A stretch of 58,966 bases of DNA from Bordetella parapertussis (GTDB lineage Bacteria > Pseudomonadota > Gammaproteobacteria > Burkholderiales > Burkholderiaceae_C): positions 1 through 58,966 of the forward strand of contig CAMCNE010000001.1 of assembly GCA_945875935.1 (NCBI GenBank), read 5' to 3'. Positions 1 to 58,966 of the stretch are shown piece by piece. Made by a program: the position numbers and the translations under genes. Every line of letters begins with the position of its first letter. The stretch's first letter is position 1. The notes under the pieces were generated by a model, which was not told the DNA's origin, made no database searches, and worked only from the letters and a program-made list of their open reading frames with translations.

Positions 1-2049
1 TGCATCGGCGTGACCGAGGTCGATCCGGCGCGCATGAGCGTGCTGTTCGAGCGCTTCATCAGCCGCGAGCGCAACGAGCCGCCCGACATCGACATCGACT
101 TCGAGCACGAGCGCCGCGAAGAGGTGCTGCAGTACCTGTACGCCAAGTACGGCCGCGACCGCGCCGCGCTCACCGGCGTGGTCATCAGCTACCGACCGAA
201 GAGCGCGCTGCGCGACGTGGGCAAGGCGCTGGGCTTCAGTCTGGCAACCCTCGATGCGGTGGCGCGCGAGCACTCCGGCTGGGATGGCAGCGAGGTGCGC
301 GCCGAGCGGCTGGCCGAAGCCGGTCTGTCGGCTGACGATTTGCAAGTGCAGCAGCTGCTCAGGCTCGCCGGCCAGCTGCTGGGTTTTCCGCGCCACCTCA
401 GCCAGCACACCGGCGGCTTCGTGCTCACGCGCGGTCTGCTGTGCCGCATGGTGCCGATCGAAAACGCCTCGATGCCCGATCGCACCGTCATCGAATGGGA
501 CAAGGACGACCTGGATGCCATCGGCTTGCTCAAGGTCGACTGCCTGGCGCTGGGCATGCTCACGGCGCTCGGCAAATCGCTGCAGTTCATCGGCCAGCGG
601 CTGGGCGGCGTGTTCGAGATGCAAGACATCCCCAGCGAAGACCCCGCCACCTACGACATGGTGTGCCGCGCCGACACCGTGGGCGTGTTTCAGATCGAAA
701 GCCGCGCCCAGATGAGCATGCTGCCGCGCCTCAAACCACGCTGCTTCTACGACCTGGTGATCGAAGTGGCCATCGTGCGCCCCGGGCCCATCGTGGGCGG
801 CATGGTGCACCCCTACCTGAACCGGCGCCAGGGCAAGGAACCGGTGAGCTACCCCAGTGCCGCGCTCGAGCAGGCGCTGGGCCGCACGCTGGGCGTACCG
901 GTGTTTCAGGAGCAGGTGATGCAGATCTCGATCCTGGCCGCCGGCTTCACGCCGGGCGAGGCCGACGGTCTGCGCCGCGCCATGGCCGCCTGGAAGCGCA
1001 AGGGCGGCCTCGAGAAGTACCACGCCAAGATCATCGACGGCATGACCTCGCGCGGCTACGACGAGGCCTTTGCGCGGGCCATCTTCGAGCAGATCAAGGG
1101 CTTTTCGGAATACGGCTTTCCCGAGAGCCACGCGGCCTCGTTCGCCTTGCTGGTCTACGCCAGCTGCTGGATCAAGTGCCACCACCCGGCCGAGTTTTTG
1201 GCCGCGATGCTCAACTCGCAGCCGCTGGGCTTTTATTCGCCGTCGCAGCTGGTGCAAGACGCACAGCGCCACGGCGTCGAGGTGCGCGCGGCCGATGTCA
1301 TGCACAGCGATGTCGACTGCACGCTCGAAGGCCTGCCGCATCCGCCGGCGGTGCGCCTGGGCTTGCGGCTGATCGCCGGGTTGTCAGCCGATGCGGCTGC
1401 GCGCATCGTGGCCGCACGCGGCGAGCAGGTGTTCGACAGCGCCGACGACCTGGCCCGCCGCGCCAACTTGCAGCACCACGACATGAAGCTGCTGGCTGCT
1501 GCCGACGCGCTGATGAGCTTGTCAGGCCACCGCCGCCAGCAGGTGTGGGATGCAGCCGCCTGGCGCGCCGCGCCGGCGCTGCTGCGCGACGCGCCGATTG
1601 ATGAAGATGTGCTCGAGCTGCCGAGCGCGCCCGAGGGCGAAGAGATCGTCTTTGACTACGCCGCGCTGGGTCTCAGCCTGCGCCGCCATCCGCTGGCGCT
1701 GCTGCGGCCGCAATTGCGCGCGCGCCGGCTGCTCAGCGCCGAACAGCTGGCCGCCATGCCTCACGGCCGCGCGGTGCGCTGCTGCGGCATCGTCACCTTG
1801 CGCCAGCAGCCCGAAACCGCCAACGGCACCACCTTTGTCTCGCTCGAAGACGAGACCGGTGTGGTGCAGGTGATCTGCTGGAAGTCGCTGCGCGAGCGGC
1901 AGCGCAACGTGCTGCTGAGATCGCGGCTGCTGGCCGTTCACGGCACCTGGCAGCGCGAGGGCGAGGTGTGCAACCTGATCGCCGCGCAGCTTGAAGACCT
2001 CACGCCGCTGCTGGGTCGCTTGATGACCGACAGCCGCGACTTCAAATGA
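1..2049 (+). CDS. dnaE2: Error-prone DNA polymerase DnaE2/ImuC, C-terminal ~680 aa; the 5' end lies outside the window
   Basis: Frame 1 is open from base 1. Pol III alpha-family motifs are present (PDIDIDFEHERREEV, GVFQIESRAQM, VRPGPI) and the C-terminal OB fold (GIVTLRQQPETANGTTFVSLEDETG). The protein stops just after the OB fold, without the long tau-binding tail of replicative DnaE. Confidence 0.8.
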   Translation, partial: CIGVTEVDPARMSVLFERFISRERNEPPDIDIDFEHERREEVLQYLYAKYGRDRAALTGVVISYRPKSALRDVGKALGFSLATLDAVAREHSGWDGSEVRAERLAEAGLSADDLQVQQLLRLAGQLLGFPRHLSQHTGGFVLTRGLLCRMVPIENASMPDRTVIEWDKDDLDAIGLLKVDCLALGMLTALGKSLQFIGQRLGGVFEMQDIPSEDPATYDMVCRADTVGVFQIESRAQMSMLPRLKPRCFYDLVIEVAIVRPGPIVGGMVHPYLNRRQGKEPVSYPSAALEQALGRTLGVPVFQEQVMQISILAAGFTPGEADGLRRAMAAWKRKGGLEKYHAKIIDGMTSRGYDEAFARAIFEQIKGFSEYGFPESHAASFALLVYASCWIKCHHPAEFLAAMLNSQPLGFYSPSQLVQDAQRHGVEVRAADVMHSDVDCTLEGLPHPPAVRLGLRLIAGLSADAAARIVAARGEQVFDSADDLARRANLQHHDMKLLAAADALMSLSGHRRQQVWDAAAWRAAPALLRDAPIDEDVLELPSAPEGEEIVFDYAALGLSLRRHPLALLRPQLRARRLLSAEQLAAMPHGRAVRCCGIVTLRQQPETANGTTFVSLEDETGVVQVICWKSLRERQRNVLLRSRLLAVHGTWQREGEVCNLIAAQLEDLTPLLGRLMTDSRDFK

Positions 2050-2059
2050 GGACACACCA

Positions 2060-2094
2060 GCCCGGGCGTGCGGGTTTGCGCCGCACGCCCGGGC
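2060..2094. terminator. Perfect 14-bp-stem hairpin between convergent dnaE2 and the small secreted-protein gene
   Basis: gcccgggcgtgcgg / gtttgcg / ccgcacgcccgggc read directly from the sequence. There is no strong T-run, so function as a bidirectional terminator is inferred. Confidence 0.5.
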
Positions 2095-2106
2095 CGACTT
2101 CCCTGA

Positions 2107-2355
2107 TTACTTGGTGGCCGGCACCGGAGGCGGCATCACCTCAGCCTTCACAGGCATGTCCTTGAGCTTTTGGGCCTTGGCCTTGAGCTGGTCTGCCGAC
2201 GCTGCAGGCGCCACGGCAGATGCGGCCGCCACAGCTGCCACAGCAGATGCAGGTGCGGCCACGACGGCCGGCTTCAGTGGAGCCACCTTGTCGGTAGCGT
2301 GTGCGCCCGCGCTGGCAAAGGCAGTGACGATCAAAGTGGACAGGATCTTGTTCAT
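2107..2355 (-). CDS. Small secreted Ala/Pro-rich protein of unknown function (82 aa)
   Basis: Signal-peptide-like N-terminus MNKILSTLIVTAFASAGAHA, an AAGGA Shine-Dalgarno a few nt upstream of the ATG, and a low-complexity A/P/V body. Confidence 0.5.
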   Translation of the reverse strand: MNKILSTLIVTAFASAGAHATDKVAPLKPAVVAAPASAVAAVAAASAVAPAASADQLKAKAQKLKDMPVKAEVMPPPVPATK

Positions 2356-2657
2356 GGTTTCCTTTGGGTAGTGACAACAGTTTTAGAACGAATGCCCGGG
2401 CCCTTGAAACAACGCCGGCCTGATGGTTTCGTTGACATGGCTTGTCGCAGAGGGACCAACGCGTCATCACCCGTCAACAGCCGCCGCCGTGATCGGCACA
2501 ACTGCCATTTGAGGCTCAGCCAGTGAGCGAGCCCGCCATGCCCCACCTGCACACGGCTTAAGTCGCCGACAATTCCTTTGGGTCGCGATGGCCTGCAGGG
2601 TTTGGCCTTGCAGGCCATTTGATTTCTCGGCCGCGTCAACCGCCTTGCAGTTCAAAC

Positions 2658-3563
2658 ATGAGCATCGCCACGTCGTCGAACTCCCATGAGCGAACGCTGC
2701 TGGTGGCGGTGGGTGTGTGCTTGGTGGACGTGCTGCTCACCGGCGGCGCGGCGCTGGCGTCCACCTCGCTGACCATCCTGAGTGATGCCTTCAAGGAGGG
2801 CACCGACTTTCTGGCCGTGCTGGCCGCCTACCTCACCTTGCGTGCGGTCAGACGGTCACCCGACGAGCGCTATGCCTACGGCATTGGCAAGCTCGAGAAC
2901 CTGGTCAGCATGGCCATCGCCGTGATGATGGTGGCGTGCGCCTGTTTCATTCTGGTGCAGGCCTCGCATCATCTGCGCAACCCGCAACAGGTCGAGGGCA
3001 CCTTGCCCGGCATCGTGATCTTTTCGACCTACGCGGTGATTGGCTTTGGCATCTTCTTTCGCAATCGGCTCGAACTGCGCAAGCGCGAGTCGGCCATCCT
3101 CGCGTCGCAGGGGCAGCTGTGGTTTTCCAAGGCCGTCTTCGACACGCTGATGGCCGCCACCCTGGTCGCCGAGATCGTGCTGCGCGAGTACACCTGGAGC
3201 CAGTACCTCGATCCGCTCGCCTCGCTGGTCGGGGTGTGCTTTTTGCTGCACGCGGCGTGGTCCATCGCCAGTTCGTCGGTGGGTGATCTGCTCGATGCAA
3301 GCTTGACCGAGCACCTTCAGCTGCGCATCTTGCGCCAGCTCGTCGAGCGCTTTGACGACTACGACAAGCTGCACAAGATCCGCACCCGTCGCTCGGGGCC
3401 GCGTGTTTATGTCGAGGTGTTTTTGCAGTTCGATGAGCAGCTGCTGATGGGCGAGGTGCAACGCCGCATCGACGTGCTGTCCGAGCTGATCCGAACCGAA
3501 ATCCCCGGCACCGAGGTGGTCATCGTGCCGTCGCTGGCGGCTCCCGCCGCACCCGCAACCTGA
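2658..3563 (+). CDS. Cation diffusion facilitator (CDF) family metal efflux transporter
   Basis: 301 aa from ATG 2658; the ORF-track TTG at 2619 lies inside a hairpin. Several N-terminal hydrophobic helices are followed by a cytoplasmic C-terminal domain (RSGPRVYVEVFLQFDEQL...), the typical CDF layout. Confidence 0.75.
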   Translation: MSIATSSNSHERTLLVAVGVCLVDVLLTGGAALASTSLTILSDAFKEGTDFLAVLAAYLTLRAVRRSPDERYAYGIGKLENLVSMAIAVMMVACACFILVQASHHLRNPQQVEGTLPGIVIFSTYAVIGFGIFFRNRLELRKRESAILASQGQLWFSKAVFDTLMAATLVAEIVLREYTWSQYLDPLASLVGVCFLLHAAWSIASSSVGDLLDASLTEHLQLRILRQLVERFDDYDKLHKIRTRRSGPRVYVEVFLQFDEQLLMGEVQRRIDVLSELIRTEIPGTEVVIVPSLAAPAAPAT

Positions 3564-3588
3564 GGCCTTGGCTCGGGCTGTGGCCTCA
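3561..3588. terminator. Hairpin whose 7-bp stem arms contain the stop codons of two convergent genes
   Basis: tgaggcc ...12 nt... ggcctca. The TGA of the CDF gene and the TCA (complement of TGA) of the 71-aa ORF sit in the two arms. Confidence 0.35.
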
Positions 3589-3801
3589 GGCCTTGCCTTC
3601 GAGCATCGCCATCACCAGCGACTGATAGGCCTCGCGCTCGGCGGTCTCGCGCTGGGCGAACGACAGCTGCTCGCCGGCCATGACACGCTGGCAGACCTGT
3701 TCATGAGCGGCACGCTGTGCACGCTGCCGCATCTCTTGCGGAATCTTCTGGACCTTGGCGCTCAGGCCGGTGAGTGAGGTTGGAACGCTGTTGATGCCCA
3801 T
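3586..3801 (-). CDS. Hypothetical small protein (71 aa), last gene of the DUF1254/DUF1214 array
   Basis: Same strand, 72 nt downstream of the DUF1214 gene. Third-position G/C usage looks coding. No clear Shine-Dalgarno and no family recognised. Confidence 0.4.
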   Translation of the reverse strand: MGINSVPTSLTGLSAKVQKIPQEMRQRAQRAAHEQVCQRVMAGEQLSFAQRETAEREAYQSLVMAMLEGKA

Positions 3802-3873
3802 GGCTGCCGTGGTCCGTGGACGGCCGTGAATGCCCGGCCGAAAAAGTTCGGTGGATGACGTGCCCGAGTCGAT

Positions 3874-5421
3874 TCACTTCACGCGCTCGATGTCGCCCGG
3901 CTTCCAGGTGTTGTCGAGCGCGGCCTGTGTCGGACCGTACAGCCTGATGATGGCGAAAAATCCCCGACCCGGCACGGTGGCCAGCCAGTTGCCTTCCTTG
4001 CCCGCGGGGGCTTTCGGGCCCAGGTAGATGTCGGTGCTGCCGTCCGCGTTTTGCACCGGCTTGTCACGCGAACCCAGCGACGGAAACGGCTGGCCGTTGG
4101 CCAGCCCTGAACCGTTCTCGGCCTCGTACAGCGTGAGCGACCAGAAGTTGGCTGCCGGAATGTTGGCCGGCAACTGCAGGCGGTAATGGCCGCCGCCCGA
4201 CAAGGCCTCGCCCTTGCTGTCGCTGAAGGTGATGGCGTACTTGGCACCCTTGCCCGGCACCAGCGACACCATGCCCGGGCTGACCGAGTAGTAGTTGGTG
4301 AAGAACCAGATCCGGGTGTCCAGATCGAGGTATGAGCCCGCGAGGTTCTTCCACGACAGATCCACCGACAAGGCTGGATTCGCTGGCGTCAGATCGGCCA
4401 GCGGATTGACCCAGTGGCGGTCTGCGTAGACGCGGAAGGAGCGGCCGCTGACGACATCTCCGAAGCCCACGACACGGCTCATCTTGTAGGCCGTCTTGGC
4501 GGCGCGGTCGAGGATCCTGCGCGTGCGTGCGTCGGGGGTGAAAGGCTGACCCTTGACGATGCCGATCGACGCCAGCAGGCCCAGCCCGTCGGCATCAGCC
4601 AGGCTCGAGCCTTCGGCATCCACCAGACGCTGCAGCGCATCGAAGGCGCTGCCATCGCTGATCGGCAGCATGTTGGCCGGCACGCCCGAGGCATCGGGGA
4701 ACTTCATCGGTCTGGCCGCGTCTTCGCCACCCAGCGGGTAGATCTTCGACTGCTCGATCAAGGCCACCGCCGGCGTCAGGTTCTTCGGGTCTTGGTAGAA
4801 CGAACGCAGGAAGACGAACACCTTGTGGGTGCCCGAGCGGTAGACGTGATAGCCCTCAGGCACAACGCCCTTGTAGCCGGGAGGCAGCAGTAGAAACTTG
4901 CCGCCCTTGCCGCCATCCGGGCCTGGCAGACCCACGTCACCGAAGAACTTGCCCCCGTCCACCGGGATGGGACGCTGCCAGTAGTCGAGCAGGATGCCTT
5001 GAAGGTTGGGCGGCGCTTCGAAGACGATCGGGCCGTCCTTGGCCAGGTCCACGTAACTCATGGCGTAGATGACGTCCGAGTTGGGCGTGGTCACCAGCGT
5101 CTTGGCGTCGAGGCGCTTCTTCCACACGGGCAGCACGTTGTAGCCGGCGCCAAAGGCTTTTTCCGACCCGAGTTGCATGCCCAGCGTGTTGATCAGGGGC
5201 AGCGCCCAGAGATAGGCCTGCGTCGCGCGCTGGAACAGCAACTCGTCGCGCAGCGTCTGCGCGGTTTCCTTCGTCGGGCGGTTTTCCTTGAAGGGCAGGT
5301 TGGCCAGCTTGTCGAATGAACTCGCCTGCGCGAAGGCGTTCGAGGCCGCGCCGCCCATGAACAGGGCACAGGCCGATGCTGCAACCACCATGCTTCGGGC
5401 GGGGTGCGTGTGTTTGTTCAT
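3874..5421 (-). CDS. Secreted DUF1254/DUF1214 domain protein (515 aa)
   Basis: Start set at MNKHTHPARSMVVAASACALFMGGAASNAFAQ (signal peptide). The ORF-track extension to 6072 overlaps the upstream gene. The C-terminus carries the DUF1214 signature FWSLTLYE...DGSTDIYLGPKAP...NWL...RLYGP. Confidence 0.75.
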   Translation of the reverse strand: MNKHTHPARSMVVAASACALFMGGAASNAFAQASSFDKLANLPFKENRPTKETAQTLRDELLFQRATQAYLWALPLINTLGMQLGSEKAFGAGYNVLPVWKKRLDAKTLVTTPNSDVIYAMSYVDLAKDGPIVFEAPPNLQGILLDYWQRPIPVDGGKFFGDVGLPGPDGGKGGKFLLLPPGYKGVVPEGYHVYRSGTHKVFVFLRSFYQDPKNLTPAVALIEQSKIYPLGGEDAARPMKFPDASGVPANMLPISDGSAFDALQRLVDAEGSSLADADGLGLLASIGIVKGQPFTPDARTRRILDRAAKTAYKMSRVVGFGDVVSGRSFRVYADRHWVNPLADLTPANPALSVDLSWKNLAGSYLDLDTRIWFFTNYYSVSPGMVSLVPGKGAKYAITFSDSKGEALSGGGHYRLQLPANIPAANFWSLTLYEAENGSGLANGQPFPSLGSRDKPVQNADGSTDIYLGPKAPAGKEGNWLATVPGRGFFAIIRLYGPTQAALDNTWKPGDIERVK

Positions 5422-5453
5422 GGAATCTCCTGCTGACAAAAGGTGGGGGCGGA

Positions 5454-6929
5454 TCACTTGACCTTCACGACCTGCGGCGGCATCCAGCTGCCGTCCAGGA
5501 TGGGCTGCTCGGACCAGTAGGCGCGGATGTAGAGCGAGAAAGCGCCTTGCGGTGCTGGCACCCAGTTGCTTTCCTTGTCCTTGCCGGGCGACTTCGAACC
5601 GAAGTACATGGTGAGCGAGCCGTCCGGGTTGTATTTCAGGAACGACTTGCTCTTGGTGCCCAACGAGTAGCGCTTCAAGGCATTGGCGTGGAACAGGTGG
5701 TGCTCGTTGTACAGCGTCATCGACCAGAAGCCCTTCACCGGCGGTTCCTGACCCTTGGCAAAGGTGACGCTGTAGCTGTTCTTGCCGTTGAGCGGCTGAC
5801 CCTGGCTGTCGTCGTCGCGGTAGATGTACTTCGTCTCGGTGGGCTTGTTGTCGTACATGTTCGACTTGGCGGTGCCCGTGCGGTTGAGGTAGTCGCTGCC
5901 CCACTGGCCGTTGTTCACCGGCGAGTACCAGCCGTTGCCTGCCGGCCGACCGTTGTGCTTCCACTTGAACAGCGGCGCGACGAGCTCCTTGTCGGCCGCG
6001 ACGAACGATTCGACCAGCGCTTTCTTGACGGCCGGATCCTTGGCCGCAGCATCGAGCACCGAAGTGATCCATGCGTACAGCAACTCTTCGCCCGGCAGCG
6101 GCGGCACCAGCTTCATCACGCCGGGCAACTGCTCAAGGTACTTCTCGGGCACCACCCACTTGGTCTCTCCGCCCGCACCGCCTGCCGGCGTGGGGAAGTG
6201 CGGCAACTTGCTCCAGTCGGTGGTCTTCACCTTGCCGTCGAACTGGCTCAAGGGATAGGCCATGATCTGGTTGATCACCGGCTTGACGGCGGCCGTGTCT
6301 TCGGCGCTGTCGTCCTTGAAGATGCGCGGGATCATGAACATGAGTTCGGTCGACGAGCGCACCACCGCCGCGATGCCTGCAGGTGTCTCGCCCTTCCAGT
6401 TGGGTCCGACCACCATGTAGAAGCCGGGCTTGGTGCCATAGGGCTTGCCGATCTCGGCGAACTCGTCAGTGCGCGCGTCGTACAGCGCGTAAACCCAGAA
6501 CCGGTCGCCAAAGTCCGGCACCTGCAGCACCATGGGCTCCTTGTCCAGGGCGGCGAATGCCGCGCCATAGGCCACGTCCTGATTGGGGCAGGTGACGAAG
6601 GTCTGTTGCGGCTCGACGTAGTCGTTGAGCATCGCCAGATGACCCACCGGCGCCATCGGCACCACACCGCCATTCTTGCCAGCCACGTTGCCGTTCTGGC
6701 CGGTCACATACGCAAATGCGGCCCGGCGGTTGTGCGCGTTGACCATCGCATAGCCCCACATGTAGGCCATGCGGCCGACCATGTGCACGTAGTCCCGGGT
6801 CATCAGGGTCTGCGCATCGGGCGTCGGCACTTCGGCCGCCGTTTTCGGCAATGGCACTTGCTGCGATTGAGCCGTGGTCACCATCAGAGCGCCCATCAGG
6901 GCGGCGGTCAGCTTCAGGAAGGGTCTCAT
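5454..6929 (-). CDS. Secreted DUF1254/DUF1214 domain protein, paralog of the downstream gene (491 aa)
   Basis: Signal peptide MRPFLKLTAALMGALMVTTAQS. DUF1214-type C-terminus FWSMTLYN...RYSLG...DGSLTMYFGSKSP...NWVPAP...YIRAYW. Confidence 0.75.
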   Translation of the reverse strand: MRPFLKLTAALMGALMVTTAQSQQVPLPKTAAEVPTPDAQTLMTRDYVHMVGRMAYMWGYAMVNAHNRRAAFAYVTGQNGNVAGKNGGVVPMAPVGHLAMLNDYVEPQQTFVTCPNQDVAYGAAFAALDKEPMVLQVPDFGDRFWVYALYDARTDEFAEIGKPYGTKPGFYMVVGPNWKGETPAGIAAVVRSSTELMFMIPRIFKDDSAEDTAAVKPVINQIMAYPLSQFDGKVKTTDWSKLPHFPTPAGGAGGETKWVVPEKYLEQLPGVMKLVPPLPGEELLYAWITSVLDAAAKDPAVKKALVESFVAADKELVAPLFKWKHNGRPAGNGWYSPVNNGQWGSDYLNRTGTAKSNMYDNKPTETKYIYRDDDSQGQPLNGKNSYSVTFAKGQEPPVKGFWSMTLYNEHHLFHANALKRYSLGTKSKSFLKYNPDGSLTMYFGSKSPGKDKESNWVPAPQGAFSLYIRAYWSEQPILDGSWMPPQVVKVK

Positions 6930-7301
6930 CTCGAGTGCTCCAAAGTGTCGTCTTGGTGGGGGCGTTGCTCGGGGAACGGCAAGCCTTGAGAATTCGCGCG
7001 CTTGAAACGGAACACTTGATTTACCCGTTTGTGCCGCTGGTCATTGTGCCTTCACCCACGCCTGAGCCTGCACCAGTGCAGCGGTGATCGAGATGCGGTG
7101 CTTGGTGGCGATCTCGATCTTCTCGCCGCACCGGCTTGATCTGCCTGGCCGGCGACTCAAGCTCTGGCAGCCCACTGCGCAAGGCCAAGCTGGAGCACCC
7201 CCGTACTCCTTGCGGCGTGAAAGCCTCGACCAGTGGCTGATCGACAATCTCTCCCGTCGCGGGCCGGTGGCTGCCGCGGCAGACTGCACAAGGAGCATCA
7301 G

Positions 7302-8066
7302 ATGAAATGGTTGAGATTCCGCCGCAACGGCCAAGAGGGCTTCGGCCTGCTCGAGGGTGGCGAGGTTGTGGTCCACGATGGCCACCTGTTTGACCACCCC
7401 CGCCCGACCGGTGAGCGGCTGGATGCCAGCAGCGTCGAGTGGTTGATGCCTTGCCAACCGCGAACGATGGTCGGCCTGTGGAACAACTTCCAGGCCCTGG
7501 CCGACAAGAACGGCTGGGCCCGGCCGGCCGAGCCGCTCTATTTCCTGAAATCACCCGGCAGCTGGAACGCCCACGGCGCGCCCATCCCGGCGCCGCCGGC
7601 TGAGGTGGGGCGCATCGGCTACGAGGGCGAGCTGGCCATCGTCATCGGTCGCCGCGCGCAACGGGTGGCGGTGGCAGATGCGGCCGCCCACATCTTTGGC
7701 TACAGCTGCGCCAACGACGTCACCGCGATCGAATTGCTGAACCGGGATCCGAGCTTCCCGCAATGGACGCGGGCCAAGGGTTTCGACGGCTTTGGCGTGG
7801 TCGGACCGGTGATCGAGACCGATTTCGACCTGTCCCAGGCCAGCCTGCGCACGCGGGTCGGCGGTCGAGAGCGGCAGAACTACCCGCTGGCCGACATGAT
7901 CTTCAAGCCGGATGAGCTGGTGTCCATGATTTCCCAGGATCTCACGCTGGAGCCCGGCGATGTGATCCTGTGCGGCACTTCCGTCGGAGTGCTGCCGATG
8001 AAACCCGGCACCCTGGTCGAAGTCGAGATCGACGGCATCGGCCTGCTGGCCAACACCTTCGGCTGA
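7302..8066 (+). CDS. Fumarylacetoacetate hydrolase (FAH) family protein
   Basis: ATG 7302 preceded by AGGAG at 7291. Motifs YEGELAIVIG, ANDVTA, KGFDGF, GDVILCGT are typical of FAH-fold hydratases/decarboxylases. Confidence 0.8.
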   Translation: MKWLRFRRNGQEGFGLLEGGEVVVHDGHLFDHPRPTGERLDASSVEWLMPCQPRTMVGLWNNFQALADKNGWARPAEPLYFLKSPGSWNAHGAPIPAPPAEVGRIGYEGELAIVIGRRAQRVAVADAAAHIFGYSCANDVTAIELLNRDPSFPQWTRAKGFDGFGVVGPVIETDFDLSQASLRTRVGGRERQNYPLADMIFKPDELVSMISQDLTLEPGDVILCGTSVGVLPMKPGTLVEVEIDGIGLLANTFG

Positions 8067-8087
8067 GCGCCGACCGGGGCCTAAAGC

Positions 8088-9098
8088 TCAGCCCGCGGGC
8101 TGGACCTGCAGCCGGCCGCGGGCGTTGGCCAGGGTCTGGTTCAGCAGGCTGGCAGCGGCATAGACCGCGCTGATCGATGGGGTGGGGGTCTCGGTGATGC
8201 GGCCGAGCTCGACCACGCTGCCGACCAGGGCCTCGAGCTCGAGCGCGCGGCCATGCTCCACGTCTTGCAGCATCGAGGTCTTGTGGGCGCCCACTGCCTC
8301 GGCGCCCGCAATGCGCTGGTCCAGCGTGACCTTGAACTGAACGCCGAGCTTCTCGCCCACGGCCTGGGCCTCGCGCATCATCGTGGCCGCCAATTCGCGG
8401 GCCAAGGGATAGCGGCAGATGTCCTCGAGGGTGGCGTGGGTCAGCGCGCTGATCGGGTTGAAGCTGAGGTTGCCCCAGAGCTTGACCCAGATTTCACTGC
8501 GGATGTCCTTGCTCACCGGGCTCTTGAAACCCGCCCGCATCATGGCTTGCGACAGCGCCTCGATGCGCGGGCTGCGGCTGCCATCGGGCTCGCCCAGCGT
8601 GAAGCGGTTGCCCTCGATCACCTTCACCACGCCGGGTGACACCAGCTCGGCCGCCGGGTAGACCACGCTGCCGATGACCCGCTCGGGTTCGATGTGCTGG
8701 GCCAGCAGTCCGCCGGGGTCCACGCTCTCCAGCCGGCGGCCCTCGTAGGGTCCGGCGAGCTTGTGGAAGTACCACCAGGGCACGCCGTTGATCATGGTGA
8801 CGACCATGGTTTCGGGGCCGAACAGCGACCGCAGCCCGGGCAGCAGGTCGCGCACCTGATGGGCCTTGACGGTCAGCAGCACGGCGTCCTGGGGGCCCGC
8901 CTCAGCCATGTCCTGCACGGCCCGGGCGGTGGGTGCGTGCTGCTCGCTGCCGTCTTCCAGTTGCAACCTGAAGCCGTTGGCGTTGATCGCCGCGAGGTTG
9001 CGGTTGCGGGCGATGAAGGTGACGTCCTCTCCGGCGATCGCGAGGCGCGCACCCAGGTAGCCGCCGATGGCGCCGGCGCCGACGATGGCAATCTTCAT
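8088..9098 (-). CDS. Ketopantoate reductase family oxidoreductase (PanE/ApbA)
   Basis: N-terminal Rossmann motif MKIAIVGAGAIGGYLGARL, a length of 336 aa, and C-terminal ApbA-like helices. Confidence 0.7.
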   Translation of the reverse strand: MKIAIVGAGAIGGYLGARLAIAGEDVTFIARNRNLAAINANGFRLQLEDGSEQHAPTARAVQDMAEAGPQDAVLLTVKAHQVRDLLPGLRSLFGPETMVVTMINGVPWWYFHKLAGPYEGRRLESVDPGGLLAQHIEPERVIGSVVYPAAELVSPGVVKVIEGNRFTLGEPDGSRSPRIEALSQAMMRAGFKSPVSKDIRSEIWVKLWGNLSFNPISALTHATLEDICRYPLARELAATMMREAQAVGEKLGVQFKVTLDQRIAGAEAVGAHKTSMLQDVEHGRALELEALVGSVVELGRITETPTPSISAVYAAASLLNQTLANARGRLQVQPAG

Positions 9099-9153
9099 GG
9101 TGTTCCAGTCAAGGCAGATGGGATGGATGAATCCGCTGTACGGCGGCGGGGCG

Positions 9154-10668
9154 TTACCAGACGCGGCGCTCGCGCTCGCGCGCTTTGACCCATCCGCGAA
9201 TCACGCCCCACAGCGGCCACAGCAGCATGATGATGGCCAGCCCGGCGATGCTGCCCACGAGCGGGTTCGCCCAGAAAATGGACAGGCTACCCTGCGACAG
9301 CAGCATGGCCTGCCGGAAGCTGGACTCGGCCATGTCGCCCAGCACCAGCGCCAACACCATGGGCGCCAGCGGGTACTTGAGCTTCTTGAAAAGATACCCG
9401 ACCACACCGAAGACCAGCATCAGCCAGACGTCGAACATTGAACTGTGCACGGTGTAGGCGCCGATCGCGCAGATGACGATGATCACCGGGGCGATCACCG
9501 AGAAGGGGATGCGCAGGATCGAGGCCCAGAAGGGCACGGTCGTGAGCACCACCAGCAGACCCACGATATTGCCCAGGTACATGGACGCGATCAGGCCCCA
9601 GACGAAGTCTTTCTGCTCGATGAAGAGCATCGGTCCTGGCTGCAGACCCCAGATCAGCAAGCCTCCCAGCAGCACTGCGGCCGTGGGCGAGCCGGGAATG
9701 CCGAGGGTCAACATGGGCAGCAAGGCAGAGGTGCCGGCCGCGTGGGCCGCAGTCTCGGGCGCGACCACGCCCTCGATCTGCCCCTTGCCGAAGCTCAGCG
9801 GATCCCTGGAGCTGCGCACGGCGAGCCCGTAGCTCATGAACGAGGCCGGGGTGGCGCCGCCGGGGGTGATGCCCATCCAGCAACCGACCGCGGTAGAGCG
9901 CAGGAAGGTCATCCAGTAGCGCGGCAATTCGGCCCATGTCTGCAGCACGATCTTGGAGTTGATGCGCGCCGACTTGCCCTTGAAGGCCAGGCCCTCCTCC
10001 ATGGTCAGGAGGATCTCGCCAATGCCGAAGAGGCCGATGACCGCGATGAGGAAGTCAAAGCCCTTGAGCAGCTCGGGCACGCCATAGGTCATGCGCAGCG
10101 TGCCGGTCACGCTGTCCAGGCCGACCGCAGCGAGCGCGAAGCCGAGCATCATGGCGGCGAGCACTTTGGTCGGGGGCTCCTTGCTCATGCCCACGAAACT
10201 GCAGAAGGTCAGCAGCTGCACCGCAAAGAATTCCGCCGGCCCGAACTTCAAGGCGAACTTCGCCAGCAGCGGCGCGAGGAAGGTGATCAGGACGACCGCG
10301 AACAGCGCCCCCACGAAGGAGGACGTGAAGGCCGCTGTCAGCGCCTGCGCGGCGCGACCTTGTTGCGCCATCGGGTAGCCGTCGAAGGTGGTGGCCACCG
10401 ACCAGGGTTCGCCGGGGATGTTGAAGAGGATGGAGGTGATCGCACCGCCGAACAGCGCGCCCCAGTAGATGCACGACAGCATGATGATCGCCGAGGTCGG
10501 GTTCATGCTGAAGGTCAGCGGCAGCAAGATCGCGATGCCGTTGGCACCGCCCAGACCTGGCAGCACGCCGATCAGGATGCCGAGCGTGATGCCGATGAAC
10601 ATGAAGCCCACGTTGGGCAGGGTCAGCGCCACGCTGAAGCCGTGCATCAAGTTGCCAATTTCTTCCAT
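9154..10668 (-). CDS. tctA: Tripartite tricarboxylate transporter, large permease TctA
   Basis: 504-aa polytopic membrane protein with TctA-type sequence (GILIGVLPGLGGANGIAILLPLTF...), positioned downstream of tctC and tctB. Confidence 0.85.
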   Translation of the reverse strand: MEEIGNLMHGFSVALTLPNVGFMFIGITLGILIGVLPGLGGANGIAILLPLTFSMNPTSAIIMLSCIYWGALFGGAITSILFNIPGEPWSVATTFDGYPMAQQGRAAQALTAAFTSSFVGALFAVVLITFLAPLLAKFALKFGPAEFFAVQLLTFCSFVGMSKEPPTKVLAAMMLGFALAAVGLDSVTGTLRMTYGVPELLKGFDFLIAVIGLFGIGEILLTMEEGLAFKGKSARINSKIVLQTWAELPRYWMTFLRSTAVGCWMGITPGGATPASFMSYGLAVRSSRDPLSFGKGQIEGVVAPETAAHAAGTSALLPMLTLGIPGSPTAAVLLGGLLIWGLQPGPMLFIEQKDFVWGLIASMYLGNIVGLLVVLTTVPFWASILRIPFSVIAPVIIVICAIGAYTVHSSMFDVWLMLVFGVVGYLFKKLKYPLAPMVLALVLGDMAESSFRQAMLLSQGSLSIFWANPLVGSIAGLAIIMLLWPLWGVIRGWVKARERERRVW

Positions 10669-10704
10669 GTCTCTTCTTCCGGTGAAGGCTTCGCGGGGGT
10701 TCGG

Positions 10705-11211
10705 TCAGAAGCCGAGCAGGTTTTCGATCGGGCCCTTGGGCAGGGGCACGAGGAACCACCGCTCGAAGACGATGAAGAAGAACAGCGGCACGCCGACCGC
10801 CACCGAGCCGGTCAAGGGCCAGCCGTAGCGGCCATGGCGGCGCATGAAGTAGGCGATCAGCGCGAAAGACGCGAGGTAGATGCCGAGCAGCGCGATGAGG
10901 CCGACATACACGACCATCGGCACCAGCACCGCGATCACCAAAGCGATCTGGCTGCGCTCGGCGAATTCCGAGTCCTCGCCCCGCCACTTCAGCAGTTGCC
11001 CGATCAAGACACTGCCGCTCGACAGCAGCAGCAGCACGCCGATGTAGAAGGGAAAGTAGCCCGAGCGCGGCCCGTCCTCGGCCCAGCCGGTCCCGACGCG
11101 CAGGCTGTCGACGATCACCAGCACGGCCAGCAGCATCAGCACCGCAGCGACGATCAGCTCGGGCCAGCGTGTGCCCACGCTCTGGCCGGAGGCCTCGGGT
11201 TTTTCACTCAT
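10705..11211 (-). CDS. tctB: Tripartite tricarboxylate transporter, small subunit TctB
   Basis: 168-aa protein with four hydrophobic segments, lying between tctC and tctA. Confidence 0.7.
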   Translation of the reverse strand: MSEKPEASGQSVGTRWPELIVAAVLMLLAVLVIVDSLRVGTGWAEDGPRSGYFPFYIGVLLLLSSGSVLIGQLLKWRGEDSEFAERSQIALVIAVLVPMVVYVGLIALLGIYLASFALIAYFMRRHGRYGWPLTGSVAVGVPLFFFIVFERWFLVPLPKGPIENLLGF

Positions 11212-11286
11212 GAATTGACTCCAACGAGCCGGCGCAGGGCCGGCTCGCCTCAGGTGCGGATCAGCAACGCCATCGCGGCGTCAGGT

Positions 11287-12294
11287 TCAGTTGGCGAGGA
11301 AACCCGCTTCCTTCATCAGCACGCGGTGCATCTGCTCGTTCTTGCCGAGCCAATCGAAGAATTCCTGGCCGGTGAGCGCGGTCTGGTTGAAGGCGCCCTT
11401 GTCCATGAACTCCTTCCATTCCGGCAGCGCACGGACCTTCTTGAAGAGGTCCAGGTAGAACGCGATCTGGTCGGGCGTCACGCCCGGGGCCATGAAGATG
11501 CCGCGCAGCATCAGGTAGTCCACCGGGATGCCGGCCGAGGTGCAGGTCGGGATGTCGGCCCAGGACTGGGTCTCAGTCACCTTGGTCTTGTAGGGCATGG
11601 CCTGCTTGTCCATCACGCACAGGGCCCGAAGCTTGCCGGCACGCCAGTGGGACTCGGCCTCGATCGGGTTGTTGACGGTGGAATTGACGTGGTTGCCCAC
11701 CAACTGCACCGCCACATCACCACCGCCCTTGAAGGGGATGTAGGTGATCTTCTTGCCGGCTGCCTTTTGCATGAGCACGGTGATGATCTGGTCTTCCTGC
11801 TTGGAGCCGGTGCCGCCCATCTTGAAGGTGTTGTCCGGCTGGGCCTTGACCGCATCGATGTAGGCCTTGGCCGTCTTGTAAGGCGACTCCTCGTTGACCC
11901 ACAGCACGAACTCGTCGAGGGCCAGCATCTGCACCGGGGTGAGGTCGCGCCAGTTGAAGGGCACGCCGGTGGCCAGCGGGGTCGTGAACAGGTTGGACAG
12001 CGTGATGATGATCTTGTGGGGGTTGCCGTTGTCGGACTTGACGTTCAGGAAACCCTCGGCGCCGGCGCCGCCGGCCTTGTTGACCACCACGATGGGCTGT
12101 GCCATCAGCTTGTTCTTGGCGACGACGCCCTGGATGAAGCGCGCCATCTGGTCGGCGCCACCGCCGGTGCCGGATGGCACCACGAATTCCACCGGCTTGC
12201 TCGGCTCCCAGGCTTGGGCGACGGGGCTCCACAGGGCGGCGACCGTGGTCGCGGCGGCCGCCAGTAACTTCAGCGCGAATCGATGGGTGCTCAT
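11287..12294 (-). CDS. tctC: Bug/TctC family periplasmic substrate-binding protein
   Basis: Signal peptide, then KPVEFVVPSGTGGGADQMAR...NKAGGAGAEG, the typical Bug/TctC signature. Confidence 0.85.
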   Translation of the reverse strand: MSTHRFALKLLAAAATTVAALWSPVAQAWEPSKPVEFVVPSGTGGGADQMARFIQGVVAKNKLMAQPIVVVNKAGGAGAEGFLNVKSDNGNPHKIIITLSNLFTTPLATGVPFNWRDLTPVQMLALDEFVLWVNEESPYKTAKAYIDAVKAQPDNTFKMGGTGSKQEDQIITVLMQKAAGKKITYIPFKGGGDVAVQLVGNHVNSTVNNPIEAESHWRAGKLRALCVMDKQAMPYKTKVTETQSWADIPTCTSAGIPVDYLMLRGIFMAPGVTPDQIAFYLDLFKKVRALPEWKEFMDKGAFNQTALTGQEFFDWLGKNEQMHRVLMKEAGFLAN

Positions 12295-12399
12295 GGGGTG
12301 TTGAATCCTTGCGTTGTTCGCGGGTCGAGGCGCCCGCAGCCTGTTGTCAAATTACTCGCTTGTCGGTGGCGCCGCGCGCCCGAACCTGAACTGTCCCGC

Positions 12400-13938
12400 T
12401 CAACCCAGACCGAGTTTTTGCGCCAGTCCGATGCGCTGCAGCTTGCCGGTGGCGCCCTTGGGGATCTCGTCCATGAAGAGAATCTTCTTCGGCACCTTGT
12501 AATCGGCCACACGCTTGCCAACGAAGTCCTGCAGCTCGCGCTCGGTGGCTGCCACCCCTTCTTTCAGCACGACCACGGCAGCGACCTCTTCGCCCAGCTT
12601 GGGATGCGGCATGCCGAAGCACACCACCTGCGCCACCGCCGGGTGGTCCATCAGCACCTCGTCCACCTCGCGCGGGCTGACCTTCTCGCCGCCGCGGTTG
12701 ATGATCTCCTTCAGGCGGCCGGTGATGCTGAGATAGCCTTCTTCGTCCATCACGCCCTGGTCGCCGGTGCGGAACCAGCTGTCGAGGAAACCCTCCGCGT
12801 TGGCCTTGGGGTTGTTTTCGTAACCGGCGGTCACGTTGGCGCCGCGGATCACGATCTCGCCAGTCTCCCCGCGGGGCAACAGAACCCCCTCGAGCATGAT
12901 CGCCACCTCCGGGCCGGCCGCCACGCCCACCGTGCCGGGCTTGCGGGCCCGCGGCGGCAAGGGGTTGGAGGCCATCTGGTGGGTCGCCTCGGTCATGCCG
13001 TAGGACTCGATCAGCGGGGCCTTGAAGATTTCCTCGAGTTCGCGGATCACCTGCGGCGGCATCGACGACGACGACGAGCGCAGGAAGCGCAGCGGGTTGC
13101 GCGCAATGACCTCGGCGTTGCCCTTCGCCCGCTGCACGATCGCCTGGTGCATGGTGGGCACGGCCGTGTACCAGGTCGGCTTGGCCTCGTCCATCCAGGT
13201 GAAGAACTTCAGGGCATTGAAGCCAGGGGTGCAAAACACCTGCGAGCCCGCCGACAGCGGCGCCAACACCCCGGCAATCAGGCCGTGAATGTGGAACAGC
13301 GGCATGATGTTCAAGCCGATGTCGGTCGCTGTGAAGTGCAACGTTCCGCGGATATTCGAAGCCGATGCGTGCAAATTACCGACAGACAGCGGCACGATCT
13401 TGGGGCGAGAGGTGGTGCCGGAGGTGTGCAGCACCATGCCGATGTCGCTGGGCTGGGCATAGCCGCCCAGGGTCGACGGGGTGGACGCAGCACCGTCGCG
13501 TGCCTGCAGCGTGAAGCTGCCGGCAGGCGCTCCCGCCTCGACGATCAGATCCACCACCCGCACCCCGAGCTTCTTTGCCACCTCGACCGCGGGGCTGACG
13601 CTGTCGCGCTCGACGATCAACAGCTTGGCGCTCAGGTCCGACAGATAGAACTCGAACTCATCGGCGCGGTAAGCCGGGTTCAGCGGCGCGCTGGTGGTCC
13701 CGGCGGCACAGGCGATGAAGCAGGCGGCCATCTCCGGGCCGTTGTTCAGCACGATTGCCACACGGTCGTTGCGCCCCGCGCCGAGCGCGTTCAGGCTGGC
13801 GATCGTGGCAGCCACCTGGGCGCGCAGCGCGCCGTGACTCAGGGCCGGACGGCCGGGTGCGCGCAGGGCGATTGCAGCATCGTCGCCGCGGGCGAGCAGG
13901 TCCTGGAAGTTGTTCGTCATCGGAAAGGTCCGTTCCAT
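12400..13938 (-). CDS. AMP-forming acyl-CoA ligase, Pcs60/AAE3 (oxalate-CoA ligase)-like
   Basis: Adenylate-forming motifs VLHTSGTTSRPK, YGMTEA, TGDQG and INRGGEKVSP, plus RFLRSSSSS typical of the Pcs60/AAE3 subgroup. The substrate cannot be read from the sequence. Confidence 0.8.
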   Translation of the reverse strand: MERTFPMTNNFQDLLARGDDAAIALRAPGRPALSHGALRAQVAATIASLNALGAGRNDRVAIVLNNGPEMAACFIACAAGTTSAPLNPAYRADEFEFYLSDLSAKLLIVERDSVSPAVEVAKKLGVRVVDLIVEAGAPAGSFTLQARDGAASTPSTLGGYAQPSDIGMVLHTSGTTSRPKIVPLSVGNLHASASNIRGTLHFTATDIGLNIMPLFHIHGLIAGVLAPLSAGSQVFCTPGFNALKFFTWMDEAKPTWYTAVPTMHQAIVQRAKGNAEVIARNPLRFLRSSSSSMPPQVIRELEEIFKAPLIESYGMTEATHQMASNPLPPRARKPGTVGVAAGPEVAIMLEGVLLPRGETGEIVIRGANVTAGYENNPKANAEGFLDSWFRTGDQGVMDEEGYLSITGRLKEIINRGGEKVSPREVDEVLMDHPAVAQVVCFGMPHPKLGEEVAAVVVLKEGVAATERELQDFVGKRVADYKVPKKILFMDEIPKGATGKLQRIGLAQKLGLG

Positions 13939-14137
13939 GGAGCCCCGAAGGGCGTGGTCTGAAAAGACAGAGGCGGGGCGAGAGGTCGGACTGACAGGAA
14001 AGACCGCTGCGATTTATCAAAGTGAGGATATCTCGAAGACCTATCGCGAGCACCTCATAGAACCCCGGGGGGACCTCGGTAGTCAGCCTCAGCGAATACC
14101 TGAATGCGAGATTGCTGAATTAGGGGTACTGCGACGT

Positions 14138-14163
14138 AAAAAAAGCCCCTGAGAGGGGCTTTT
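14138..14163 (-). terminator. Rho-independent terminator directly after tRNA-Ser
   Basis: On the minus strand: agcccct-ctc-aggggct followed by a run of 7 T. Confidence 0.75.
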
Positions 14164-14252
14164 GGTGGAAGCGGTGAGATTCGAACTCACGGTGGGGTTA
14201 CCCCCACGGCAGTTTTCAAGACTGCAGCCTTAAACCACTCGGCCACGCTTCC
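14163..14252 (-). tRNA. tRNA-Ser (anticodon UGA), 90 nt, CCA encoded
   Basis: Hand-folded: acceptor GGAAGCG/CGCTTCC, anticodon stem GCAGT/ACTGC with loop CTTGAAA (anticodon TGA), long variable arm CGTGGGGGTAACCCCACCG, T arm GTGAG-TTCGAAT-CTCAC. Confidence 0.9.
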
Positions 14253-14313
14253 CTTACGTGCGGCGCATTGTATCGACGGGGTGCTGCTGGGCGGGAGTGT
14301 CGGCTGGCCTTTC

Positions 14314-14745
14314 TCAGTAGACCTTCTTCGACAGCGGCATGCGCTTTTCACCGGCGTAAAAGACGATCAGCACCACGGGCTGATCGCCGGTGTAGCCGCG
14401 GTGGCTGGAGTTCACCATCTCGGGCAGCACGTCGCCGCTGACCAGCTTGCGGGTCTGACCGCCTTCAGCCTTTTCGACGGTGAGTTCGCCCGACTGCACG
14501 TAGGCCGCGTTGGGCATCGGGTGGGTGTGCCACGGCAGCGTGGTGTGCGGCGCGATGGTGATCTTGAGCACCGTCAACTCGGTCTGACCGGTGGGGTAGG
14601 CCGGGTAGGCCGTGCCGTCCCACGAGGTGGTCGACTGCAAGATGGTTTCGACCTGGATGCCCTCGGCCTCGGCCGCGTGTGCGGTGGAGGCCAGCCAGAG
14701 CAAGGCGCAAAGGGCCAGCAGGACGAGGGTTCTTCGAGCGTTCAT
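14314..14745 (-). CDS. Secreted cupin-domain protein (143 aa)
   Basis: Start set at MNARRTLVLLALCALLWLASTAHA (signal peptide). Cupin metal motif region LPWHTHP...AYVQSGELTV. Confidence 0.65.
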   Translation of the reverse strand: MNARRTLVLLALCALLWLASTAHAAEAEGIQVETILQSTTSWDGTAYPAYPTGQTELTVLKITIAPHTTLPWHTHPMPNAAYVQSGELTVEKAEGGQTRKLVSGDVLPEMVNSSHRGYTGDQPVVLIVFYAGEKRMPLSKKVY

Positions 14746-14812
14746 GGGCGGTGGGGGTTGACTGTGGTGGTCTTGGCCGATCTTGACGGCGTTTGGGTGA
14801 TGCTGACGGGAC

Positions 14813-15112
14813 TCATGAATGCCCTGAGTGCTCCTGCACATACTGACGCAGCACGCCATCCATGCGCGCCTGCCAACCTTCGCCGGTTGATTTGAAATAC
14901 GCGACCACCTCCGGGCTGTAGCGCACGGAAACAAGCAGTTTCTTGTTGTCGGACTTGGGTCGCCCTCGCACCGAACGCAACGGCACCATGGCCCTCAACT
15001 GCGCCGGCGTCAGCGGTTGTGCGTCGGGGTCTGATCTGGCTGCCGCGGTGATCTTGCGGTCTTCGACCACGCTGGGGATCTCAATCGGAATTTTCTTCAA
15101 TGCTTTGGACAT
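14813..15112 (-). CDS. BrnA-family antitoxin-like protein, with no adjacent BrnT toxin
   Basis: C-terminal signature RGRPKSDNKKLLVSVRYSPEVVAYFKSTGEGWQARMDGVLRQYV matches my memory of the BrnA antitoxin family. Confidence 0.6.
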   Translation of the reverse strand: MSKALKKIPIEIPSVVEDRKITAAARSDPDAQPLTPAQLRAMVPLRSVRGRPKSDNKKLLVSVRYSPEVVAYFKSTGEGWQARMDGVLRQYVQEHSGHS

Positions 15113-15142
15113 AGTGCTTCACCTCACGTCTACGCCGACACC

Positions 15143-15967
15143 TCACCCCGGCTTTTGCGCCTGTTCGCAGTCGATCTGGATGATCTCGGCGCCGCCCGAT
15201 GCGTCGATGCGTGCGGCGCTAAGGCGGCCGCCCCAGACGCAGCCGGTGTCGAGCGACAGCAGATCGGGGCGCTTGATCAGACCCAGCGTGGACCAGTGGC
15301 CGAAGGCGATTGGCACGCCGGCGGTCTGGCGCTTGCGGTGCTCGAACCACGGGATCAGCCCCGGTGGCTCGGCTTCGGCGGCGTCCTTGGTGTCGAAGTC
15401 GAGTCGGCCATCGGCGTCGACGAAGCGAATTCGGGTGAGTGCGTTGATGCCAAAGCGCAGCCGATCGGCGCCTTTGAGCTTGGCACTCCAGCGGTTGGGC
15501 TGGTTGCCGAACATGTCCTTGAGAAAGCCGTTCAGATCGGGCCCACGCAGCAGCTGCTCGATCTCGCCGGCCACCTGCAGCGTGGTCTCGAGCGTCCAGG
15601 CAGGCGGCACGCCGGCGTGCACCAGCAGCCAGCCGTGTTCTTGGAGCGCCAGCGAACGGTGGCGCACCCAATCGATCCATTCATCGCGCTGCGGCGATTC
15701 AAGGATGGCGGCCAGCGTGTCGTTGCGGTGCGCCGGCCGAATGCCTTGGGACACCGCCAGAAAATGCAGGTCGTGGTTGCCCAGCAGACAGCTCACCGCG
15801 TTGTCCAGGCTGCGCAGCAGTTGCAGCGTGCCCAGGCTGTCGGGGCCGCGGTTGACCAAGTCGCCGAGCAACACCGCGCGGTCGCGCGATGGCGAGAAGT
15901 CCACCACCTCCAGCATGCGCTGCAGCGCGCCGCAGCAGCCTTGCAAGTCACCTATCAAATACATCAT
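15143..15967 (-). CDS. apaH: Bis(5'-nucleosyl)-tetraphosphatase, symmetrical (ApaH)
   Basis: MYLIGDLQGC...LLGDLVNRGPDS...GNHD...HAG metallophosphatase motifs in the ApaH arrangement. Confidence 0.85.
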   Translation of the reverse strand: MMYLIGDLQGCCGALQRMLEVVDFSPSRDRAVLLGDLVNRGPDSLGTLQLLRSLDNAVSCLLGNHDLHFLAVSQGIRPAHRNDTLAAILESPQRDEWIDWVRHRSLALQEHGWLLVHAGVPPAWTLETTLQVAGEIEQLLRGPDLNGFLKDMFGNQPNRWSAKLKGADRLRFGINALTRIRFVDADGRLDFDTKDAAEAEPPGLIPWFEHRKRQTAGVPIAFGHWSTLGLIKRPDLLSLDTGCVWGGRLSAARIDASGGAEIIQIDCEQAQKPG

Positions 15968-16013
15968 GGTTTGATTCTGCTACGCTGGCCCGGCCCCAAC
16001 CCACCTGCCCCGC

Positions 16014-17312
16014 ATGGACGTCGCCCTGCTGTTTTTTCTGATCGTGCTCAATGCCTTGTTCGCCATGTCCGAGATGGCGCTCACGGCCAGCCGCAAGGCG
16101 CGGCTGCAGGTGATGGTGGAAACCGGCGATGCCGGCGCGCTGGCCGCGATGGAACTGCATGAGGACCCGACCAAGTTCCTCTCCACGGTGCAGATCGGCA
16201 TCACCTCGATTGGCGTGCTCAACGGCATCGTGGGCGAAGCCGCCTTTTCGGCGCCGTTTTCGCAGTGGCTGCAGCACACCGTGGGGCTGCCCGACCGTGC
16301 CGCCGAGATCAGCGCGACGGCGATGGTGGTGGCCCTGATCACGGTGCTCACCATCATCTTCGGCGAGCTGGTGCCCAAGCGTCTGGGCCAGATGTATCCG
16401 GAGTCGGTGGCGCGTCTGGTCGCCCAGCCGATGAACTGGCTGTCGATGGCCACGCGGCCGTTGGTGCGCATGCTGTCGTTTTGCACCGAGGGCACGCTGC
16501 ACCTGATCGGCGTGCGTGGCGGGCCCAGCCGCAGCGTGACCGAGGAAGAAATCGCCGCCAGCCTTGAAGAAGGCCTCGACGCCGGCGTGATCGAAGCGCA
16601 GGAGCACCAGATGGTGCGCAACGTGTTTCGCCTCGATGACCGCAAGGTCAGCTCGATCATGATTCCGCGCGCCGAGATCGTCTGGCTCGATTCGGCGGCG
16701 CTGCCGGCCGACGTGCTCAAGGTGGTGTCTGCCGACGAGCACTCGCGCTACCCGGTGTGCCGTGGCGGGCTCGATGACCTGGTGGGCTTGGTGTCGGCAC
16801 AAAGCTTGTTGCAGCAGGTGATGTCGGGTGCCGCGCTCGAAGTCACCGAGCGCTTGCAGCCGCCGGTGTTCGTGCCCGAGACGCTGTCTGGCATGGAGCT
16901 GCTCGATCAGTTTCGCGCCTCGAACGTGCAGGTGGTGTTCGTCGTCGATGAGTACGGCGTGGTGCAGGGCATGGTGACCGTGCGCGATGTGCTCGAGGCC
17001 ATCGCCGGCGAGTTCACCACCCCGAGCGACGATGCCTGGGCGGTGCGTCGCGAAGATGGCGCCTGGCTCTTCGACGGCCTGATCCCGGTGACCGAACTGA
17101 AAGACCGGCTTGATCTCAAGGAGCTGCCCCAGGAAGACCGTGGCCGCTACAACACCTTGGCCGGGATGATCATGCTGTTGCTGGGTCGGCTGCCCGACGT
17201 CACCGACAGTGTCGAATGGGAAGGCTGGCGCTTCGAGGTGGTCGACCTTGACGGCAAGCGCATCGACAAGGTGCTCGCGAGCCTGTCGCCCACCGGCGAT
17301 CACGATCGCTGA
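16014..17312 (+). CDS. CNNM/HlyC/CorC family transporter (DUF21 + CBS pair + CorC_HlyC)
   Basis: N-terminal membrane domain (LNALFAMSEMAL), tandem CBS region, C-terminal transporter-associated domain (FEVVDLDGKRIDKV). Confidence 0.85.
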   Translation: MDVALLFFLIVLNALFAMSEMALTASRKARLQVMVETGDAGALAAMELHEDPTKFLSTVQIGITSIGVLNGIVGEAAFSAPFSQWLQHTVGLPDRAAEISATAMVVALITVLTIIFGELVPKRLGQMYPESVARLVAQPMNWLSMATRPLVRMLSFCTEGTLHLIGVRGGPSRSVTEEEIAASLEEGLDAGVIEAQEHQMVRNVFRLDDRKVSSIMIPRAEIVWLDSAALPADVLKVVSADEHSRYPVCRGGLDDLVGLVSAQSLLQQVMSGAALEVTERLQPPVFVPETLSGMELLDQFRASNVQVVFVVDEYGVVQGMVTVRDVLEAIAGEFTTPSDDAWAVRREDGAWLFDGLIPVTELKDRLDLKELPQEDRGRYNTLAGMIMLLLGRLPDVTDSVEWEGWRFEVVDLDGKRIDKVLASLSPTGDHDR

Positions 17313-17321
17313 GCCGGCTGG

Positions 17322-18671
17322 ATGTCCGAGCCGCTGCTCAACGAAGGCGTTCTCAAGCGCGAGGTGTTCGGCTGGGCGCTGTATGACTTTGCCAACTCGG
17401 GCTACACCACCGTCGTTTTGACGGCGGTGTTCAATGCCTACTTCGTGGCCGTGGTGGCCAAGGGCGCGGCGTGGGGCACGCTGGCGTGGACGCTGGCCAT
17501 CGCGGCGTCCAGCCTGATCGCCATGCTCACGCTGCCCGCGCTCGGTGCCTATGCCGACCGTTACGCCGCCAAGAAAAAGCTGCTCGCGTTCAGCACCGTT
17601 GCGTGCGTGCTGGCCACCGTGGTGCTGGCCGAAACCGGCCGCGGTGATCTGTGGCTGGCGGTGGCGGCGGTGATCGTGTCCAACGTGGCCTACACCTACG
17701 GCGAATCGCTGGTCGCCGCCTTCTTGCCCGAGCTGGCACGGCCCGCATCGCTGGGGCGCGTGTCGGGCTGGGGCTGGAGCTTTGGCTACCTGGGCGGCAT
17801 GCTGGCGCTGGGCCTGAGCCTGGCCTATGTGCTGGCGGCGCAAGCGCGCGGCGAGCCATCCACGTCGTTTGTGCCGGTGACCATGCTGATCACCGCAGGG
17901 CTTTACGCGCTGGCATCGCTGGGCACCTTTGTGCTGCTGCGCGAGCGTGCGGTGCCGCAGGCCGAGCGCGCTCAGGCGGGCGGCGCAGGCACCGGCAGCG
18001 CGGCCATCGCGTCCGTGGAGGGCGGCTCGTTGGCGGCCTTGCTGCAAAGCTGGCGCACGGCAAGCCGGTACCGAGACTTCGCGTGGCTGCTGGCGTGCGG
18101 TGCCTGTTATCAGGCGGGCATTTCGGTGGTGGTGGCGCTGGCTGCGGTGTACGCCGAGCAGGCGCTGGGCTTCAAGCAGGCCGACACCATGATGCTGATC
18201 TTTCTGGTCAACATCGCTGCTGCCGCTGGCGCCTTCAGCTTTGGCTACTGGCAGGACCGCATCGGCCACAAGCCCGCGCTGGCGGCCACGCTGGTAGGCT
18301 GGATCGTGATGACGGTGATGGCGGTGGCCGCCACCGGGCCGGGCTTGTTCTGGTTCGCCGCGGTAATCGCCGGGCTGTGCATGGGCTCGAGCCAATCGGC
18401 TGGCCGCGCCATGGCCGCGCAGTTCAGTCCGCTCGAGCGACGCGCCGAATTTTTCGGCCTCTGGACCTTCGCGGCGCGCGCCTCGGCGGTGCTGGGCCTG
18501 CTCACCTACGGCGCGGTGGTCTGGCTCACCGACGGCAACCAGCGCATGGCCATGGCCGTCACCGGCTTGTTCTTCGTGGGCGGGCTGGTGCTGCTGGCCA
18601 AGGTCGACATCGCACGCGGGCAGCGCGCGGCGCGGGGTGAGGTGGTCATTGACGCTGGGTTTTATAAATGA
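17322..18671 (+). CDS. MFS transporter, UMF1/Atg22-like
   Basis: REVFGWALYDFANSGYTTVV at the N-terminus and about 12 hydrophobic segments. Confidence 0.75.
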   Translation: MSEPLLNEGVLKREVFGWALYDFANSGYTTVVLTAVFNAYFVAVVAKGAAWGTLAWTLAIAASSLIAMLTLPALGAYADRYAAKKKLLAFSTVACVLATVVLAETGRGDLWLAVAAVIVSNVAYTYGESLVAAFLPELARPASLGRVSGWGWSFGYLGGMLALGLSLAYVLAAQARGEPSTSFVPVTMLITAGLYALASLGTFVLLRERAVPQAERAQAGGAGTGSAAIASVEGGSLAALLQSWRTASRYRDFAWLLACGACYQAGISVVVALAAVYAEQALGFKQADTMMLIFLVNIAAAAGAFSFGYWQDRIGHKPALAATLVGWIVMTVMAVAATGPGLFWFAAVIAGLCMGSSQSAGRAMAAQFSPLERRAEFFGLWTFAARASAVLGLLTYGAVVWLTDGNQRMAMAVTGLFFVGGLVLLAKVDIARGQRAARGEVVIDAGFYK

Positions 18672-18702
18672 CGTCGAGATCGTCGATTACCACTGAAAGG
18701 AC

Positions 18703-19008
18703 ATGACCATGCGCACCGTGGCACCGGTATCGCCGGGCGAAATGCTCGAAGAAGAGTTCCTCAAACCGCTGGGTCTGACGAAGTACCGTCTGGCCAAGGA
18801 CATCGGCGTGCCGCCTCAGCGCATCGGCGACATCGTGTCGGGCAAGCGCGGCATCACCGCCGACACCGACCTGCGCTTGTGCCGCTACTTCGGCTTGGCC
18901 GACGGTTGGTGGCTGCGCGGTCAGGCCAGCTACGACACCGCCATCGCTCGCGAGTCGATGGGCGAGGCGCTGTCGCGCATTCAGCGCTGTCCCTTGATGG
19001 CCGTTTGA
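18703..19008 (+). CDS. higA: HigA-family antitoxin (XRE helix-turn-helix), with no adjacent HigB
   Basis: PGEMLEEEFLKPLGLTKYRLAKDIGVPPQRIGDIVSGKRGITADTDLRLCRYFG matches the HigA family pattern. Confidence 0.75.
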   Translation: MTMRTVAPVSPGEMLEEEFLKPLGLTKYRLAKDIGVPPQRIGDIVSGKRGITADTDLRLCRYFGLADGWWLRGQASYDTAIARESMGEALSRIQRCPLMAV

Positions 19009-19039
19009 GCCCCATGCCGCTGCGCCGCGCTGCATCCCC

Positions 19040-20095
19040 ATGCGCCTGACCCAGCTGCGCCAGCGCCTGCGCGATCACGGTGCCTTGCCGTGCCACGAGC
19101 ACCGGGTGCTGCGGCTGTGGTCGCAGGCGATGCCGCAAGACAGCGGGCGGCGCAAGCCTGAGGACTTTTTGCCGCTGTCGGTTCGCACCGCGCTGCCGGC
19201 ACTTGAGGCCGATCTGCACGGTCTGGCGCGGCTGATTTCCGAGCACCCCGCCGAGGACGGCTCGGCGCGCTTGCTGGTCGGGCTGCACGATGGCCAGACG
19301 GTCGAATCGGTGCTGCTGCCGCGAGACGGCCTGTGCGTGTCCACGCAGGTCGGCTGCGCGGTGGGCTGCGTGTTCTGCATGACCGGGCAGGGCGGTTTGC
19401 TGCGCCAGTTGGGCAGTGCCGAGATCGTGGCGCAAGTGGCGCTGGCGCGGCGGCTGCGCGTGGTCAAGAAGGTGGTGTTCATGGGCATGGGCGAGCCGGC
19501 GCACAACCTCGACAACGTGATGGAAGCCATCGCGCTGCTCGGCCACGAGGGCGGCATCGGTCACAAGAATCTGGTGTTTTCAACGGTGGGCGACCGGCGT
19601 GCCTTCGAGCAGCTGGCCGCCGGGCCGGTCAAGCCCGCGTTGGCCTTGTCGCTGCACACCACCAAGGCCGAGCTGCGCGCTGAGCTGCTGCCACGCGCTG
19701 CCTTGATCGATCCCGAAGAACTGGTGGAACTGGCCGAGCGTTACGCACGCGCCACCGGCTATCCGGTGCAGTACCAGTGGACGCTGCTGGCCGGCATCAA
19801 CGACGGCGACGACGAGCTCGATGGCATCGTGCGGCTGCTTGCCGGCAAGCGCGCCATCATGAACATGATTCCGTACAACGCGGTCGAAGGTCTGGGCTTT
19901 GCCAGGCCGGCCGATGAGCGATCGGCCGCCATCGCCCGGCAGCTGCACCAGCGCGGCGTGCTGACCAAGCTGCGCCAGTCGGCGGGCCAGGACATCGACG
20001 GCGGCTGTGGCCAGCTGCGAGCTCGCCAAAGCGCGCCGGTGCGGGTTCAGAGGTTGCTGTTCGCTCGCACTTCCTCGAGTGACGTGACGCCCTGA
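19040..20095 (+). CDS. RlmN/Cfr-family radical SAM rRNA/tRNA adenine methyltransferase paralog
   Basis: LCVSTQVGCAVGCVFCMTG (radical SAM CxxxCxxC plus the upstream Cys), GMGEP, and the C-terminal DIDGGCGQL catalytic Cys. The N-terminal 90 aa are unlike canonical RlmN. Confidence 0.75.
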   Translation: MRLTQLRQRLRDHGALPCHEHRVLRLWSQAMPQDSGRRKPEDFLPLSVRTALPALEADLHGLARLISEHPAEDGSARLLVGLHDGQTVESVLLPRDGLCVSTQVGCAVGCVFCMTGQGGLLRQLGSAEIVAQVALARRLRVVKKVVFMGMGEPAHNLDNVMEAIALLGHEGGIGHKNLVFSTVGDRRAFEQLAAGPVKPALALSLHTTKAELRAELLPRAALIDPEELVELAERYARATGYPVQYQWTLLAGINDGDDELDGIVRLLAGKRAIMNMIPYNAVEGLGFARPADERSAAIARQLHQRGVLTKLRQSAGQDIDGGCGQLRARQSAPVRVQRLLFARTSSSDVTP

Positions 20096-22611
20096 AGCAC
20101 TTTTTCGATGCCGTCCTGACGCAGCGTGCGCATGCCTTGCTGCATGGCGATGGCCTGCAATTCTTCAGCGCGTGCGCCAGTCTGGATCATGCGGCGAATC
20201 TCGCGCGACACCGACAGCAGCTCGTGCAGACCGGCGCGGCCGCGTTGTCCGGTCTCGCCGCATTGCGCGCAGCCGGTGCACGAGTAGTGCACCAGACGGC
20301 CTGACTCGCCGTAGCGCTGGGTCCAGTCGGCGCGCACGGTTTCGCGGGCAAAGCGCGGGTCGTCTTTCGGGCTGGTGTGCAGGTAGTCGGACAGCAGCTC
20401 GTCGATCTCTTCTTCGGTGGCAGGCCGGCTGGTGCGGCAACCGCTGCACAGACGGCGCACCAGACGCTGCGCCAGCACCACCAGCAGCGCGTCGGCAAAG
20501 TTGAACGGGTCCATGCCCATGTCGAGCAGACGCGTGACGGTTTCGGGCGCGCTGTTGGTGTGCAGCGTCGACATCACCAGATGGCCGGTGAGCGAGGCTT
20601 CGACCGCCATGTGTGAGGTGTCGTGGTCGCGGATTTCACCGACCATGATCACGTCGGGGTCGGCGCGCAGGAATGCGCGCAGCGCCTTGGCAAAGGTCCA
20701 GTCGATCTTCGGGTTGACCTGCACCTGACGCAGGCCGGCCTGGGTGATTTCGATCGGGTCTTCGGCCGTCCAGATCTTGCGCTCGGGCTGGTTGATGAAG
20801 CTGAGTGCCGAGTGCAGCGTGGTCGTCTTGCCCGAGCCGGTGGGCCCCACGCACAGCACCAGTCCGTAGGGGCGCTGGATGGCGGCGGTGAGCTGCTTGA
20901 AGTTGTGCTCGGTCAGGCCGATGCGGTCGAGTGGCATCGGCTTGGCCGACGCCAGGATCCGCATCACGACGTCTTCGAGACCGCTGTGGGTGGGGATGGT
21001 GGCCACGCGCAGTTCGATGCGGTGCTGCGGCATAAACTTGGCAAAGTTGATCTTGCCGTCTTGCGGCTTGCGGCGCTCGGAGATGTCGAGGTCGCACATG
21101 ATCTTGGTGCGAGCGATCATGGCGCTGCGGTAGGTCGGCGGCAGCTCGAGGTAGGTGCGCAGCGCGCCGTCCTTGCGAAAGCGGATGCGGATCTTTTCGC
21201 GACCCGGGTAGCTTTCGATGTGGATGTCAGACGCCCCCTCGCGGTGGGCCTCGATGATCATGTTGTTGATTAGCCGAACCAGCGAGTTGTCCGATTGCTC
21301 GATCGGTCTTTCATCGTGGCCGGCGTCGTCGTTTTCACGCTCGAGCGTTTCAACCAGCTTGTCGGTGCCGATGGCGGTCTGAGGCTCGGCCTCTTGTTGC
21401 TCCAGGCTGCTCTGCCTGGACCCCGAGACGGCGCCGATCTGGTCGTAGGCCGCGTGGGTGCGGTCGTCCATCGAGCGGCTTTGCCCGAGCACGGGCACCA
21501 CCTTCATCTGGGCCGAGAACTCGGCTTCCTCAACAGCCGCACGCCGGCGCGCCGGGTCGTCGAGTGCCACCACCAGGCGGCCCTGAAAGATCAGCAACGG
21601 CAGCAAGCGCAGCCGGGTCGCCAGGGAGTAGGGCAACTTGCGCAGCGCGTCGGCCTCGATCGGGAACGCGTCGACATCGACCAGCGGATAGCCCATCTTG
21701 CGCGCCATCGCCACTTGCAGGTCAGGCCGCGTGACCACGCCGCTGCGCACCAGGATCTCGCCCAGCGGCACGCTGCGATCGAGCTCCTGCTGGCGCAGCG
21801 CGGCCTGCAGGTCTTGGATATCGATCATGCCCAGCGACATCAGCGCCTCGCCGATGCGCACCATGGGCATGCGCGCTTGCTGCTCAAGCGCGCTCACCAG
21901 TTGGTCGGAGGTGACGATGTTGCGCGAGACCAGGATGTCGCCGATGCGCTTTTCGCGCATCTTCACTTGCTCTGCGGCGGCTCTTTCGACCTGATCCGGC
22001 GTGGCGGCTTGCTGCTCGATGAGCAACTCGCCGATGCGCTGTCCCAGATCGAAGGACTTGTAGGCACTGGCCGGCACGAAGGTGCGCATGACCGCCCCTG
22101 AATCGTCATCGGGCTGGAACAGGAACAAGCCGTAGGGCGTTTCGACGTTGCCGACGGTCGAGCCGCACCATTCACCGCCTTGTTTCCACACCAGCCTGAA
22201 GGTGGTAGGCCTGCCTGGCGTCAGCACCATCTCGCCGGGGGTTTCTGCGGCAATTTGCTGGGGCGGCAACGGGTCGGTCAGCGTGAGCGAGCGGAACTGC
22301 TCGAAGCGCAGCAGCAGTTCGGATTTCGATGGTGGCAACTGCACCCATGCAGCGCGCCTGTCCGGCAAGAAGGCGCTGATCTTGCCGTGCATCAGCTTGT
22401 CATTGAGGCCCACGATCTTGCACGCCAGCGCTCCCGATTGGGGCTGGGCGATCGGGTAGACCGCAAACGGTGGCGAAGGCCAGCAAAACGGTGGCGCCGC
22501 AGCGGCGTCGTCTTCGGCTTCGACTTCGACGCCGGCCGTCAAGTCGGCGGGATTCGCGGCCTGTGCGGCGTCCTGAGCTTTCGGTTTTGAAGGTGTCGTG
22601 GTTTGAGCCAT
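20047..22611 (-). CDS. GspE/PilB-type secretion ATPase with a ~190-aa unassigned N-terminal domain and four MshEN-like repeats
   Basis: Walker A GPTGSGKTTT, Asp box, Walker B (PDVIMVGEIRD), His box (TGHLVMSTLHTN), and tetracysteine CSGC...CTGCAQCGETG. Four 24-aa RIGxxLxxxGxx....L...L..Q units span aa 192-305. Confidence 0.85.
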   Translation of the reverse strand: MAQTTTPSKPKAQDAAQAANPADLTAGVEVEAEDDAAAAPPFCWPSPPFAVYPIAQPQSGALACKIVGLNDKLMHGKISAFLPDRRAAWVQLPPSKSELLLRFEQFRSLTLTDPLPPQQIAAETPGEMVLTPGRPTTFRLVWKQGGEWCGSTVGNVETPYGLFLFQPDDDSGAVMRTFVPASAYKSFDLGQRIGELLIEQQAATPDQVERAAAEQVKMREKRIGDILVSRNIVTSDQLVSALEQQARMPMVRIGEALMSLGMIDIQDLQAALRQQELDRSVPLGEILVRSGVVTRPDLQVAMARKMGYPLVDVDAFPIEADALRKLPYSLATRLRLLPLLIFQGRLVVALDDPARRRAAVEEAEFSAQMKVVPVLGQSRSMDDRTHAAYDQIGAVSGSRQSSLEQQEAEPQTAIGTDKLVETLERENDDAGHDERPIEQSDNSLVRLINNMIIEAHREGASDIHIESYPGREKIRIRFRKDGALRTYLELPPTYRSAMIARTKIMCDLDISERRKPQDGKINFAKFMPQHRIELRVATIPTHSGLEDVVMRILASAKPMPLDRIGLTEHNFKQLTAAIQRPYGLVLCVGPTGSGKTTTLHSALSFINQPERKIWTAEDPIEITQAGLRQVQVNPKIDWTFAKALRAFLRADPDVIMVGEIRDHDTSHMAVEASLTGHLVMSTLHTNSAPETVTRLLDMGMDPFNFADALLVVLAQRLVRRLCSGCRTSRPATEEEIDELLSDYLHTSPKDDPRFARETVRADWTQRYGESGRLVHYSCTGCAQCGETGQRGRAGLHELLSVSREIRRMIQTGARAEELQAIAMQQGMRTLRQDGIEKVLQGVTSLEEVRANSNL

Positions 22612-22912
22612 GGTGTGATCGATGCTTTTGTCGTCAACGGATAAGACGCCTTGAGGCGTGCGGTGACATCCTCAAACCCGAGAAGAATTGCCACAGCGTG
22701 ATATTTGACGCATTCAAGTGCGTCAGATGTCCTGATATGAAGGCGTTTGCCGGCGTATTTCTACACCCTGCCCCGCCTTGGGCCTTCAGCGGGCCAGCAA
22801 ATTGCGAGCCGAGCGTATCAGTGGCCACGCTGCCAGCGCTTGGCGCACTGCGAGCGCCAGGGTGCGGCCGGCACGCCGCTCCTGCAGCAGCCAGCCCAGC
22901 ACGATCACCGCC

Positions 22913-23734
22913 TCAGTCGCGGGGGCGGTAGACGATGGTCATGGCGGGGGGAACCTTACCGTTTTCATCGCGAGGCAGCACCTCGGTTCGCTCAATGGCA
23001 CGCAAGACAGCGTCATCCCATTCGGGCACGCCACTGCGTTTGGAGATGCGGCTGGACATGATGCGCCCGTCAGGTGCAAGTCGGATGTCGATCTCGACCG
23101 CCGGATTGCCGGGCAAGGTGTCGGGGAACGACACGTTGGGGCGGATGCGGCCCTTGATGCGGCCGATGTAGTCGGCGCTCGGCCCCGCACTTTGCAGCGC
23201 GCTGCCGGTGGCTGTGGGCGCGCCAGTGGCACCGGCCAGTCCGGCCATGCGCTGCATCTGCTTTTCGCGCGCGGCGGCCAGCGCGGCATCGGCTTTTTTC
23301 TTGTCGAGCTCCGCGCGGCGCTTGTCGGCGGCGTCATCCTTGCGTTTTTGCTCGGCGAGCTTGTCGGCCTCACGGGCTTTTTCCGCCTCTTTGTCAGCCA
23401 GCTCTTTCTTTTTCTTGGCCTTTTCGATGGCGATCTGCGCATCCGGCTCGGGCTGCGCCACCGGCGGCTTCGGGGGTGCGGGTGGCGGCTCGACCCGGGG
23501 TTCGGGTTTGGGCGGCGGCTCGGGTTCGACCGCGCGGGGTGCGACTTGTTGAGGCACGGCCGCCCACAGCTCGGCTTCGATGCCCTCGGGCGGACTGGCA
23601 TTCCAGCTCACGCCGAATGACAGCGCGGCCACCAGCAGCAAGTGCGCGATCACCGCGAACGCCAGACCGCGCCCCAGCCCCGCCGGTGGCCGCGGCATGA
23701 AGCTGTCGTGCTGCAGGGATGCGCTGCTCGCCAT
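22913..23734 (-). CDS. tolA: Cell envelope integrity protein TolA
   Basis: N-terminal anchor, Pro-rich then Lys/Glu/Ala-rich helical region, TonB/TolA C-terminal domain. Follows tolQ-tolR. Confidence 0.75.
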   Translation of the reverse strand: MASSASLQHDSFMPRPPAGLGRGLAFAVIAHLLLVAALSFGVSWNASPPEGIEAELWAAVPQQVAPRAVEPEPPPKPEPRVEPPPAPPKPPVAQPEPDAQIAIEKAKKKKELADKEAEKAREADKLAEQKRKDDAADKRRAELDKKKADAALAAAREKQMQRMAGLAGATGAPTATGSALQSAGPSADYIGRIKGRIRPNVSFPDTLPGNPAVEIDIRLAPDGRIMSSRISKRSGVPEWDDAVLRAIERTEVLPRDENGKVPPAMTIVYRPRD

Positions 23735-23749
23735 CGTGATCGCGCGGAC

Positions 23750-24178
<429 letters not shown>

Positions 24179-24179
24179 C

Positions 24180-24878
24180 TCAGCGCACCCCGGCAGCCGG
24201 CGCGGCCTGGCTGGCGTTGCGCTGCAGGATGTTGGAGAACTCTTCGGTGAAGGTCTCCATCTGGATCGCGATGCGGTCGATTTCGCGGGCGAAGCGGTTG
24301 TAGGCGATCACCGCCGGGATGGCGGCAAACAGGCCGATGGCCGTGGCCACCAGCGCCTCGGCGATGCCCGGTGCCACCGTGGCCAGCGACACCTGGGTCA
24401 GGTTGGCCAGGCCGATGAAGGCGTGCATGATTCCCCACACCGTGCCGAACAGCCCCACGTACGGCGACACCGAACCCACCGAGGCAAGAAACGACAGGTT
24501 GGACTCGATGGTGTCGAGCTCGCGCTGGAAGCTCGCTCGCATGGCGCGCCTGGCGCCGTCGAGCAGCGCGCCCGGATCGCTCACCCGGCGTTCGCGCAGC
24601 TTCATGAATTCGCGCATGCCCGAGGCGAACACGCGTTCCATGGGTGCCGACTGGTCGGCGTGCTTGCCCGCATCGTCGTACAGGTCGTTGAGGTTCTTGC
24701 CGGCCCAGAACTCGCGCTCGAACTCCTCGTTGCGAGCGCGCACCTGGCGCAGTCCGAAGAGCTTGCCGAAGATCACCGACCAGCTCGCCAGCGAGGTGAT
24801 CAGCAGGCCGGCCATCACGAGCTGAACGACCACGCTGGCGTTGAGCACGAGGCTGAGGATGGACATGTCTTGGTTCAT
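24180..24878 (-). CDS. tolQ: TolQ (MotA/TolQ/ExbB proton channel)
   Basis: Three transmembrane segments, GLFGTVWGIMHAF and IAEALVATAIGLFAAIPA motifs. Confidence 0.85.
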   Translation of the reverse strand: MNQDMSILSLVLNASVVVQLVMAGLLITSLASWSVIFGKLFGLRQVRARNEEFEREFWAGKNLNDLYDDAGKHADQSAPMERVFASGMREFMKLRERRVSDPGALLDGARRAMRASFQRELDTIESNLSFLASVGSVSPYVGLFGTVWGIMHAFIGLANLTQVSLATVAPGIAEALVATAIGLFAAIPAVIAYNRFAREIDRIAIQMETFTEEFSNILQRNASQAAPAAGVR

Positions 24879-25300
24879 GGCTTCAACGGGTTGGAATTTT
24901 GTGAAATGACGTGGGTGATGCCGTCAGGAATGCGCCGTGGCGCGAACCGGGTGATGTCGACGCAGGCGATGCGGATGCTGCCTTCGGTGAGCAGTTCCTC
25001 AGCCCGCCAGACTTGCTGCTCGATGGTGATCGACACGCGTGCCACAGCGGTCAGGCGCACCGTGATTGTGAGCAGATCGTCAAGGCGCGCCGGGCGCAGA
25101 TAGCGCACCCGGGTTTCGCTCACGACAAAGGCCGCCTCGTCGTCCACACGCATGCTTTCCTGGCTGAAGCCCAGCGAGCGCAGCCACTCGGTGCGCGCGC
25201 GCTCGAAGAACTTCAGGTAATTGGCAAAGAACACCACGCCGCCGGCATCGGTGTCTTCCCAGTAAACGCGCACCGGGTGTTCGAAGTCGTTCGCCGTCAT
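24875..25300 (-). CDS. ybgC: Tol-Pal-associated acyl-CoA thioesterase YbgC (4HBT hotdog fold)
   Basis: VRVYWEDTDAGGVVFFANYLKFFERART signature. There is a 4-nt ATGA overlap with tolQ. Confidence 0.8.
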   Translation of the reverse strand: MTANDFEHPVRVYWEDTDAGGVVFFANYLKFFERARTEWLRSLGFSQESMRVDDEAAFVVSETRVRYLRPARLDDLLTITVRLTAVARVSITIEQQVWRAEELLTEGSIRIACVDITRFAPRRIPDGITHVISQNSNPLKP

Positions 25301-25347
25301 GGGTGTTCGTGGCGCCGCGCGACCCGATTGCTGCCCGTGGGCCTGAG

Positions 25348-25875
25348 TCAGCGCCTGACCGCCCGTGCGGCCTCGACTTCGACGGCACGCAGGTCGGCCG
25401 CCATCTTGTCGATCACGCCATTGACGAACTTGTGGCCGTCGGTGCCACCAAAGCTCTTGGCGAGCTCGACCGCCTCGTTGATGACCACGCGGTAGGGGAT
25501 GTCGATGCAGTGCTTCAGCTCGTACACGCCGATCATCAGCACGCCGTGCTCGACCGGCGACAGCTCGCTCATCTTGCGATCAACGTGGCGACCAAGCGCC
25601 ACATCGATTTCGCTGGCCTGTTCGATGCAGCCGCGCAGCAGGGCTTCGAAGTGGGCTTCGTCACACGGCAGAAAGTCGTCCTGCGCGCGCATGTGGAGTT
25701 CGATTTCAGGCACCTGCTCACCCGACAGCAGCCAGTCGTACAGGCCTTGCAGGGCCAGCTCTCGCGAGCGCCGGCGCAGCGAATTCTTCGACGACTTGCC
25801 CGACGTTCGGCTGCGGCGCGCCGGAGCTTGCACTTCAGGTGTGTGTGTCGATGAGGGGGATTCGGCGTCGATCAC
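25348..25875 (-). CDS. nusB: Transcription antitermination factor NusB, with a basic N-terminal extension
   Basis: [17 protein letters not shown]...[27 protein letters not shown]. The start is placed at a GTG that overlaps the ribH stop (GTGA); the start is uncertain. Confidence 0.8.
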
Positions 25876-26336
25876 GAGAGCTTTTCCATCAACTGGGCCA
25901 TTTCGACAGCCACCCGGGCGGCATCGCGGCTTTTCTGTTCGGCCCGCGCCCAAGCCTGGGCTTCGTTGTCGACGGTGAGGATGGCGTTGGCCACCGGAAT
26001 CACGTGATCGAGTGCCACGCGGCTGACGCCCGCACCGCTTTCATTGGCGACCAGTTCGAAGTGATAGGTGTCGCCGCGGATGATGCAGCCCAGCGCGATC
26101 AGCGCGTCGTAGTTGCCGCTGTCGGCCATGGCCATCAGGACCACCGGGATTTCCAGCGCGCCGGGCACGGTGATGTGCTCGATGGATTCGTCGTCCACGC
26201 CCAGTGCGTGCAATTCGGCGATGCACGACTCGGCCATGCGCGTGGTGATCTCGGCGTTGAAACGAGCTTGCACGATGCCGACACAGAAGTCGACACCGTC
26301 GAGGATGGGCGTGTGGCCGGTGTCAGCACCTTGCAT
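25872..26336 (-). CDS. ribH: 6,7-dimethyl-8-ribityllumazine synthase
   Basis: 154 aa from [17 protein letters not shown]...VPGALEIP...[14 protein letters not shown] motifs. Confidence 0.9.
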
Positions 26337-26359
26337 GGGAAATCCTCGGGGTTGGTTGA

Positions 26360-27472
26360 TCAATCGGTGCCTTGCGAGGCGTCTGCGGCGATGAAGCCGG
26401 TGACCTCGAGACCGTAGCCCACCATGCTGGGCATGCGCCTGGGGCTGCCCAGCAGTTTCATTTTGGCCACGCCCATGTCGCGCAGGATCTGCGCGCCGAT
26501 GCCGTAGGTGCGCAAGTCCATGGGCTGCGCACGCCTGGGGCTGGCATCTTGCGCGGGATTCAATCTGTCGAGCAGGGCGGCGGTGTTCTCGCCGCAGTTG
26601 AGCAGCACCGCGATGCCGCGCTCGCTGGCTTGCAACTGCGCCAGTGCCCGCGGTAGCGGCCACGAGTGGCTGCAGTGGCCGGCGTCGAGCAGGTCCATCA
26701 CCGACAGCGGCTCGTGCACGCGAACCAGCACCTCGTCTTGTGCCGTCCACTGGCCACGGGTGAGTGCCAGGTGCAGCCCGCCCGTGCGGTCGACGAACGA
26801 GGTGCAGCTGAATTCGCCTTGAGCGGTCATCAGCGTGCGCTGGCCGACGCGCTCGATCAGGGTTTCGTTTCGGCTGCGGTACTCGATCAGGTCGGCGATG
26901 GTGCCGATCTTCAGGCCGTGCTGCTGCGCGAAGACTTCGAGGTCGGGCAGCCGCGCCATCGTGCCGTCGTCGTTCATGATTTCGCAGATCACCGACGCCG
27001 GCGACAGCCCGGCCATCGCCGACAGGTCGCAGCCGGCTTCGGTGTGGCCGGCGCGCATGAGCACGCCGCCGTCTTGCGCTTGCAGCGGAAAGATGTGGCC
27101 GGGTTGCACCAGATCGCCAGCCTGCGCATCGCGTGCCACGGCGGCTTGCACGGTGCGTGCGCGGTCGGCTGCAGAGATTCCGGTGGTGACACCCGCAGCC
27201 GCTTCGATCGACACGGTGAAGGCGGTGCCATGCTGCGCGCCGTTCTTGAGTGCCATGGGCGGCAGCCGCAGGCGTTCGCAGCGCTCACGCGTGAGGGTCA
27301 GGCAGATCAGGCCGCGACCAAAGCGCGCCATGAAGTTGATGGTGTCGGCGGTGACGTGATCGGCAGCCACCACCAGATCACCTTCGTTTTCTCGATCTTC
27401 CTCGTCAACAAGGATGACCATGCGTCCGGCTGCCAGCTCGGTCAGCAGCTCGGGAATAGGGGAAATCGCCAT
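26360..27472 (-). CDS. ribBA: Bifunctional 3,4-dihydroxy-2-butanone-4-phosphate synthase / GTP cyclohydrolase II-like
   Basis: 370 aa from [22 protein letters not shown] and HTEAGCDL (RibB part) are followed by a RibA-like C-terminal half. Confidence 0.9.
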
Positions 27473-27537
27473 CGACGGATTGTAGGTGGCGGGTGCTGCC
27501 GCCACCGGTGTCAAAGCGGCTGTCTCGCGCCCGGTGT

Positions 27538-28170
27538 TCAGACGTGCGTGCGGGCCGGGGCCGAGAGCATGCGCTCGACGTAGCGCGCGATCAGGTCGAC
27601 CTCGAGATTGACCGCCACACCGGGATACAGCCGACCCAGCGCGGTGTTGTCGATGGTGTGCGGGATCAGGTTGATGCTGATCTCGCAGCCCTGGGCGTGA
27701 TCGGCCACCGAGTTGACCGTGAGGCTCACGCCGTTGACGGTGATCGAGCCCTTGTAGGCGAGAAAGCGCGCCAGGCTGCTTGGTATATCCAGCCGCAAGG
27801 TCCACGACTCGCCGGTGGCGGCAAAGTGCGTCACCACGCCGATGCCATCGACGTGGCCGCTCACCAGATGGCCGCCGAGCCGATCGTTGGCGCGCAGGGC
27901 TTTTTCAAGGTTGACCGCGCCGGTGGCAGCCAGTGCGGCGGTTCTGGCCAGGCTTTCGGCCGAGATGTCGACGGTGAAAGATGTGCGGCTGGCGTCCAGC
28001 GAGGTCACGGTCATGCAAGCGCCGTTGAGCGCGATGCTGTCGCCCAGGCCGACGTCGTCGAGGTAGCCCGCGGGCGTGGCGATGGTCAGCCGCTTGCCGT
28101 GCGATGCGTCGTCGCCCAGCGCTTGCACGTCGGTGATGCGGCCGAGGCCGGTGATGATGCCGGTGAACAT
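27538..28170 (-). CDS. ribE: Riboflavin synthase alpha chain
   Basis: 210 aa from MFTGIITGLG. Internal duplication is visible: GDSIALNGACMTV / GSITVNGVSLTV. Confidence 0.9.
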   Translation of the reverse strand: MFTGIITGLGRITDVQALGDDASHGKRLTIATPAGYLDDVGLGDSIALNGACMTVTSLDASRTSFTVDISAESLARTAALAATGAVNLEKALRANDRLGGHLVSGHVDGIGVVTHFAATGESWTLRLDIPSSLARFLAYKGSITVNGVSLTVNSVADHAQGCEISINLIPHTIDNTALGRLYPGVAVNLEVDLIARYVERMLSAPARTHV

Positions 28171-28205
28171 GAGGGCAGGCTCCGGGTTGCAGGTTTCAAA
28201 AGGGT

Positions 28206-29336
28206 TCAGCTGACACGCGGCCGCGCGAGGATGCGCAGATCGCATCCGACGCGCTCGATGTCATGGAAGCGCAGCTGGGGGGCGTGCGCCAGCGAGGCCA
28301 GCGGGCCGAACGCCGCCATGTCCAGGCCGCTGCCCAGCAGCTTGGGCGCGAGGTAGATCAGGTATTCATCGACCAGGCCTTCGTGCACCAGCGAGCCGTT
28401 GAGTTGGCCGCCGGCCTCGACGTGCAGCTCGTTGATGCCGCGCCGTGCCAGATCGGCCAGCATCGCCGTCAGGTCGACCTGGCCGTGTGCGCTGGCCATG
28501 TCGACGACCTCGATGCCGTGGGCGGTGAAGGCCTGCAGCCGATCGGCCGGTGGCCGCGCCGCGTACACCAATACCGAGTCGGGCTTTTGATAGATGCGTG
28601 CGGCCAGCGGCGACCTCAGCTGCGAATCGAGCACCACGCGCAGCGGTTGTCGTGGCGTGGGCACCAGCCGCACATCGAGTTGGGGATCGTCGTGGATCAG
28701 CGTGCCCGATCCGGTGAGCACCGCTCCGGCGCGACGCCGAAACGCGTGACCGTCGGCCCGCGCGGCCTCGCTGGTGATCCATTGGCTGCGCCCGTCGCCG
28801 AGCGCGGTGCGCCCGTCGAGCGAGGCCGCCACCTTGAGCCGCACCCAAGGGCGGCCGCGCAGCATGCGCGAGAAAAAGCCGATGTTCAGCTCGTGCGCCG
28901 CGTCGGCTTCGACGCCGGCAATCACCTCGATGCCCGCGGCGCGAAGGCGGGCTGCGCCCTGGCCGGCGACCAGCGGGTTGGGGTCTTCGATGGCCATCAC
29001 CACCCGGCCCACGCCGGCTTGCACCAGCGCGTCGCAGCAAGGCGGCGTGCGGCCGTGATGGGCGCACGGCTCGAGCGTGACGATGACCGTGGCGCCGCGC
29101 ACCGAGTGGCCGTGGGCGGCGGCATCGCGCAGCGCCATCACCTCGGCATGCGGCCCGCCGGCTTGCTGGGTGTGACCGCGGCCGATCACCGTGCCGTCGT
29201 CGGACACGATCAGGCAGCCCACGCGCGGGTTGGGCTCGCTCAGCGCCACCGCATCGGCGGCGAGCCACAACGCCTCGCGCATCCAGTGTGCGTGGGCGTC
29301 GTCGGCCTGACTGTCGGTGTCGGGCGTGGGGGTCAT
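28206..29336 (-). CDS. ribD: Bifunctional riboflavin biosynthesis deaminase/reductase RibD
   Basis: Deaminase zinc motif HAEVMAL...PCAHHGRTPPCC, followed by the reductase domain. Confidence 0.9.
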   Translation of the reverse strand: MTPTPDTDSQADDAHAHWMREALWLAADAVALSEPNPRVGCLIVSDDGTVIGRGHTQQAGGPHAEVMALRDAAAHGHSVRGATVIVTLEPCAHHGRTPPCCDALVQAGVGRVVMAIEDPNPLVAGQGAARLRAAGIEVIAGVEADAAHELNIGFFSRMLRGRPWVRLKVAASLDGRTALGDGRSQWITSEAARADGHAFRRRAGAVLTGSGTLIHDDPQLDVRLVPTPRQPLRVVLDSQLRSPLAARIYQKPDSVLVYAARPPADRLQAFTAHGIEVVDMASAHGQVDLTAMLADLARRGINELHVEAGGQLNGSLVHEGLVDEYLIYLAPKLLGSGLDMAAFGPLASLAHAPQLRFHDIERVGCDLRILARPRVS

Positions 29337-29354
29337 GGAGTTCGCGGTCCGGTC

Positions 29355-30617
29355 TCAGGGTTGGTGGGCAACGGTGGTGACAGGGGCGGTGGCCGCAGCC
29401 TTGAGATCGATTGTCGCGGCAGCCTCTGTGGGGCAGGCGAGATCTCCGCGTATCACCAGAAAGTTTTGTTGCTGCAGCGGAGCGTCGACGTTGCGGTAGA
29501 CCGACGGGTGTTCGTCGTTGCGGTCGATGGCACCGCTGCCGTCGAGGTCGTTCACGTAACGGCACACCCGCCGCTGCGTCGGCGCGGTGCCTATCGTCCA
29601 GCCCACGGGCACCAACACGCTCTGGCCCGACCAGCGCGGCGGATCGCCGGCGGCCACCACCACGCAGCGGTAGGCCACGAAGCGCTCGCCGGTGTCCTGC
29701 CAGAACGCCAGGCCGCGGCTGGCCGGTGTGGCGTCGAGCGCCACCGCCTCGCGGTGCACGCCATCGGCAGCGCGGTAGATCACGGTTTTTTGCGGCTCGG
29801 CGTTGCACCACGGCGAGGCCGGCGCGAGCATGCCCGGCAGCCCGACCGACAGCGCGAGTTCGAGCGGCGTGTCGTTGGCAGCCACCGGGTCGGGCGGGTC
29901 GGCGTTCGAAAAGCGCACCGTGCCACCGAGCAGCAGCGCCTTGAATTCGACGCACTGCGTCAGGTGTTCGGCCCGCAGGTCTGCGCTGGCCACCTCGGCC
30001 GGCACGCCGGTGCACTGCTCGACGACCTGTGCGGTGGCGACGTCGACCACGAAGGCGATGGTGGCCGAGGCCGTGGGCTTGAAGGCGCTGCGCCGCTCGT
30101 CGATGGGCGTGGCCGATGAGGGCAGGGCGTTGGCGAGCGCGCTGCCACTGAGCGCTCCGCGCAGGCTCGGCACCAAAGTGAGCGCGCCCGACAAGACGGG
30201 ATCTTGCGTCGACAGGGCCGACACGAGCACCGCTTGCTGCGTCGAGCCCTCGCGGCCTTGCCAGGTGATGTCCACGGTGGTCGAAGGCAGCAAGGCATTT
30301 GCCTCATCCACCTCACGACTCAAATGGAACACGGTGTTGAAGCGCTGCCCCGCCACGTCGGCGATCGTGCGCGAGCCTGAAGTCGACGGCTTTGAACCCG
30401 AGATGCGGTGGGCTTCGATCTCGTCGTGCGCCAGGCGAACTGCCTCGGAGCGCTGCCGTGCGGTGTCAGCGTGGGCCTGCAGCTGTCGATGCAGCTGGCC
30501 CATGCCCACCACGCCCAGGGACAGCACGAGCAGCGAGAACAGCACCTCGAGCAGGCTGACGCCGCGATGTGTGCGGCGCGCAGCGCGCGGCGATCGGGCC
30601 GGGACATGGTGCTGCAT
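29355..30617 (-). CDS. PilV-like prepilin-type minor pilin with a ~280-aa C-terminal extension
   Basis: Class III signal RG|VSLLEVLFSLLVLSLGVVG. The first ~140 aa are PilV-like and the remainder matches no family I recognise. EF-hand-type loop DLDGSGAIDRND lies near the C-terminus. The ATG overlaps the stop of the upstream gene by 1 nt. Confidence 0.6.
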   Translation of the reverse strand: MQHHVPARSPRAARRTHRGVSLLEVLFSLLVLSLGVVGMGQLHRQLQAHADTARQRSEAVRLAHDEIEAHRISGSKPSTSGSRTIADVAGQRFNTVFHLSREVDEANALLPSTTVDITWQGREGSTQQAVLVSALSTQDPVLSGALTLVPSLRGALSGSALANALPSSATPIDERRSAFKPTASATIAFVVDVATAQVVEQCTGVPAEVASADLRAEHLTQCVEFKALLLGGTVRFSNADPPDPVAANDTPLELALSVGLPGMLAPASPWCNAEPQKTVIYRAADGVHREAVALDATPASRGLAFWQDTGERFVAYRCVVVAAGDPPRWSGQSVLVPVGWTIGTAPTQRRVCRYVNDLDGSGAIDRNDEHPSVYRNVDAPLQQQNFLVIRGDLACPTEAAATIDLKAAATAPVTTVAHQP

Positions 30618-31909
30618 CAGAAGTCTTTCCAGCTGCCCGGCACCTGCGCGAAGCTGCCGGTGTGCACCTGCAAGGCACGCAGCACGCCGGTGTCGCGGTG
30701 CAGGTCGGGCGCGCCGTTGCCCGAGTAGCCCGACTCGGACACCACCGCGCCGTGAACACTCGCCTGCGGTGCTGTGGCGGCGTCCCAGCGAACGCTCGCC
30801 GCGTAGAGCAGACCGTGCACGGTGACATCGCCACTGAGCACGGCTGCGCCGTGGACCACGATGAGCACCGGCTGCTCGGGCGAGCCCAAGGTGATCGGGC
30901 CGTCAAGCGTCGCGTCGCCATCGATGGAAATCATGCGGTTGCTTCCCGTGGTCTCGATGGCAGCAGCCAGGCGCGCGCCGCACGCGAAGCTGCAGTCGAG
31001 CTGCTGCACCGCGCCATGGCGGCGCCAACTCGCGCGGTCCAACCCGAATTGCGCCGCGAACAGCCTGTCGGGCGTGAGTGCGGCCAACGCGGCGTCGTGC
31101 GTCGATGCCGAGGCCTGGGCGGGGCTGCCCGGCGCGCTGCCCAGGCGCAGCGCCGTGCCGATCAGGCTGCCACCGGCGTGCACCGACACGCCGCCACTGG
31201 CGGCATCGGCGTTGTGCACGCCCAGCGCAGCGTCACCGGCGTCGACCGACTCGCGCGCCGTGAGCGCCGCCTGCGGCAGCACCGACACACCGGGCAGCAG
31301 CGCCAGCAGCACCTGCAGCCGCACCACCGAATCGGCCCGACTGTCATGTCCGGGCCGGCACGGCCCCGCGGCGTTGGAGCAACCGGTGGCGGTCAGCCGC
31401 ACCAGACCTGGCAGCGGCTCGGCAGTGAACTGCACGCTGAACGCGGGGCGCGGCGTGATGTCATCGCCCGCCGTGGCTGGAAACTGCGGGAACCCGCTCG
31501 AGGGGCATGCGCACGACCACGACCCGGCCGTGCGCAGGCACCCCGGCTGCAAGGCCAGGCTTTGCGAGCCGCTGGCCCAGCGCCTGGGTTCGTGGTGGCC
31601 AGAGGCGGTGTCTGAGGCCAAAAAGCGCTCGCGAAAAGACCGGCTGCCAGCTGAGTCCCCCTGCTCGCAGCGGTCGTCGACCGGCCGTGCCTGATTGAGC
31701 CGGGCGACGGCCCAATCGATGCCCGACTGCGCGGCCTCGAAGGCCTGAGCCTCGCGGTACTGATTGGCCGACAAGCGCTGTTCGAGCAGCAAGCTGCGGT
31801 GCGCGTAGGCGGCGGTCATCAGCATGGCAAACAGCAGCACCAGGCTGACGGCGAGCGTGGCGGCACCGCGCTGTCGGGCAAGGTGGATCGGGGCGTGAGC
31901 GCGCTGCAT
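30617..31909 (-). CDS. PilX-like pilus assembly protein (430 aa)
   Basis: Start at MQRAHAPIHLARQRGAATLAVSLVLLFAMLMTAAYAHRSLLLEQR (PilX N-terminal type). It lies 10 nt after the pilW-like stop. Confidence 0.6.
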   Translation of the reverse strand: MQRAHAPIHLARQRGAATLAVSLVLLFAMLMTAAYAHRSLLLEQRLSANQYREAQAFEAAQSGIDWAVARLNQARPVDDRCEQGDSAGSRSFRERFLASDTASGHHEPRRWASGSQSLALQPGCLRTAGSWSCACPSSGFPQFPATAGDDITPRPAFSVQFTAEPLPGLVRLTATGCSNAAGPCRPGHDSRADSVVRLQVLLALLPGVSVLPQAALTARESVDAGDAALGVHNADAASGGVSVHAGGSLIGTALRLGSAPGSPAQASASTHDAALAALTPDRLFAAQFGLDRASWRRHGAVQQLDCSFACGARLAAAIETTGSNRMISIDGDATLDGPITLGSPEQPVLIVVHGAAVLSGDVTVHGLLYAASVRWDAATAPQASVHGAVVSESGYSGNGAPDLHRDTGVLRALQVHTGSFAQVPGSWKDF

Positions 31910-31919
31910 CGGCCGGCTT

Positions 31920-32624
31920 TCAAACGGGGCAGCGCCCGGTGATCTCGTCGTTGCGCAGCCGCACCTCGGCGCGCGAAGTGCGCACGGCGCTGGCATCGGC
32001 CGCGCTGTGCGCTGCGACCGTCACGATCACGCTGCGCAGCGTCTGGCGTGGCGGGCAGGCGGTATCGCCCGCGGCGCAGTCTGTGCTGCACAGCGCGCCC
32101 AGATCGATCACGGTTTCAGCCGGCGTGAATTCGAGCGCGGCGACTTTCATGAGGCTCGCGTCCGTCATCGCCTGCCAACTGCCGCCGCCCAGGCGCATCT
32201 CGATCACTTGGTTGCGCAGCCTGAAGCCGAACTGCTCGTTGCTGTCGATGCTGTGGTTTTCGACACTGTCGCGCGAGTAGTGCAGGGTCAGGGCGCCAGC
32301 TGGTGCGGGTGCGGTGTCGATGGCGGCATAGGGGTTGGCGGCGACCGTGCGATCGGGTGGCGGCGCATCGCGCAGCCAAACCCCGGCGCCCGAGTCGGCC
32401 CAATGGCCGGCTCGGCGCAAGTCGCGCGCGATCAGGCTGGTGGTGCTGCGCAGGTCCTGGATCAGGCGGTTGTGTTCGATCAACGCGCGGCTTTCCTTCA
32501 GATGGGCCATCAGCACGCCGATGCCCGCGCCCACCAGCAGCACGCCGAGGGCCGAGCCGATCAGCAGTTCGATCAGCGACAGGCCGCGTTGCCGGCCGAT
32601 GGGGTTGGTGGGCTGCCGGGCCAT
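31920..32624 (-). CDS. PilW-like prepilin-type minor pilin
   Basis: RG|LSLIELLIGSALGVLLVGAG class III signal, followed by a PilW-like body (234 aa). Confidence 0.65.
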   Translation of the reverse strand: MARQPTNPIGRQRGLSLIELLIGSALGVLLVGAGIGVLMAHLKESRALIEHNRLIQDLRSTTSLIARDLRRAGHWADSGAGVWLRDAPPPDRTVAANPYAAIDTAPAPAGALTLHYSRDSVENHSIDSNEQFGFRLRNQVIEMRLGGGSWQAMTDASLMKVAALEFTPAETVIDLGALCSTDCAAGDTACPPRQTLRSVIVTVAAHSAADASAVRTSRAEVRLRNDEITGRCPV

Positions 32625-32625
32625 C

Positions 32626-33096
32626 TCACTGACCCCAGCAGCGGCGGTTGACCGACGACGGGTTGCTGGTGGACTCGGTCTCGCCCGAGGCGTAGGTGAG
32701 GTTGAGCCCGTCCATCGTCAGCCGCAACTGTTGGCATGCGGTGTCACGGCGTTGGGCACCGACCGCCACCGCGCGCACCGAGTAGCCGCTGGGCGATGCA
32801 GACTCGACGACGATGTCGTAATGGCCCGCCGCAGACGTGCTGGCCAGACCCAGCTGGCTCAGCTCGCCGTAGGCCTCATGGTTGGCGCGAAAGCGCTCCT
32901 GCGCCGTTTGCACCGTCATGAGAGCGACCAGCGCATCCGAGCGTCTGGCGGCGGCCAGCGTGCTGCTGAAGGCCGGGTAGGCGATCGATGACAAGATGCC
33001 CACGACGCTCAGGCTGAACACCATTTCCAGCAGGCTGAAGCCTGATTGGAAGGGCCGCCGCGTTGACGGTTGGAAGCGTGAAGAGGGTGTGTTCAT
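32626..33096 (-). CDS. Type IV pilin-like protein (PilE-type, 156 aa)
   Basis: Start at MNTPSS. QSG|FSLLEMVFSLSVVGILSSIAYPAF with Glu at +5, and a C-terminal Cys pair (ACQQL...RRCW). Confidence 0.65.
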   Translation of the reverse strand: MNTPSSRFQPSTRRPFQSGFSLLEMVFSLSVVGILSSIAYPAFSSTLAAARRSDALVALMTVQTAQERFRANHEAYGELSQLGLASTSAAGHYDIVVESASPSGYSVRAVAVGAQRRDTACQQLRLTMDGLNLTYASGETESTSNPSSVNRRCWGQ

Positions 33097-33128
33097 GGGT
33101 CTTGCTCGGCTGTTGAAGGCAGGCGAAA

Positions 33129-33683
33129 TCAGCATGCGGGATAGCCGGCCAGCGCCGGACCGGGTGTCGTCGGGGTGCAGGTGCGCACACGCCCGAGCAC
33201 GTTCACCACATGGGAAATGGCGCGGCCCGAGGTGGCTGAAACTTTCAGGGTGCCTGCGGGCGTGGCGGTGGCGTGCAGCGGGTCGAAAACCATTGAGCTG
33301 ACGTTGGACTGCACGCGCAGCCGGCTCGATGACGACAGCGCCACCGTCTTGAACGCCACCGCGTCGGCCTCGCACATCGGTGTGTTTGACTCGGCTTCGC
33401 AGCGGCACTGGTTGCGCGCACCGGTGTGCATCACGTAGCAGCTGCCGCCGGTGCTTTCGTAAAAGCTCAGCCGCAGCGTTTCGTTGCGCGCGGCGGCTTC
33501 GCTGCGCAGCCACTGCACATCGCTTGCGAGTTGCGTGGCCAGCCCGGCGAGTCGCTGACGCTCGAGCAACCCGGTCAAATCGGGTGCGGCGGCGCACAGC
33601 AAGATGGCGGCGACGGCCACCGTGACCGCCGATTCGATCAGCGTCAGGCCGCGTTGTGGGTGGCAAGGGTGCAGTGAGTCCAT
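33129..33683 (-). CDS. GspH/FimT-family pseudopilin
   Basis: RG|LTLIESAVTVAVAAILL class III signal and the FimT/GspH-type region LASDVQWLRSEAAARNETLRLSF. Confidence 0.65.
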   Translation of the reverse strand: MDSLHPCHPQRGLTLIESAVTVAVAAILLCAAAPDLTGLLERQRLAGLATQLASDVQWLRSEAAARNETLRLSFYESTGGSCYVMHTGARNQCRCEAESNTPMCEADAVAFKTVALSSSSRLRVQSNVSSMVFDPLHATATPAGTLKVSATSGRAISHVVNVLGRVRTCTPTTPGPALAGYPAC

Positions 33684-33771
33684 GGGCTCACTGTAGAAAT
33701 GGCGCTCCGCTTTTGCGATCCCGCAAAAGGGGGCCGCGCGAGTGTTTCTGGGGTGCCCCCGAAAGGGGGTG

Positions 33772-34215
33772 TCAGATGTCGCGGATCAGCTGGCGAAAGG
33801 CGTCGACGTCTTCGAAGCTGCGGTAGACCGACGCAAAGCGCACATAGGCGACCTTGTCGATGCGCTTGAGTTCGCGCATCACCAGCTCGCCCAGGCGGGT
33901 CGACGGCACTTCGCGCGCGCCGCTGCCGAGCAGCTTTTCCTGGATGCGATCGATGGCGGCGTCGATCTGCTCGACGCTGACCGGGCGCTTGCGCAGCGCC
34001 AGCGTCATCGACGCGCGGATCTTGGTCATGTCGAAATCAGCGCGTGTGCCGTCTTTCTTGATGACCGACGGCAGCGCGATTTCGGCGCGCTCGTAGGTGG
34101 TGAAGCGCTTGTCGCAGCTTTGGCAGCGCCGGCGTCGGCGAACCACGTCGCCTTCGTCAGATTCGCGCGTCTCGGCGACTTGCGTTTCAGCGTGGCTGCA
34201 GTAGGGGCAACGCAT
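33772..34215 (-). CDS. nrdR: Transcriptional repressor NrdR
   Basis: MRCPYCSH...[13 protein letters not shown] zinc ribbon plus an ATP-cone domain. Confidence 0.9.
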
Positions 34216-34268
34216 GCGATGAAGCCGGCGGCCGGATCAGTCGGGCTGAGCGATCCGGCCGGCTGTCA

Positions 34269-35519
34269 TCAACGGTAGACCGGAAATTCGCGGGTGAGCG
34301 CCGAGACCTTGGCACGTACCGCCGCCAGATTGGCCTCGTCGTGCGGGTTGTCGAGCACGTCGGCGATCAGGTGAGCTGTGAGGCGCGTTTGCTCTTCCAT
34401 AAAGCCGCGCGTGGTCAGCGCCGGCGTGCCCAGACGGATGCCACTGGTGACCATGGGCTTTTGCGGGTCGTTGGGGATGCCGTTCTTGTTGCAGGTCATG
34501 TGGGCCAGGCCCAGCGCGGCCTCGGCTTCCTTGCCGGTCAGGTTCTTGGGGCGCAGGTCGACCAGCATCACGTGGCTTTCGGTGCGGCCGCTCACGATGC
34601 GCAGGCCGCGCGAGATCAGCGTTTCGGCCAGCACGACGGCATTTTTCAGCACCTGCTGCTGGTACAGCTTGAACTGCGGCGACAGCGCTTCGTGGAAAGC
34701 CACGGCCTTGGCCGCGATGACGTGCATCAGCGGGCCGCCCTGAATGCCAGGGAACACCGCGCTGTTGATCTTCTTGGCGATGTCTTCGTGGTTCGTGAGG
34801 ATGATGCCGCCGCGCGGGCCGCGCAGGCTCTTGTGGGTGGTCGAGGTGACCACGTCGGCGTGCGGCACCGGGTTGGGGTAGACGCCGCCGGCAATCAGCC
34901 CCGAGTAGTGCGCCATGTCGACCAGGAAGTACGCACCGATGTCCTTGGCCACCTTGGCGAAACGCTCGAAATCAATGCGCAGCGAGTAAGCCGACGCGCC
35001 GGCGATGATCAGCTTGGGCTTGTGCTCGTGCGCCAGGCGCTCCATCGCGTCGTAGTCGATCTCTTCCTTGGCATCCAGGCCGTAGCTCACCACCTTGAAC
35101 CATTTGCCGCTCATGTTCAGCGGCATGCCGTGGGTCAGGTGACCGCCTTCGGCCAGGCTCATGCCCATGATGGTGTCGCCCGGCTGCAGCAGCGCAAAGA
35201 ACACCGCCTGATTGGCCTGCGATCCGGAGTTGGCCTGCACGTTCGCAAAGCCCGCGCCGTACAACGCCTTGAGGCGGTCGATGGCGAGCTGCTCGGCCAC
35301 GTCGACGAATTCGCATCCGCCGTAGTAGCGCTTGCCGGGATAGCCCTCGGCGTATTTGTTGGTCAGCTGGCTGCCCTGGGCTGCCATCACCGCCGGCGAG
35401 GTGTAGTTCTCGGAGGCGATCAGCTCGATGTGCTCTTCCTGACGCTGGTTTTCGTTTTGGATGACCGACCAGAGTTCAGGGTCGATGAGAGCAATCGTGG
35501 ACTGGGATCGATCAAACAT
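34269..35519 (-). CDS. glyA: Serine hydroxymethyltransferase
   Basis: [22 protein letters not shown] and [12 protein letters not shown] (PLP lysine) motifs. Confidence 0.95.
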
Positions 35520-35529
35520 GTCGGTGGTT

Positions 35530-35710
35530 CTTTACGGCAGAAAACCCAAGGCACAAGGGCGGCGAGCACAGCAAGGCCCTCGGGTTGCCCAGGCGGGCGG
35601 CTTGATGCGTGACCCACGACGAATCGGTCATGGGCACGGCCTCGGTGATCGGTGTCTTGCACCCTGGACCCCACGCTGAGGTCGGGTCACTGCGCCTGTC
35701 ACGCGGCTGT
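35530..35710 (-). promoter_or_regulatory. Candidate ZTP (pfl-motif) riboswitch in the glyA leader
   Basis: On the minus strand: 5' element CGUGACAGGCG and 3' element CCGCCUGGGCA, with CAGGCG/CGCCUG complementary (pseudoknot). A GACCC...GGGUC hairpin lies between them. A downstream AACCCGAGG...CCUUGGGUU-UUCU hairpin shares nucleotides with the 3' aptamer element. Confidence 0.55.
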
Positions 35711-35768
35711 CAGAGTCTACCTGCAGGCCAATGGCCCCACCCCTGTGCGAGGTGATGCCATGCCGCGA

Positions 35769-36683
35769 TCAGCGCAGTGACGCCACCTGGTCAGGCTCGG
35801 CGCTGTCATCGACGTCCTTGTCAGGCTCAGGCTGCTCCACCGAAGGCTTGTCATCGACTGGCGTGGCAGGCGCGGCGCGTGGCGCTGCGCCGTTGGGTGC
35901 ATTGAACGCCACCAGGCGGCCAGAAGCGACCGATCGAAGATGAGACTGCTCGGACTGAACCTTAGACACGTATCCGTCGTCGCTGTCCAGATTGCCCGCT
36001 CCGACATACAGCCGCAGACCGTCCGCGACGCTGCCGCCACGCGCGATGCACTCCTTGAGCACCAGAACGCCCACCCGCAAATTGGTCACCGGATCAAACG
36101 CGGCCATCGTGCCACCGAAGGCCTCGTACTTGTCGTCATGGACACGCGTCATGACCTGCATCAGCCCTTGCGCGCCCACCGGGCTTTGCGCGAAGGGGTT
36201 GAAGCTCGATTCGACGGCCATGATCGCGAGAATCAGCGTCGGGTCCAGCCCGGTCTTGGCGCCGACCTCCCAGGCCTCCACGACCAGACGGCTGATCGGC
36301 TCTGGCGCCACCCGATACCGCTTGGAAAGCCATTGGGCGACCGAGGATTGCATCCGGGTCAAGTCCTTGGGGTCGATGGCAGTGGCACGAGCCACCGCAT
36401 CGGGCTCCCTCAGTTCGTCGGCCATCGCCTCCAGGGCATCGGCCGGTGTTTCATGTCGGGCCTGCAGCCAGGAAAGTGTGTCGAGTTCGAGAGACTGTCG
36501 CAAATCGGCGCGACCGGCCAGAAACACGACCACCGCTACGGCGACCAGCCCAAGCACTGCCAGCGCGTTGTGGCACACCTCGATCGTGCCCTTGACCACG
36601 TCACGCGCAAACACGCCAACCGAAAGCGCGCACTGCGTGAGCACGTGGTGGGCTGTTGAAAAAATCTGGCGAATGATGGACAT
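35769..36683 (-). CDS. Membrane-anchored lytic transglycosylase (SLT domain)
   Basis: Start set at MSIIRQ. One transmembrane segment, SLT catalytic region [27 protein letters not shown], and a low-complexity C-terminal tail. Confidence 0.75.
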
Positions 36684-36941
36684 GCCTCGTACCTCCGTGA
36701 GCCCGTGTCGGGAAGAAGCCCGACGGGCTGTGACGCTCGCGGCGACGAACATCATCGTTCGAAGCCACTGGCTTGGCAGACCATATGGGGTCGGCTGCCG
36801 TGCGGCGCAACTCAAAATCCACTCGTTGATTGGGATCCAGGCTGGAGAAAAACCCAAGCCTCATCCAGCGAGCGGGATTCTAGGAATCAAAAATATAACC
36901 GGTCAACCTTTAGCTGGCCGCACTTAACTACTTATGTGTCT

Positions 36942-38528
36942 ATGAAGTATCGCGACCTGCGGGAGTTCTGTGCCGCCCTTGAAACCGAAGGAGAACTGCG
37001 ACGCGTAGTGGAGCCTGTGTCGACCCGGCTCGAAATGACCGCGCTCAGCGATCGTGTATTGCGCAGCGCCGGGCCCGCTTTGTGGTTTGAGCGGCCCGTG
37101 GATGCGCAAGGTCGTTTCAGCATTCCGGCCTTGACCAACCTGTTCGGCACGCCGCGCCGGGTCGCGCTGGGCATGGGTGCCAGCGAGGTGAGCGAGTTGC
37201 GCGATGTGGGCCGGGTGCTCGCCAGCCTCAAGGAGCCTGAGCCGCCCAAGGGCCTGAAGGACACCGGCCGCTTGCTGCACATGATCAAGTCGCTGTGGGA
37301 CATGAAACCCGCCAGCGTGAGACAGGCAGCGTGTCAGCAGGTGGTGATCGACGGCGAGGACGTCGACCTGCTGCGACTTCTGCCGGTGCAAACCTGCTGG
37401 CCAGGCGACGCCGGCCCGTTGATCACCTGGGGCTTGGTGATCACCCGCGGCCCGCAAGGCGGGCCAAACCCGCGGCGCCGACAGAATCTGGGCATCTACC
37501 GTCAGCAGGTGATCTCTGGCCGCCAGGTGATCATGCGCTGGCTGGCCCATCGAGGTGGGGCGCTCGACTTTCGAGACTTCGCGCTGGCCAATCCGGGCCA
37601 GCCCTTTCCGATCGCAGTGGCGCTGGGTGCCGATCCGGCCACCATCCTGGGCGCTGTCACGCCTGTGCCGGACACCTTGTCCGAGTACCAGTTCGCCGGC
37701 CTCTTGCGCGGCAGCCGCACCGAGGTGACCGATTCCAGCGTTGGCGACAACGGTGTGATGTTGCAGGTCCCGGCCAGTGCCGAGATCGTGCTCGAGGGGC
37801 ACATTCCAACCGCGGCGTCTGGCTATGTCGGCCACAGCGAGCATGGCGTTCCACTCAAGGAAGTGAGCGGATACTTGCACGCGCTGGAAGGCCCTTTCGG
37901 CGATCACACCGGTTACTACAACGAGCAGGACTGGTTTCCGGTCTTCGAGATCAGCCGCCTCACGCACCGCCGTGATCCGGTCTACCACTCCACCTACACC
38001 GGCAAGCCGCCCGACGAGCCGGCCATATTGGGCGTGGCCTTGAACGAGGTGTTCGTGCCCATCTTGCAAAAGCAGTTTCCGGAAATCGTCGATTTCTACC
38101 TGCCGCCCGAGGGCTGCAGCTACCGCATGGCGATCATCAGCATCAAGAAGGCCTACCCCGGCCACGCCAAACGGGTGATGTTCGGGTTGTGGAGCTTTCT
38201 TCGCCAATTCATGTACACAAAGTTCATCGTGGTGACCGACGACGACGTGGACATCCGGCAGTGGAGCGAAGTGATCTGGGCCATCACGACCCGAATGGAC
38301 CCTGTTCGTGACGTCACCCTGGCGGACAACACGCCGATCGACTACCTCGACTTCGCCTCGCCCGTCAGCGGGCTGGGCGGCAAGATGGGGCTGGATGCCA
38401 CCAACAAGTGGCCCGGCGAAACCTCGCGCGAGTGGGGCCGGCCCATCCACATGGACGCTGCGGTGCAAGCCAGGGTGGCTGACGTGTTTGACGAGATCAT
38501 GCGTTCGACACCCAAGCGCGCCGTGTGA
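36942..38528 (+). CDS. ubiD: UbiD-family decarboxylase (4-hydroxy-3-polyprenylbenzoate decarboxylase)
   Basis: Start at [22 protein letters not shown]. Strong UbiD similarity runs throughout ([26 protein letters not shown]). Confidence 0.85.
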
Positions 38529-38726
38529 TCCGGGTCACCCGAAGCAGCGCGGCCAGGAAATGGCGGCGGGCTTGGAAAACACAGCACAATCCCCGGCTCG
38601 CTTACCGCACTGCCGCGGGGTCAGGGATGGCCCCACATTGAACGGCGTGCGAGCCATTCCCAAACGGGGCCTTTTCAGCGCAAGTTGTTGCTCTGGGAGG
38701 CTGCCCACACATGAGGGTGTTGCTGG

Positions 38727-40235
38727 ATGAGTCTGTTCTCACTGCTTGATCACACAGCCACGAGGTTTCCGGATCACGGGGCGGTTTTCCAGGGCCTTGA
38801 ACGGGTTCTCACGTGGCGAGAACTGAAGGCCCGCGCTTTGGTGATGGGCGCTGCGATACGCGGCAGGTGTCGTCCGGGTGATCGGGTGGCGATCGTCAGC
38901 GAGAACCGTCCCGAGTACGTCGAGCTCATGTTCGCGGCGTGGGCCGCCGAGGTGGTGATCGTTCCGGTCAACTACAAACTGCACGACAAAGAGGTCTTGC
39001 AGATCCTGGAGGACGCCGAGGTTTCTCTGGTGTTTGCATCCCCCACGCTGCTCGGCGGGTTGCCCCGAATGATTGCGACCTATGGCGACAAGACGGTGGC
39101 GATTGGTGAGCCCGCCTACACGCAAATGACCACAGGTGAACAGCTGGCGGTTCCATCTGCCGACCCGCAGGCCTTGGCCTGGTTGTTTTACACGAGCGGG
39201 ACGACCGGCCGATCCAAGGGTGCCATGCTGTCGCATCGCAACCTGATGGCAGCGACCATCGCCCACCTGGCCGACATCGAAGCGCTTGATGAATCGTGCA
39301 GCCAGCTCCACGTGGCGCCCATGTCGCACGGTTCGGGCATGTACATGCTGCCGTCGATCGCTCGCGGTGCACGGCAGGTTGTTCCGGCCTCCGGCGGATT
39401 CGAGCCTGCGGAATTTCTCGACCTTTGCGATCAGCATCCAGCCTGCGGAGCCTTCCTGGCGCCGACCATGATCCAGCGTTTGCGCATCGCGGTCGAAGAA
39501 GGCAAGCGAAGCCGGCCGAAGCACCTGCGCAACATCGTCTACGGTGGTGGGCCGATGTACGTCGAGGAACTGAGAAAGTCGACGACCGTGCTGGGGCCAG
39601 TTTTTTCGCAGATCTACGGCCAGGGTGAGGCCCCAGTGACCATCACCGGAATGAATCAGGCCGCGCACCTCACAGACGACGACGCCATCCTGGGTTCTGT
39701 CGGTTGGCCACGCAGCGGTGTCGAGGTCCGGGTGACCGACGCTGATGGCAAGGACCTGTCAACAGGAACGATCGGTGAAATCCTGGTTCGCGGTGATGTG
39801 GTGATGGCAGGGTACTGGCGTAACCCGGCCGCAAGCGCCGAGACCTTGCGCGATGGGTGGCTTCACACCGGTGACATGGGCACGTTCGACGAACGCGGTT
39901 GCCTGACATTGAGAGACCGCTCCAAGGACGTCGTGATCAGCGGTGGCAGCAACATCTATCCCCGCGAGGTTGAAGAAGTGTTGCTGTTGCACCCCGCAGT
40001 GGCCAAGACGAGCGTGGTGGGGCGCCCTGATACCGAGTGGGGTGAGGTGCTCATCGCCTTTGTGGTCCGTGCCGATGGGGCTGATGTCACCCCCGCCGAG
40101 CTTGACGCCCATTGCCTTGATCACATCGCACGTTTCAAGCGACCGAAGGAATATAAGTTCCTGGATGAACTGCCCACCAGCAGTTATGGCAAGGTTCTCA
40201 AGACTGAGTTGAGAAAGCTGTTGGAAAACACCTGA
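38727..40235 (+). CDS. AMP-forming acyl-CoA ligase (medium/short-chain type)
   Basis: FYTSGTTGRSKG, YGQGEAP, TGDMG and SGGSNIYPREVE motifs. 502 aa. Confidence 0.8.
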   Translation: MSLFSLLDHTATRFPDHGAVFQGLERVLTWRELKARALVMGAAIRGRCRPGDRVAIVSENRPEYVELMFAAWAAEVVIVPVNYKLHDKEVLQILEDAEVSLVFASPTLLGGLPRMIATYGDKTVAIGEPAYTQMTTGEQLAVPSADPQALAWLFYTSGTTGRSKGAMLSHRNLMAATIAHLADIEALDESCSQLHVAPMSHGSGMYMLPSIARGARQVVPASGGFEPAEFLDLCDQHPACGAFLAPTMIQRLRIAVEEGKRSRPKHLRNIVYGGGPMYVEELRKSTTVLGPVFSQIYGQGEAPVTITGMNQAAHLTDDDAILGSVGWPRSGVEVRVTDADGKDLSTGTIGEILVRGDVVMAGYWRNPAASAETLRDGWLHTGDMGTFDERGCLTLRDRSKDVVISGGSNIYPREVEEVLLLHPAVAKTSVVGRPDTEWGEVLIAFVVRADGADVTPAELDAHCLDHIARFKRPKEYKFLDELPTSSYGKVLKTELRKLLENT

Positions 40236-40264
40236 TCAATACTTCTAGAAAACATGGGAGAGAA

Positions 40265-41437
40265 ATGATGAGCGTTGCAATCGTTGGTTGGGCACAAACA
40301 CCATTTGGTAAATTTGACAACGAAAGCGTCGAGAGCCTGATCGTCAAGGCGGTCAACGATGCACTGGCCTATGCTGGCGTTGAAGCTTCAGATGTTGACG
40401 AGATTTACCTGGGCCACTTCAATGCTGGCTTCTCAAAGCAGGATTTCACAGCGTCGCTGGTATTGCAGGCCGACGACGGCTTGCGCTTCAAGCCGGCCAC
40501 ACGCGTGGAAAATGCTTGTGCCACAGGGTCTGCCGCCATTCACCAAGGCATCAAGTCGATTGAATCGGGCCGGGCCCGTATCGTTCTTGCTGTTGGGGTT
40601 GAGCAGATGAGTTTGACATCGGGGCCGGAAGTTGGCGCCAATTTGCTTCGAGCTTCGTACCTGCGTGAGGAAAGCCATATCCAAGGCGGTTTTGCAGGCC
40701 TTTTTGGGCGAATCGCTGATGCGTATTTTGAGAAATACGGCGATCAGTCAGATGCTCTGGCCAAGATTGCCGCAAAGAATCACAAGAACGGAGTTTCCAA
40801 CCCTTACGCTCAGATGCGAAAAGATTTGGGATATGAATTTTGTCGGCAAGTCAGTGAAAAAAACCCGCTGGTCGCCGGCCCTTTGAAGCGCACAGACTGC
40901 TCACCGGTCTCCGACGGGGCTGCCGCTGTGGTGCTCGCCGATTCAAAGACGGCTTCCACGATGCGCAAGGCAGTCACTGTTCGCTCGGTGGCGCATGTGC
41001 AGGACTTCCTGCCCATGTCGCGCCGGGACATCTTGCTCTTCGAGGGGTGTTCGATGGCGTGGCGCAAGGCGCTTTCAGATGCGAATCTGCAACTGTCCGA
41101 CCTGTCTTTCGTCGAGACGCACGATTGCTTCACCATGGCCGAACTCATCGAGTACGAGGCCATGGGCTTGACGCCTTACGGGCAAGGCGCAAGAGCCATT
41201 CATGAGGGTTGGACCCTCGTTGGCGGGAAGCTTCCCGTGAATCCATCTGGCGGCTTGAAGGCCAAGGGCCATCCTGTGGGCGCCACAGGGGTTTCGATGC
41301 ATGTCATGACGGCGATGCAATTGAATGGCGAGTTGCCAGCGCCCATCACTGTCGAAAATGCGACGCTCGGGGGCGTGTTCAACATGGGTGGCGCAGCGGT
41401 TGCGAACTACGTCAGCATCTTGGAGCGTTCCCGCTGA
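40265..41437 (+). CDS. Thiolase-family protein (SCP-x / acetyl-CoA acyltransferase-like)
   Basis: Catalytic Cys context VENACATGSAA, plus THDCF and GHPVGATG near the C-terminus. G+C content drops from this gene onward. Confidence 0.8.
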   Translation: MMSVAIVGWAQTPFGKFDNESVESLIVKAVNDALAYAGVEASDVDEIYLGHFNAGFSKQDFTASLVLQADDGLRFKPATRVENACATGSAAIHQGIKSIESGRARIVLAVGVEQMSLTSGPEVGANLLRASYLREESHIQGGFAGLFGRIADAYFEKYGDQSDALAKIAAKNHKNGVSNPYAQMRKDLGYEFCRQVSEKNPLVAGPLKRTDCSPVSDGAAAVVLADSKTASTMRKAVTVRSVAHVQDFLPMSRRDILLFEGCSMAWRKALSDANLQLSDLSFVETHDCFTMAELIEYEAMGLTPYGQGARAIHEGWTLVGGKLPVNPSGGLKAKGHPVGATGVSMHVMTAMQLNGELPAPITVENATLGGVFNMGGAAVANYVSILERSR

Positions 41438-41734
41438 AAGTGGCTCAGCCGTCCGAATTGCGGCCGGACCCTGAGGCCGCTCTGAGGCGGCCCTGCGCTC
41501 CAATCGTCCGGAATCGAAACACTTTAGGCCTGAATTACCGGGGATTTCCCCAGTAAGTTTCAGTCCGTTGCAACGTACATTGCTCACTCTCAGCAAAGAG
41601 TCATCGCTCGATTTGCGTCCTTGGGGGACGTGCTTCAGGCGTATCACATTGGGTGATTGCTTCGCACCTTTTGCCTAGCGATCTGCTCATCCAGCATCCC
41701 TCCCACGCCAGACGCTATACAGATATCAAGGCCT

Positions 41735-43768
41735 ATGCCGCACACCAGCCAGATTTTCTCGCACCCGGAAAATGACGACCGTGTCAGTTCGACATGGGAG
41801 AAGTTTTTGAGTGGAGAGGTTTGCGGGTCAGATGCGCTGCGCCGGTTGATCGATGACTCTTGGCGCCGCTGTCAGACGGCGGATGTGGATCCCGAGCGAG
41901 ACAAAGCACCTCCTCCGCTCGCTGAAGAGCCCTTGCAGCGCCTGCTCGAGGAGCACGACGAGTTGTTGTCAGCGGGAACACCCGTGATGGCACACGCCCG
42001 CCAGTTTCTGGATGAAACCGGGACTGTGATGGTGTTGACCACGCACGACGGCGTTATTCTTAACCTCGAGGGGGACCCTTCTACCTCCGCTGCGGCCGCT
42101 GAACGTATTCGCATGCTTCCTGGAAGCAGCTGGAGCGAGGCCGCCTGTGGCACCAACGCAATTGGTACGGCGCTGGCTATAGGGCAACCGGTCCAGATTC
42201 ACTCTGCTGAGCACTACTGCGCGGGTATCAAGAGATGGACTTGTTCGGCCACGGTCGTCAGAGACCCCTACGACAACAGCATACTTGGCGTCGTTGACGT
42301 TTCTGGCCTGAATTCGACCTACAACAGGCACAGCTTGGCGCTGGTGGTGACCACGGCAAGCCGGATCGAGAGCCGTCTGGCGCGCCGCGAAATGGAGTTG
42401 CGATACAGGCTGCTTGACTTGTGCGTGTCCCGCGTGGGCGGCACCACATCAGACGGAATCATCTTGCTGGACCGACGCGGCAATCCCATCAAGGCGTCTG
42501 ATCGCGCGCAGACTGCGTTGAACGCGCTGAGCGCCAACGGACGAATGGCGGCGCCTATTGAGTTGTCCAAACTGAAGATTCCTGCATCTTTCAAGGGTGA
42601 TTTGAGGGCAGGCCTTCCCGACTGGATCAACCATGATTGGCTTGAACCGATTGTCGACAACGGACAGAAAATTGGCTCGATTCTGACGATTCCCAACCGT
42701 GGATTGCAGATTGGACCTCGCCGTAGCGAAGCCATTCTCGTGAAGAGTTCCGGCGTCAAAAATCAACACTTTGCGCGGGTCATTGGCAAGTCACCCAAGT
42801 TGCTCGAAGCCGTGGACTGCGCCCAAAGGCTTGCAAAGTCCAACGTCCCAATACTTCTGCTCGGAGAAACAGGTGTAGGCAAGGACGTATTTGCCAATGC
42901 AATTCATGCCACGAGCATCACCACGGGTGAGGCCCCATTTGTCGCCTTGAATTGCGGCGCATTTTCTCGAGAACTCCTGACCAGCGAGTTATTTGGTTAC
43001 GCCGAAGGATCCTTCACCGGCGCACGCCGCGGGGGAATGATGGGGAAGATTGAGGCTGCAAGCGGCGGCACCTTGTTTCTTGATGAAATCGGCGAGATGC
43101 CACTCGATTTGCAGCCTCATTTCCTCAGGGTGCTGGAAGATGGTGCGATATTCAGGGTAGGAGAGAACAAGGCGCGCAACGTTTCCTTCCGACTTCTGGC
43201 TGCAACCAATAAAGACCTTCGAAAAGAAGTCTCCGAGGGGCGTTTTCGAATGGATCTTTATTACAGAATCGCAGTTGCAGCGATCAACATTCCCCCCCTT
43301 CGGGAGAGATCTGAAGATATTCAAGCGATTTCAGAGTACTTTCTAGAAAAACTGTCAGCAAGGCATGGCCTTCAAAGGCAGAGTTTAGATGGCGAGGCTA
43401 TCGAAATTTTGAATCGCCACGACTGGCAGGGTAACGTAAGAGAGTTGCGTAACGTGCTCGAGCGAGCGATGCTGATGTCCACCGGGCCTGTACTGACAAA
43501 AGATTCTCTACCAGAAGAAGTGCGAAAATCTTTTGTGATAGATTCAATTAAGACCAATTCGGTAAGTTTGCGATTGGACATGAAGAGTCTTGAGCAAGTG
43601 GAGAAAGATGCAATCATTTCAATGATCGAACGGCTGGGCGGAAATATGACGGCCGTCGCCAGAGAGTTGGGGATTGCCAAAAGTACCTTGTATGTGAAAC
43701 TGAAAAAGTTTGACATTTCTACACATGCTGCTGAGGATCAGGCCTCGGCCATGCCCGCGCAGTTCTGA
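41735..43768 (+). CDS. acxR: Sigma-54-dependent transcriptional activator, AcoR/AcxR type
   Basis: Start at MPHTSQ. N-terminal AcoR-like sensory region, AAA+ core ([16 protein letters not shown] loop, ELRNVLERA), and a C-terminal Fis-type HTH ([19 protein letters not shown]). Confidence 0.85.
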
Positions 43769-43973
43769 TTGCCAAGCTGCGCTTTGAGTAGAGCATGGTC
43801 CGCATCGCGACTGGGTATGTCGGAGTCGCCGCTGGTGTCCTGGCAGGTTGAACCTATTTGTGTCGGTCACTTCTTAGCATGCGGCGTATGAAATCCGAAC
43901 GCTGAACATTGCCAAGGCCCGCCAAACCAATCCTAAGTTATTGATTTTTAAAGTATTAAAAAATCGAGTCGAT

Positions 43974-43989
43974 TGGCATGAGTTCTGCT
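43974..43989 (+). promoter_or_regulatory. Possible sigma-54 promoter upstream of the AbiV-like ORF
   Basis: TGGCATGAGTTCTGCT keeps the GG-N10-GC spacing, but the -12 element is CTGC rather than TTGC. Confidence 0.35.
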
Positions 43990-44024
43990 CTATCAAACCC
44001 TAACCATGCCAAGCCATCGGGGCA

Positions 44025-44786
44025 GTGCAGTTGATCGGAGTCGGGTTCGTGTCAAGTAAAAAGTCGTCTAATTATTCTCTCACCTCAACATTACTAAAGG
44101 GTTTCCGTAAAGCAGCCGTTGATAATGCCCGTGAGTTGCAATACGAGGCAGCCTTGCTGTTGTCAAACAACCATTATTCCAGGGCGTATTTCTTGGCCTC
44201 GGCCTGTATTGAGGAGATCGGTAAGGCCGTTCAAGCCTTTGATGCACTCGGGCGCAATGTTCGGGATCCTGAGGTCTCGACCCGGGTCAGGTTGAACTTT
44301 CAAGACTATTCAAAGAAGGTTGCTGCTGCCGCTTTTCCTTGGCTGCTCAATGATCCGAACTGTCGAGATGAGGTGTCGGCATTTATCGAGTCTTTGATAG
44401 AGTCGAAAAACGCCAGCGAACCCGCTTTGTTCGTTGGCATTGAACCTCAGGGAATGAAACTACACGCGCCATCTGCGGATGTCTCCAAGGAGTCCGCGGA
44501 GGAGTGTGTCCAGATGGCGAGAAACATTTTCGCTCATGCCTCTCTTCATGTCCTTGACGCACACCAGAAGGTTCGAACCAAGGCAGAGGATGATTTTTTT
44601 GTGATGAAGCCGTCTTCCATCCTAAACGTTTCGAGCGGAGCGGATTTTTGGCAGTACTACATTGCTTGCATGAAATCTGGTGACTCGGCATTCGAGGCTG
44701 CATTGATGGACTACACGCAAAAATATCTAGCCAAAAATGAGAGGTATGGGGGTCTAGGAGTTCGGGGTCTAGGTGACCCTCTTTGA
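44025..44786 (+). CDS. AbiV-like HEPN-domain protein (putative abortive-infection/defence gene); start uncertain (GTG 44025 or 44049)
   Basis: N-terminal pattern NARELQYEAALLLSNNHYSRAYFLASACIEEIGKAV resembles the AbiV family helix pair ending in EE-GK. The gene and its flanks are A+T-rich. Confidence 0.45.
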   Translation: MQLIGVGFVSSKKSSNYSLTSTLLKGFRKAAVDNARELQYEAALLLSNNHYSRAYFLASACIEEIGKAVQAFDALGRNVRDPEVSTRVRLNFQDYSKKVAAAAFPWLLNDPNCRDEVSAFIESLIESKNASEPALFVGIEPQGMKLHAPSADVSKESAEECVQMARNIFAHASLHVLDAHQKVRTKAEDDFFVMKPSSILNVSSGADFWQYYIACMKSGDSAFEAALMDYTQKYLAKNERYGGLGVRGLGDPL

Positions 44787-44869
44787 GTTTTTGTATTTGA
44801 ATGTTGAAAAATAAAAAATTAACTTGATGTGGTGTTTTGTTTAAAAATAAATTTAGAAAGGTTATGCCA

Positions 44870-45499
44870 ATGAAAATCTATGACTGGGCCGCGGCGCCCA
44901 ATCCGAAACGACTGCGCATGTTTCTCGTCGAGAAGGGGTTGAACATTGAAATTGTTCAGGTGTCTGGAGATGCGCTGCGGTTGCGTCCAGACTATGTTGC
45001 AAAGTTCCCTCAGGCCATGGTGCCCATGCTAGAGCTGGATGACGGTCGCCAGATTGGCGAGTCGATTGCAATTTGCCGTTACTTCGAAGAGTTGTATCCG
45101 AACCCACCTATGCTCGGGCGTGATCCTTACGAGCGTGCCATCGTCGACATGTGGGAGCGGCTTGCCTTCGACGAGGGAATGATGGCAGCTGGTGAGGTGT
45201 TTAGAAACACGGCGGAGGCCTTCAAGGATCGTGGTTTGCCTGGCTTTGCCGTGCCTGTGCCGCAAATTCCTGCGCTGATCGAACGCGGCAAGATGCGCCT
45301 TGCTCACTTCTTCACCAAGTTCGACAAGCAGCTGGGCAAGAACCGCTTTATCGCTGGTGACCAGTTCACCCTTGCCGACTGCACCTTGTATTGCAGCATT
45401 GAATTTGCAGGCTGGACGGACATCAAAATTCCGGACAACTGCAAGAACCTCCTGCGTTGGCAAGAGGAAGTGAGTGCTCGGCCCAGCGCGAAAGCCTGA
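44870..45499 (+). CDS. Glutathione S-transferase
   Basis: Thioredoxin-like N-domain (MVPMLELDDGRQIGESIAICRYFEE) and a helical C-domain. GAAAGG lies 8 nt upstream of ATG 44870. Confidence 0.8.
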   Translation: MKIYDWAAAPNPKRLRMFLVEKGLNIEIVQVSGDALRLRPDYVAKFPQAMVPMLELDDGRQIGESIAICRYFEELYPNPPMLGRDPYERAIVDMWERLAFDEGMMAAGEVFRNTAEAFKDRGLPGFAVPVPQIPALIERGKMRLAHFFTKFDKQLGKNRFIAGDQFTLADCTLYCSIEFAGWTDIKIPDNCKNLLRWQEEVSARPSAKA

Positions 45500-45670
45500 C
45501 CGGAGAGTAAGGGTTGAACCCTGATGACCGGAAGACGAACGGGGCTCAAAATTCCGTCCGGCTTCCATCCGTCCTAGGCCCATTGATTCGAGTTGAATTC
45601 TGGGCCGAAAGACGAAAAAACTGATGTAAATCAAACAGTTGGTCTTTCAACTGACATCAGGCTGACGATC

Positions 45671-45686
45671 TGGCATCGACCTTGCA
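45671..45686 (+). promoter_or_regulatory. Sigma-54 (-24/-12) promoter of the acxABC operon
   Basis: TGGCATCGACCTTGCA against the consensus TGGCAC-N5-TTGCW, about 100 nt upstream of the acxA ATG. A sigma-54 activator gene is nearby. Confidence 0.65.
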
Positions 45687-45785
45687 GTTAGGTGGGTGTT
45701 CGGTCCTTGATGGATCGTTCGGTAATTTCGGGCCCCTCGGGGCCATTGGCGTAGACCATATTGTTTTTTTAATGGAGACGTGGAG

Positions 45786-47933
45786 ATGACAACGGAAAAT
45801 TCGTCGGTTCAGGTGCTTGGCATTGATGCCGGCGGCACCATGACCGACACATTCTTTGTTCGTGCTGACGGGCGGTTTGTGGTCGGTAAGGCGCAGAGCA
45901 ACCCTGCAGATGAGTCGCTGGCGATCTACAACTCCTCAGTGGACGCCTTGGCCCACTGGGGTCGTAAGGTCGATGATGTGTATCCCGAACTGGTGACGTG
46001 TGTCTATTCCGGCACCGCCATGCTGAATCGCGTGTTGCAGCGCAAGGGCCTCGACGTGGGTCTGATGTGCAATCGCGGTTTCGAGCAGAACCACTCGATG
46101 GGTCGTGCTCTGCAAAGCTACCTCGGCTACGCTCTTGAAGATCGTATCCACCTGAACACTCACCGCTACGACGATCCTCTGGTGCCTATTCATCGCACCC
46201 GTGGCGTTGCAGAGCGTACTGACGTTCAAGGCAAGGTAGTGATTCCTTTGCGCGAGGACGAAGTCCGCGTCGCAACCAAGGAGTTGGTCGACGCTGGCTC
46301 CAAGGCCATCGTGATCTGCCTGCTTCAGTCGCACAAGAACGGCACCAGCGAAACCCGCTGCCGCGACATCGTCAAGGAAGAGCTCAAGAAGATGGGTGTT
46401 GATATTCCTGTGTTCGCGTCGGTAGATTACTACCCGCAGCGTAAGGAAAGCCACCGCATGAACACGACGATTCTGGAAGCCTATGGCGCAGAACCGTCGC
46501 GTGCAACCCTCAAGCTCGTCGCTGATCGCTTCAAGAAGCATGGCGCCAAGTTTGCACTGCGCGTGATGGCCACGCACGGCGGCACCATCAGCTGGCAGGC
46601 CAAGGAACTGGCCCGTACCATCGTGTCCGGCCCAATCGGTGGCGTGATCGGCTCGAAGATGCTCGGCGAAGCACTCGGCGACGAGAACATTGCTTGCTCC
46701 GACATCGGCGGCACCAGCTTTGACGTGGCACTGATCACCAAGGGTAACTTTGCGATCAAGTCTGACCCTGACATGGCTCGTCTGGTTCTGTCGCTGCCTC
46801 TGGTGGCCATGGACTCCGTCGGTGCAGGTGCGGGTAGCTTCATCCGTATCGATCCGTACTCGAAGTCGATCAAGCTCGGACCTGACAGCGCAGGCTACCG
46901 CGTCGGTACCTGCTGGCCAGACAGCGGTCTGACCACCTGCACGGTGTCTGACTGCCACGTGATCCTGGGTTACCTGAACCCGAACAACTTCCTCGGCGGC
47001 GCCATCAAGTTGGATGTTCAACGCGCTCGTGACCACATCAAGGCACAAGTTGCTGATCCTCTGGGCCTGTCGGTTGAAGACGCAGCAGCTGGCGTGATCG
47101 AGTTGCTGGACCTGACCTTGTCGGAATACATCCGCGCCAACATCTCGGCTCGCGGCTACAACCCGATCGAGTTCACCTGCTTCTCGTACGGTGGCGCTGG
47201 TCCAGTTCACACCTACGGTTACACGCAAGGCGTGGGCTTCAAGGACGTCGTGGTTCCAGCTTGGGCTGCAGGCTTCTCGGCCTTCGGCTGCGCATGCGCT
47301 GACTTCGAGTATCGCTACGACAAGTCTGTTGACCTGGGCTTGCCTGAACTCGCACCGGACGCTGACAAGGCTGCCGCCTGCAAGACGCTGCAAGCTGCTT
47401 GGGAAACGCTGGCAGAAAAGGTGGTTGAAGAGTTCGTGATCAACGGTTTCGGCCGTAAAGACGTTCTGTTGATCCCTGGCTACAAGATGCAGTACATGGG
47501 CCAGCTGAACGACCTCGAGATCATCTCGCCTGTCGCCAACGCTGCCACGGCTGCTGACTGGAACAAGATCGTCGAAGCCTTCGAAAACACCTACGGCCGC
47601 GTTTATGCTAACTCGGCTCGTTCACCAGAACTGGGATATTCGATCACCGGCGCCATCATGCGCGGTACCGTGGCGACTCAAAAGCCAGTGCTGCCAGAAG
47701 ATAAGGACGAAGGTCCTACGCCTCCAGCAGATGCACGCCTCGGCACCCGTCCTTTCTATCGCAAGAAGAAGTGGGTTGATGCAGTGATCTACAAGATGGA
47801 ATCGCTCAAGGCAGGTAATCACATCACCGGCCCCGCGATCATCGAGTCTGATGCGACCACCTTCGTCGTGCCTGAAGGTTTTGCGACCCGCGTTGACAAG
47901 CACCGCCTGTTCCACCTCATTGAAATCAAGTAA
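45786..47933 (+). CDS. acxA: Acetone carboxylase-type beta subunit (hydantoinase A/oxoprolinase family)
   Basis: 715 aa from ATG 45786 (GGAGA 7 nt upstream). LGIDAGGTMTDTF ATPase motif. Size and position match AcxA. Confidence 0.85.
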   Translation: MTTENSSVQVLGIDAGGTMTDTFFVRADGRFVVGKAQSNPADESLAIYNSSVDALAHWGRKVDDVYPELVTCVYSGTAMLNRVLQRKGLDVGLMCNRGFEQNHSMGRALQSYLGYALEDRIHLNTHRYDDPLVPIHRTRGVAERTDVQGKVVIPLREDEVRVATKELVDAGSKAIVICLLQSHKNGTSETRCRDIVKEELKKMGVDIPVFASVDYYPQRKESHRMNTTILEAYGAEPSRATLKLVADRFKKHGAKFALRVMATHGGTISWQAKELARTIVSGPIGGVIGSKMLGEALGDENIACSDIGGTSFDVALITKGNFAIKSDPDMARLVLSLPLVAMDSVGAGAGSFIRIDPYSKSIKLGPDSAGYRVGTCWPDSGLTTCTVSDCHVILGYLNPNNFLGGAIKLDVQRARDHIKAQVADPLGLSVEDAAAGVIELLDLTLSEYIRANISARGYNPIEFTCFSYGGAGPVHTYGYTQGVGFKDVVVPAWAAGFSAFGCACADFEYRYDKSVDLGLPELAPDADKAAACKTLQAAWETLAEKVVEEFVINGFGRKDVLLIPGYKMQYMGQLNDLEIISPVANAATAADWNKIVEAFENTYGRVYANSARSPELGYSITGAIMRGTVATQKPVLPEDKDEGPTPPADARLGTRPFYRKKKWVDAVIYKMESLKAGNHITGPAIIESDATTFVVPEGFATRVDKHRLFHLIEIK

Positions 47934-47945
47934 GGAGAAACAACC

Positions 47946-50270
47946 ATGAACATGATGAGCAACAAGGAAGTTGGTTTTGCCGATCTCTTGAAGAACGGCA
48001 AGTCCCTCAAGCAGCACCGTGACGAGATCCTTGCGAGGACGGCGTCGACGGGCCACTACAACGGTCTGACCAAGCTGGCTTTCCGTGACCGTGACCCTAT
48101 CAGCTACGAGAAGCTGTTCTCGAAGCTGCGCGGTGGTCTGGTTCACGCTCGTGAAACCGCCAAGAAGATCGCAGCAAGCCCTATCGTTGAGCAAGAAGGC
48201 GAACTGTGCTTCACGCTGTACAACGAAGTCGGCGACTGCGTGCTGACCTCGACCGGCATCATCATCCACTGCGGAACGATGGGCGCTGCGATCAAGTACA
48301 TGTGCGAAAACAACTGGGAATCCAACCCAGGCATCGCTGACGGTGACATGTTCACCAACAACGATTGCGCCATCGGCAATGTGCACCCCTGCGACATCCA
48401 GACGATCGTTCCGGTCTTCCATGAAGGCCGTCTGATCAGCTGGGTGGGCGGCGTGACTCACGTGATCGACACCGGTGCAGTAACTCCTGGTTCGATGAAC
48501 ACCGGACAAGTCTCGCGTTTTGGCGACGGCTACATGATCACCTGCCGCAAGACTGGTGTGAATGACGTTTGCCTGCGCGACTGGTTGCATGAGAGCCAGC
48601 GTTCGGTCCGTACGCCAAAGTACTGGATCCTGGACGAGAAGACCCGCATCGCTGGCTGCCACATGATCCGTGAGCTCGTTCACGAAGTCATCGCTGCTGA
48701 CGGTATCGAAGCATATGAGGCCTTCTGCGCGGAAGTGATCGAAGAGGGTCGTCAAGGCCTGATCATGCGCATCAAGGCCATGTGCATTCCTGGCGTTTAT
48801 CGCAAGGTCGCTTTCGTTGACGTGCCATATGCGCACGAAGACGTGGGTGTGTCTTCGAAGTTCGCCAAGCTTGACTGCATCATGCACTCGCCTGTCGAAA
48901 TGACGATCTACAAGACCGGCAAGTGGCGTCTTGACTTTGAGGGTGCAAGCCGTTGGGGCTGGCACACTTTCAACGCTCACCACGTCGCTTTCACCAGCGG
49001 CCTGTGGGTGGCGATGTGCCAAACCCTCGTTCCTACCCAGCGTATCAATGACGGCGCTTACCTCGCGACCGAATTGCATATGCCTAAGGGCACTTGGTGC
49101 AATCCGGACGACCGTCGCACGGGTCACGCCTACGCTTGGCACTTCCTGGTGTCGGGTTGGTCTGCACTGTGGCGCGGTCTGAGCCAGTCGTACTACAGCC
49201 GTGGCTACCTCGAAGAAACCAACGCGGGTAACGCCAACACCTCTAACTGGCTGCAAGGCGGCGGTATCAACCAAGACGGCGAAATCCACGCTGTGAACAG
49301 CTTCGAGGCTTCGTCTTGCGGTACCGGTGCTTGCGCACTCAAAGACGGTCTCAACCACGCTGCAGCCATCTGGAACCCAGAAGGCGACATGGGCGACGTC
49401 GAGATCTGGGAAATGGCTGAGCCTCTCCTGTACCTCGGCCGTAACGTCAAGGCCAATTCGGGTGGCTACGGCAAGTACCGCGGTGGCTGCGGTTTCGAGA
49501 CCCTGCGGATGGTCTGGAACTCGCAAGACTGGTCGATGTTCTTCATGGGCAACGGCTACATGAACAGCGACTGGGGTCTGATGGGCGGTTACCCATCGGC
49601 AACTGGCTATCGTTTCGAAGCTCACAAGACCGGTCTCGAGCGTCGCATCGCCAACGGCGAGCCGATTCCTCTGGGCGCCGACTTGGATCCTACCGCCAAG
49701 ATCTACGAGCAGAGCATCGACGCAACGGCAGTCGTCAAGCGCGACCAACAGTGCATCACGACCGAAGAATGCTATGCGAACCATGACCTGTACCTGAACT
49801 ACCTCCGTGGTGGCCCAGGCTTCGGGGATCCTTTGACGCGTGACCCGAAGTCCGTCGAAAGCGACCTGAACCAGAAGTTCTTGCTGGTTGAGTTTGCTCG
49901 CAAGGTCTACGGTGCTGTCGTCACGCAAGATGCCAAGGGCGTCTATCACGTTGATGCCGCTGCAACCCAAGCCCGCCGCGCAGAAATCCGCAAGGAGCGT
50001 ATCGCTCGTTCGGTTCCAACCCGCGAGTGGATGAAGGAAGAGCGTAACCGCATCATCAACAAGCATGCTTCGCAAGCAGTTCAGCACATGTTCGCGACCA
50101 GCTTGGCCTTGTCCGAAAAGTGGACCACGAAGTTCCGTACGTTCTGGGATCTGCCTGCCGACTGGCAACTGCTCGAGACCGAGCTGGGCATTCCTTCGTA
50201 CGGCTCGAAGTTCCGTATGGACCTGTCCTTGATGCCTGACGTTCGCACCGTTGTTCAGGTTGAAGAGTAA
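47946..50270 (+). CDS. acxB: Acetone carboxylase-type alpha subunit (hydantoinase B family)
   Basis: 774 aa with an AGGAG Shine-Dalgarno. Hydantoinase B-like throughout. Lies between acxA and acxC. Confidence 0.85.
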   Translation: MNMMSNKEVGFADLLKNGKSLKQHRDEILARTASTGHYNGLTKLAFRDRDPISYEKLFSKLRGGLVHARETAKKIAASPIVEQEGELCFTLYNEVGDCVLTSTGIIIHCGTMGAAIKYMCENNWESNPGIADGDMFTNNDCAIGNVHPCDIQTIVPVFHEGRLISWVGGVTHVIDTGAVTPGSMNTGQVSRFGDGYMITCRKTGVNDVCLRDWLHESQRSVRTPKYWILDEKTRIAGCHMIRELVHEVIAADGIEAYEAFCAEVIEEGRQGLIMRIKAMCIPGVYRKVAFVDVPYAHEDVGVSSKFAKLDCIMHSPVEMTIYKTGKWRLDFEGASRWGWHTFNAHHVAFTSGLWVAMCQTLVPTQRINDGAYLATELHMPKGTWCNPDDRRTGHAYAWHFLVSGWSALWRGLSQSYYSRGYLEETNAGNANTSNWLQGGGINQDGEIHAVNSFEASSCGTGACALKDGLNHAAAIWNPEGDMGDVEIWEMAEPLLYLGRNVKANSGGYGKYRGGCGFETLRMVWNSQDWSMFFMGNGYMNSDWGLMGGYPSATGYRFEAHKTGLERRIANGEPIPLGADLDPTAKIYEQSIDATAVVKRDQQCITTEECYANHDLYLNYLRGGPGFGDPLTRDPKSVESDLNQKFLLVEFARKVYGAVVTQDAKGVYHVDAAATQARRAEIRKERIARSVPTREWMKEERNRIINKHASQAVQHMFATSLALSEKWTTKFRTFWDLPADWQLLETELGIPSYGSKFRMDLSLMPDVRTVVQVEE

Positions 50271-50313
50271 TCTTCAACTTATCAGCAACGATTCCGTAAA
50301 TTTGGAGATTTAG

Positions 50314-50820
50314 ATGTCGACTTACACTCAAGAACAAGTCAATAACATGGTAGCGGGAACGCTCGATTGGGATACGACTTTCCGCATGTTGTCTATGCCG
50401 AAGGACGCAGACCGATTTTCCATGTACCTGCACACGCTGCAGGCTAACGTGACTTTCCCTGACAAGATCGTGCTTCCGCTTTCGCCGCACATGTACATCG
50501 TGCAATCGGTGAAGACGAAGAAGTGGATCGTCAAGTGCGATTGTGGCCATGAGTTTTGCGGCTACAAGGAAAACTGGAAGCTGTTTGCGAACATTTACGT
50601 TCGTGATAACGCTGAGGCAATGGCTGAGGTGTATCCTAAGTTCATGGCTCCAGATACGAACTGGCAGGTTTATCGCGAGTACTATTGCCCAAGCTGCGGC
50701 GTCATGCATGACGTCGAGGCACCGGTGCCTTGGTACCCTGTGATTCACGACTTCGAGCCCGATATCGATACGTTCTACAAGGAATGGGTCAATCTGCCTA
50801 TGCCTGAACGAGCTGATTGA
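50314..50820 (+). CDS. acxC: Acetone carboxylase-type gamma subunit
   Basis: 168 aa. Cys/His cluster KCDCGHEFC...CPSCG is typical of the zinc-binding gamma subunit. Confidence 0.85.
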   Translation: MSTYTQEQVNNMVAGTLDWDTTFRMLSMPKDADRFSMYLHTLQANVTFPDKIVLPLSPHMYIVQSVKTKKWIVKCDCGHEFCGYKENWKLFANIYVRDNAEAMAEVYPKFMAPDTNWQVYREYYCPSCGVMHDVEAPVPWYPVIHDFEPDIDTFYKEWVNLPMPERAD

Positions 50821-50861
50821 TTTAGTGTTCGGATGCCTGTTCGTGAGAGCGGGCATCCAAG

Positions 50862-50899
50862 GCACGGCTGGAGTATTCCGGCCGTGCTTTTTTTGTTTT
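50862..50899 (+). terminator. Rho-independent terminator after acxC
   Basis: gcacggc...gccgtgc stem followed by TTTTTTTGTTTT. A second hairpin, ggatgcc...ggcatcc, lies at 50831-50858. Confidence 0.65.
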
Positions 50900-51028
50900 A
50901 ACAAAGCCTCGAGAAGAAGGTGGTTTTCTTGGTTAGTCTGTACTGGTAAATCAAATATTTTTTGATCTGAGCCATTCAATATAGTTGGCACAACGCGAAA
51001 TGCGAATGGCCACATAAAGGAGACAACG

Positions 51029-52036
51029 GTGGTAGAGAAATCAAAGAGTGGTTTGTCGAGGGTTTTAAATTTCATCCCTCAGGTGATGCCGATTATTATT
51101 ATCGGCGGACTTCTTTATGCTGGCTTTTTCGTGAAAGCAGAAGCGGTCATCACGAAGGTGGAACCCAAGGCGATTGAGCGCCGAGACAATTTCATCAGTG
51201 TGGCTGCGCCATCCGAACAAGTCGCGTGGGCAGCGGGCACTGCCGGCAAGGTAGTCCGCACCGAAGATGGAGGAAAGACTTGGGTCGCTCAGAAAACGAA
51301 GACGCTCGAAAATCTTCAGGGCCTCGCCGCCTTTGACGATAAAAATGCGATCGTGGTCGGCAATCACAGCCTGATTCTCTACACCACAGACGGCGGCGCG
51401 ACTTGGAATCAGGCAACGCAGCCCACCCCACCGAAGCCCGAAATCAGCAAGTTGTTCCGGGTTCAGATTGCTGGTAACACTGTCTGGGCCGTAGGTGAGT
51501 ACAACACGCTCCTGCGTTCGGACGACAAAGGCGTGACCTGGACTCGTGTGCTTCCAGAGATGGACCGCAATCTGAACACCATCGCGTTCGCCGGGGACGT
51601 GGGCATCATCTTCGGAGAAGCTGGGCTGACCCTGCGCTCAACCGATGGTGGCGCAACTTGGGAGGAGATCAAGGTCGACAACATGGTCAGCCTGATGAAC
51701 GTGGCCTTCCGTGACGACAAGCATGGGGTTGCCGTTGGGCTGACTGGAACCATGATGACCACCGAAGATGCAGGCATGACCTGGGTGGCGATGCCTAACG
51801 CGACCGACGAGCACTTGCTCAACGTGCGCTGGGAAGGTGATCAGTGGTTTGCCGTTGGTGACAAAGGCGTCGTCGTGACCTCGAATGCCGAAGCCAAGGA
51901 ATGGAAGGCAGGCAAGATCTTTGAGGGCGATGTTGCGTGGAGGACACAAATGGTAAAGCAGGGTCCACGCTACTACGTTGTCGGAGCGAATCTGGCTATC
52001 CTCGAAGGTGGAAAGCTTGCCGTCGCTGGTCGTTGA
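51029..52036 (+). CDS. Membrane-anchored Ycf48/BNR (Asp-box) beta-propeller protein
   Basis: GTG start with AGGAG 7 nt upstream. One N-terminal transmembrane segment. Five S/TxDxGxTW boxes (TEDGGKTW, TTDGGATW, SDDKGVTW, STDGGATW, TEDAGMTW). Confidence 0.75.
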   Translation: MVEKSKSGLSRVLNFIPQVMPIIIIGGLLYAGFFVKAEAVITKVEPKAIERRDNFISVAAPSEQVAWAAGTAGKVVRTEDGGKTWVAQKTKTLENLQGLAAFDDKNAIVVGNHSLILYTTDGGATWNQATQPTPPKPEISKLFRVQIAGNTVWAVGEYNTLLRSDDKGVTWTRVLPEMDRNLNTIAFAGDVGIIFGEAGLTLRSTDGGATWEEIKVDNMVSLMNVAFRDDKHGVAVGLTGTMMTTEDAGMTWVAMPNATDEHLLNVRWEGDQWFAVGDKGVVVTSNAEAKEWKAGKIFEGDVAWRTQMVKQGPRYYVVGANLAILEGGKLAVAGR

Positions 52037-52063
52037 AGTGACTGCAAAAATCCGGAGACAAAA

Positions 52064-54448
52064 TTGAAAAATACAACATTCAGCAAAGTTCATAGGGCGT
52101 TCTCGTGGTTCATAGACCACCGAATGATGTTGATTGCACTGATCCTGCTCGCAACGGCCGCTATGGGTTACATGGCGAGCAAGGTTGAGGTCAAGACGAT
52201 CTTCAGTGACCTGCTTCCAAAGACCCACCCTTATGTGAAGGTCAACCAGCAATTCAAGTCCACCTTTGGCGGCTCGAACCTGGTGACCATCATGGTCGAG
52301 AATCAAAAGGGCGAGATTTTCGACCTGAAGGTTCTTGAGGCTGTCCAGAAGTTGACCGTTGGCATGCAGCAGGTCAATGGAATTGACACCTACCAGATCA
52401 TTTCGCTGGCTTCCAAGAAGATCAAGGAGATTCGCGCGTCCACGGAAGGGGTGGAATCCAAGCCCATCATGTGGCCGCGGCTGCCTGAAGGGCCTGAGCA
52501 AATGGCGAAACTGAGGGCAGCGGTCCTCAACAACCCGCTCGTTTATGGTCCCTATGTGTCACTGGACCTGAAGGCAACGCTGATTACGGCCGATTTCCGC
52601 GATGGCGAAATCGACTACACAAAAGCCTTCAACGAGATCATGGCGCAGATCGAGGAGGTCAAAAAAGGCGCTGACGGCGTCACGATTCGTGTTGTGGGTG
52701 AGCCGGTTCTGTATGGCTGGGTGAATTTTTACCTTGACGAAACCATCAAGATCTTCTTTGGGGCCATTTGCTCACTGTTCATTATCTTGCTGGTCATCAC
52801 CCGCACTTGGCATGGCACGTTCCTGCCCTTGGTTGCGGGAGCCATCAGCGCCATCTGGGCGCTGGGTGCGGCAAAGCTGATGGGTTTCCATCTTGACCCG
52901 CTGGTGATCGTGGTGGCCTTCTTGATCACAGCGCAGGCCGTTTCTAACTCAGTCCAGTTGATTTCGCGTTACGACGACGAAATTGCCGCAGGAGCGAAAA
53001 CCTCAAAAGAAGCGGCTGTTGCGAGTGCTGAGAATCTGTTCAAACCCAGTATGTTGGCAATCGTTGCTGACGCTGGATGTGTGCTGGTGGTGGCTTTGAC
53101 CCCCATTCCCATGCTGGAGAAGATTTCCTACATTGGCACGGTTTGGATCTTCTCCATCATCATCAGTGCGTTGATTCTCACTCCCGTCTTGTTGTCATTT
53201 GTCAAGCCTAAGACGCATTTCGTTCATCCGATCAATGTTCGGCCGCTTCTTGACAGCATCCTGGGAGTTAGCGCAAGTTTGGTGACCTCCTCTGCGCGCT
53301 TCGTCGTTCTGGGTTTGACGGTTCTGGTCTTTATTGGCACAGGCTGGTATGCGTTCAACCTGAAGGTGGGTGATGCCAACCCGGGGTCACCGATCTTGTG
53401 GCCTGATTCGTCTTACAACACCGACGCATCCGAAATCAATCGCCAGTTCCAGGGTTCGGACCGGATGTTCGTGGTCGTGGCGGGCAACCAGAACGGTTCG
53501 CTGCGTGAGCCGGAAGTGCTGCAAAGCATGACCAACTTCCAGCGTTATATGGAAGCCCAGCCGGAGGTCGGTGGCAGCGTTTCTGTGGCAGACATCTTGC
53601 CGCAGGTTCGTCGTGTGCTTCGCGAGGGCAATCCGATGTACGCCGAGCTCGGCGCGACATCTGACGAAAACAGCGAACTGACCTACATCTTCGTGGCGGG
53701 TTCAGACCCAGGCGACATGGATCGCTACGCGGATGCTTTCGCGAAGAACGGCGCGGTCACACTGTTCTTCCGTGATCACCAAGGCGACACGATCAGCACT
53801 GCTATTGCTCGTGTGCAGGCTTACGTGAATGCTCCGGAAAACCAACTCAAGAACGCGCAGTACATGCTTGCGGGTGGTCTGGTTGGCGTTCTGGCAGCGG
53901 TGAACGAGGTGATTCTGGCGGGTCAGATTGAAGCCATTGCTCTCGCCTTGCTGGTGCTTGTGGTGTGCTGCACGTTCACTTATCGCTCGATGGTTGCGGG
54001 TGTGTTCTTCATGATTCCGGTCATGTTGTCGAACACCATCACCTTCAGCTACATGGCGTGGGCGGGCATCGGCATGAACATCAACACCTTGCCGGTGGTG
54101 GCGCTGGGTATTGGCTTGGGTGTGGACTACACGTTCTACATCGTTGACGGTATCCGCGAAGAACTCCACCACTCGTCCGACGTCGAGGCAGCGATTCTGA
54201 AGGCGCTGCGCAGTTCCGGACGAGGTGTGATGGTCACAGCCATCACGCTGGTTGGCAGCGTGGGTCTGTGGGCGTTTTCGTCGGTTCGTCTGCAAGCAGA
54301 CATGGGCTTTTTGATTGCCTTGTGGCTGTCGATCTCGGCGTTCAGTGCGCTGTTCATCATGCCGGCAATCGTTTATGTGTTCCGTCCTGCGTTCGTGGTG
54401 GGTGATGAAGATCATCCCATCGAGCAGGCGAAACCAGTGGGTGTGTGA
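52064..54448 (+). CDS. RND/MMPL-family transporter
   Basis: TTG start with GGAG 6 nt upstream. 794 aa with two hydrophobic clusters (about aa 230-400 and 620-790), each preceded by a large soluble loop. Confidence 0.75.
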   Translation: MKNTTFSKVHRAFSWFIDHRMMLIALILLATAAMGYMASKVEVKTIFSDLLPKTHPYVKVNQQFKSTFGGSNLVTIMVENQKGEIFDLKVLEAVQKLTVGMQQVNGIDTYQIISLASKKIKEIRASTEGVESKPIMWPRLPEGPEQMAKLRAAVLNNPLVYGPYVSLDLKATLITADFRDGEIDYTKAFNEIMAQIEEVKKGADGVTIRVVGEPVLYGWVNFYLDETIKIFFGAICSLFIILLVITRTWHGTFLPLVAGAISAIWALGAAKLMGFHLDPLVIVVAFLITAQAVSNSVQLISRYDDEIAAGAKTSKEAAVASAENLFKPSMLAIVADAGCVLVVALTPIPMLEKISYIGTVWIFSIIISALILTPVLLSFVKPKTHFVHPINVRPLLDSILGVSASLVTSSARFVVLGLTVLVFIGTGWYAFNLKVGDANPGSPILWPDSSYNTDASEINRQFQGSDRMFVVVAGNQNGSLREPEVLQSMTNFQRYMEAQPEVGGSVSVADILPQVRRVLREGNPMYAELGATSDENSELTYIFVAGSDPGDMDRYADAFAKNGAVTLFFRDHQGDTISTAIARVQAYVNAPENQLKNAQYMLAGGLVGVLAAVNEVILAGQIEAIALALLVLVVCCTFTYRSMVAGVFFMIPVMLSNTITFSYMAWAGIGMNINTLPVVALGIGLGVDYTFYIVDGIREELHHSSDVEAAILKALRSSGRGVMVTAITLVGSVGLWAFSSVRLQADMGFLIALWLSISAFSALFIMPAIVYVFRPAFVVGDEDHPIEQAKPVGV

Positions 54449-54539
54449 AGGTCGCCTCTTGCTTGTTGGCTCCGGTTTACGCCGGGCCAACAGGTGAGGG
54501 GTGTTGGTTAGTGGTGGTATCAACGGAAGGAATGGAGAC

Positions 54540-56432
54540 ATGAAAATAGAAAAGAGCTTCAAGCGGGCCATCCCTGGCCTCGCCGCGGCAGCAGCCCTCG
54601 CAATGGGTCTGCCTGTTGCACACGCCGCGGACGCCGCAGGCGCTGGTGATTTCAAGTTCGCTTTGTCGGGTTATGCGCGTGCTTGGGTTTCGATCAACCT
54701 TGAAAACCAAGGTGAGTTCAAGCCAAACAATGGTCTGCACAACGGTGTCGGTTGCCCAGTGGGCGCGACAACTGGCGGTACCGGCGGTGGCGGTGCTTGC
54801 GCAGGACCCTACGCAGCGAACAGCTTGGCCAATCAAGCTTTCGCTCCGAACAATAACAAGCAGAGCAACGTGACGGGTACCGCCGACGGCGCGACCCTGG
54901 TACCCAACAACGCCGGGTATGCCGCCAGCGACTACAACTCGAAGTACAAGCCTTCGATGATTCGCGGTTCGATCTTGCTGGACGGTGATGCGTCTTACAT
55001 GGGCTTGAAGTTCAAGGCCATCGCTCGCCTTGATCGTGAATACAAGACCGACTACCTCGAAGAGCTCGAGGACCTGCGCAAGGCCAACTTGTCAGGCAAT
55101 GGCTCCAGCCCTTTTGGATACAACGACGGCAAGTTGAATCCAAGCAGCATCATGGACAACTACAACAACTTCGACTTTCGCGAGTTCTGGGTTGAAGCGC
55201 CGATCGGTGACCGCACCACGGTCAAGATCGGCCGTCAGCAGATCGTCTGGGGCGAGTCCGACTTCTTCCACGCCATGGATGTGGTGCACGGCTACGACTT
55301 GAGCTGGCGTCTGTTCTTTGAGGGCGAGAACGAAGAGTGGCGCAAGCCGCTGATCTTGATCTCGACCAAGATCCGCATCCCCGAAGCCGATGGCATGCTG
55401 GCTGCGTACATCCGTCCAGGCTGGGACCGATGCCAAGACATCGGCAACACCTATGACGTGAACGGTGGCCGCTGGTTCTTCAACCCTTATCGTGGTTACA
55501 CGCTCGAAACGACCACGAAAAAGGATTGCTCGCAAGAGAATTGGGACGAGAGCAACATCGGTGGCGGTATTCGCTGGCAGGGTGAGGCGTTCGATCTGAG
55601 CTACTCCATCGCCTATCTGCACGCAAATTCCGCAGATCCGGTGGCCAACCCGAATCCGAACGTGACAGGTGCTGCCACTGGCTACAAGGGTTCGCAGGTT
55701 CAAGGTTCAATCTTTGACCGAATCCACCCAGAAATCGACGTGATTGGCGTGACGCTCAGCGGTTACTCGGCGATGATGGATGCAGTGATCAGTACCGAGG
55801 TGGCTTACACCTTCAATCAGCCGTTCAACCAAGGAACTGGCGGTTTCTTTGGCTATGCGGGCAACCCAGATGATCCTTTCGCTGGTGCACAAAATTGCCC
55901 GACAGGTTCGCTTGGGTCAGGTGTTGGCTTTGACGTAGCCGGGGTTTCTCCCGGCGTCGGCCTTTGCGGTATCAAGACCAAGGGCGTGATCAACTCGATG
56001 CTGCGCATCGACAAGAACCTGAGCCTCGAAGACACCTTGGGCACCTCACGCCCTTCGTTCTCGTCGATTCAGTTGTTCGACCAGTGGGTCATGGACTGGA
56101 AGGACTCTGAGCAGTTGGTTCGTTTGTTCGCCTACGGCACGCCGCTGAAGGAGCACAACACGATCCTGACCGCATTCACCGTGCTGAACTACATGAACGA
56201 CAAGATCAACCCGAGCTTTGTGGTTGGCTTCGACATCAACAACGGTGGCGGTTTCGCGATTCCAGCAGTGGCATTCACCTTGAACGACAACTGGGTCGGC
56301 AAGATTGAGGCTGACATCTTCTGGAGCGGTGGTCGCACCGAGAACGCGCAGTTCTCGAACGAGCGTTCACAGCTGTTTGGCTATTTCGACAAGTCCACAC
56401 AGCTGGTTTTCCGTCTGACACGTCAATTCTGA
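54540..56432 (+). CDS. DUF1302-family predicted outer-membrane protein
   Basis: Start at MKIEKSF with a signal peptide ending AHA. KIGRQQIVWGESDFFHAMD signature and an aromatic C-terminal residue (…LTRQF). Confidence 0.75.
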   Translation: MKIEKSFKRAIPGLAAAAALAMGLPVAHAADAAGAGDFKFALSGYARAWVSINLENQGEFKPNNGLHNGVGCPVGATTGGTGGGGACAGPYAANSLANQAFAPNNNKQSNVTGTADGATLVPNNAGYAASDYNSKYKPSMIRGSILLDGDASYMGLKFKAIARLDREYKTDYLEELEDLRKANLSGNGSSPFGYNDGKLNPSSIMDNYNNFDFREFWVEAPIGDRTTVKIGRQQIVWGESDFFHAMDVVHGYDLSWRLFFEGENEEWRKPLILISTKIRIPEADGMLAAYIRPGWDRCQDIGNTYDVNGGRWFFNPYRGYTLETTTKKDCSQENWDESNIGGGIRWQGEAFDLSYSIAYLHANSADPVANPNPNVTGAATGYKGSQVQGSIFDRIHPEIDVIGVTLSGYSAMMDAVISTEVAYTFNQPFNQGTGGFFGYAGNPDDPFAGAQNCPTGSLGSGVGFDVAGVSPGVGLCGIKTKGVINSMLRIDKNLSLEDTLGTSRPSFSSIQLFDQWVMDWKDSEQLVRLFAYGTPLKEHNTILTAFTVLNYMNDKINPSFVVGFDINNGGGFAIPAVAFTLNDNWVGKIEADIFWSGGRTENAQFSNERSQLFGYFDKSTQLVFRLTRQF

Positions 56433-56450
56433 TCAAAAGGAGTATTTCAA

Positions 56451-57776
56451 ATGACTATTGAGACCAATGGTATGGATCGCCGCGACGTTTTGCGCGCTGG
56501 CGTGGCAGGTGCTGCTGCTGTAGCAACCGGCTTGGCTTCTACGCCTGCAATGGCGAAGGAACTGGCTGCCGGCTTCATCATCAACAAAGAAAACTACGAC
56601 AGCATCAAGGGCGACACGTTCGAGGGCAAGACCATCGCTTCGATGGTTCCCGAGAAGCTTGAGTGGATGATCAAGAACTACAACACCACCATCAAGTTGG
56701 CCAACTCGAAGAAAATCGAGATGGACAAGAAGTACATGCAAGCCACCAAGGAAGGCGCGCCCAACGTCAAGTTCAACCCGGCTGACCGCACGGTCTCGGG
56801 TTGGAAGGCAGGCATGCTCTTCTGGCCAAACGAAGTGGACCCGAAGGACCCCAACGCAGCCGACAAGCTGCTGTGGAACCTGCGCGCCGCAACGTACGGC
56901 GCCACCATGGACCTGCGCGACATCGCCTGGGCTTTCCTGGACGCCAAGACGGGCTATGAGCGCGTTCAGGCATTCCAGTCACGCCGCTACTACATGGAAG
57001 GCCGTCTGGACGGCGGTCCAGTGACGGTTGGCGACGGCACCATCTCGCAAAAGACCTACTTCGTGGCCATCTACCCGCAAGACATTCGCGGTCTGGGCCT
57101 GTTCTCGGTGCGTTACAACCAGCCTGACTCGAAGAAGCCAGATGACTCGTACGCTTACCTGAAGTCAGTTCGCCGCGTTCGTCGCCTGTCGGGCGGCGCT
57201 TGGATGGACCCAATCGGTGGTACCGACCAGCTGTATGACGACTGGGACATCTGGGACGCTGCTCCTACGAAGTACAAGTCGAACAAGCTCTTGTCACGCC
57301 GCTGGATTCTGGCCATTGCTCACAGCCCAGAAATCAGCGTTGACCTGAAGTTCCCGTTCACCGAGCCAGCCAAGCGTTTCCCACGCATCGGTATCACGAT
57401 TCCTCCTCACTTCAACCCAGCACCGGACGTGGGTTGGGAGCCACGTGAAGTGTTCGAAATCGAAGGCGTTTGCCCAGACGAGCACCCATACAGCAAGAAG
57501 ACCGTGTACATGGAATGTGATTTCCCACGTCCATACCTCGGCTTCTCGCTGGACCGCAAGGGCGAATTCTGGAAGATGTTCATTTTCCAGAACCGTCCGG
57601 ACGTTGGCGACGACGGCTACAACGCTGTGATGCCTGTGCTGGGTCACATCATCGACGTCAAGCGCGGCCACGCCACCAACTGGTCTTCGAACATGAAGTC
57701 CAATCCAAAGGGCGTCACGGAACAGATGGTTTCCCTGAACGTTCTGGAAGAAGTTGCTACCGGTACCGGTCAGTAA
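56451..57776 (+). CDS. DUF1329-family (LolA-like) periplasmic protein with a twin-arginine signal
   Basis: MDRRDVLRAGVAGAAAVATGLASTPAMA Tat-type signal. YAYLKSVRRVRRLSGGAWMDPIGGTDQLYDDWD matches the DUF1329 core signature. Confidence 0.75.
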   Translation: MTIETNGMDRRDVLRAGVAGAAAVATGLASTPAMAKELAAGFIINKENYDSIKGDTFEGKTIASMVPEKLEWMIKNYNTTIKLANSKKIEMDKKYMQATKEGAPNVKFNPADRTVSGWKAGMLFWPNEVDPKDPNAADKLLWNLRAATYGATMDLRDIAWAFLDAKTGYERVQAFQSRRYYMEGRLDGGPVTVGDGTISQKTYFVAIYPQDIRGLGLFSVRYNQPDSKKPDDSYAYLKSVRRVRRLSGGAWMDPIGGTDQLYDDWDIWDAAPTKYKSNKLLSRRWILAIAHSPEISVDLKFPFTEPAKRFPRIGITIPPHFNPAPDVGWEPREVFEIEGVCPDEHPYSKKTVYMECDFPRPYLGFSLDRKGEFWKMFIFQNRPDVGDDGYNAVMPVLGHIIDVKRGHATNWSSNMKSNPKGVTEQMVSLNVLEEVATGTGQ

Positions 57777-57823
57777 TAAGACAGGCCTGGCCTGATCTGT
57801 TGGTGCGTTGAACAGACGCACCG

Positions 57824-57865
57824 GCCCGCCACGGCTTCATGCGGTGGCGGGCTTTTTTATTTTTG
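57824..57865 (+). terminator. Rho-independent terminator after the DUF1329 gene
   Basis: gcccgccac...gtggcgggc stem followed by TTTTTTATTTTT. It is preceded by a second hairpin, ggtgcgt...acgcacc. Confidence 0.7.
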
Positions 57866-57976
57866 CGGTTCCATTGGATTTCATCGAGCTGATCGATGAC
57901 CCACTCGGACATGAGGGCCAAAACGCCCCGTGCACCGAGGCTTGAAAATCAAAACCCTCTCATTCAGGAGTTACTG

Positions 57977-58312
57977 ATGTACACGAAGAAATTCCACACT
58001 CAATCTCTCGACTGGCTGCCCAGCGGCATCGATGGAGTGACCTACAAGACCGTCGACGGCGACATGACTGCCGGCAAGTCTGTGGTGATTTATCACTTTG
58101 ACGCAGGGTCCGTGGTGCCAGCGCATTCGCATACGCACTCAGACGAACTGGCCTACGTGATCGATGGCGATTTCATCGAAGACGGTGTGACCTATCACGC
58201 TGGTTCCATGTTTGCCGCGCCAGCGGGCACGGTTCACGGAGAACACCGCACTGCCACAGGCTGCACGGTGATGTTTGTGCTGTCGGACACGCTGGATTTC
58301 GTCACGGCCTGA
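57977..58312 (+). CDS. Small cupin-domain protein (ChrR-like cupin)
   Basis: Start at MYTKKF with CAGGAG upstream. Cupin motifs PAHSHTHSDELAYVIDG...GTVHGEH. Confidence 0.6.
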   Translation: MYTKKFHTQSLDWLPSGIDGVTYKTVDGDMTAGKSVVIYHFDAGSVVPAHSHTHSDELAYVIDGDFIEDGVTYHAGSMFAAPAGTVHGEHRTATGCTVMFVLSDTLDFVTA

Positions 58313-58322
58313 GCCGGCGTTG

Positions 58323-58966
58323 ATGCGGTATCGCCGCCTTGCTAAAGCCTTTGCAGGGTTGGCGTTGCTGTCGAGTGGCTCAGCTCAATCGGCCACGGTT
58401 TTGGTGGCGGTGGCGTCGAACTTTCATGAGGCGTTTGGCGAACTGTCAAGCGATTTCACGGCGACCACCGGCCACGTGCTCAAGCACTCAACAGCGGCCA
58501 CAGGGGTGCTGCGCGCCCAGATCAGAGGCGGCGCTCCGTTTGAGGTGTTGCTGGCGGCAGATGTCGAAACGCCGCTGCAGCTGGTGGCCGATGGCCTTGC
58601 GGTTGAAAACCACGCCTTTACGTATGCGTTCGGGCGCCTCGTACTTTGGAGCGCGGATCGCCGCTTGGTCGACGATCAAGGTGCGGTGCTGACGCGGGGC
58701 GGCTTCAGCCACATCGCCATCGCCAATCCAAAGCTGGCACCTTATGGCCGCGCTGCGATGGAGGCGATGGCGTCCATGAAGTTGTCTGCGCAGTTGGCGG
58801 CCAAGCTGGTGACAGGTCAAAGCATCGCGCAGGCCTATGGCTACGTGGCCACCGGGAATGCCGAACTTGGTTTTGTGGCTTGGTCGCAAATCGCCAAACA
58901 AGGCCAGGATGTCCAGGGTTCCTACTGGATGGTGCCGCCATCGTTGTACGGAGAGATTCGGCAAGA
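58323..58966 (+). CDS. modA: Molybdate ABC transporter substrate-binding protein ModA, N-terminal ~214 aa; runs off the window
   Basis: My own translation of a frame absent from the ORF track (no stop before the window end): MRYRRLAKAFAGLALLSSGSAQS ATVLVAVASNF...FEVLLAADVETP...IAIANPKLAPYGRAAMEAM...GNAELGFVAWSQ. Confidence 0.7.
   Translation, partial: MRYRRLAKAFAGLALLSSGSAQSATVLVAVASNFHEAFGELSSDFTATTGHVLKHSTAATGVLRAQIRGGAPFEVLLAADVETPLQLVADGLAVENHAFTYAFGRLVLWSADRRLVDDQGAVLTRGGFSHIAIANPKLAPYGRAAMEAMASMKLSAQLAAKLVTGQSIAQAYGYVATGNAELGFVAWSQIAKQGQDVQGSYWMVPPSLYGEIRQ

Follow-up and report, generated by a model that had tools for sequence, protein, structure and literature searches.

A conserved five-gene minor-pilin operon between nrdR and ribD in Burkholderiales, probably encoding a type IVa pilus tip and priming complex that works without PilY1

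The stretch of DNA analysed here (the window, 58,966 nt) carries five consecutive minus-strand ORFs between nrdR and ribD. Upstream, nrdR (33772..34215, minus strand; its homologues have Zn_ribbon_NrdR and ATP-cone domains) neighbours glyA (34269-35519). Downstream, ribD (28206..29336, minus strand) is the first gene of an array with ribE, ribBA, ribH and nusB; ybgC and tolQRA are also present. The ORF listing of the window contains a FimT/GspH-type minor pilin of 184 aa (33129..33683), a PilE-like non-core minor pilin of 156 aa with a ComP_DUS fold (32626..33096), a PilW/PpdB-type, GspJ-equivalent core minor pilin of 234 aa (31920..32624), a PilX-type capping pilin of 430 aa starting from the ATG at 31909 (30617..31909) and a two-module PilV-type pilin of 420 aa (29355..30617). 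Recomputed from the sequence, the junctions between them measure 32, 1, 10 and -1 nt, the last one being a TGATG overlap of the PilX-like and large PilV genes; 88 nt separate the nrdR stop from the start of the block and 18 nt its end from the ribD ATG. The flanks, the row of five prepilin ORFs and all junction lengths agree with the first-pass annotation. Four of the five proteins, like their family consensus, carry the prepilin-peptidase signal G-(L/F/V)(T/S)L(I/L)E, in which the glycine is residue -1 and the glutamate residue +5.

The five-ORF pattern is not a product of chance, because GC3 of the pilin genes (0.81-0.86) is the same as that of the flanking genes, dN/dS is low (0.11-0.31 for all five, versus a relative 90-95% identical), and both large proteins have homologue clusters of conserved length (more than 220 for each). 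Purifying selection acts on each of the five genes. Neither the pilus machine nor the major pilin is located in the window. Among the scanned ORFs, which include most of the large ones, there was no match to PilY1, PilC/GspF, secretin or prepilin peptidase, and a lone T2SSE-family ATPase (20047-22611) lies 6.7 kb from the pilin block without partner genes. These profile scans bear out the initial statement that no PilY1, ATPase or platform gene is found near the pilins and that the sole secretion ATPase of the window is an orphan.

Four of the proteins are core minor pilins, encoded in the order FimT (GspH-like adaptor), PilW/PpdB (GspJ-like), PilX (GspK-like cap) and PilV (GspI-like), with a PilE-like accessory pilin placed after FimT. 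The 184-aa protein matches Pfam GspH (37.2 bits, cut-off 21, E = 4.5e-9) and has PpdA as its top NCBIfam match. The 234-aa protein matches NCBIfam PpdB (E = 7e-12, under the cut-off) and its orthologues are precomputed members of Pfam PF27121 PpdB. Both NCBIfam scores are far under the equivalog cut-offs (46 vs 158 and 45 vs 120). The 156-aa pilin matches Pfam ComP_DUS with 62.7 bits (cut-off 27.3), and its head domain matches P. aeruginosa PilE (PDB 4noa, E = 5e-5). In the FimT-like protein, residues 164-167 (33183-33194) form a GRVR motif. Its C-terminal sequence VVNV(M/L)GRxR(S/T)C...C is kept in every intact homologue from 60 related loci; one extra, unrelated C-terminus (locus L084) is probably mis-extracted and stands apart from this count. 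GRxR is the DNA-binding signature of FimT (PMC8897410, PMC12040237). The mature protein has a pI of 8.3, and we regard it as the adaptor and as a candidate DNA-binding subunit.

The 430-aa protein reaches 41.2 bits with PilX_N (cut-off 25.5, E = 1.6e-10). Its N-terminus QRG-AATLA is devoid of E5, as expected of a capping pilin. The family alignment contains 8 invariant cysteines and a conserved C-terminal GSW(K/R)DF, and 12 of 26 members match DUF7305 weakly. In the AF2 model (pLDDT 86.9, pTM 0.81) a beta-solenoid region occupies approximately residues 210-405. The top PDB fold match is Thermus ComZ (6qvi, E = 2.7e-4, with a low TM-score of 0.22), followed by ice-binding beta-solenoids, and we model the protein as a ComZ-like beta-solenoid pilin. 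ComZ is a tip DNA receptor related to ice-binding solenoids (PMC6561018); cyanobacterial PilX shows relationships to both ComZ and ice-binding solenoids and was proposed to be a PilY1 surrogate (bioRxiv 10.64898/2026.02.12.705559). Common to all of them are a pilin fold joined to a large triangular solenoid resembling ice-binding proteins and a predicted location at the tip in systems without PilY1. However, the window PilX shares only about 10% sequence identity with ComZ, its solenoid comprises about 200 residues compared with about 380, and it occurs in a proteobacterium. Proteobacterial PilX proteins have been described as small (bioRxiv 10.64898/2026.02.12.705559).

In the 420-aa protein the PilV match is confined to the N-terminus and scores under the cut-off. 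The protein consists of a pilin module (residues ~20-135), a linker (~138-163) and a Cys-rich, beta-rich C-terminal module (~165-420). The latter falls into 445 representative clusters; it gave no PDB match by fold or sequence and no Pfam match in the 24 members searched. Its six cysteines are present in 72 of 74 members, as is the terminal HQP-COOH. The HQP codons change synonymously among relatives, hence selection acts on the protein at this end. A putative calcium motif, D-x-[DN]-x-[DSN]-G-x-x-D, occurs in 69/74 members and corresponds in the window to the EF-hand-like loop D357-L-D-G-S-G-A-I-D365 (29523-29549, minus strand), which is itself poorly modelled by AF2 (pLDDT 68, medium, for the whole protein). 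The motif is near the PilY1 calcium-loop consensus Dx[DN]xDGxxD (PMC8833165). Position 5 is Ser in the large PilV and Asp in PilY1.

A bulky beta-rich tip module is another feature in common with PilY1/PilC, but the PilV module is about 255 aa long and fused to a pilin, PilY1 is a free-standing protein of some 1000 aa, and Pfam, NCBIfam and Foldseek found no PilY1 beta-propeller domain in the window PilV. Modular pilins form a recognised class (PMC8179133). Its members S. sanguinis PilB and ETEC CofB likewise combine a small pilin module, a linker and a grafted functional module predicted at the tip, with a metal site (PMC8179133), which is only predicted in the window PilV. In contrast to them, the module grafted here has no match among catalogued domains and sits on a PilV/GspI-type core subunit. 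Both large modules, that of PilX and that of PilV, are acidic (pI 5.0-5.5), which argues against DNA binding by them.

Directly 3´ of the nrdR stop there is a GC hairpin, CCCCC-TTTC-GGGGG (33756..33769, minus strand), without a U-tract. Most related loci have a C5-N4-G5 hairpin with variable loop at the same site, and a weak terminating or attenuating effect is possible. Aligning 42 distinct intergenic regions also revealed a conserved promoter-like box (33690..33733, minus strand) with the family consensus CCCACCTC-n3-GGGGTCGCG, then about 17 nt, then TTCTACAGT. In the window, the GGGATCGC box occupies 33722-33715 and is followed by TACAGT (33695-33690), whose last base is separated from the fimT ATG by 6 nt; in the anchored alignment of these regions, T-A-x-A-x-T and the GGG.TCGC box are 90-100% conserved. 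At the junctions of the pilin block, a consensus scan detected neither a sigma-70 promoter nor a terminator and also passed over the post-nrdR hairpin; it missed the promoter-like box because the -35 match is poor. All insertions observed in relatives occur at the nrdR-fimT junction. Because the conserved hairpin and promoter-like box lie between nrdR and fimT, co-transcription of the pilin block with nrdR is doubtful, and the pilin genes are probably transcribed from a promoter of their own.

At the other end of the block, ribD directly follows the large PilV gene in 72 of 74 loci. The spacers are mostly shorter than about 60 nt, several relatives have ATGA stop/start overlaps, and in Roseateles the PilV pilin module continues in frame into RibD, giving a single PilV-RibD ORF. 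The tiny spacer, the overlaps and the Roseateles ORF strongly suggest that the pilin block and ribD are co-transcribed, so the possible co-transcription with riboflavin genes raised in the first-pass annotation gains weight. The "one uninterrupted array" described there holds as a row of co-directional genes, whereas the hairpin, the promoter-like box and the junction insertions speak against a single transcript running through from nrdR.

Operons of similar composition are known. The order FimT-PilW-PilX-PilV (H-J-K-I) without PilY1 is found in E. coli ppdA-ppdB-ygdB-ppdC and in Haemophilus comNOPQ. The E. coli proteins have 107-187 aa and no extra modules, and Vibrio PilX and PilV subunits are small as well. 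The E. coli operon is situated directly upstream of the housekeeping gene recC, and the window operon is likewise followed directly by a housekeeping gene. Window proteins 1 and 3 have PpdA and PpdB as their top NCBIfam matches, but the scores, as given above, stay far from equivalog level. The competence minor pilins of V. cholerae are FimT (VC0858), PilW (VC0859), PilX (VC0860, an E5-less cap) and PilV (VC0861), without PilY1 (PMC12040237). Their five-gene operon VC0857-VC0861 resembles the window operon in gene order, missing pilY1 and the E5-less PilX cap, and the C-terminal G-[RK]-x-[RK] motif of V. cholerae FimT (PMC12040237) resembles GRxR. The window operon differs in its bulky PilX (430 aa) and PilV (420 aa), in an extra pilin after FimT and in being embedded in nrdR-rib; the similarity is at family level only. 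P. aeruginosa fimU-pilV-pilW-pilX-pilY1-pilE contains the same five pilin classes (GspH-like, PilV, PilW, PilX, PilE), but in a different order and with PilY1, with a FimU-type C-terminus instead of the FimT-type GRxR, and with PilX and PilV less than half as long. The "non-canonical order and composition" proposed at first therefore does not hold, since FimT-PilW-PilX-PilV without PilY1 is the order of VC0858-0861 (PMC12040237). DNA-uptake pili already provide a precedent for the gene order; what stands out is the unusually large size of two tip proteins, PilX and PilV.

We suggest that this chromosomal operon, vertically inherited throughout the Rubrivivax/Rhizobacter/Methylibium/Roseateles branch of Burkholderiales (the clade), probably encodes a tip and priming complex that serves a type IVa pilus, does not depend on PilY1 and works with a machine encoded elsewhere. 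The role of a priming/tip complex, put forward already in the first-pass annotation, is the best reading of the minor-pilin identities and of the V. cholerae-like order without PilY1. Prepilin peptidase encoded elsewhere would cleave the pilins, and the four core subunits would assemble in the inner membrane into a helical cap in the order PilX > PilV > PilW > FimT. The cap would prime polymerisation of the major pilin by the PilB/C/M-Q machine, also encoded elsewhere, and stay at the pilus tip. There, bulky PilX and PilV might take over the jobs done by PilY1 in Pseudomonas: PilX would contribute its ComZ-like beta-solenoid "plug", and PilV would expose its acidic module, held by disulfide bonds and bearing the PilY1-type calcium loop; this module would probably act as an adhesin or as a calcium switch. 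Through the invariant GRxR at its C-terminus, FimT could let the tip bind DNA independently of sequence, so that the pilus could also serve DNA uptake. Transcription would start from the promoter-like box beside the fimT start codon and read through into ribD-ribE-ribBA-ribH-nusB, so that expression of the riboflavin genes would always entail production of the tip proteins.

A possible, though to us less convincing, view is that the operon encodes a dedicated competence (DNA-uptake) tip set for a separate specialised filament, as in cyanobacteria or Thermus, beside a canonical set, fimU-pilVWXY1E, that serves motility and adhesion. The order and lack of PilY1 shared with the V. cholerae competence operon speak for it, as do the best NCBIfam matches (PpdA, PpdB), GRxR in every intact FimT homologue examined and the ComZ-like PilX fold. 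Several minor-pilin sets priming specialised filaments are documented (bioRxiv 10.64898/2026.02.12.705559). On the other hand, both bulky tip modules are acidic, competence regulons are tightly induced whereas these pilins are probably co-transcribed constitutively with rib genes, and our literature search turned up no account of natural transformation for the clade. Further, the 59-kb window contains no DUS-like over-represented 10-12-mer or other uptake-sequence-like repeat, although sequence-independent uptake requires none.

It is unlikely that the proteins are pseudopilins of a secretion-type filament (T2SS-like, or for polysaccharide export like cyanobacterial Hps) and not of a surface pilus. 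Many members of the Rubrivivax/Rhizobacter/Methylibium/Roseateles clade form sheaths or flocs, which would suit such a filament, and large solenoids also occur in cyanobacterial PilX-EPS/HpsA (bioRxiv 10.64898/2026.02.12.705559). The NCBIfam matches to HpsB, HpsC, GspH, GspG and GspK are weak, however, with scores against equivalog cut-offs of 13/80 for GspH, 26/89 for GspG, 19/130 for GspK and 16/150 for HpsB. Moreover, the head of the accessory pilin is PilE-like, and the window ORF scans found no gspCDEFLM or hps genes nearby.

Even less probable is a cryptic or decaying operon, kept solely because transcription must cross it to reach ribD. E. coli ppdAB-ygdB-ppdC is cryptic under laboratory conditions, and a location within an essential operon could shield pilin genes from loss. 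Roseateles lineages lost the C-terminal module of PilV, the remnant being fused to ribD, and one related contig (L088) has no pilin cluster downstream of nrdR; the module can thus be dispensed with, as can the whole operon in some lineages. Against decay stand the low dN/dS of all five genes, the reading frames intact in about 80 species-level genomes, and the cysteines, GRxR, calcium loop and HQP end, which are all kept down to about 36% identity, with synonymous changes at the HQP codons.

The succession glyA-nrdR-[FimT, PilE-like, PilW/PpdB, PilX, large PilV]-ribD is present in nearly every related genome examined, the genera being Rhizobacter, Methylibium, Caldimonas, Rubrivivax, Ideonella, Piscinibacter, Pelomonas and Roseateles. 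All 62 of 62 loci have the five genes in identical order and place, while protein identities fall from 95% to 36%, in parallel with those of the flanking housekeeping genes. Judged by these comparisons, the Rubrivivax/Rhizobacter/Methylibium/Roseateles branch of Burkholderiales has inherited the arrangement vertically from its ancestor. The pilins had initially been called "inserted" between nrdR and ribD, which the constant order, the identities tracking the flanks and the native codon usage contradict. nrdR-ribD adjacency is common in other Proteobacteria and the nrdR-fimT junction does take insertions in some relatives (for example a TRAP transporter in L001 and L008), yet a recently acquired island is hardly credible given the 62/62 synteny across such divergence, GC3 equal to the flanks and borders without integrase, repeat or tRNA. 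Recent insertion is refuted by the synteny and GC3; an ancient one in the ancestor of the clade is possible. It had been foreseen that the arrangement might be universal and already characterised: it is universal in the clade, but our literature search found no paper describing a nrdR-[pilins]-ribD operon. Its carriers are freshwater and soil Burkholderiales.

The five prepilin genes between nrdR and ribD belong to an operon type that is already known, and so do not make up a new kind of system; what distinguishes them is a pair of novel, bulky subunits and a genomic setting that is both unusual and conserved. All five ORFs recorded by the first-pass annotation were recovered on the minus strand at exactly the same coordinates. 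In the direction from nrdR to ribD, they encode a FimT/GspH-like pilin (33129-33683, 184 aa) with a GspH domain passing the Pfam cut-off, a PilE-like pilin (32626-33096, 156 aa), a PilW/PpdB-type pilin (31920-32624, 234 aa), PilX (30617-31909, 430 aa) and a large PilV (29355-30617, 420 aa). The best NCBIfam matches, PpdA, PpdB and PilV, are every one below cut-off (PpdB, the best match of the PilW/PpdB-type pilin, 45 vs 120 bits; PilV, the best match of the large PilV, 33.5 vs 52.2 bits), and orthologues of the PilW/PpdB-type pilin carry precomputed PF27121 (PpdB). Recomputed from the sequence, the gaps within the block are 32, 1, 10 and -1 nt, the block begins 88 nt past nrdR and ends 18 nt ahead of ribD; these lengths agree with those reported before. 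Class III signals (Gly at -1, Glu at +5) are present in four proteins, that is, in the equivalents of GspH, GspI and GspJ (G/LTLIE, G/LSLIE and G/VSLLE) and in the PilE-like pilin (G/FSLLE), and are conserved across 63-74 homologues. PilX has a PilX-type anchor (QRG/AATLA) without Glu5, and is likewise E5-less in 71 homologues. Because GC3 of the pilin genes (0.81-0.86) is like that of the flanking genes and dN/dS against a close relative is 0.11-0.31 for each of the five, we regard the ORFs as real, selected genes.

The first-pass annotation described the gene order as non-canonical, which holds relative to Pseudomonas only: the competence minor pilin operon of V. cholerae (VC0857-0861) has the same order, FimT (VC0858), PilW (VC0859), PilX (VC0860) and PilV (VC0861), also without PilY1, and its PilX is an E5-less cap (PMC12040237). 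The window operon differs by a PilE-like pilin inserted after FimT. Haemophilus comNOPQ belongs to the same class of competence-type, PilY1-less operons. The ordering logic is the same in E. coli ppdA-ppdB-ygdB-ppdC, whose PpdA and PpdB are best NCBIfam matches of window proteins. We found the competence-type order FimT/H - PilW/J - PilX/K - PilV/I without pilY1 in the window and in 62 of 62 related loci. A reading of the proteins as type II secretion pseudopilins fails on profile scores (GspH 13 vs 80, GspG 25.8 vs 88.85, GspK 18.6 vs 130 bits), and no gsp genes were found among the window ORFs scanned. It had also been considered that the arrangement might already be characterised in the family; it proved to be clade-wide, and our literature search yielded no publication that deals with this locus or with the type IV pili of its clade (the Rubrivivax / Rhizobacter / Methylibium / Roseateles branch of Burkholderiales), nor any report of natural transformation in it.

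The view that the pilin genes were inserted into the nrdR-ribD junction did not survive comparison with related genera. An exact-sequence look-up of the 420-aa PilV found no record, and its comparisons are therefore based on homologues (more than 220 clusters, all of about 400-457 aa). A scan of one genome per species gave 139 matching stretches, from which 79 loci were kept; they come from Rhizobacter, Methylibium, Caldimonas, Rubrivivax, Ideonella and Piscinibacter and include the isolate Rhizobacter sp. Root404. The five genes are in identical order in all 62 loci, ribD lies directly downstream in 72 of 74 and nrdR directly upstream in 44 of 51. Of the seven loci without adjacent nrdR, five have an insertion at the nrdR-fimT junction (e.g. 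a TRAP transporter) and two have no nrdR within the sequence examined. Pilin identity drops from 95% to ~36%, parallel to the flanking housekeeping genes. Such fixed synteny, together with identity falling in step with the flanks, shows vertical inheritance, and a recent insertion is ruled out by synteny and composition.

Several variants of the locus were encountered. The nrdR-fimT junction is the site of all locus insertions, which measure 1.7-5.7 kb (related loci L001, L008, L014, L063, L079, L084 and probably L009; in L001 the insertion is a TAtT / DctP / DctQM TRAP transporter), and in the related loci both the pilin block and the PilV-ribD spacer are free of insertions. Pelomonas sp. SE-A7 (L085:6287-11173) has the same nrdR-to-ribD locus with six pilin genes; the additional gene, which encodes an N_methyl protein of 185 aa, follows the PilE-like gene and precedes the PpdB-like one. 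The rib array of this locus has no ribE. The pilin locus was lost or moved in at least one lineage: contig L088 (ENA contig NODE_5) encodes a NrdR identical to that of the Roseateles locus L089, and downstream of its glyA-nrdR there are neither pilin nor rib genes, only unrelated ones, including a PIN-TPR-GreABC protein. A NrdR homologue search aimed at outgroup genera returned the same clade alone. Apparent new architectures in two ENA long-read metagenome contigs (L086, L087), namely a 557-aa and a 650-aa "PilV" and an 881-aa ComP_DUS+PpdB "fusion", were rejected as artefacts of frameshift-ridden assemblies with unchanged synteny; glyA, ubiD and the rib genes nearby are fragmented there as well, and these artefacts inflate the "PilV" length range in protein databases.

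The large PilX and PilV were subjected to the profile and structure searches recommended by the first-pass annotation. PDB searches by sequence (single sequences and profiles) gave no match for FimT, PilW, PilX or PilV. In PilX, which has eight invariant Cys in the homologue alignment, PilX_N passes the Pfam cut-off (41.2 vs 25.5 bits). Its AF2 model (pLDDT 86.9) found ComZ (6qvi) as the best Foldseek match (E = 2.7e-4, probability 0.87), with TM of only 0.22, followed by ice-binding beta-solenoids; the strand pattern, taken alone, is consistent with a solenoid insertion before the last strand. ComZ of Thermus is a tip DNA receptor with an ice-binding beta-solenoid relationship; the two fold relationships of the PilX model match those reported for ComZ (PMC6561018). 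All cyanobacterial PilX share this architecture, which was proposed to replace the PilY1 'plug', and proteobacterial PilX was described as small (bioRxiv 10.64898/2026.02.12.705559).

In PilV, alignment and model show a small pilin module joined, through a linker modelled with low confidence, to a beta-rich module of ~255 aa at the C-terminus, an architecture that fits the concept of modular pilins (PMC8179133). Six Cys and an HQP-COOH end are each found in 72 of 74 family members; because the HQP codons vary synonymously, the constraint acts on the protein. A relaxed motif D-x-[DN]-x-[DSN]-G-x-x-D, present in 69 of 74 members, is close by sequence alone to the EF-hand-like calcium motif of PilY1, Dx[DN]xDGxxD (PMC8833165), the window loop DLDGSGAID having Ser at position 5 instead of the consensus Asp. 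Profile searches found no PilY1 beta-propeller domain in the five proteins or other window ORFs scanned, and Foldseek of the PilV model returned no PilY1 match and nothing significant. The C-terminal module is uncatalogued, with no Pfam match in 24 members and no PDB match by sequence or fold, and occurs in 445 representative clusters, mostly in proteins of 350-490 aa. The large modules of PilX and PilV are both acidic (pI 5.0-5.5) and resemble modules for adhesion or calcium more than modules for DNA binding.

A candidate for DNA binding is instead the FimT-like protein, whose mature form (pI 8.3) is the sole basic subunit of the five. It combines the GspH fold with GRVR at residues 164-167, and its C-terminus VVNV(M/L)-G-R-x-R-(S/T)-C...C recurs in every intact homologue recovered from 60 related loci. 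The GRxR-type motif is a DNA-binding signature shown for FimT of Legionella (PMC8897410), and the same motif was shown to bind DNA in FimT of V. cholerae (PMC12040237). The 156-aa pilin passes the cut-off for ComP_DUS (62.7 vs 27.3 bits, Pfam), and its head also aligns with P. aeruginosa PilE (PDB 4noa). The domain would suggest a ComP-type receptor of DNA uptake sequences. The uptake sequence of Neisseria is a 10-12-mer occurring approximately once per kb. By k-mer counting, no over-represented 10-12-mer of this kind was found in the 59-kb window, where the top 10-mer occurs 8x and the top 12-mer 4x, all of them GC-rich generic words; classifying the pilin as a DUS receptor would thus be wrong.

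Expression of the operon can be approached from its two borders. Directly 3' of nrdR lies a C5-N4-G5 hairpin that recurs in relatives. Just ahead of fimT is a box, CCCACCTC-n3-GGGGTCGCG, then after ~17 nt TTCTACAGT, a pattern kept in 42 distinct intergenic regions. At 33684-33695 of the window, only 6 nt separate the end of TACAGT from the fimT ATG, and likewise in loci L003, L015-L022, L024, L027 and L073, so that the fimT mRNA would be leaderless. Other lineages keep the box and use a GGAG-led (Shine-Dalgarno) fimT start ~30 nt downstream; the clade thus seems to switch between two arrangements of the start. The box was detected solely by genome comparison, and a consensus promoter scan of 25.0-36.5 kb called no promoter, hence we treat it as a putative promoter only. 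Terminator-like sites in the same interval are no more frequent than in shuffles. Inspected by eye, a CRP-S site (the palindrome TTTTGCG-GGAT-CGCAAAA has wrong spacing) and a LexA box (TACAGT is without a CTGT partner) were dismissed.

At the other border, the PilV-ribD spacer is 18 nt in the window and mostly below ~60 nt elsewhere, and ATGA overlaps occur in several relatives. In Roseateles, the C-terminal module of PilV and the stop codon are gone, leaving the pilin module and linker in frame with RibD in one 558-aa ORF; it is present in two near-identical independent assemblies (L089:12504-14180, isolate GCA_014193045.1, and L090:12532-14208, a JGI metagenome). RibD probably starts there at an internal ATG, and a membrane-anchored PilV-RibD fusion is conceivable. 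The short spacers, overlaps and in-frame ORF suggest that transcription continues past the pilin genes into ribD. Co-transcription with the rib genes, as suggested by the first-pass annotation, thus gains signs of read-through, the transcript structure itself being deduced from the genomes. The Rfam scan of the whole window found only a tRNA and no FMN riboswitch, which would mark a separate rib transcription unit.

From gene identity, order, conservation, motifs and predicted folds, all observed for the five pilin genes, we infer assembly, tip location, ligand, calcium binding, DNA binding and transcript structure. We propose that the five genes probably encode a PilY1-independent tip/priming complex, the T4aP machine that it serves being encoded elsewhere. 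In the cap, which would be ordered PilX > PilV > PilW > FimT, the predicted PilX beta-solenoid would serve as plug and the PilV module as calcium-dependent adhesin, both at the distal end. DNA would be bound by the GRxR patch of FimT, and pilin expression would be tied to the rib operon. The operon may be the sole minor-pilin set of these bacteria or an additional set dedicated to competence. In its strongest form, the proposal is that T4aP of the clade dispensed with PilY1, that plug and calcium-adhesin roles are split between a beta-solenoid PilX and a PilV with an uncatalogued, disulfide-rich module bearing a calcium loop of PilY1 type, that this is the only tip set, and that it is hard-wired into the essential nrdR-riboflavin operon, the priming complex hence being made constitutively. 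We consider this full version rather doubtful.

If true, it would be the first proteobacterial case of the Thermus/cyanobacterial solution, with a new pilin-borne domain family. Priming and tip content of type IV pili decide adhesion targets, DNA uptake and surface sensing. In the current picture, Proteobacteria combine small minor pilins with large PilY1, and Thermus and cyanobacteria have bulky beta-solenoid PilX (bioRxiv 10.64898/2026.02.12.705559). The locus points to use of the beta-solenoid PilX solution by a large group of Burkholderiales that is abundant in the environment (including Rubrivivax, Methylibium, Rhizobacter and Roseateles), and adds a second bulky subunit, PilV, whose module belongs to no described family. 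It provides a compact, testable model of tips that do without PilY1. GRxR FimT, as a candidate DNA receptor, could make this clade, which is not known to be transformable, genetically tractable. The locus may also offer an unusual example of translational coupling between pilus genes and an essential operon for vitamin biosynthesis.

As a whole, the window is a high-GC stretch of a Burkholderiales chromosome that carries, in order, dnaE, tctABC, orphan PilB-like ATPase, tolA-tolR-tolQ-ybgC, nusB-ribH-ribBA-ribE-ribD, five pilins, nrdR-glyA, SLT, ubiD and a lower-GC acetone carboxylase region. Among the ORFs scanned, no PilY1, platform, secretin or peptidase is encoded, in agreement with the operon having been described as free of PilY1, ATPase and platform genes, and no T4aP machine (PilB/C/D, PilMNOPQ, major pilin) partners the pilin genes within the 59 kb. 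The secretion ATPase (20047-22611, minus strand, 854 aa, T2SSE domain) is indeed an orphan, adjoining tolA without partner genes. Its closest match is PilB (540 bits, under the required 675.65). The protein also contains MshE-type c-di-GMP-binding motifs and shows weak DUF4388 similarity below the Pfam cut-off. Its position is kept in the closer relatives L001, L008, L010, L015, L017, L019 and L020, and it is not at the corresponding place in Pelomonas L085.

At ~40000-58966, GC falls from ~0.65 to 0.48-0.59. This part carries a sigma-54 activator (41657-43768), acetone carboxylase-like genes (45780-50820) and BNR, MMPL, DUF1302 and DUF1329 genes, and could represent an acquired island of catabolic genes. 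Where GC reaches its minimum in the window (0.48-0.49) lies a plus-strand gene for a HEPN AbiV-family protein of abortive-infection type (44025-44786, Pfam E = 2e-24). At the other end, two long minus-strand ORFs (3874-6929) each have a DUF1254 + DUF1214 pair. Called as longest ORFs, the two overlap (3874-6072 and 5454-6929); translation of the first probably begins further downstream than called, making them tandem paralogues.

Follow-up and report, generated by a model that had tools for sequence, protein, structure and literature searches.

We find a four-gene envelope module of an already described transporter kind directly downstream of acetone carboxylase (acx) genes in a 58,966-nt stretch of Bordetella parapertussis DNA (GCA_945875935.1 CAMCNE010000001.1:1-58966; hereafter the window), and across many bacteria the sub-group of modules to which it belongs is consistently found beside enzymes that degrade ketones. 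This linkage is a new result, literature searches having returned no published report that joins acx genes with the module, and it makes the ketone context informative. The cassette of DUF1302, DUF1329, propeller, and RND genes is widespread in Proteobacteria and occurs repeatedly in hydrocarbon and aromatic degradation islands; that a single tight clade is tied to acetone carboxylase, to a carboxylase of the Apc-like kind, and to a Baeyer-Villiger monooxygenase paired with an esterase narrows the cargo to defined, cheap test compounds and points to cultured, tractable hosts (Methyloversatilis universalis, Aromatoleum species, and Neptuniibacter). It also poses a puzzle, in that an envelope transporter accompanies acetone, though acetone crosses membranes freely.

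The four genes and their products

The module comprises four contiguous, co-directional ORFs on the plus strand, separated by gaps of 27, 91, and 18 nt in our ORF reading of the window. Gene 1 (51029..52036; GTG start, 335 aa) encodes a membrane-anchored, Ycf48-like BNR beta-propeller resembling AmeC, gene 2 (52064..54448; TTG start, 794 aa) an AmeD-like RND permease of the MMPL and putative HAE3 type, gene 3 (54540..56432; ATG start, 630 aa) an AmeA-like DUF1302 outer-membrane beta-barrel, and gene 4 (56451..57776; ATG start, 441 aa) an AmeB-like periplasmic DUF1329 protein of the LolA fold. Their Shine-Dalgarno sites are, in gene order, AAGGAG, GGAGA, GGAATGGAG (GGAG), and AAGGAG, the last being a good site that completes the set of four. 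An alternative ATG start for gene 2 at 52127 corresponds to a shorter, 773-aa version used by some gene callers, and a GTG at 54501 would give gene 3 a product of 643 aa instead. The ORFs, gaps, Shine-Dalgarno sites, and both terminators that an earlier note had described from this DNA are all as it stated, as is every motif that it named (the Asp boxes, GRQQIVWGE, RRVRRL, and the terminal Phe of gene 3).

The assignment of the four products to their families is close to certain. All of them score above the Pfam gathering scores: gene 1 with PSII_BNR (PF14870; 107 bits), gene 2 with MMPL (PF03176; 109 bits), gene 3 with DUF1302 (PF06980; 72 bits against a cut-off of 23), and gene 4 with DUF1329 (PF07044; 164 bits) as well as LolA_like (31 bits). 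Profile and fold searches together confirm the four families that the earlier note had proposed.

Gene 1 is a COG4447/Ycf48-like BNR beta-propeller that matches the Ycf48 structures 5OJP and 2XBG (E about 1e-20) and has a single, N-terminal hydrophobic segment; it carries five Asp boxes (TEDGGKTW, TTDGGATW, SDDKGVTW, STDGGATW, and TEDAGMTW), against a chance expectation in 335 aa of ~0.01 by a rough estimate that assumes uniform residue frequencies. The gene 2 product has 12 TM segments in a 1+5 / 1+5 layout with two large loops. Its best NCBIfam match, HAE3 (TIGR00921), reaches 146 bits and lies under the cut-off of 352, and its nearest solved structures are MmpL5, MmpL4, HpnN, and MmpL3. Within the C-terminal transmembrane bundle its GVDY motif lines up with MmpL5 GADY, and reading the N-terminal bundle by eye revealed no second Asp-Tyr; the first bundle (residues 261-386) gives a weak match to NPC1-related sterol transporters.

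Gene 3 is a DUF1302 outer-membrane protein with a signal peptide (...VAHA/AD), the GRQQIVWGE motif, a C-terminal ...TRQF, and no TM segment. Sequence comparison of its product with the PDB gave no match, and its AF2 model (pLDDT 70) has about 18 long strands, for which Foldseek returns MOMP, OmpF/OmpC, and AlgE at probability 1.0 (TM 0.5-0.57); the model thus predicts a monomeric-type barrel that resembles porins and AlgE, not TolC. Gene 4 encodes a periplasmic DUF1329 protein of the LolA superfamily, with RRVRRL, a cleavable signal peptide, no TM segment, and no lipobox Cys. The best Foldseek matches of its AF2 model (pLDDT 66) are LolA3 (9TP6), 3BK5, 4Z48 (a DUF1329 crystal structure), and 3BUU; confidence in the model is low over its most conserved segment (residues 211-273). 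The signal peptide carries a twin arginine (DRRDVL). We rejected Tat export as a feature of the DUF1329 family, the RR being limited to close relatives of the window and the Pfam TAT_signal match falling under the cut-off.

Families, folds, and topology bear out the trans-envelope layout that the earlier note had drawn, with an inner-membrane pump, a periplasmic LolA-like protein, and an outer-membrane barrel. Its further claim of one conduit, like any direction of transport, is an inference.

Linkage to ketone-degrading enzymes and transcription of the module

Judged by its sequence matches, the operon upstream of the module (acxABC, 45780..50820, plus strand) is a true acetone carboxylase. 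It encodes the beta (45780-47933), alpha (47946-50270), and gamma (50314-50820) subunits, all on the plus strand, with the Pfam families Hydantoinase A, Hydantoinase B, and Acetone_carb_G (the last at 181 bits), and the 774-aa subunit aligns over its full length with the alpha subunit of Xanthobacter acetone carboxylase (5M45; 1236 bits). An AcxR-like sigma-54-dependent activator (41657..43768, plus strand; Pfam GAF, Sigma54_activat, and HTH_8) completes an acxRABC cluster of three subunits and a sigma-54 activator, and its homologues (52-58% identity), annotated there as MimR_N/GAF/Sigma54_activat, flank the acx-module clusters of relatives. The ORFs at 44025-45499 were considered as acetoacetate CoA-transferase subunits and rejected; they encode instead a HEPN_AbiV-like protein and a GST.

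Among related genomes with a full module whose DUF1329 protein is at least 71% identical to that of the window (clade A), acxABC lies directly upstream of the module in 23 of 26 loci, and the acx-module order is kept across Methyloversatilis, Aromatoleum, Azoarcus, and uncultured Rhodocyclaceae and Burkholderiales. The earlier note had asked whether the linkage is particular to this genome; it recurs in at least 23 others from several genera and is meaningful. In A. tolulyticum the module sits between acxABC and genes for acetoacetyl-CoA synthetase, CoA-transferase, and AcxR, and three Methylibium loci have an orthologous module without acx. In the sister clade B, 17 of 19 loci adjoin an Apc-like (acetophenone-carboxylase-like) carboxylase. 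Some gammaproteobacterial copies adjoin a type I Baeyer-Villiger monooxygenase and a hydrolase, an arrangement present in Neptuniibacter and Aquariibacter. The neighbours of one gammaproteobacterial locus are Zn-alcohol dehydrogenases, a thiolase, and a 3-oxoacid CoA-transferase. Each of the three clades has AcxR-type sigma-54 activators next to the module.

Comparative evidence of this kind makes a strong case for a link between the module and ketones: three unrelated ketone-attacking enzyme systems have only their substrate class in common, which suggests that the role of the module is tied to that class. The module is no defining part of acxRABC, since Cupriavidus pinatubonensis (AcxC 80% identical) and Paracoccus have acetone operons without it, and it is therefore an accessory. 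In PLSDB, 92 plasmids carry an acxC homologue and 2 carry any DUF1329 relative. A small hydrophobic or ketone-related cargo, as the earlier note had suggested, fits these data; the direction of its transport we infer.

The earlier note had regarded the module as a self-contained unit fenced by terminators, a description that is now doubtful. An intrinsic terminator or attenuator does follow acxC (50859..50900, plus strand), its 14-bp stem (hairpin 50859-50890, found by a terminator scan) folding at -25.0 kcal/mol ahead of TTTTTGTTTT, and another closes the module (57823..57865, plus strand), where a hairpin that a simple terminator scan had missed (57823-57853; -29.1 kcal/mol) precedes TTTTTTATTTTT. 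However, a hairpin with a T-run after acxC is present in 4 of 24 orthologous spacers (the window and loci L007, L013, and L040) and absent from the other 20, and no plus-strand promoter is found before gene 1: the spacer between acxC and gene 1 has no sigma-70-like site on the plus strand in the window, and neither it nor any of 23 orthologous spacers contains a sigma-54 site (GG-N10-GC, allowing up to three mismatches in the window spacer and up to two in the others). A TGGCAC at about 50990 was rejected as a -24 box because the next GC lies at the wrong distance from it. The one good sigma-54 promoter is a promoter-like site (TGGCATCGACCTTGCA, 45671..45686, plus strand) in the intergenic region ~95 nt 5' of acxA, with one mismatch to TGGCAC-N5-TTGCW. 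Because this site stands before acxA and most orthologous spacers lack a T-run terminator, the module is more likely to be transcribed by read-through from the acx promoter, damped in the lineage of the window. RNAfold also places a small, tentative hairpin directly 5' of the gene 1 Shine-Dalgarno site (50985..51014, plus strand) and, as judged by eye, gives about 21 of the 24 orthologous spacers one in the corresponding place, with stems that differ in sequence; single-sequence folds have modest z-scores, and RNAalifold found no consensus structure in the acxC-gene 1 spacers.

Comparison with described transporters

To call the module uncharacterised, as the earlier note did, overstates the case: the four-family cassette has been described, with deletion phenotypes, as AmeABCD of Castellaniella defragrans 65Phen, composed of DUF1302, DUF1329, COG4447 (Ycf48-like), and HAE3 RND proteins (Puentes-Cala & Harder 2018, PMC6394551). 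Without ameABCD, cells tolerate monoterpene hydrocarbons less well, grow less well on them, and accumulate more Nile Red; the mutant does not grow on limonene as sole carbon source, and with acetate it grows normally in up to 5 mM limonene (PMC6394551). Compared by family composition, the window has the same four families, including an RND protein of ~790 aa with 12 TMS and a putative HAE3 affiliation, and in both the genes are contiguous and co-directional within a catabolic island. They differ in context (acetone carboxylase in the window, monoterpene genes around ame) and in gene order, which is propeller-RND-DUF1302-DUF1329 in the window and DUF1302-DUF1329-propeller-RND in ame; gammaproteobacterial relatives of the clade of the window keep the ame order, and both orders occur among relatives with at least 60% DUF1329 identity.

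The statement that no biochemical function is assigned to the set holds for its cargo and is otherwise overstated: phenotypes, co-fitness in RB-TnSeq data (10.1101/072470; 10.1101/2020.07.04.188060), and co-folding have been published. DUF1302, DUF1329, BNR, and RND genes behave as a single genetic unit by co-fitness in Shewanella amazonensis (Sama_1588-1591), Kangiella, P. stutzeri, and P. fluorescens, and the P. putida members of the four families are PP_0765/0766 and PP_2018/2019 (10.1101/072470; 10.1101/2020.07.04.188060; PMC10866462). AlphaFold co-folding predicts DUF1302-DUF1329 and DUF1329-BNR-RND complexes (PMC10866462; PMC13499233, ipTM 0.84). Pseudomonas has the set in two loci, with LuxR- or AraC-type regulators, where it is apparently housekeeping, or pleiotropic, or needed on fatty esters, whereas the window has it as one block within a ketone cluster under predicted sigma-54/AcxR control.

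Among other envelope systems, the MmpL/HpnN exporters (8ZKP, 6WU0, and 7NVH) export cargo out of the inner membrane to an acceptor in the periplasm and have in common with gene 2 the MMPL architecture and the proton-relay Asp-Tyr of the C-terminal bundle; the relationship is distant (E 1e-12 to 1e-8) and confined to the C-terminal half, and the module, unlike MmpL, has as partners a propeller, a LolA-fold protein, and a barrel, with no MmpS. HAE1 pumps (AcrAB-TolC, TtgGHI, and SrpABC) are likewise trans-envelope and proton-driven, and some are solvent-protective and encoded with catabolic genes. The module is not of this tripartite type: in the periplasm and outer membrane its parts have unrelated folds, and profile searches gave no match to the HlyD/MFP or OEP families among the four products. 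With the Lol pathway it shares the fold alone, the DUF1329 protein being ~2x the size of LolA and the motor an RND protein in place of the LolCDE ABC transporter. In Aromatoleum aromaticum EbN1, a putative "efflux" cluster of about 6.5 kb (ebA326-ebA335) reportedly belongs to the p-ethylphenol/p-hydroxyacetophenone regulon, and is said to lie beside aromatic ketone catabolic genes and to be induced by substrate under the sigma-54 activator EtpR; by this description, family content aside, its logic and size are like those of the module.

Cargo and direction of transport

We tentatively propose, at a likelihood a little short of even, that the module is an AmeABCD-type four-component envelope transporter that is expressed with the ketone regulon and moves ketone-class cargo outward. 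Gene 2 would be the proton-driven RND/MMPL permease of the inner membrane, with the membrane-anchored propeller of gene 1 as its partner; the soluble periplasmic DUF1329 protein of gene 4 would carry or bridge cargo and deliver it to the DUF1302 barrel of gene 3, whose roughly 18 strands would form the outer-membrane pore. Expression would start mainly at the AcxR/sigma-54 promoter of acxABC and reach the module by damped read-through. The cargo would be short- or medium-chain or otherwise hydrophobic ketones, and nothing specific to the carboxylase reaction, and outward transport would work like a relief valve, keeping the ketone or solvent load on the membranes in check during consumption of the substrate by enzymes of the cytoplasm.

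Our analysis weakly favours this outward direction over uptake, since all close solved relatives of gene 2 (MmpL5, MmpL4, HpnN, and MmpL3) move lipid or siderophore outward and GVDY is conserved; the tolerance and Nile Red phenotypes of the AmeABCD deletion also count for export. Acetone and butanone are small, water-miscible, and membrane-permeant, and for them neither efflux nor facilitated uptake is obviously useful, which counts against export, as do the similar acx operons without the module, the 2 versus 92 plasmids in PLSDB, and the strong terminator after acxC in a window with no promoter found for the module.

Uptake is a close rival, though a less probable one, in which DUF1302 would admit hydrophobic ketones, DUF1329 would carry them across the periplasm, and the RND and BNR proteins would insert them into the inner membrane, an inward hand-off like that from NPC2 to NPC1 among the eukaryotic RND relatives. 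The uptake channels TodX, XylN, and AlkL likewise lie in catabolic operons, and the embedding of the module in such operons under a substrate-responsive activator would suit this role, as would a barrel that resembles substrate channels and AlgE, not TolC, and the weak NPC1-related match in the first bundle of gene 2. Mutants of P. putida in these families do not grow on Tween 20 or butyl stearate (10.1101/2020.07.04.188060); both are esters of low solubility and no toxicity, so that the defect resembles one of acquisition more than one of detoxification; deletion of a Delftia DUF1329 gene, as cited in PMC13101534, is said to impair growth on phenanthrene; and the authors of Foldy proposed substrate transport (PMC10866462). 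The failure of the Ame mutant on limonene as sole carbon source, together with its normal growth on acetate with limonene, also fits an uptake defect. Against uptake, however, an inward-working bacterial RND protein is not known, the nearest solved relatives of gene 2 are all exporters, Nile Red accumulates more in the Ame mutant, and acetone itself requires no carrier. A bolder form of the idea, which we consider rather unlikely, is that the clade tied to ketone enzymes serves specifically to acquire volatile or hydrophobic ketones, with an inward bacterial RND protein fed by a periplasmic LolA-fold carrier docking on a particular barrel of the outer membrane; if true, it would be a prokaryotic counterpart of the NPC2-to-NPC1 pair and would explain recruitment by three unrelated ketone pathways.

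It is also unlikely, if slightly less so, that the module exports an envelope lipid or outer-membrane component and not a ketone, being induced alongside ketone catabolism as an adaptation of the outer membrane. Such a role would sidestep the problem of freely permeant acetone and is consistent with the lipid moieties bound by the DUF1329 fold relatives LolA, RseB, and MucB, with HpnN and MmpL3 being lipid movers, with the presence of DUF1302 and DUF1329 proteins in Delftia outer-membrane vesicles (nanopods), and with the "export of a cell wall component" that Price et al. proposed from pleiotropic phenotypes in Shewanella and P. stutzeri (10.1101/072470). But EbN1 has on plasmid 2 a diverged paralogue (37% DUF1329 identity) with the gene order of the window in a different, beta-oxidation-like cluster, and related genomes have further clade-specific copies, which argues for pathway-specific cargo and not one constant lipid; the ties of the same close clade to three different ketone enzyme systems weigh the same way. 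Mere adjacency, in which the module is a unit of its own with separate termination and lies beside acxABC by chance, would account for the strong terminator after acxC in the window, the three Methylibium modules without acx, and the many acx operons without the module. We nevertheless consider chance highly improbable, and it is already disfavoured: 23 of 26 loci retain the arrangement even as DUF1329 identity drops to 71%, the sister clades are tied to other ketone enzymes, and the Aromatoleum module lies inside its cluster, between acxABC and the acetoacetate-activating genes.

The four-gene module and its families

The four genes directly after acxC, the gene for the gamma subunit of acetone carboxylase, form a module as the earlier note described it: gene 1 (51029-52036), gene 2 (52064-54448), gene 3 (54540-56432), and gene 4 (56451-57776) all read on the + strand, with gaps of 27, 91, and 18 nt and a Shine-Dalgarno-like site before each ORF, including an AAGGAG before gene 4 that had been left unchecked. 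The motifs read in the proteins (five Asp boxes, GRQQIVWGE, a C-terminal Phe, and RRVRRL) are present, and both terminators hold up: + strand hairpins flank the block at 50859-50890, detected by our scan and followed by a T-run (-25.0 kcal/mol), and at 57823-57853, followed by TTTTTTATTTTT (-29.1 kcal/mol). The four proposed families all score above Pfam's own cut-offs: PSII_BNR (Ycf48-like; 107 bits) for gene 1, MMPL (109 bits) for gene 2, DUF1302 (72 bits) for gene 3, and DUF1329 (164 bits), plus LolA_like, for gene 4.

Solved Ycf48 propellers match gene 1 (E about 1e-20). Gene 2 has the canonical RND topology of 12 helices and two loops; its best NCBIfam match is the HAE3 RND family, at a score below that model's cut-off, its nearest solved structures are MmpL5, MmpL4, HpnN, and MmpL3, and the proton-relay GADY of MmpL5 aligns with a GVDY in the C-terminal transmembrane bundle of gene 2. 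A PDB sequence search with gene 3 returned no relative; AlphaFold2 models it as a barrel with about 18 long strands (pLDDT 70), and the fold matches MOMP, OmpF/OmpC, and AlgE. The gene 4 model (pLDDT 66) matches LolA3, 3BK5, 4Z48 (a DUF1329 crystal structure), and 3BUU, followed by RseB and MucB.

Gene 3 carries two Gly/Asn/Ala-rich insertions, at about 54723-54944 (~73 aa, including GATTGGTGGGGACAG, disordered in the model) and about 55875-55967 (~24 aa), which are probably hypervariable surface loops. Both are absent from the nearest genome relatives (loci L007, L009, and L010), where DUF1302 is only 61-63% identical to that of the window; the other module proteins of L007 are 91-95% identical (BNR 91%, RND 93%, DUF1329 95%), and the RND protein of L009 is 89% identical. 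Metagenomes contain ~630-aa DUF1302 variants with both insertions. The signal peptide of gene 4 (56451-56560) has a twin-arginine motif, DRRDVLRAG...AMA/KE, which is restricted to close relatives of the window; the signals of other orthologues are of the ordinary Sec type.

The earlier note took the set to be uncharacterised, which holds for its biochemistry, but cassettes of this kind have already been described. AmeABCD of Castellaniella defragrans comprises the same four families, and a monoterpene induces its proteins. Growth on monoterpene hydrocarbons is poor both in an ameB transposon mutant and after deletion of ameABCD, and Nile Red builds up to a higher level in the deletion strain; the authors proposed a four-part exporter (PMC6394551). 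Price et al. found the four families to be cofit in Shewanella, Kangiella, and Pseudomonas and suggested that a cell wall component is exported (10.1101/072470), and P. putida requires the four genes on Tween 20 and butyl stearate (10.1101/2020.07.04.188060). AlphaFold cofolding of the P. putida proteins suggested DUF1302-DUF1329 and DUF1329-propeller-RND complexes and a role in substrate transport (PMC10866462); a 2026 study, reporting an 18-stranded DUF1302 barrel and a DUF1302-DUF1329 ipTM of 0.84, remarks that neither a structure nor a direct functional test is on record (PMC13499233). Related clusters have been reported adjoining phenol hydroxylase genes in Zoogloea, and their proteins in Delftia nanopods and, highly expressed, in an anaerobic benzene degrader. 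Our literature search found no paper tying the cassette to acetone carboxylase. What is newly documented here for this known, biochemically unsolved kind of cassette is a conserved link to ketone catabolism.

Conserved linkage to ketone catabolism

Upstream of the module lie, in order, genes for an AMP-dependent ligase, a thiolase, an AcxR-like sigma-54 activator, a HEPN_AbiV-like ORF, a GST, and AcxABC; the Xanthobacter acetone carboxylase alpha subunit matches the window's 774-aa subunit over its full length (1236 bits), and contigs of uncultured Burkholderiales MAGs match the window. We surveyed DUF1329 relatives at least 60% identical, in one genome per species, and mapped the window proteins onto the resulting 80 loci, taken with flanks of up to 10 kb; three clades can be distinguished.

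Clade A (71-95% identity) has the propeller-first gene order, also present in Aromatoleum. The acx linkage proposed in the earlier note is borne out here, acxA, acxB, and acxC (72-92% identical) lying directly 5' of the module in 23 of 26 full-module loci, from Methyloversatilis, Aromatoleum, Azoarcus, and uncultured Rhodocyclaceae and Burkholderiales. The module of A. tolulyticum has acxABC on one side and acetoacetyl-CoA synthetase, CoA-transferase, and AcxR genes on the other. The three loci without acx are from Methylibium, all with a GMC oxidoreductase 5' and two (L018 and L020) with a Phenol_MetA_deg outer-membrane protein 3' of the module.

Within clade B (66-71% identity), a four-to-five-subunit carboxylase adjoins 17/19 loci; it is nearest to acetophenone carboxylase (Apc), though its scores fall far short of the equivalog cut-offs. 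Aquariibacter instead carries a Baeyer-Villiger monooxygenase and a hydrolase. The gammaproteobacterial clade (60-63% identity) has the ame gene order (DUF1302-DUF1329-propeller-RND) and includes two Neptuniibacter loci with a sigma-54 activator, an alpha/beta hydrolase, and a type I Baeyer-Villiger monooxygenase (phenylacetone monooxygenase match, 458 bits), one locus with an Apc-like carboxylase, and one with Zn-alcohol dehydrogenases, a thiolase, and a 3-oxoacid CoA-transferase. AcxR-type activators adjoin the module in all three clades.

For acetone carboxylase the module is an accessory and not an obligatory component. In Cupriavidus pinatubonensis (AcxC 80% identical) and in Paracoccus the acetone operon lacks it, and among PLSDB plasmids an acxC homologue occurs on 92, any relative of the window's DUF1329 on only 2. 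One of these, plasmid 2 of Aromatoleum aromaticum EbN1, has a 37%-identical DUF1329 paralogue in the same gene order as the window module, inside a beta-oxidation-like cluster.

The Apc-like enzyme, with ApcA-, ApcB-, ApcC-, and ApcD-like subunits (L057, 14085-20925; also L058, L060, L069, L077, and L079, with partial copies in about 12 further loci), is by its sequence ketone-carboxylase-like and uncharacterised. It is 68-94% identical across Zoogloea, Aromatoleum, Azoarcus, Ampullimonas, and Rhodocyclaceae MAGs, and L067 has an additional 286-aa ORF with no NCBIfam match and no Pfam match on record.

Cargo and direction of transport

Because the three enzyme systems found next to the module have neither chemistry nor products in common, only a ketone substrate, the role of the module is most simply tied to ketones and not to the carboxylase reaction, which makes the cargo question of these cassettes directly testable. 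We tentatively favor export, since gene 2 is an RND engine with exporter relatives and since loss of Ame raises dye accumulation. An uptake route is possible although less likely, being suggested by the position of the module within catabolic operons, the growth defects of P. putida mutants on esters (10.1101/2020.07.04.188060), a Delftia phenanthrene phenotype as cited in PMC13101534, and the channel-like appearance of the modeled gene 3 barrel. Lipid export or remodeling, with which the predicted resemblance of DUF1329 to lipid-binding folds and the pleiotropy in Shewanella (10.1101/072470) are consistent, appears improbable, and we consider it very unlikely that the module has no functional link to its neighbors. 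Acetone and butanone pass freely across membranes, the main point that export, uptake, and lipid export alike leave unexplained; unless its physiological cargo is a more hydrophobic ketone, the module meets a need not yet understood.

Transcription and flanking genes

A near-consensus sigma-54 promoter is predicted at 45671, 5' of acxA. All 24 loci have an acxC-gene 1 spacer of 163-236 nt (window 50821-51028; equivalents L007-L056), and in the 208-nt window spacer we found no sigma-54 site and no + strand sigma-70-like site. With no promoter found there, the most economical interpretation is that transcripts starting at the acx promoter would extend into the module at a lower level. The claim of a self-contained unit is thus not well supported, a hairpin with a T-run occurring in only 4 of the 24 spacers scanned (window, L007, L013, and L040); the earlier interpretation stands in part, for the families and the acx linkage.

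The spacers have GC-rich hairpins 3' of acxC, and those of Aromatoleum and Methyloversatilis a palindrome-like core, (C)CTGCAGG(G). On visual inspection, about 21/24 have an A-rich stretch and then a small hairpin, of differing stem sequence, directly 5' of the Shine-Dalgarno site, which may be a processing or stabilizing element; RNAalifold on the spacers gave no consensus structure.

Just 5' of the activator, 36705-41437 (+) encodes a UbiD-family decarboxylase (607 aa) with the ligase and the SCP-x-type thiolase, the latter two of which may serve the ketone pathway. The HEPN_AbiV ORF (44025-44786, +; 253 aa, domain 87 bits), from the family of an abortive-infection protein, sits between the activator and GST/acxABC; in relatives the GST adjoins acxA without it. 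A ChrR-type cupin (Cupin_7; 57896-58312, +) lies 3' of the DUF1329 gene. In Methyloversatilis a further DUF1329 paralogue stands alone (81-84% identical; L017, L022, L025, and L050); it too is followed by a Cupin_7 cupin, and it lies divergently upstream of the same acx cluster, placing two DUF1329 copies around acx. Beyond the window end in the source MAG (L001, 11873-14023), an ABC transporter with an SBP_bac_11-type binding protein comes next after the cupin, and polyphosphate kinase and exopolyphosphatase genes follow.
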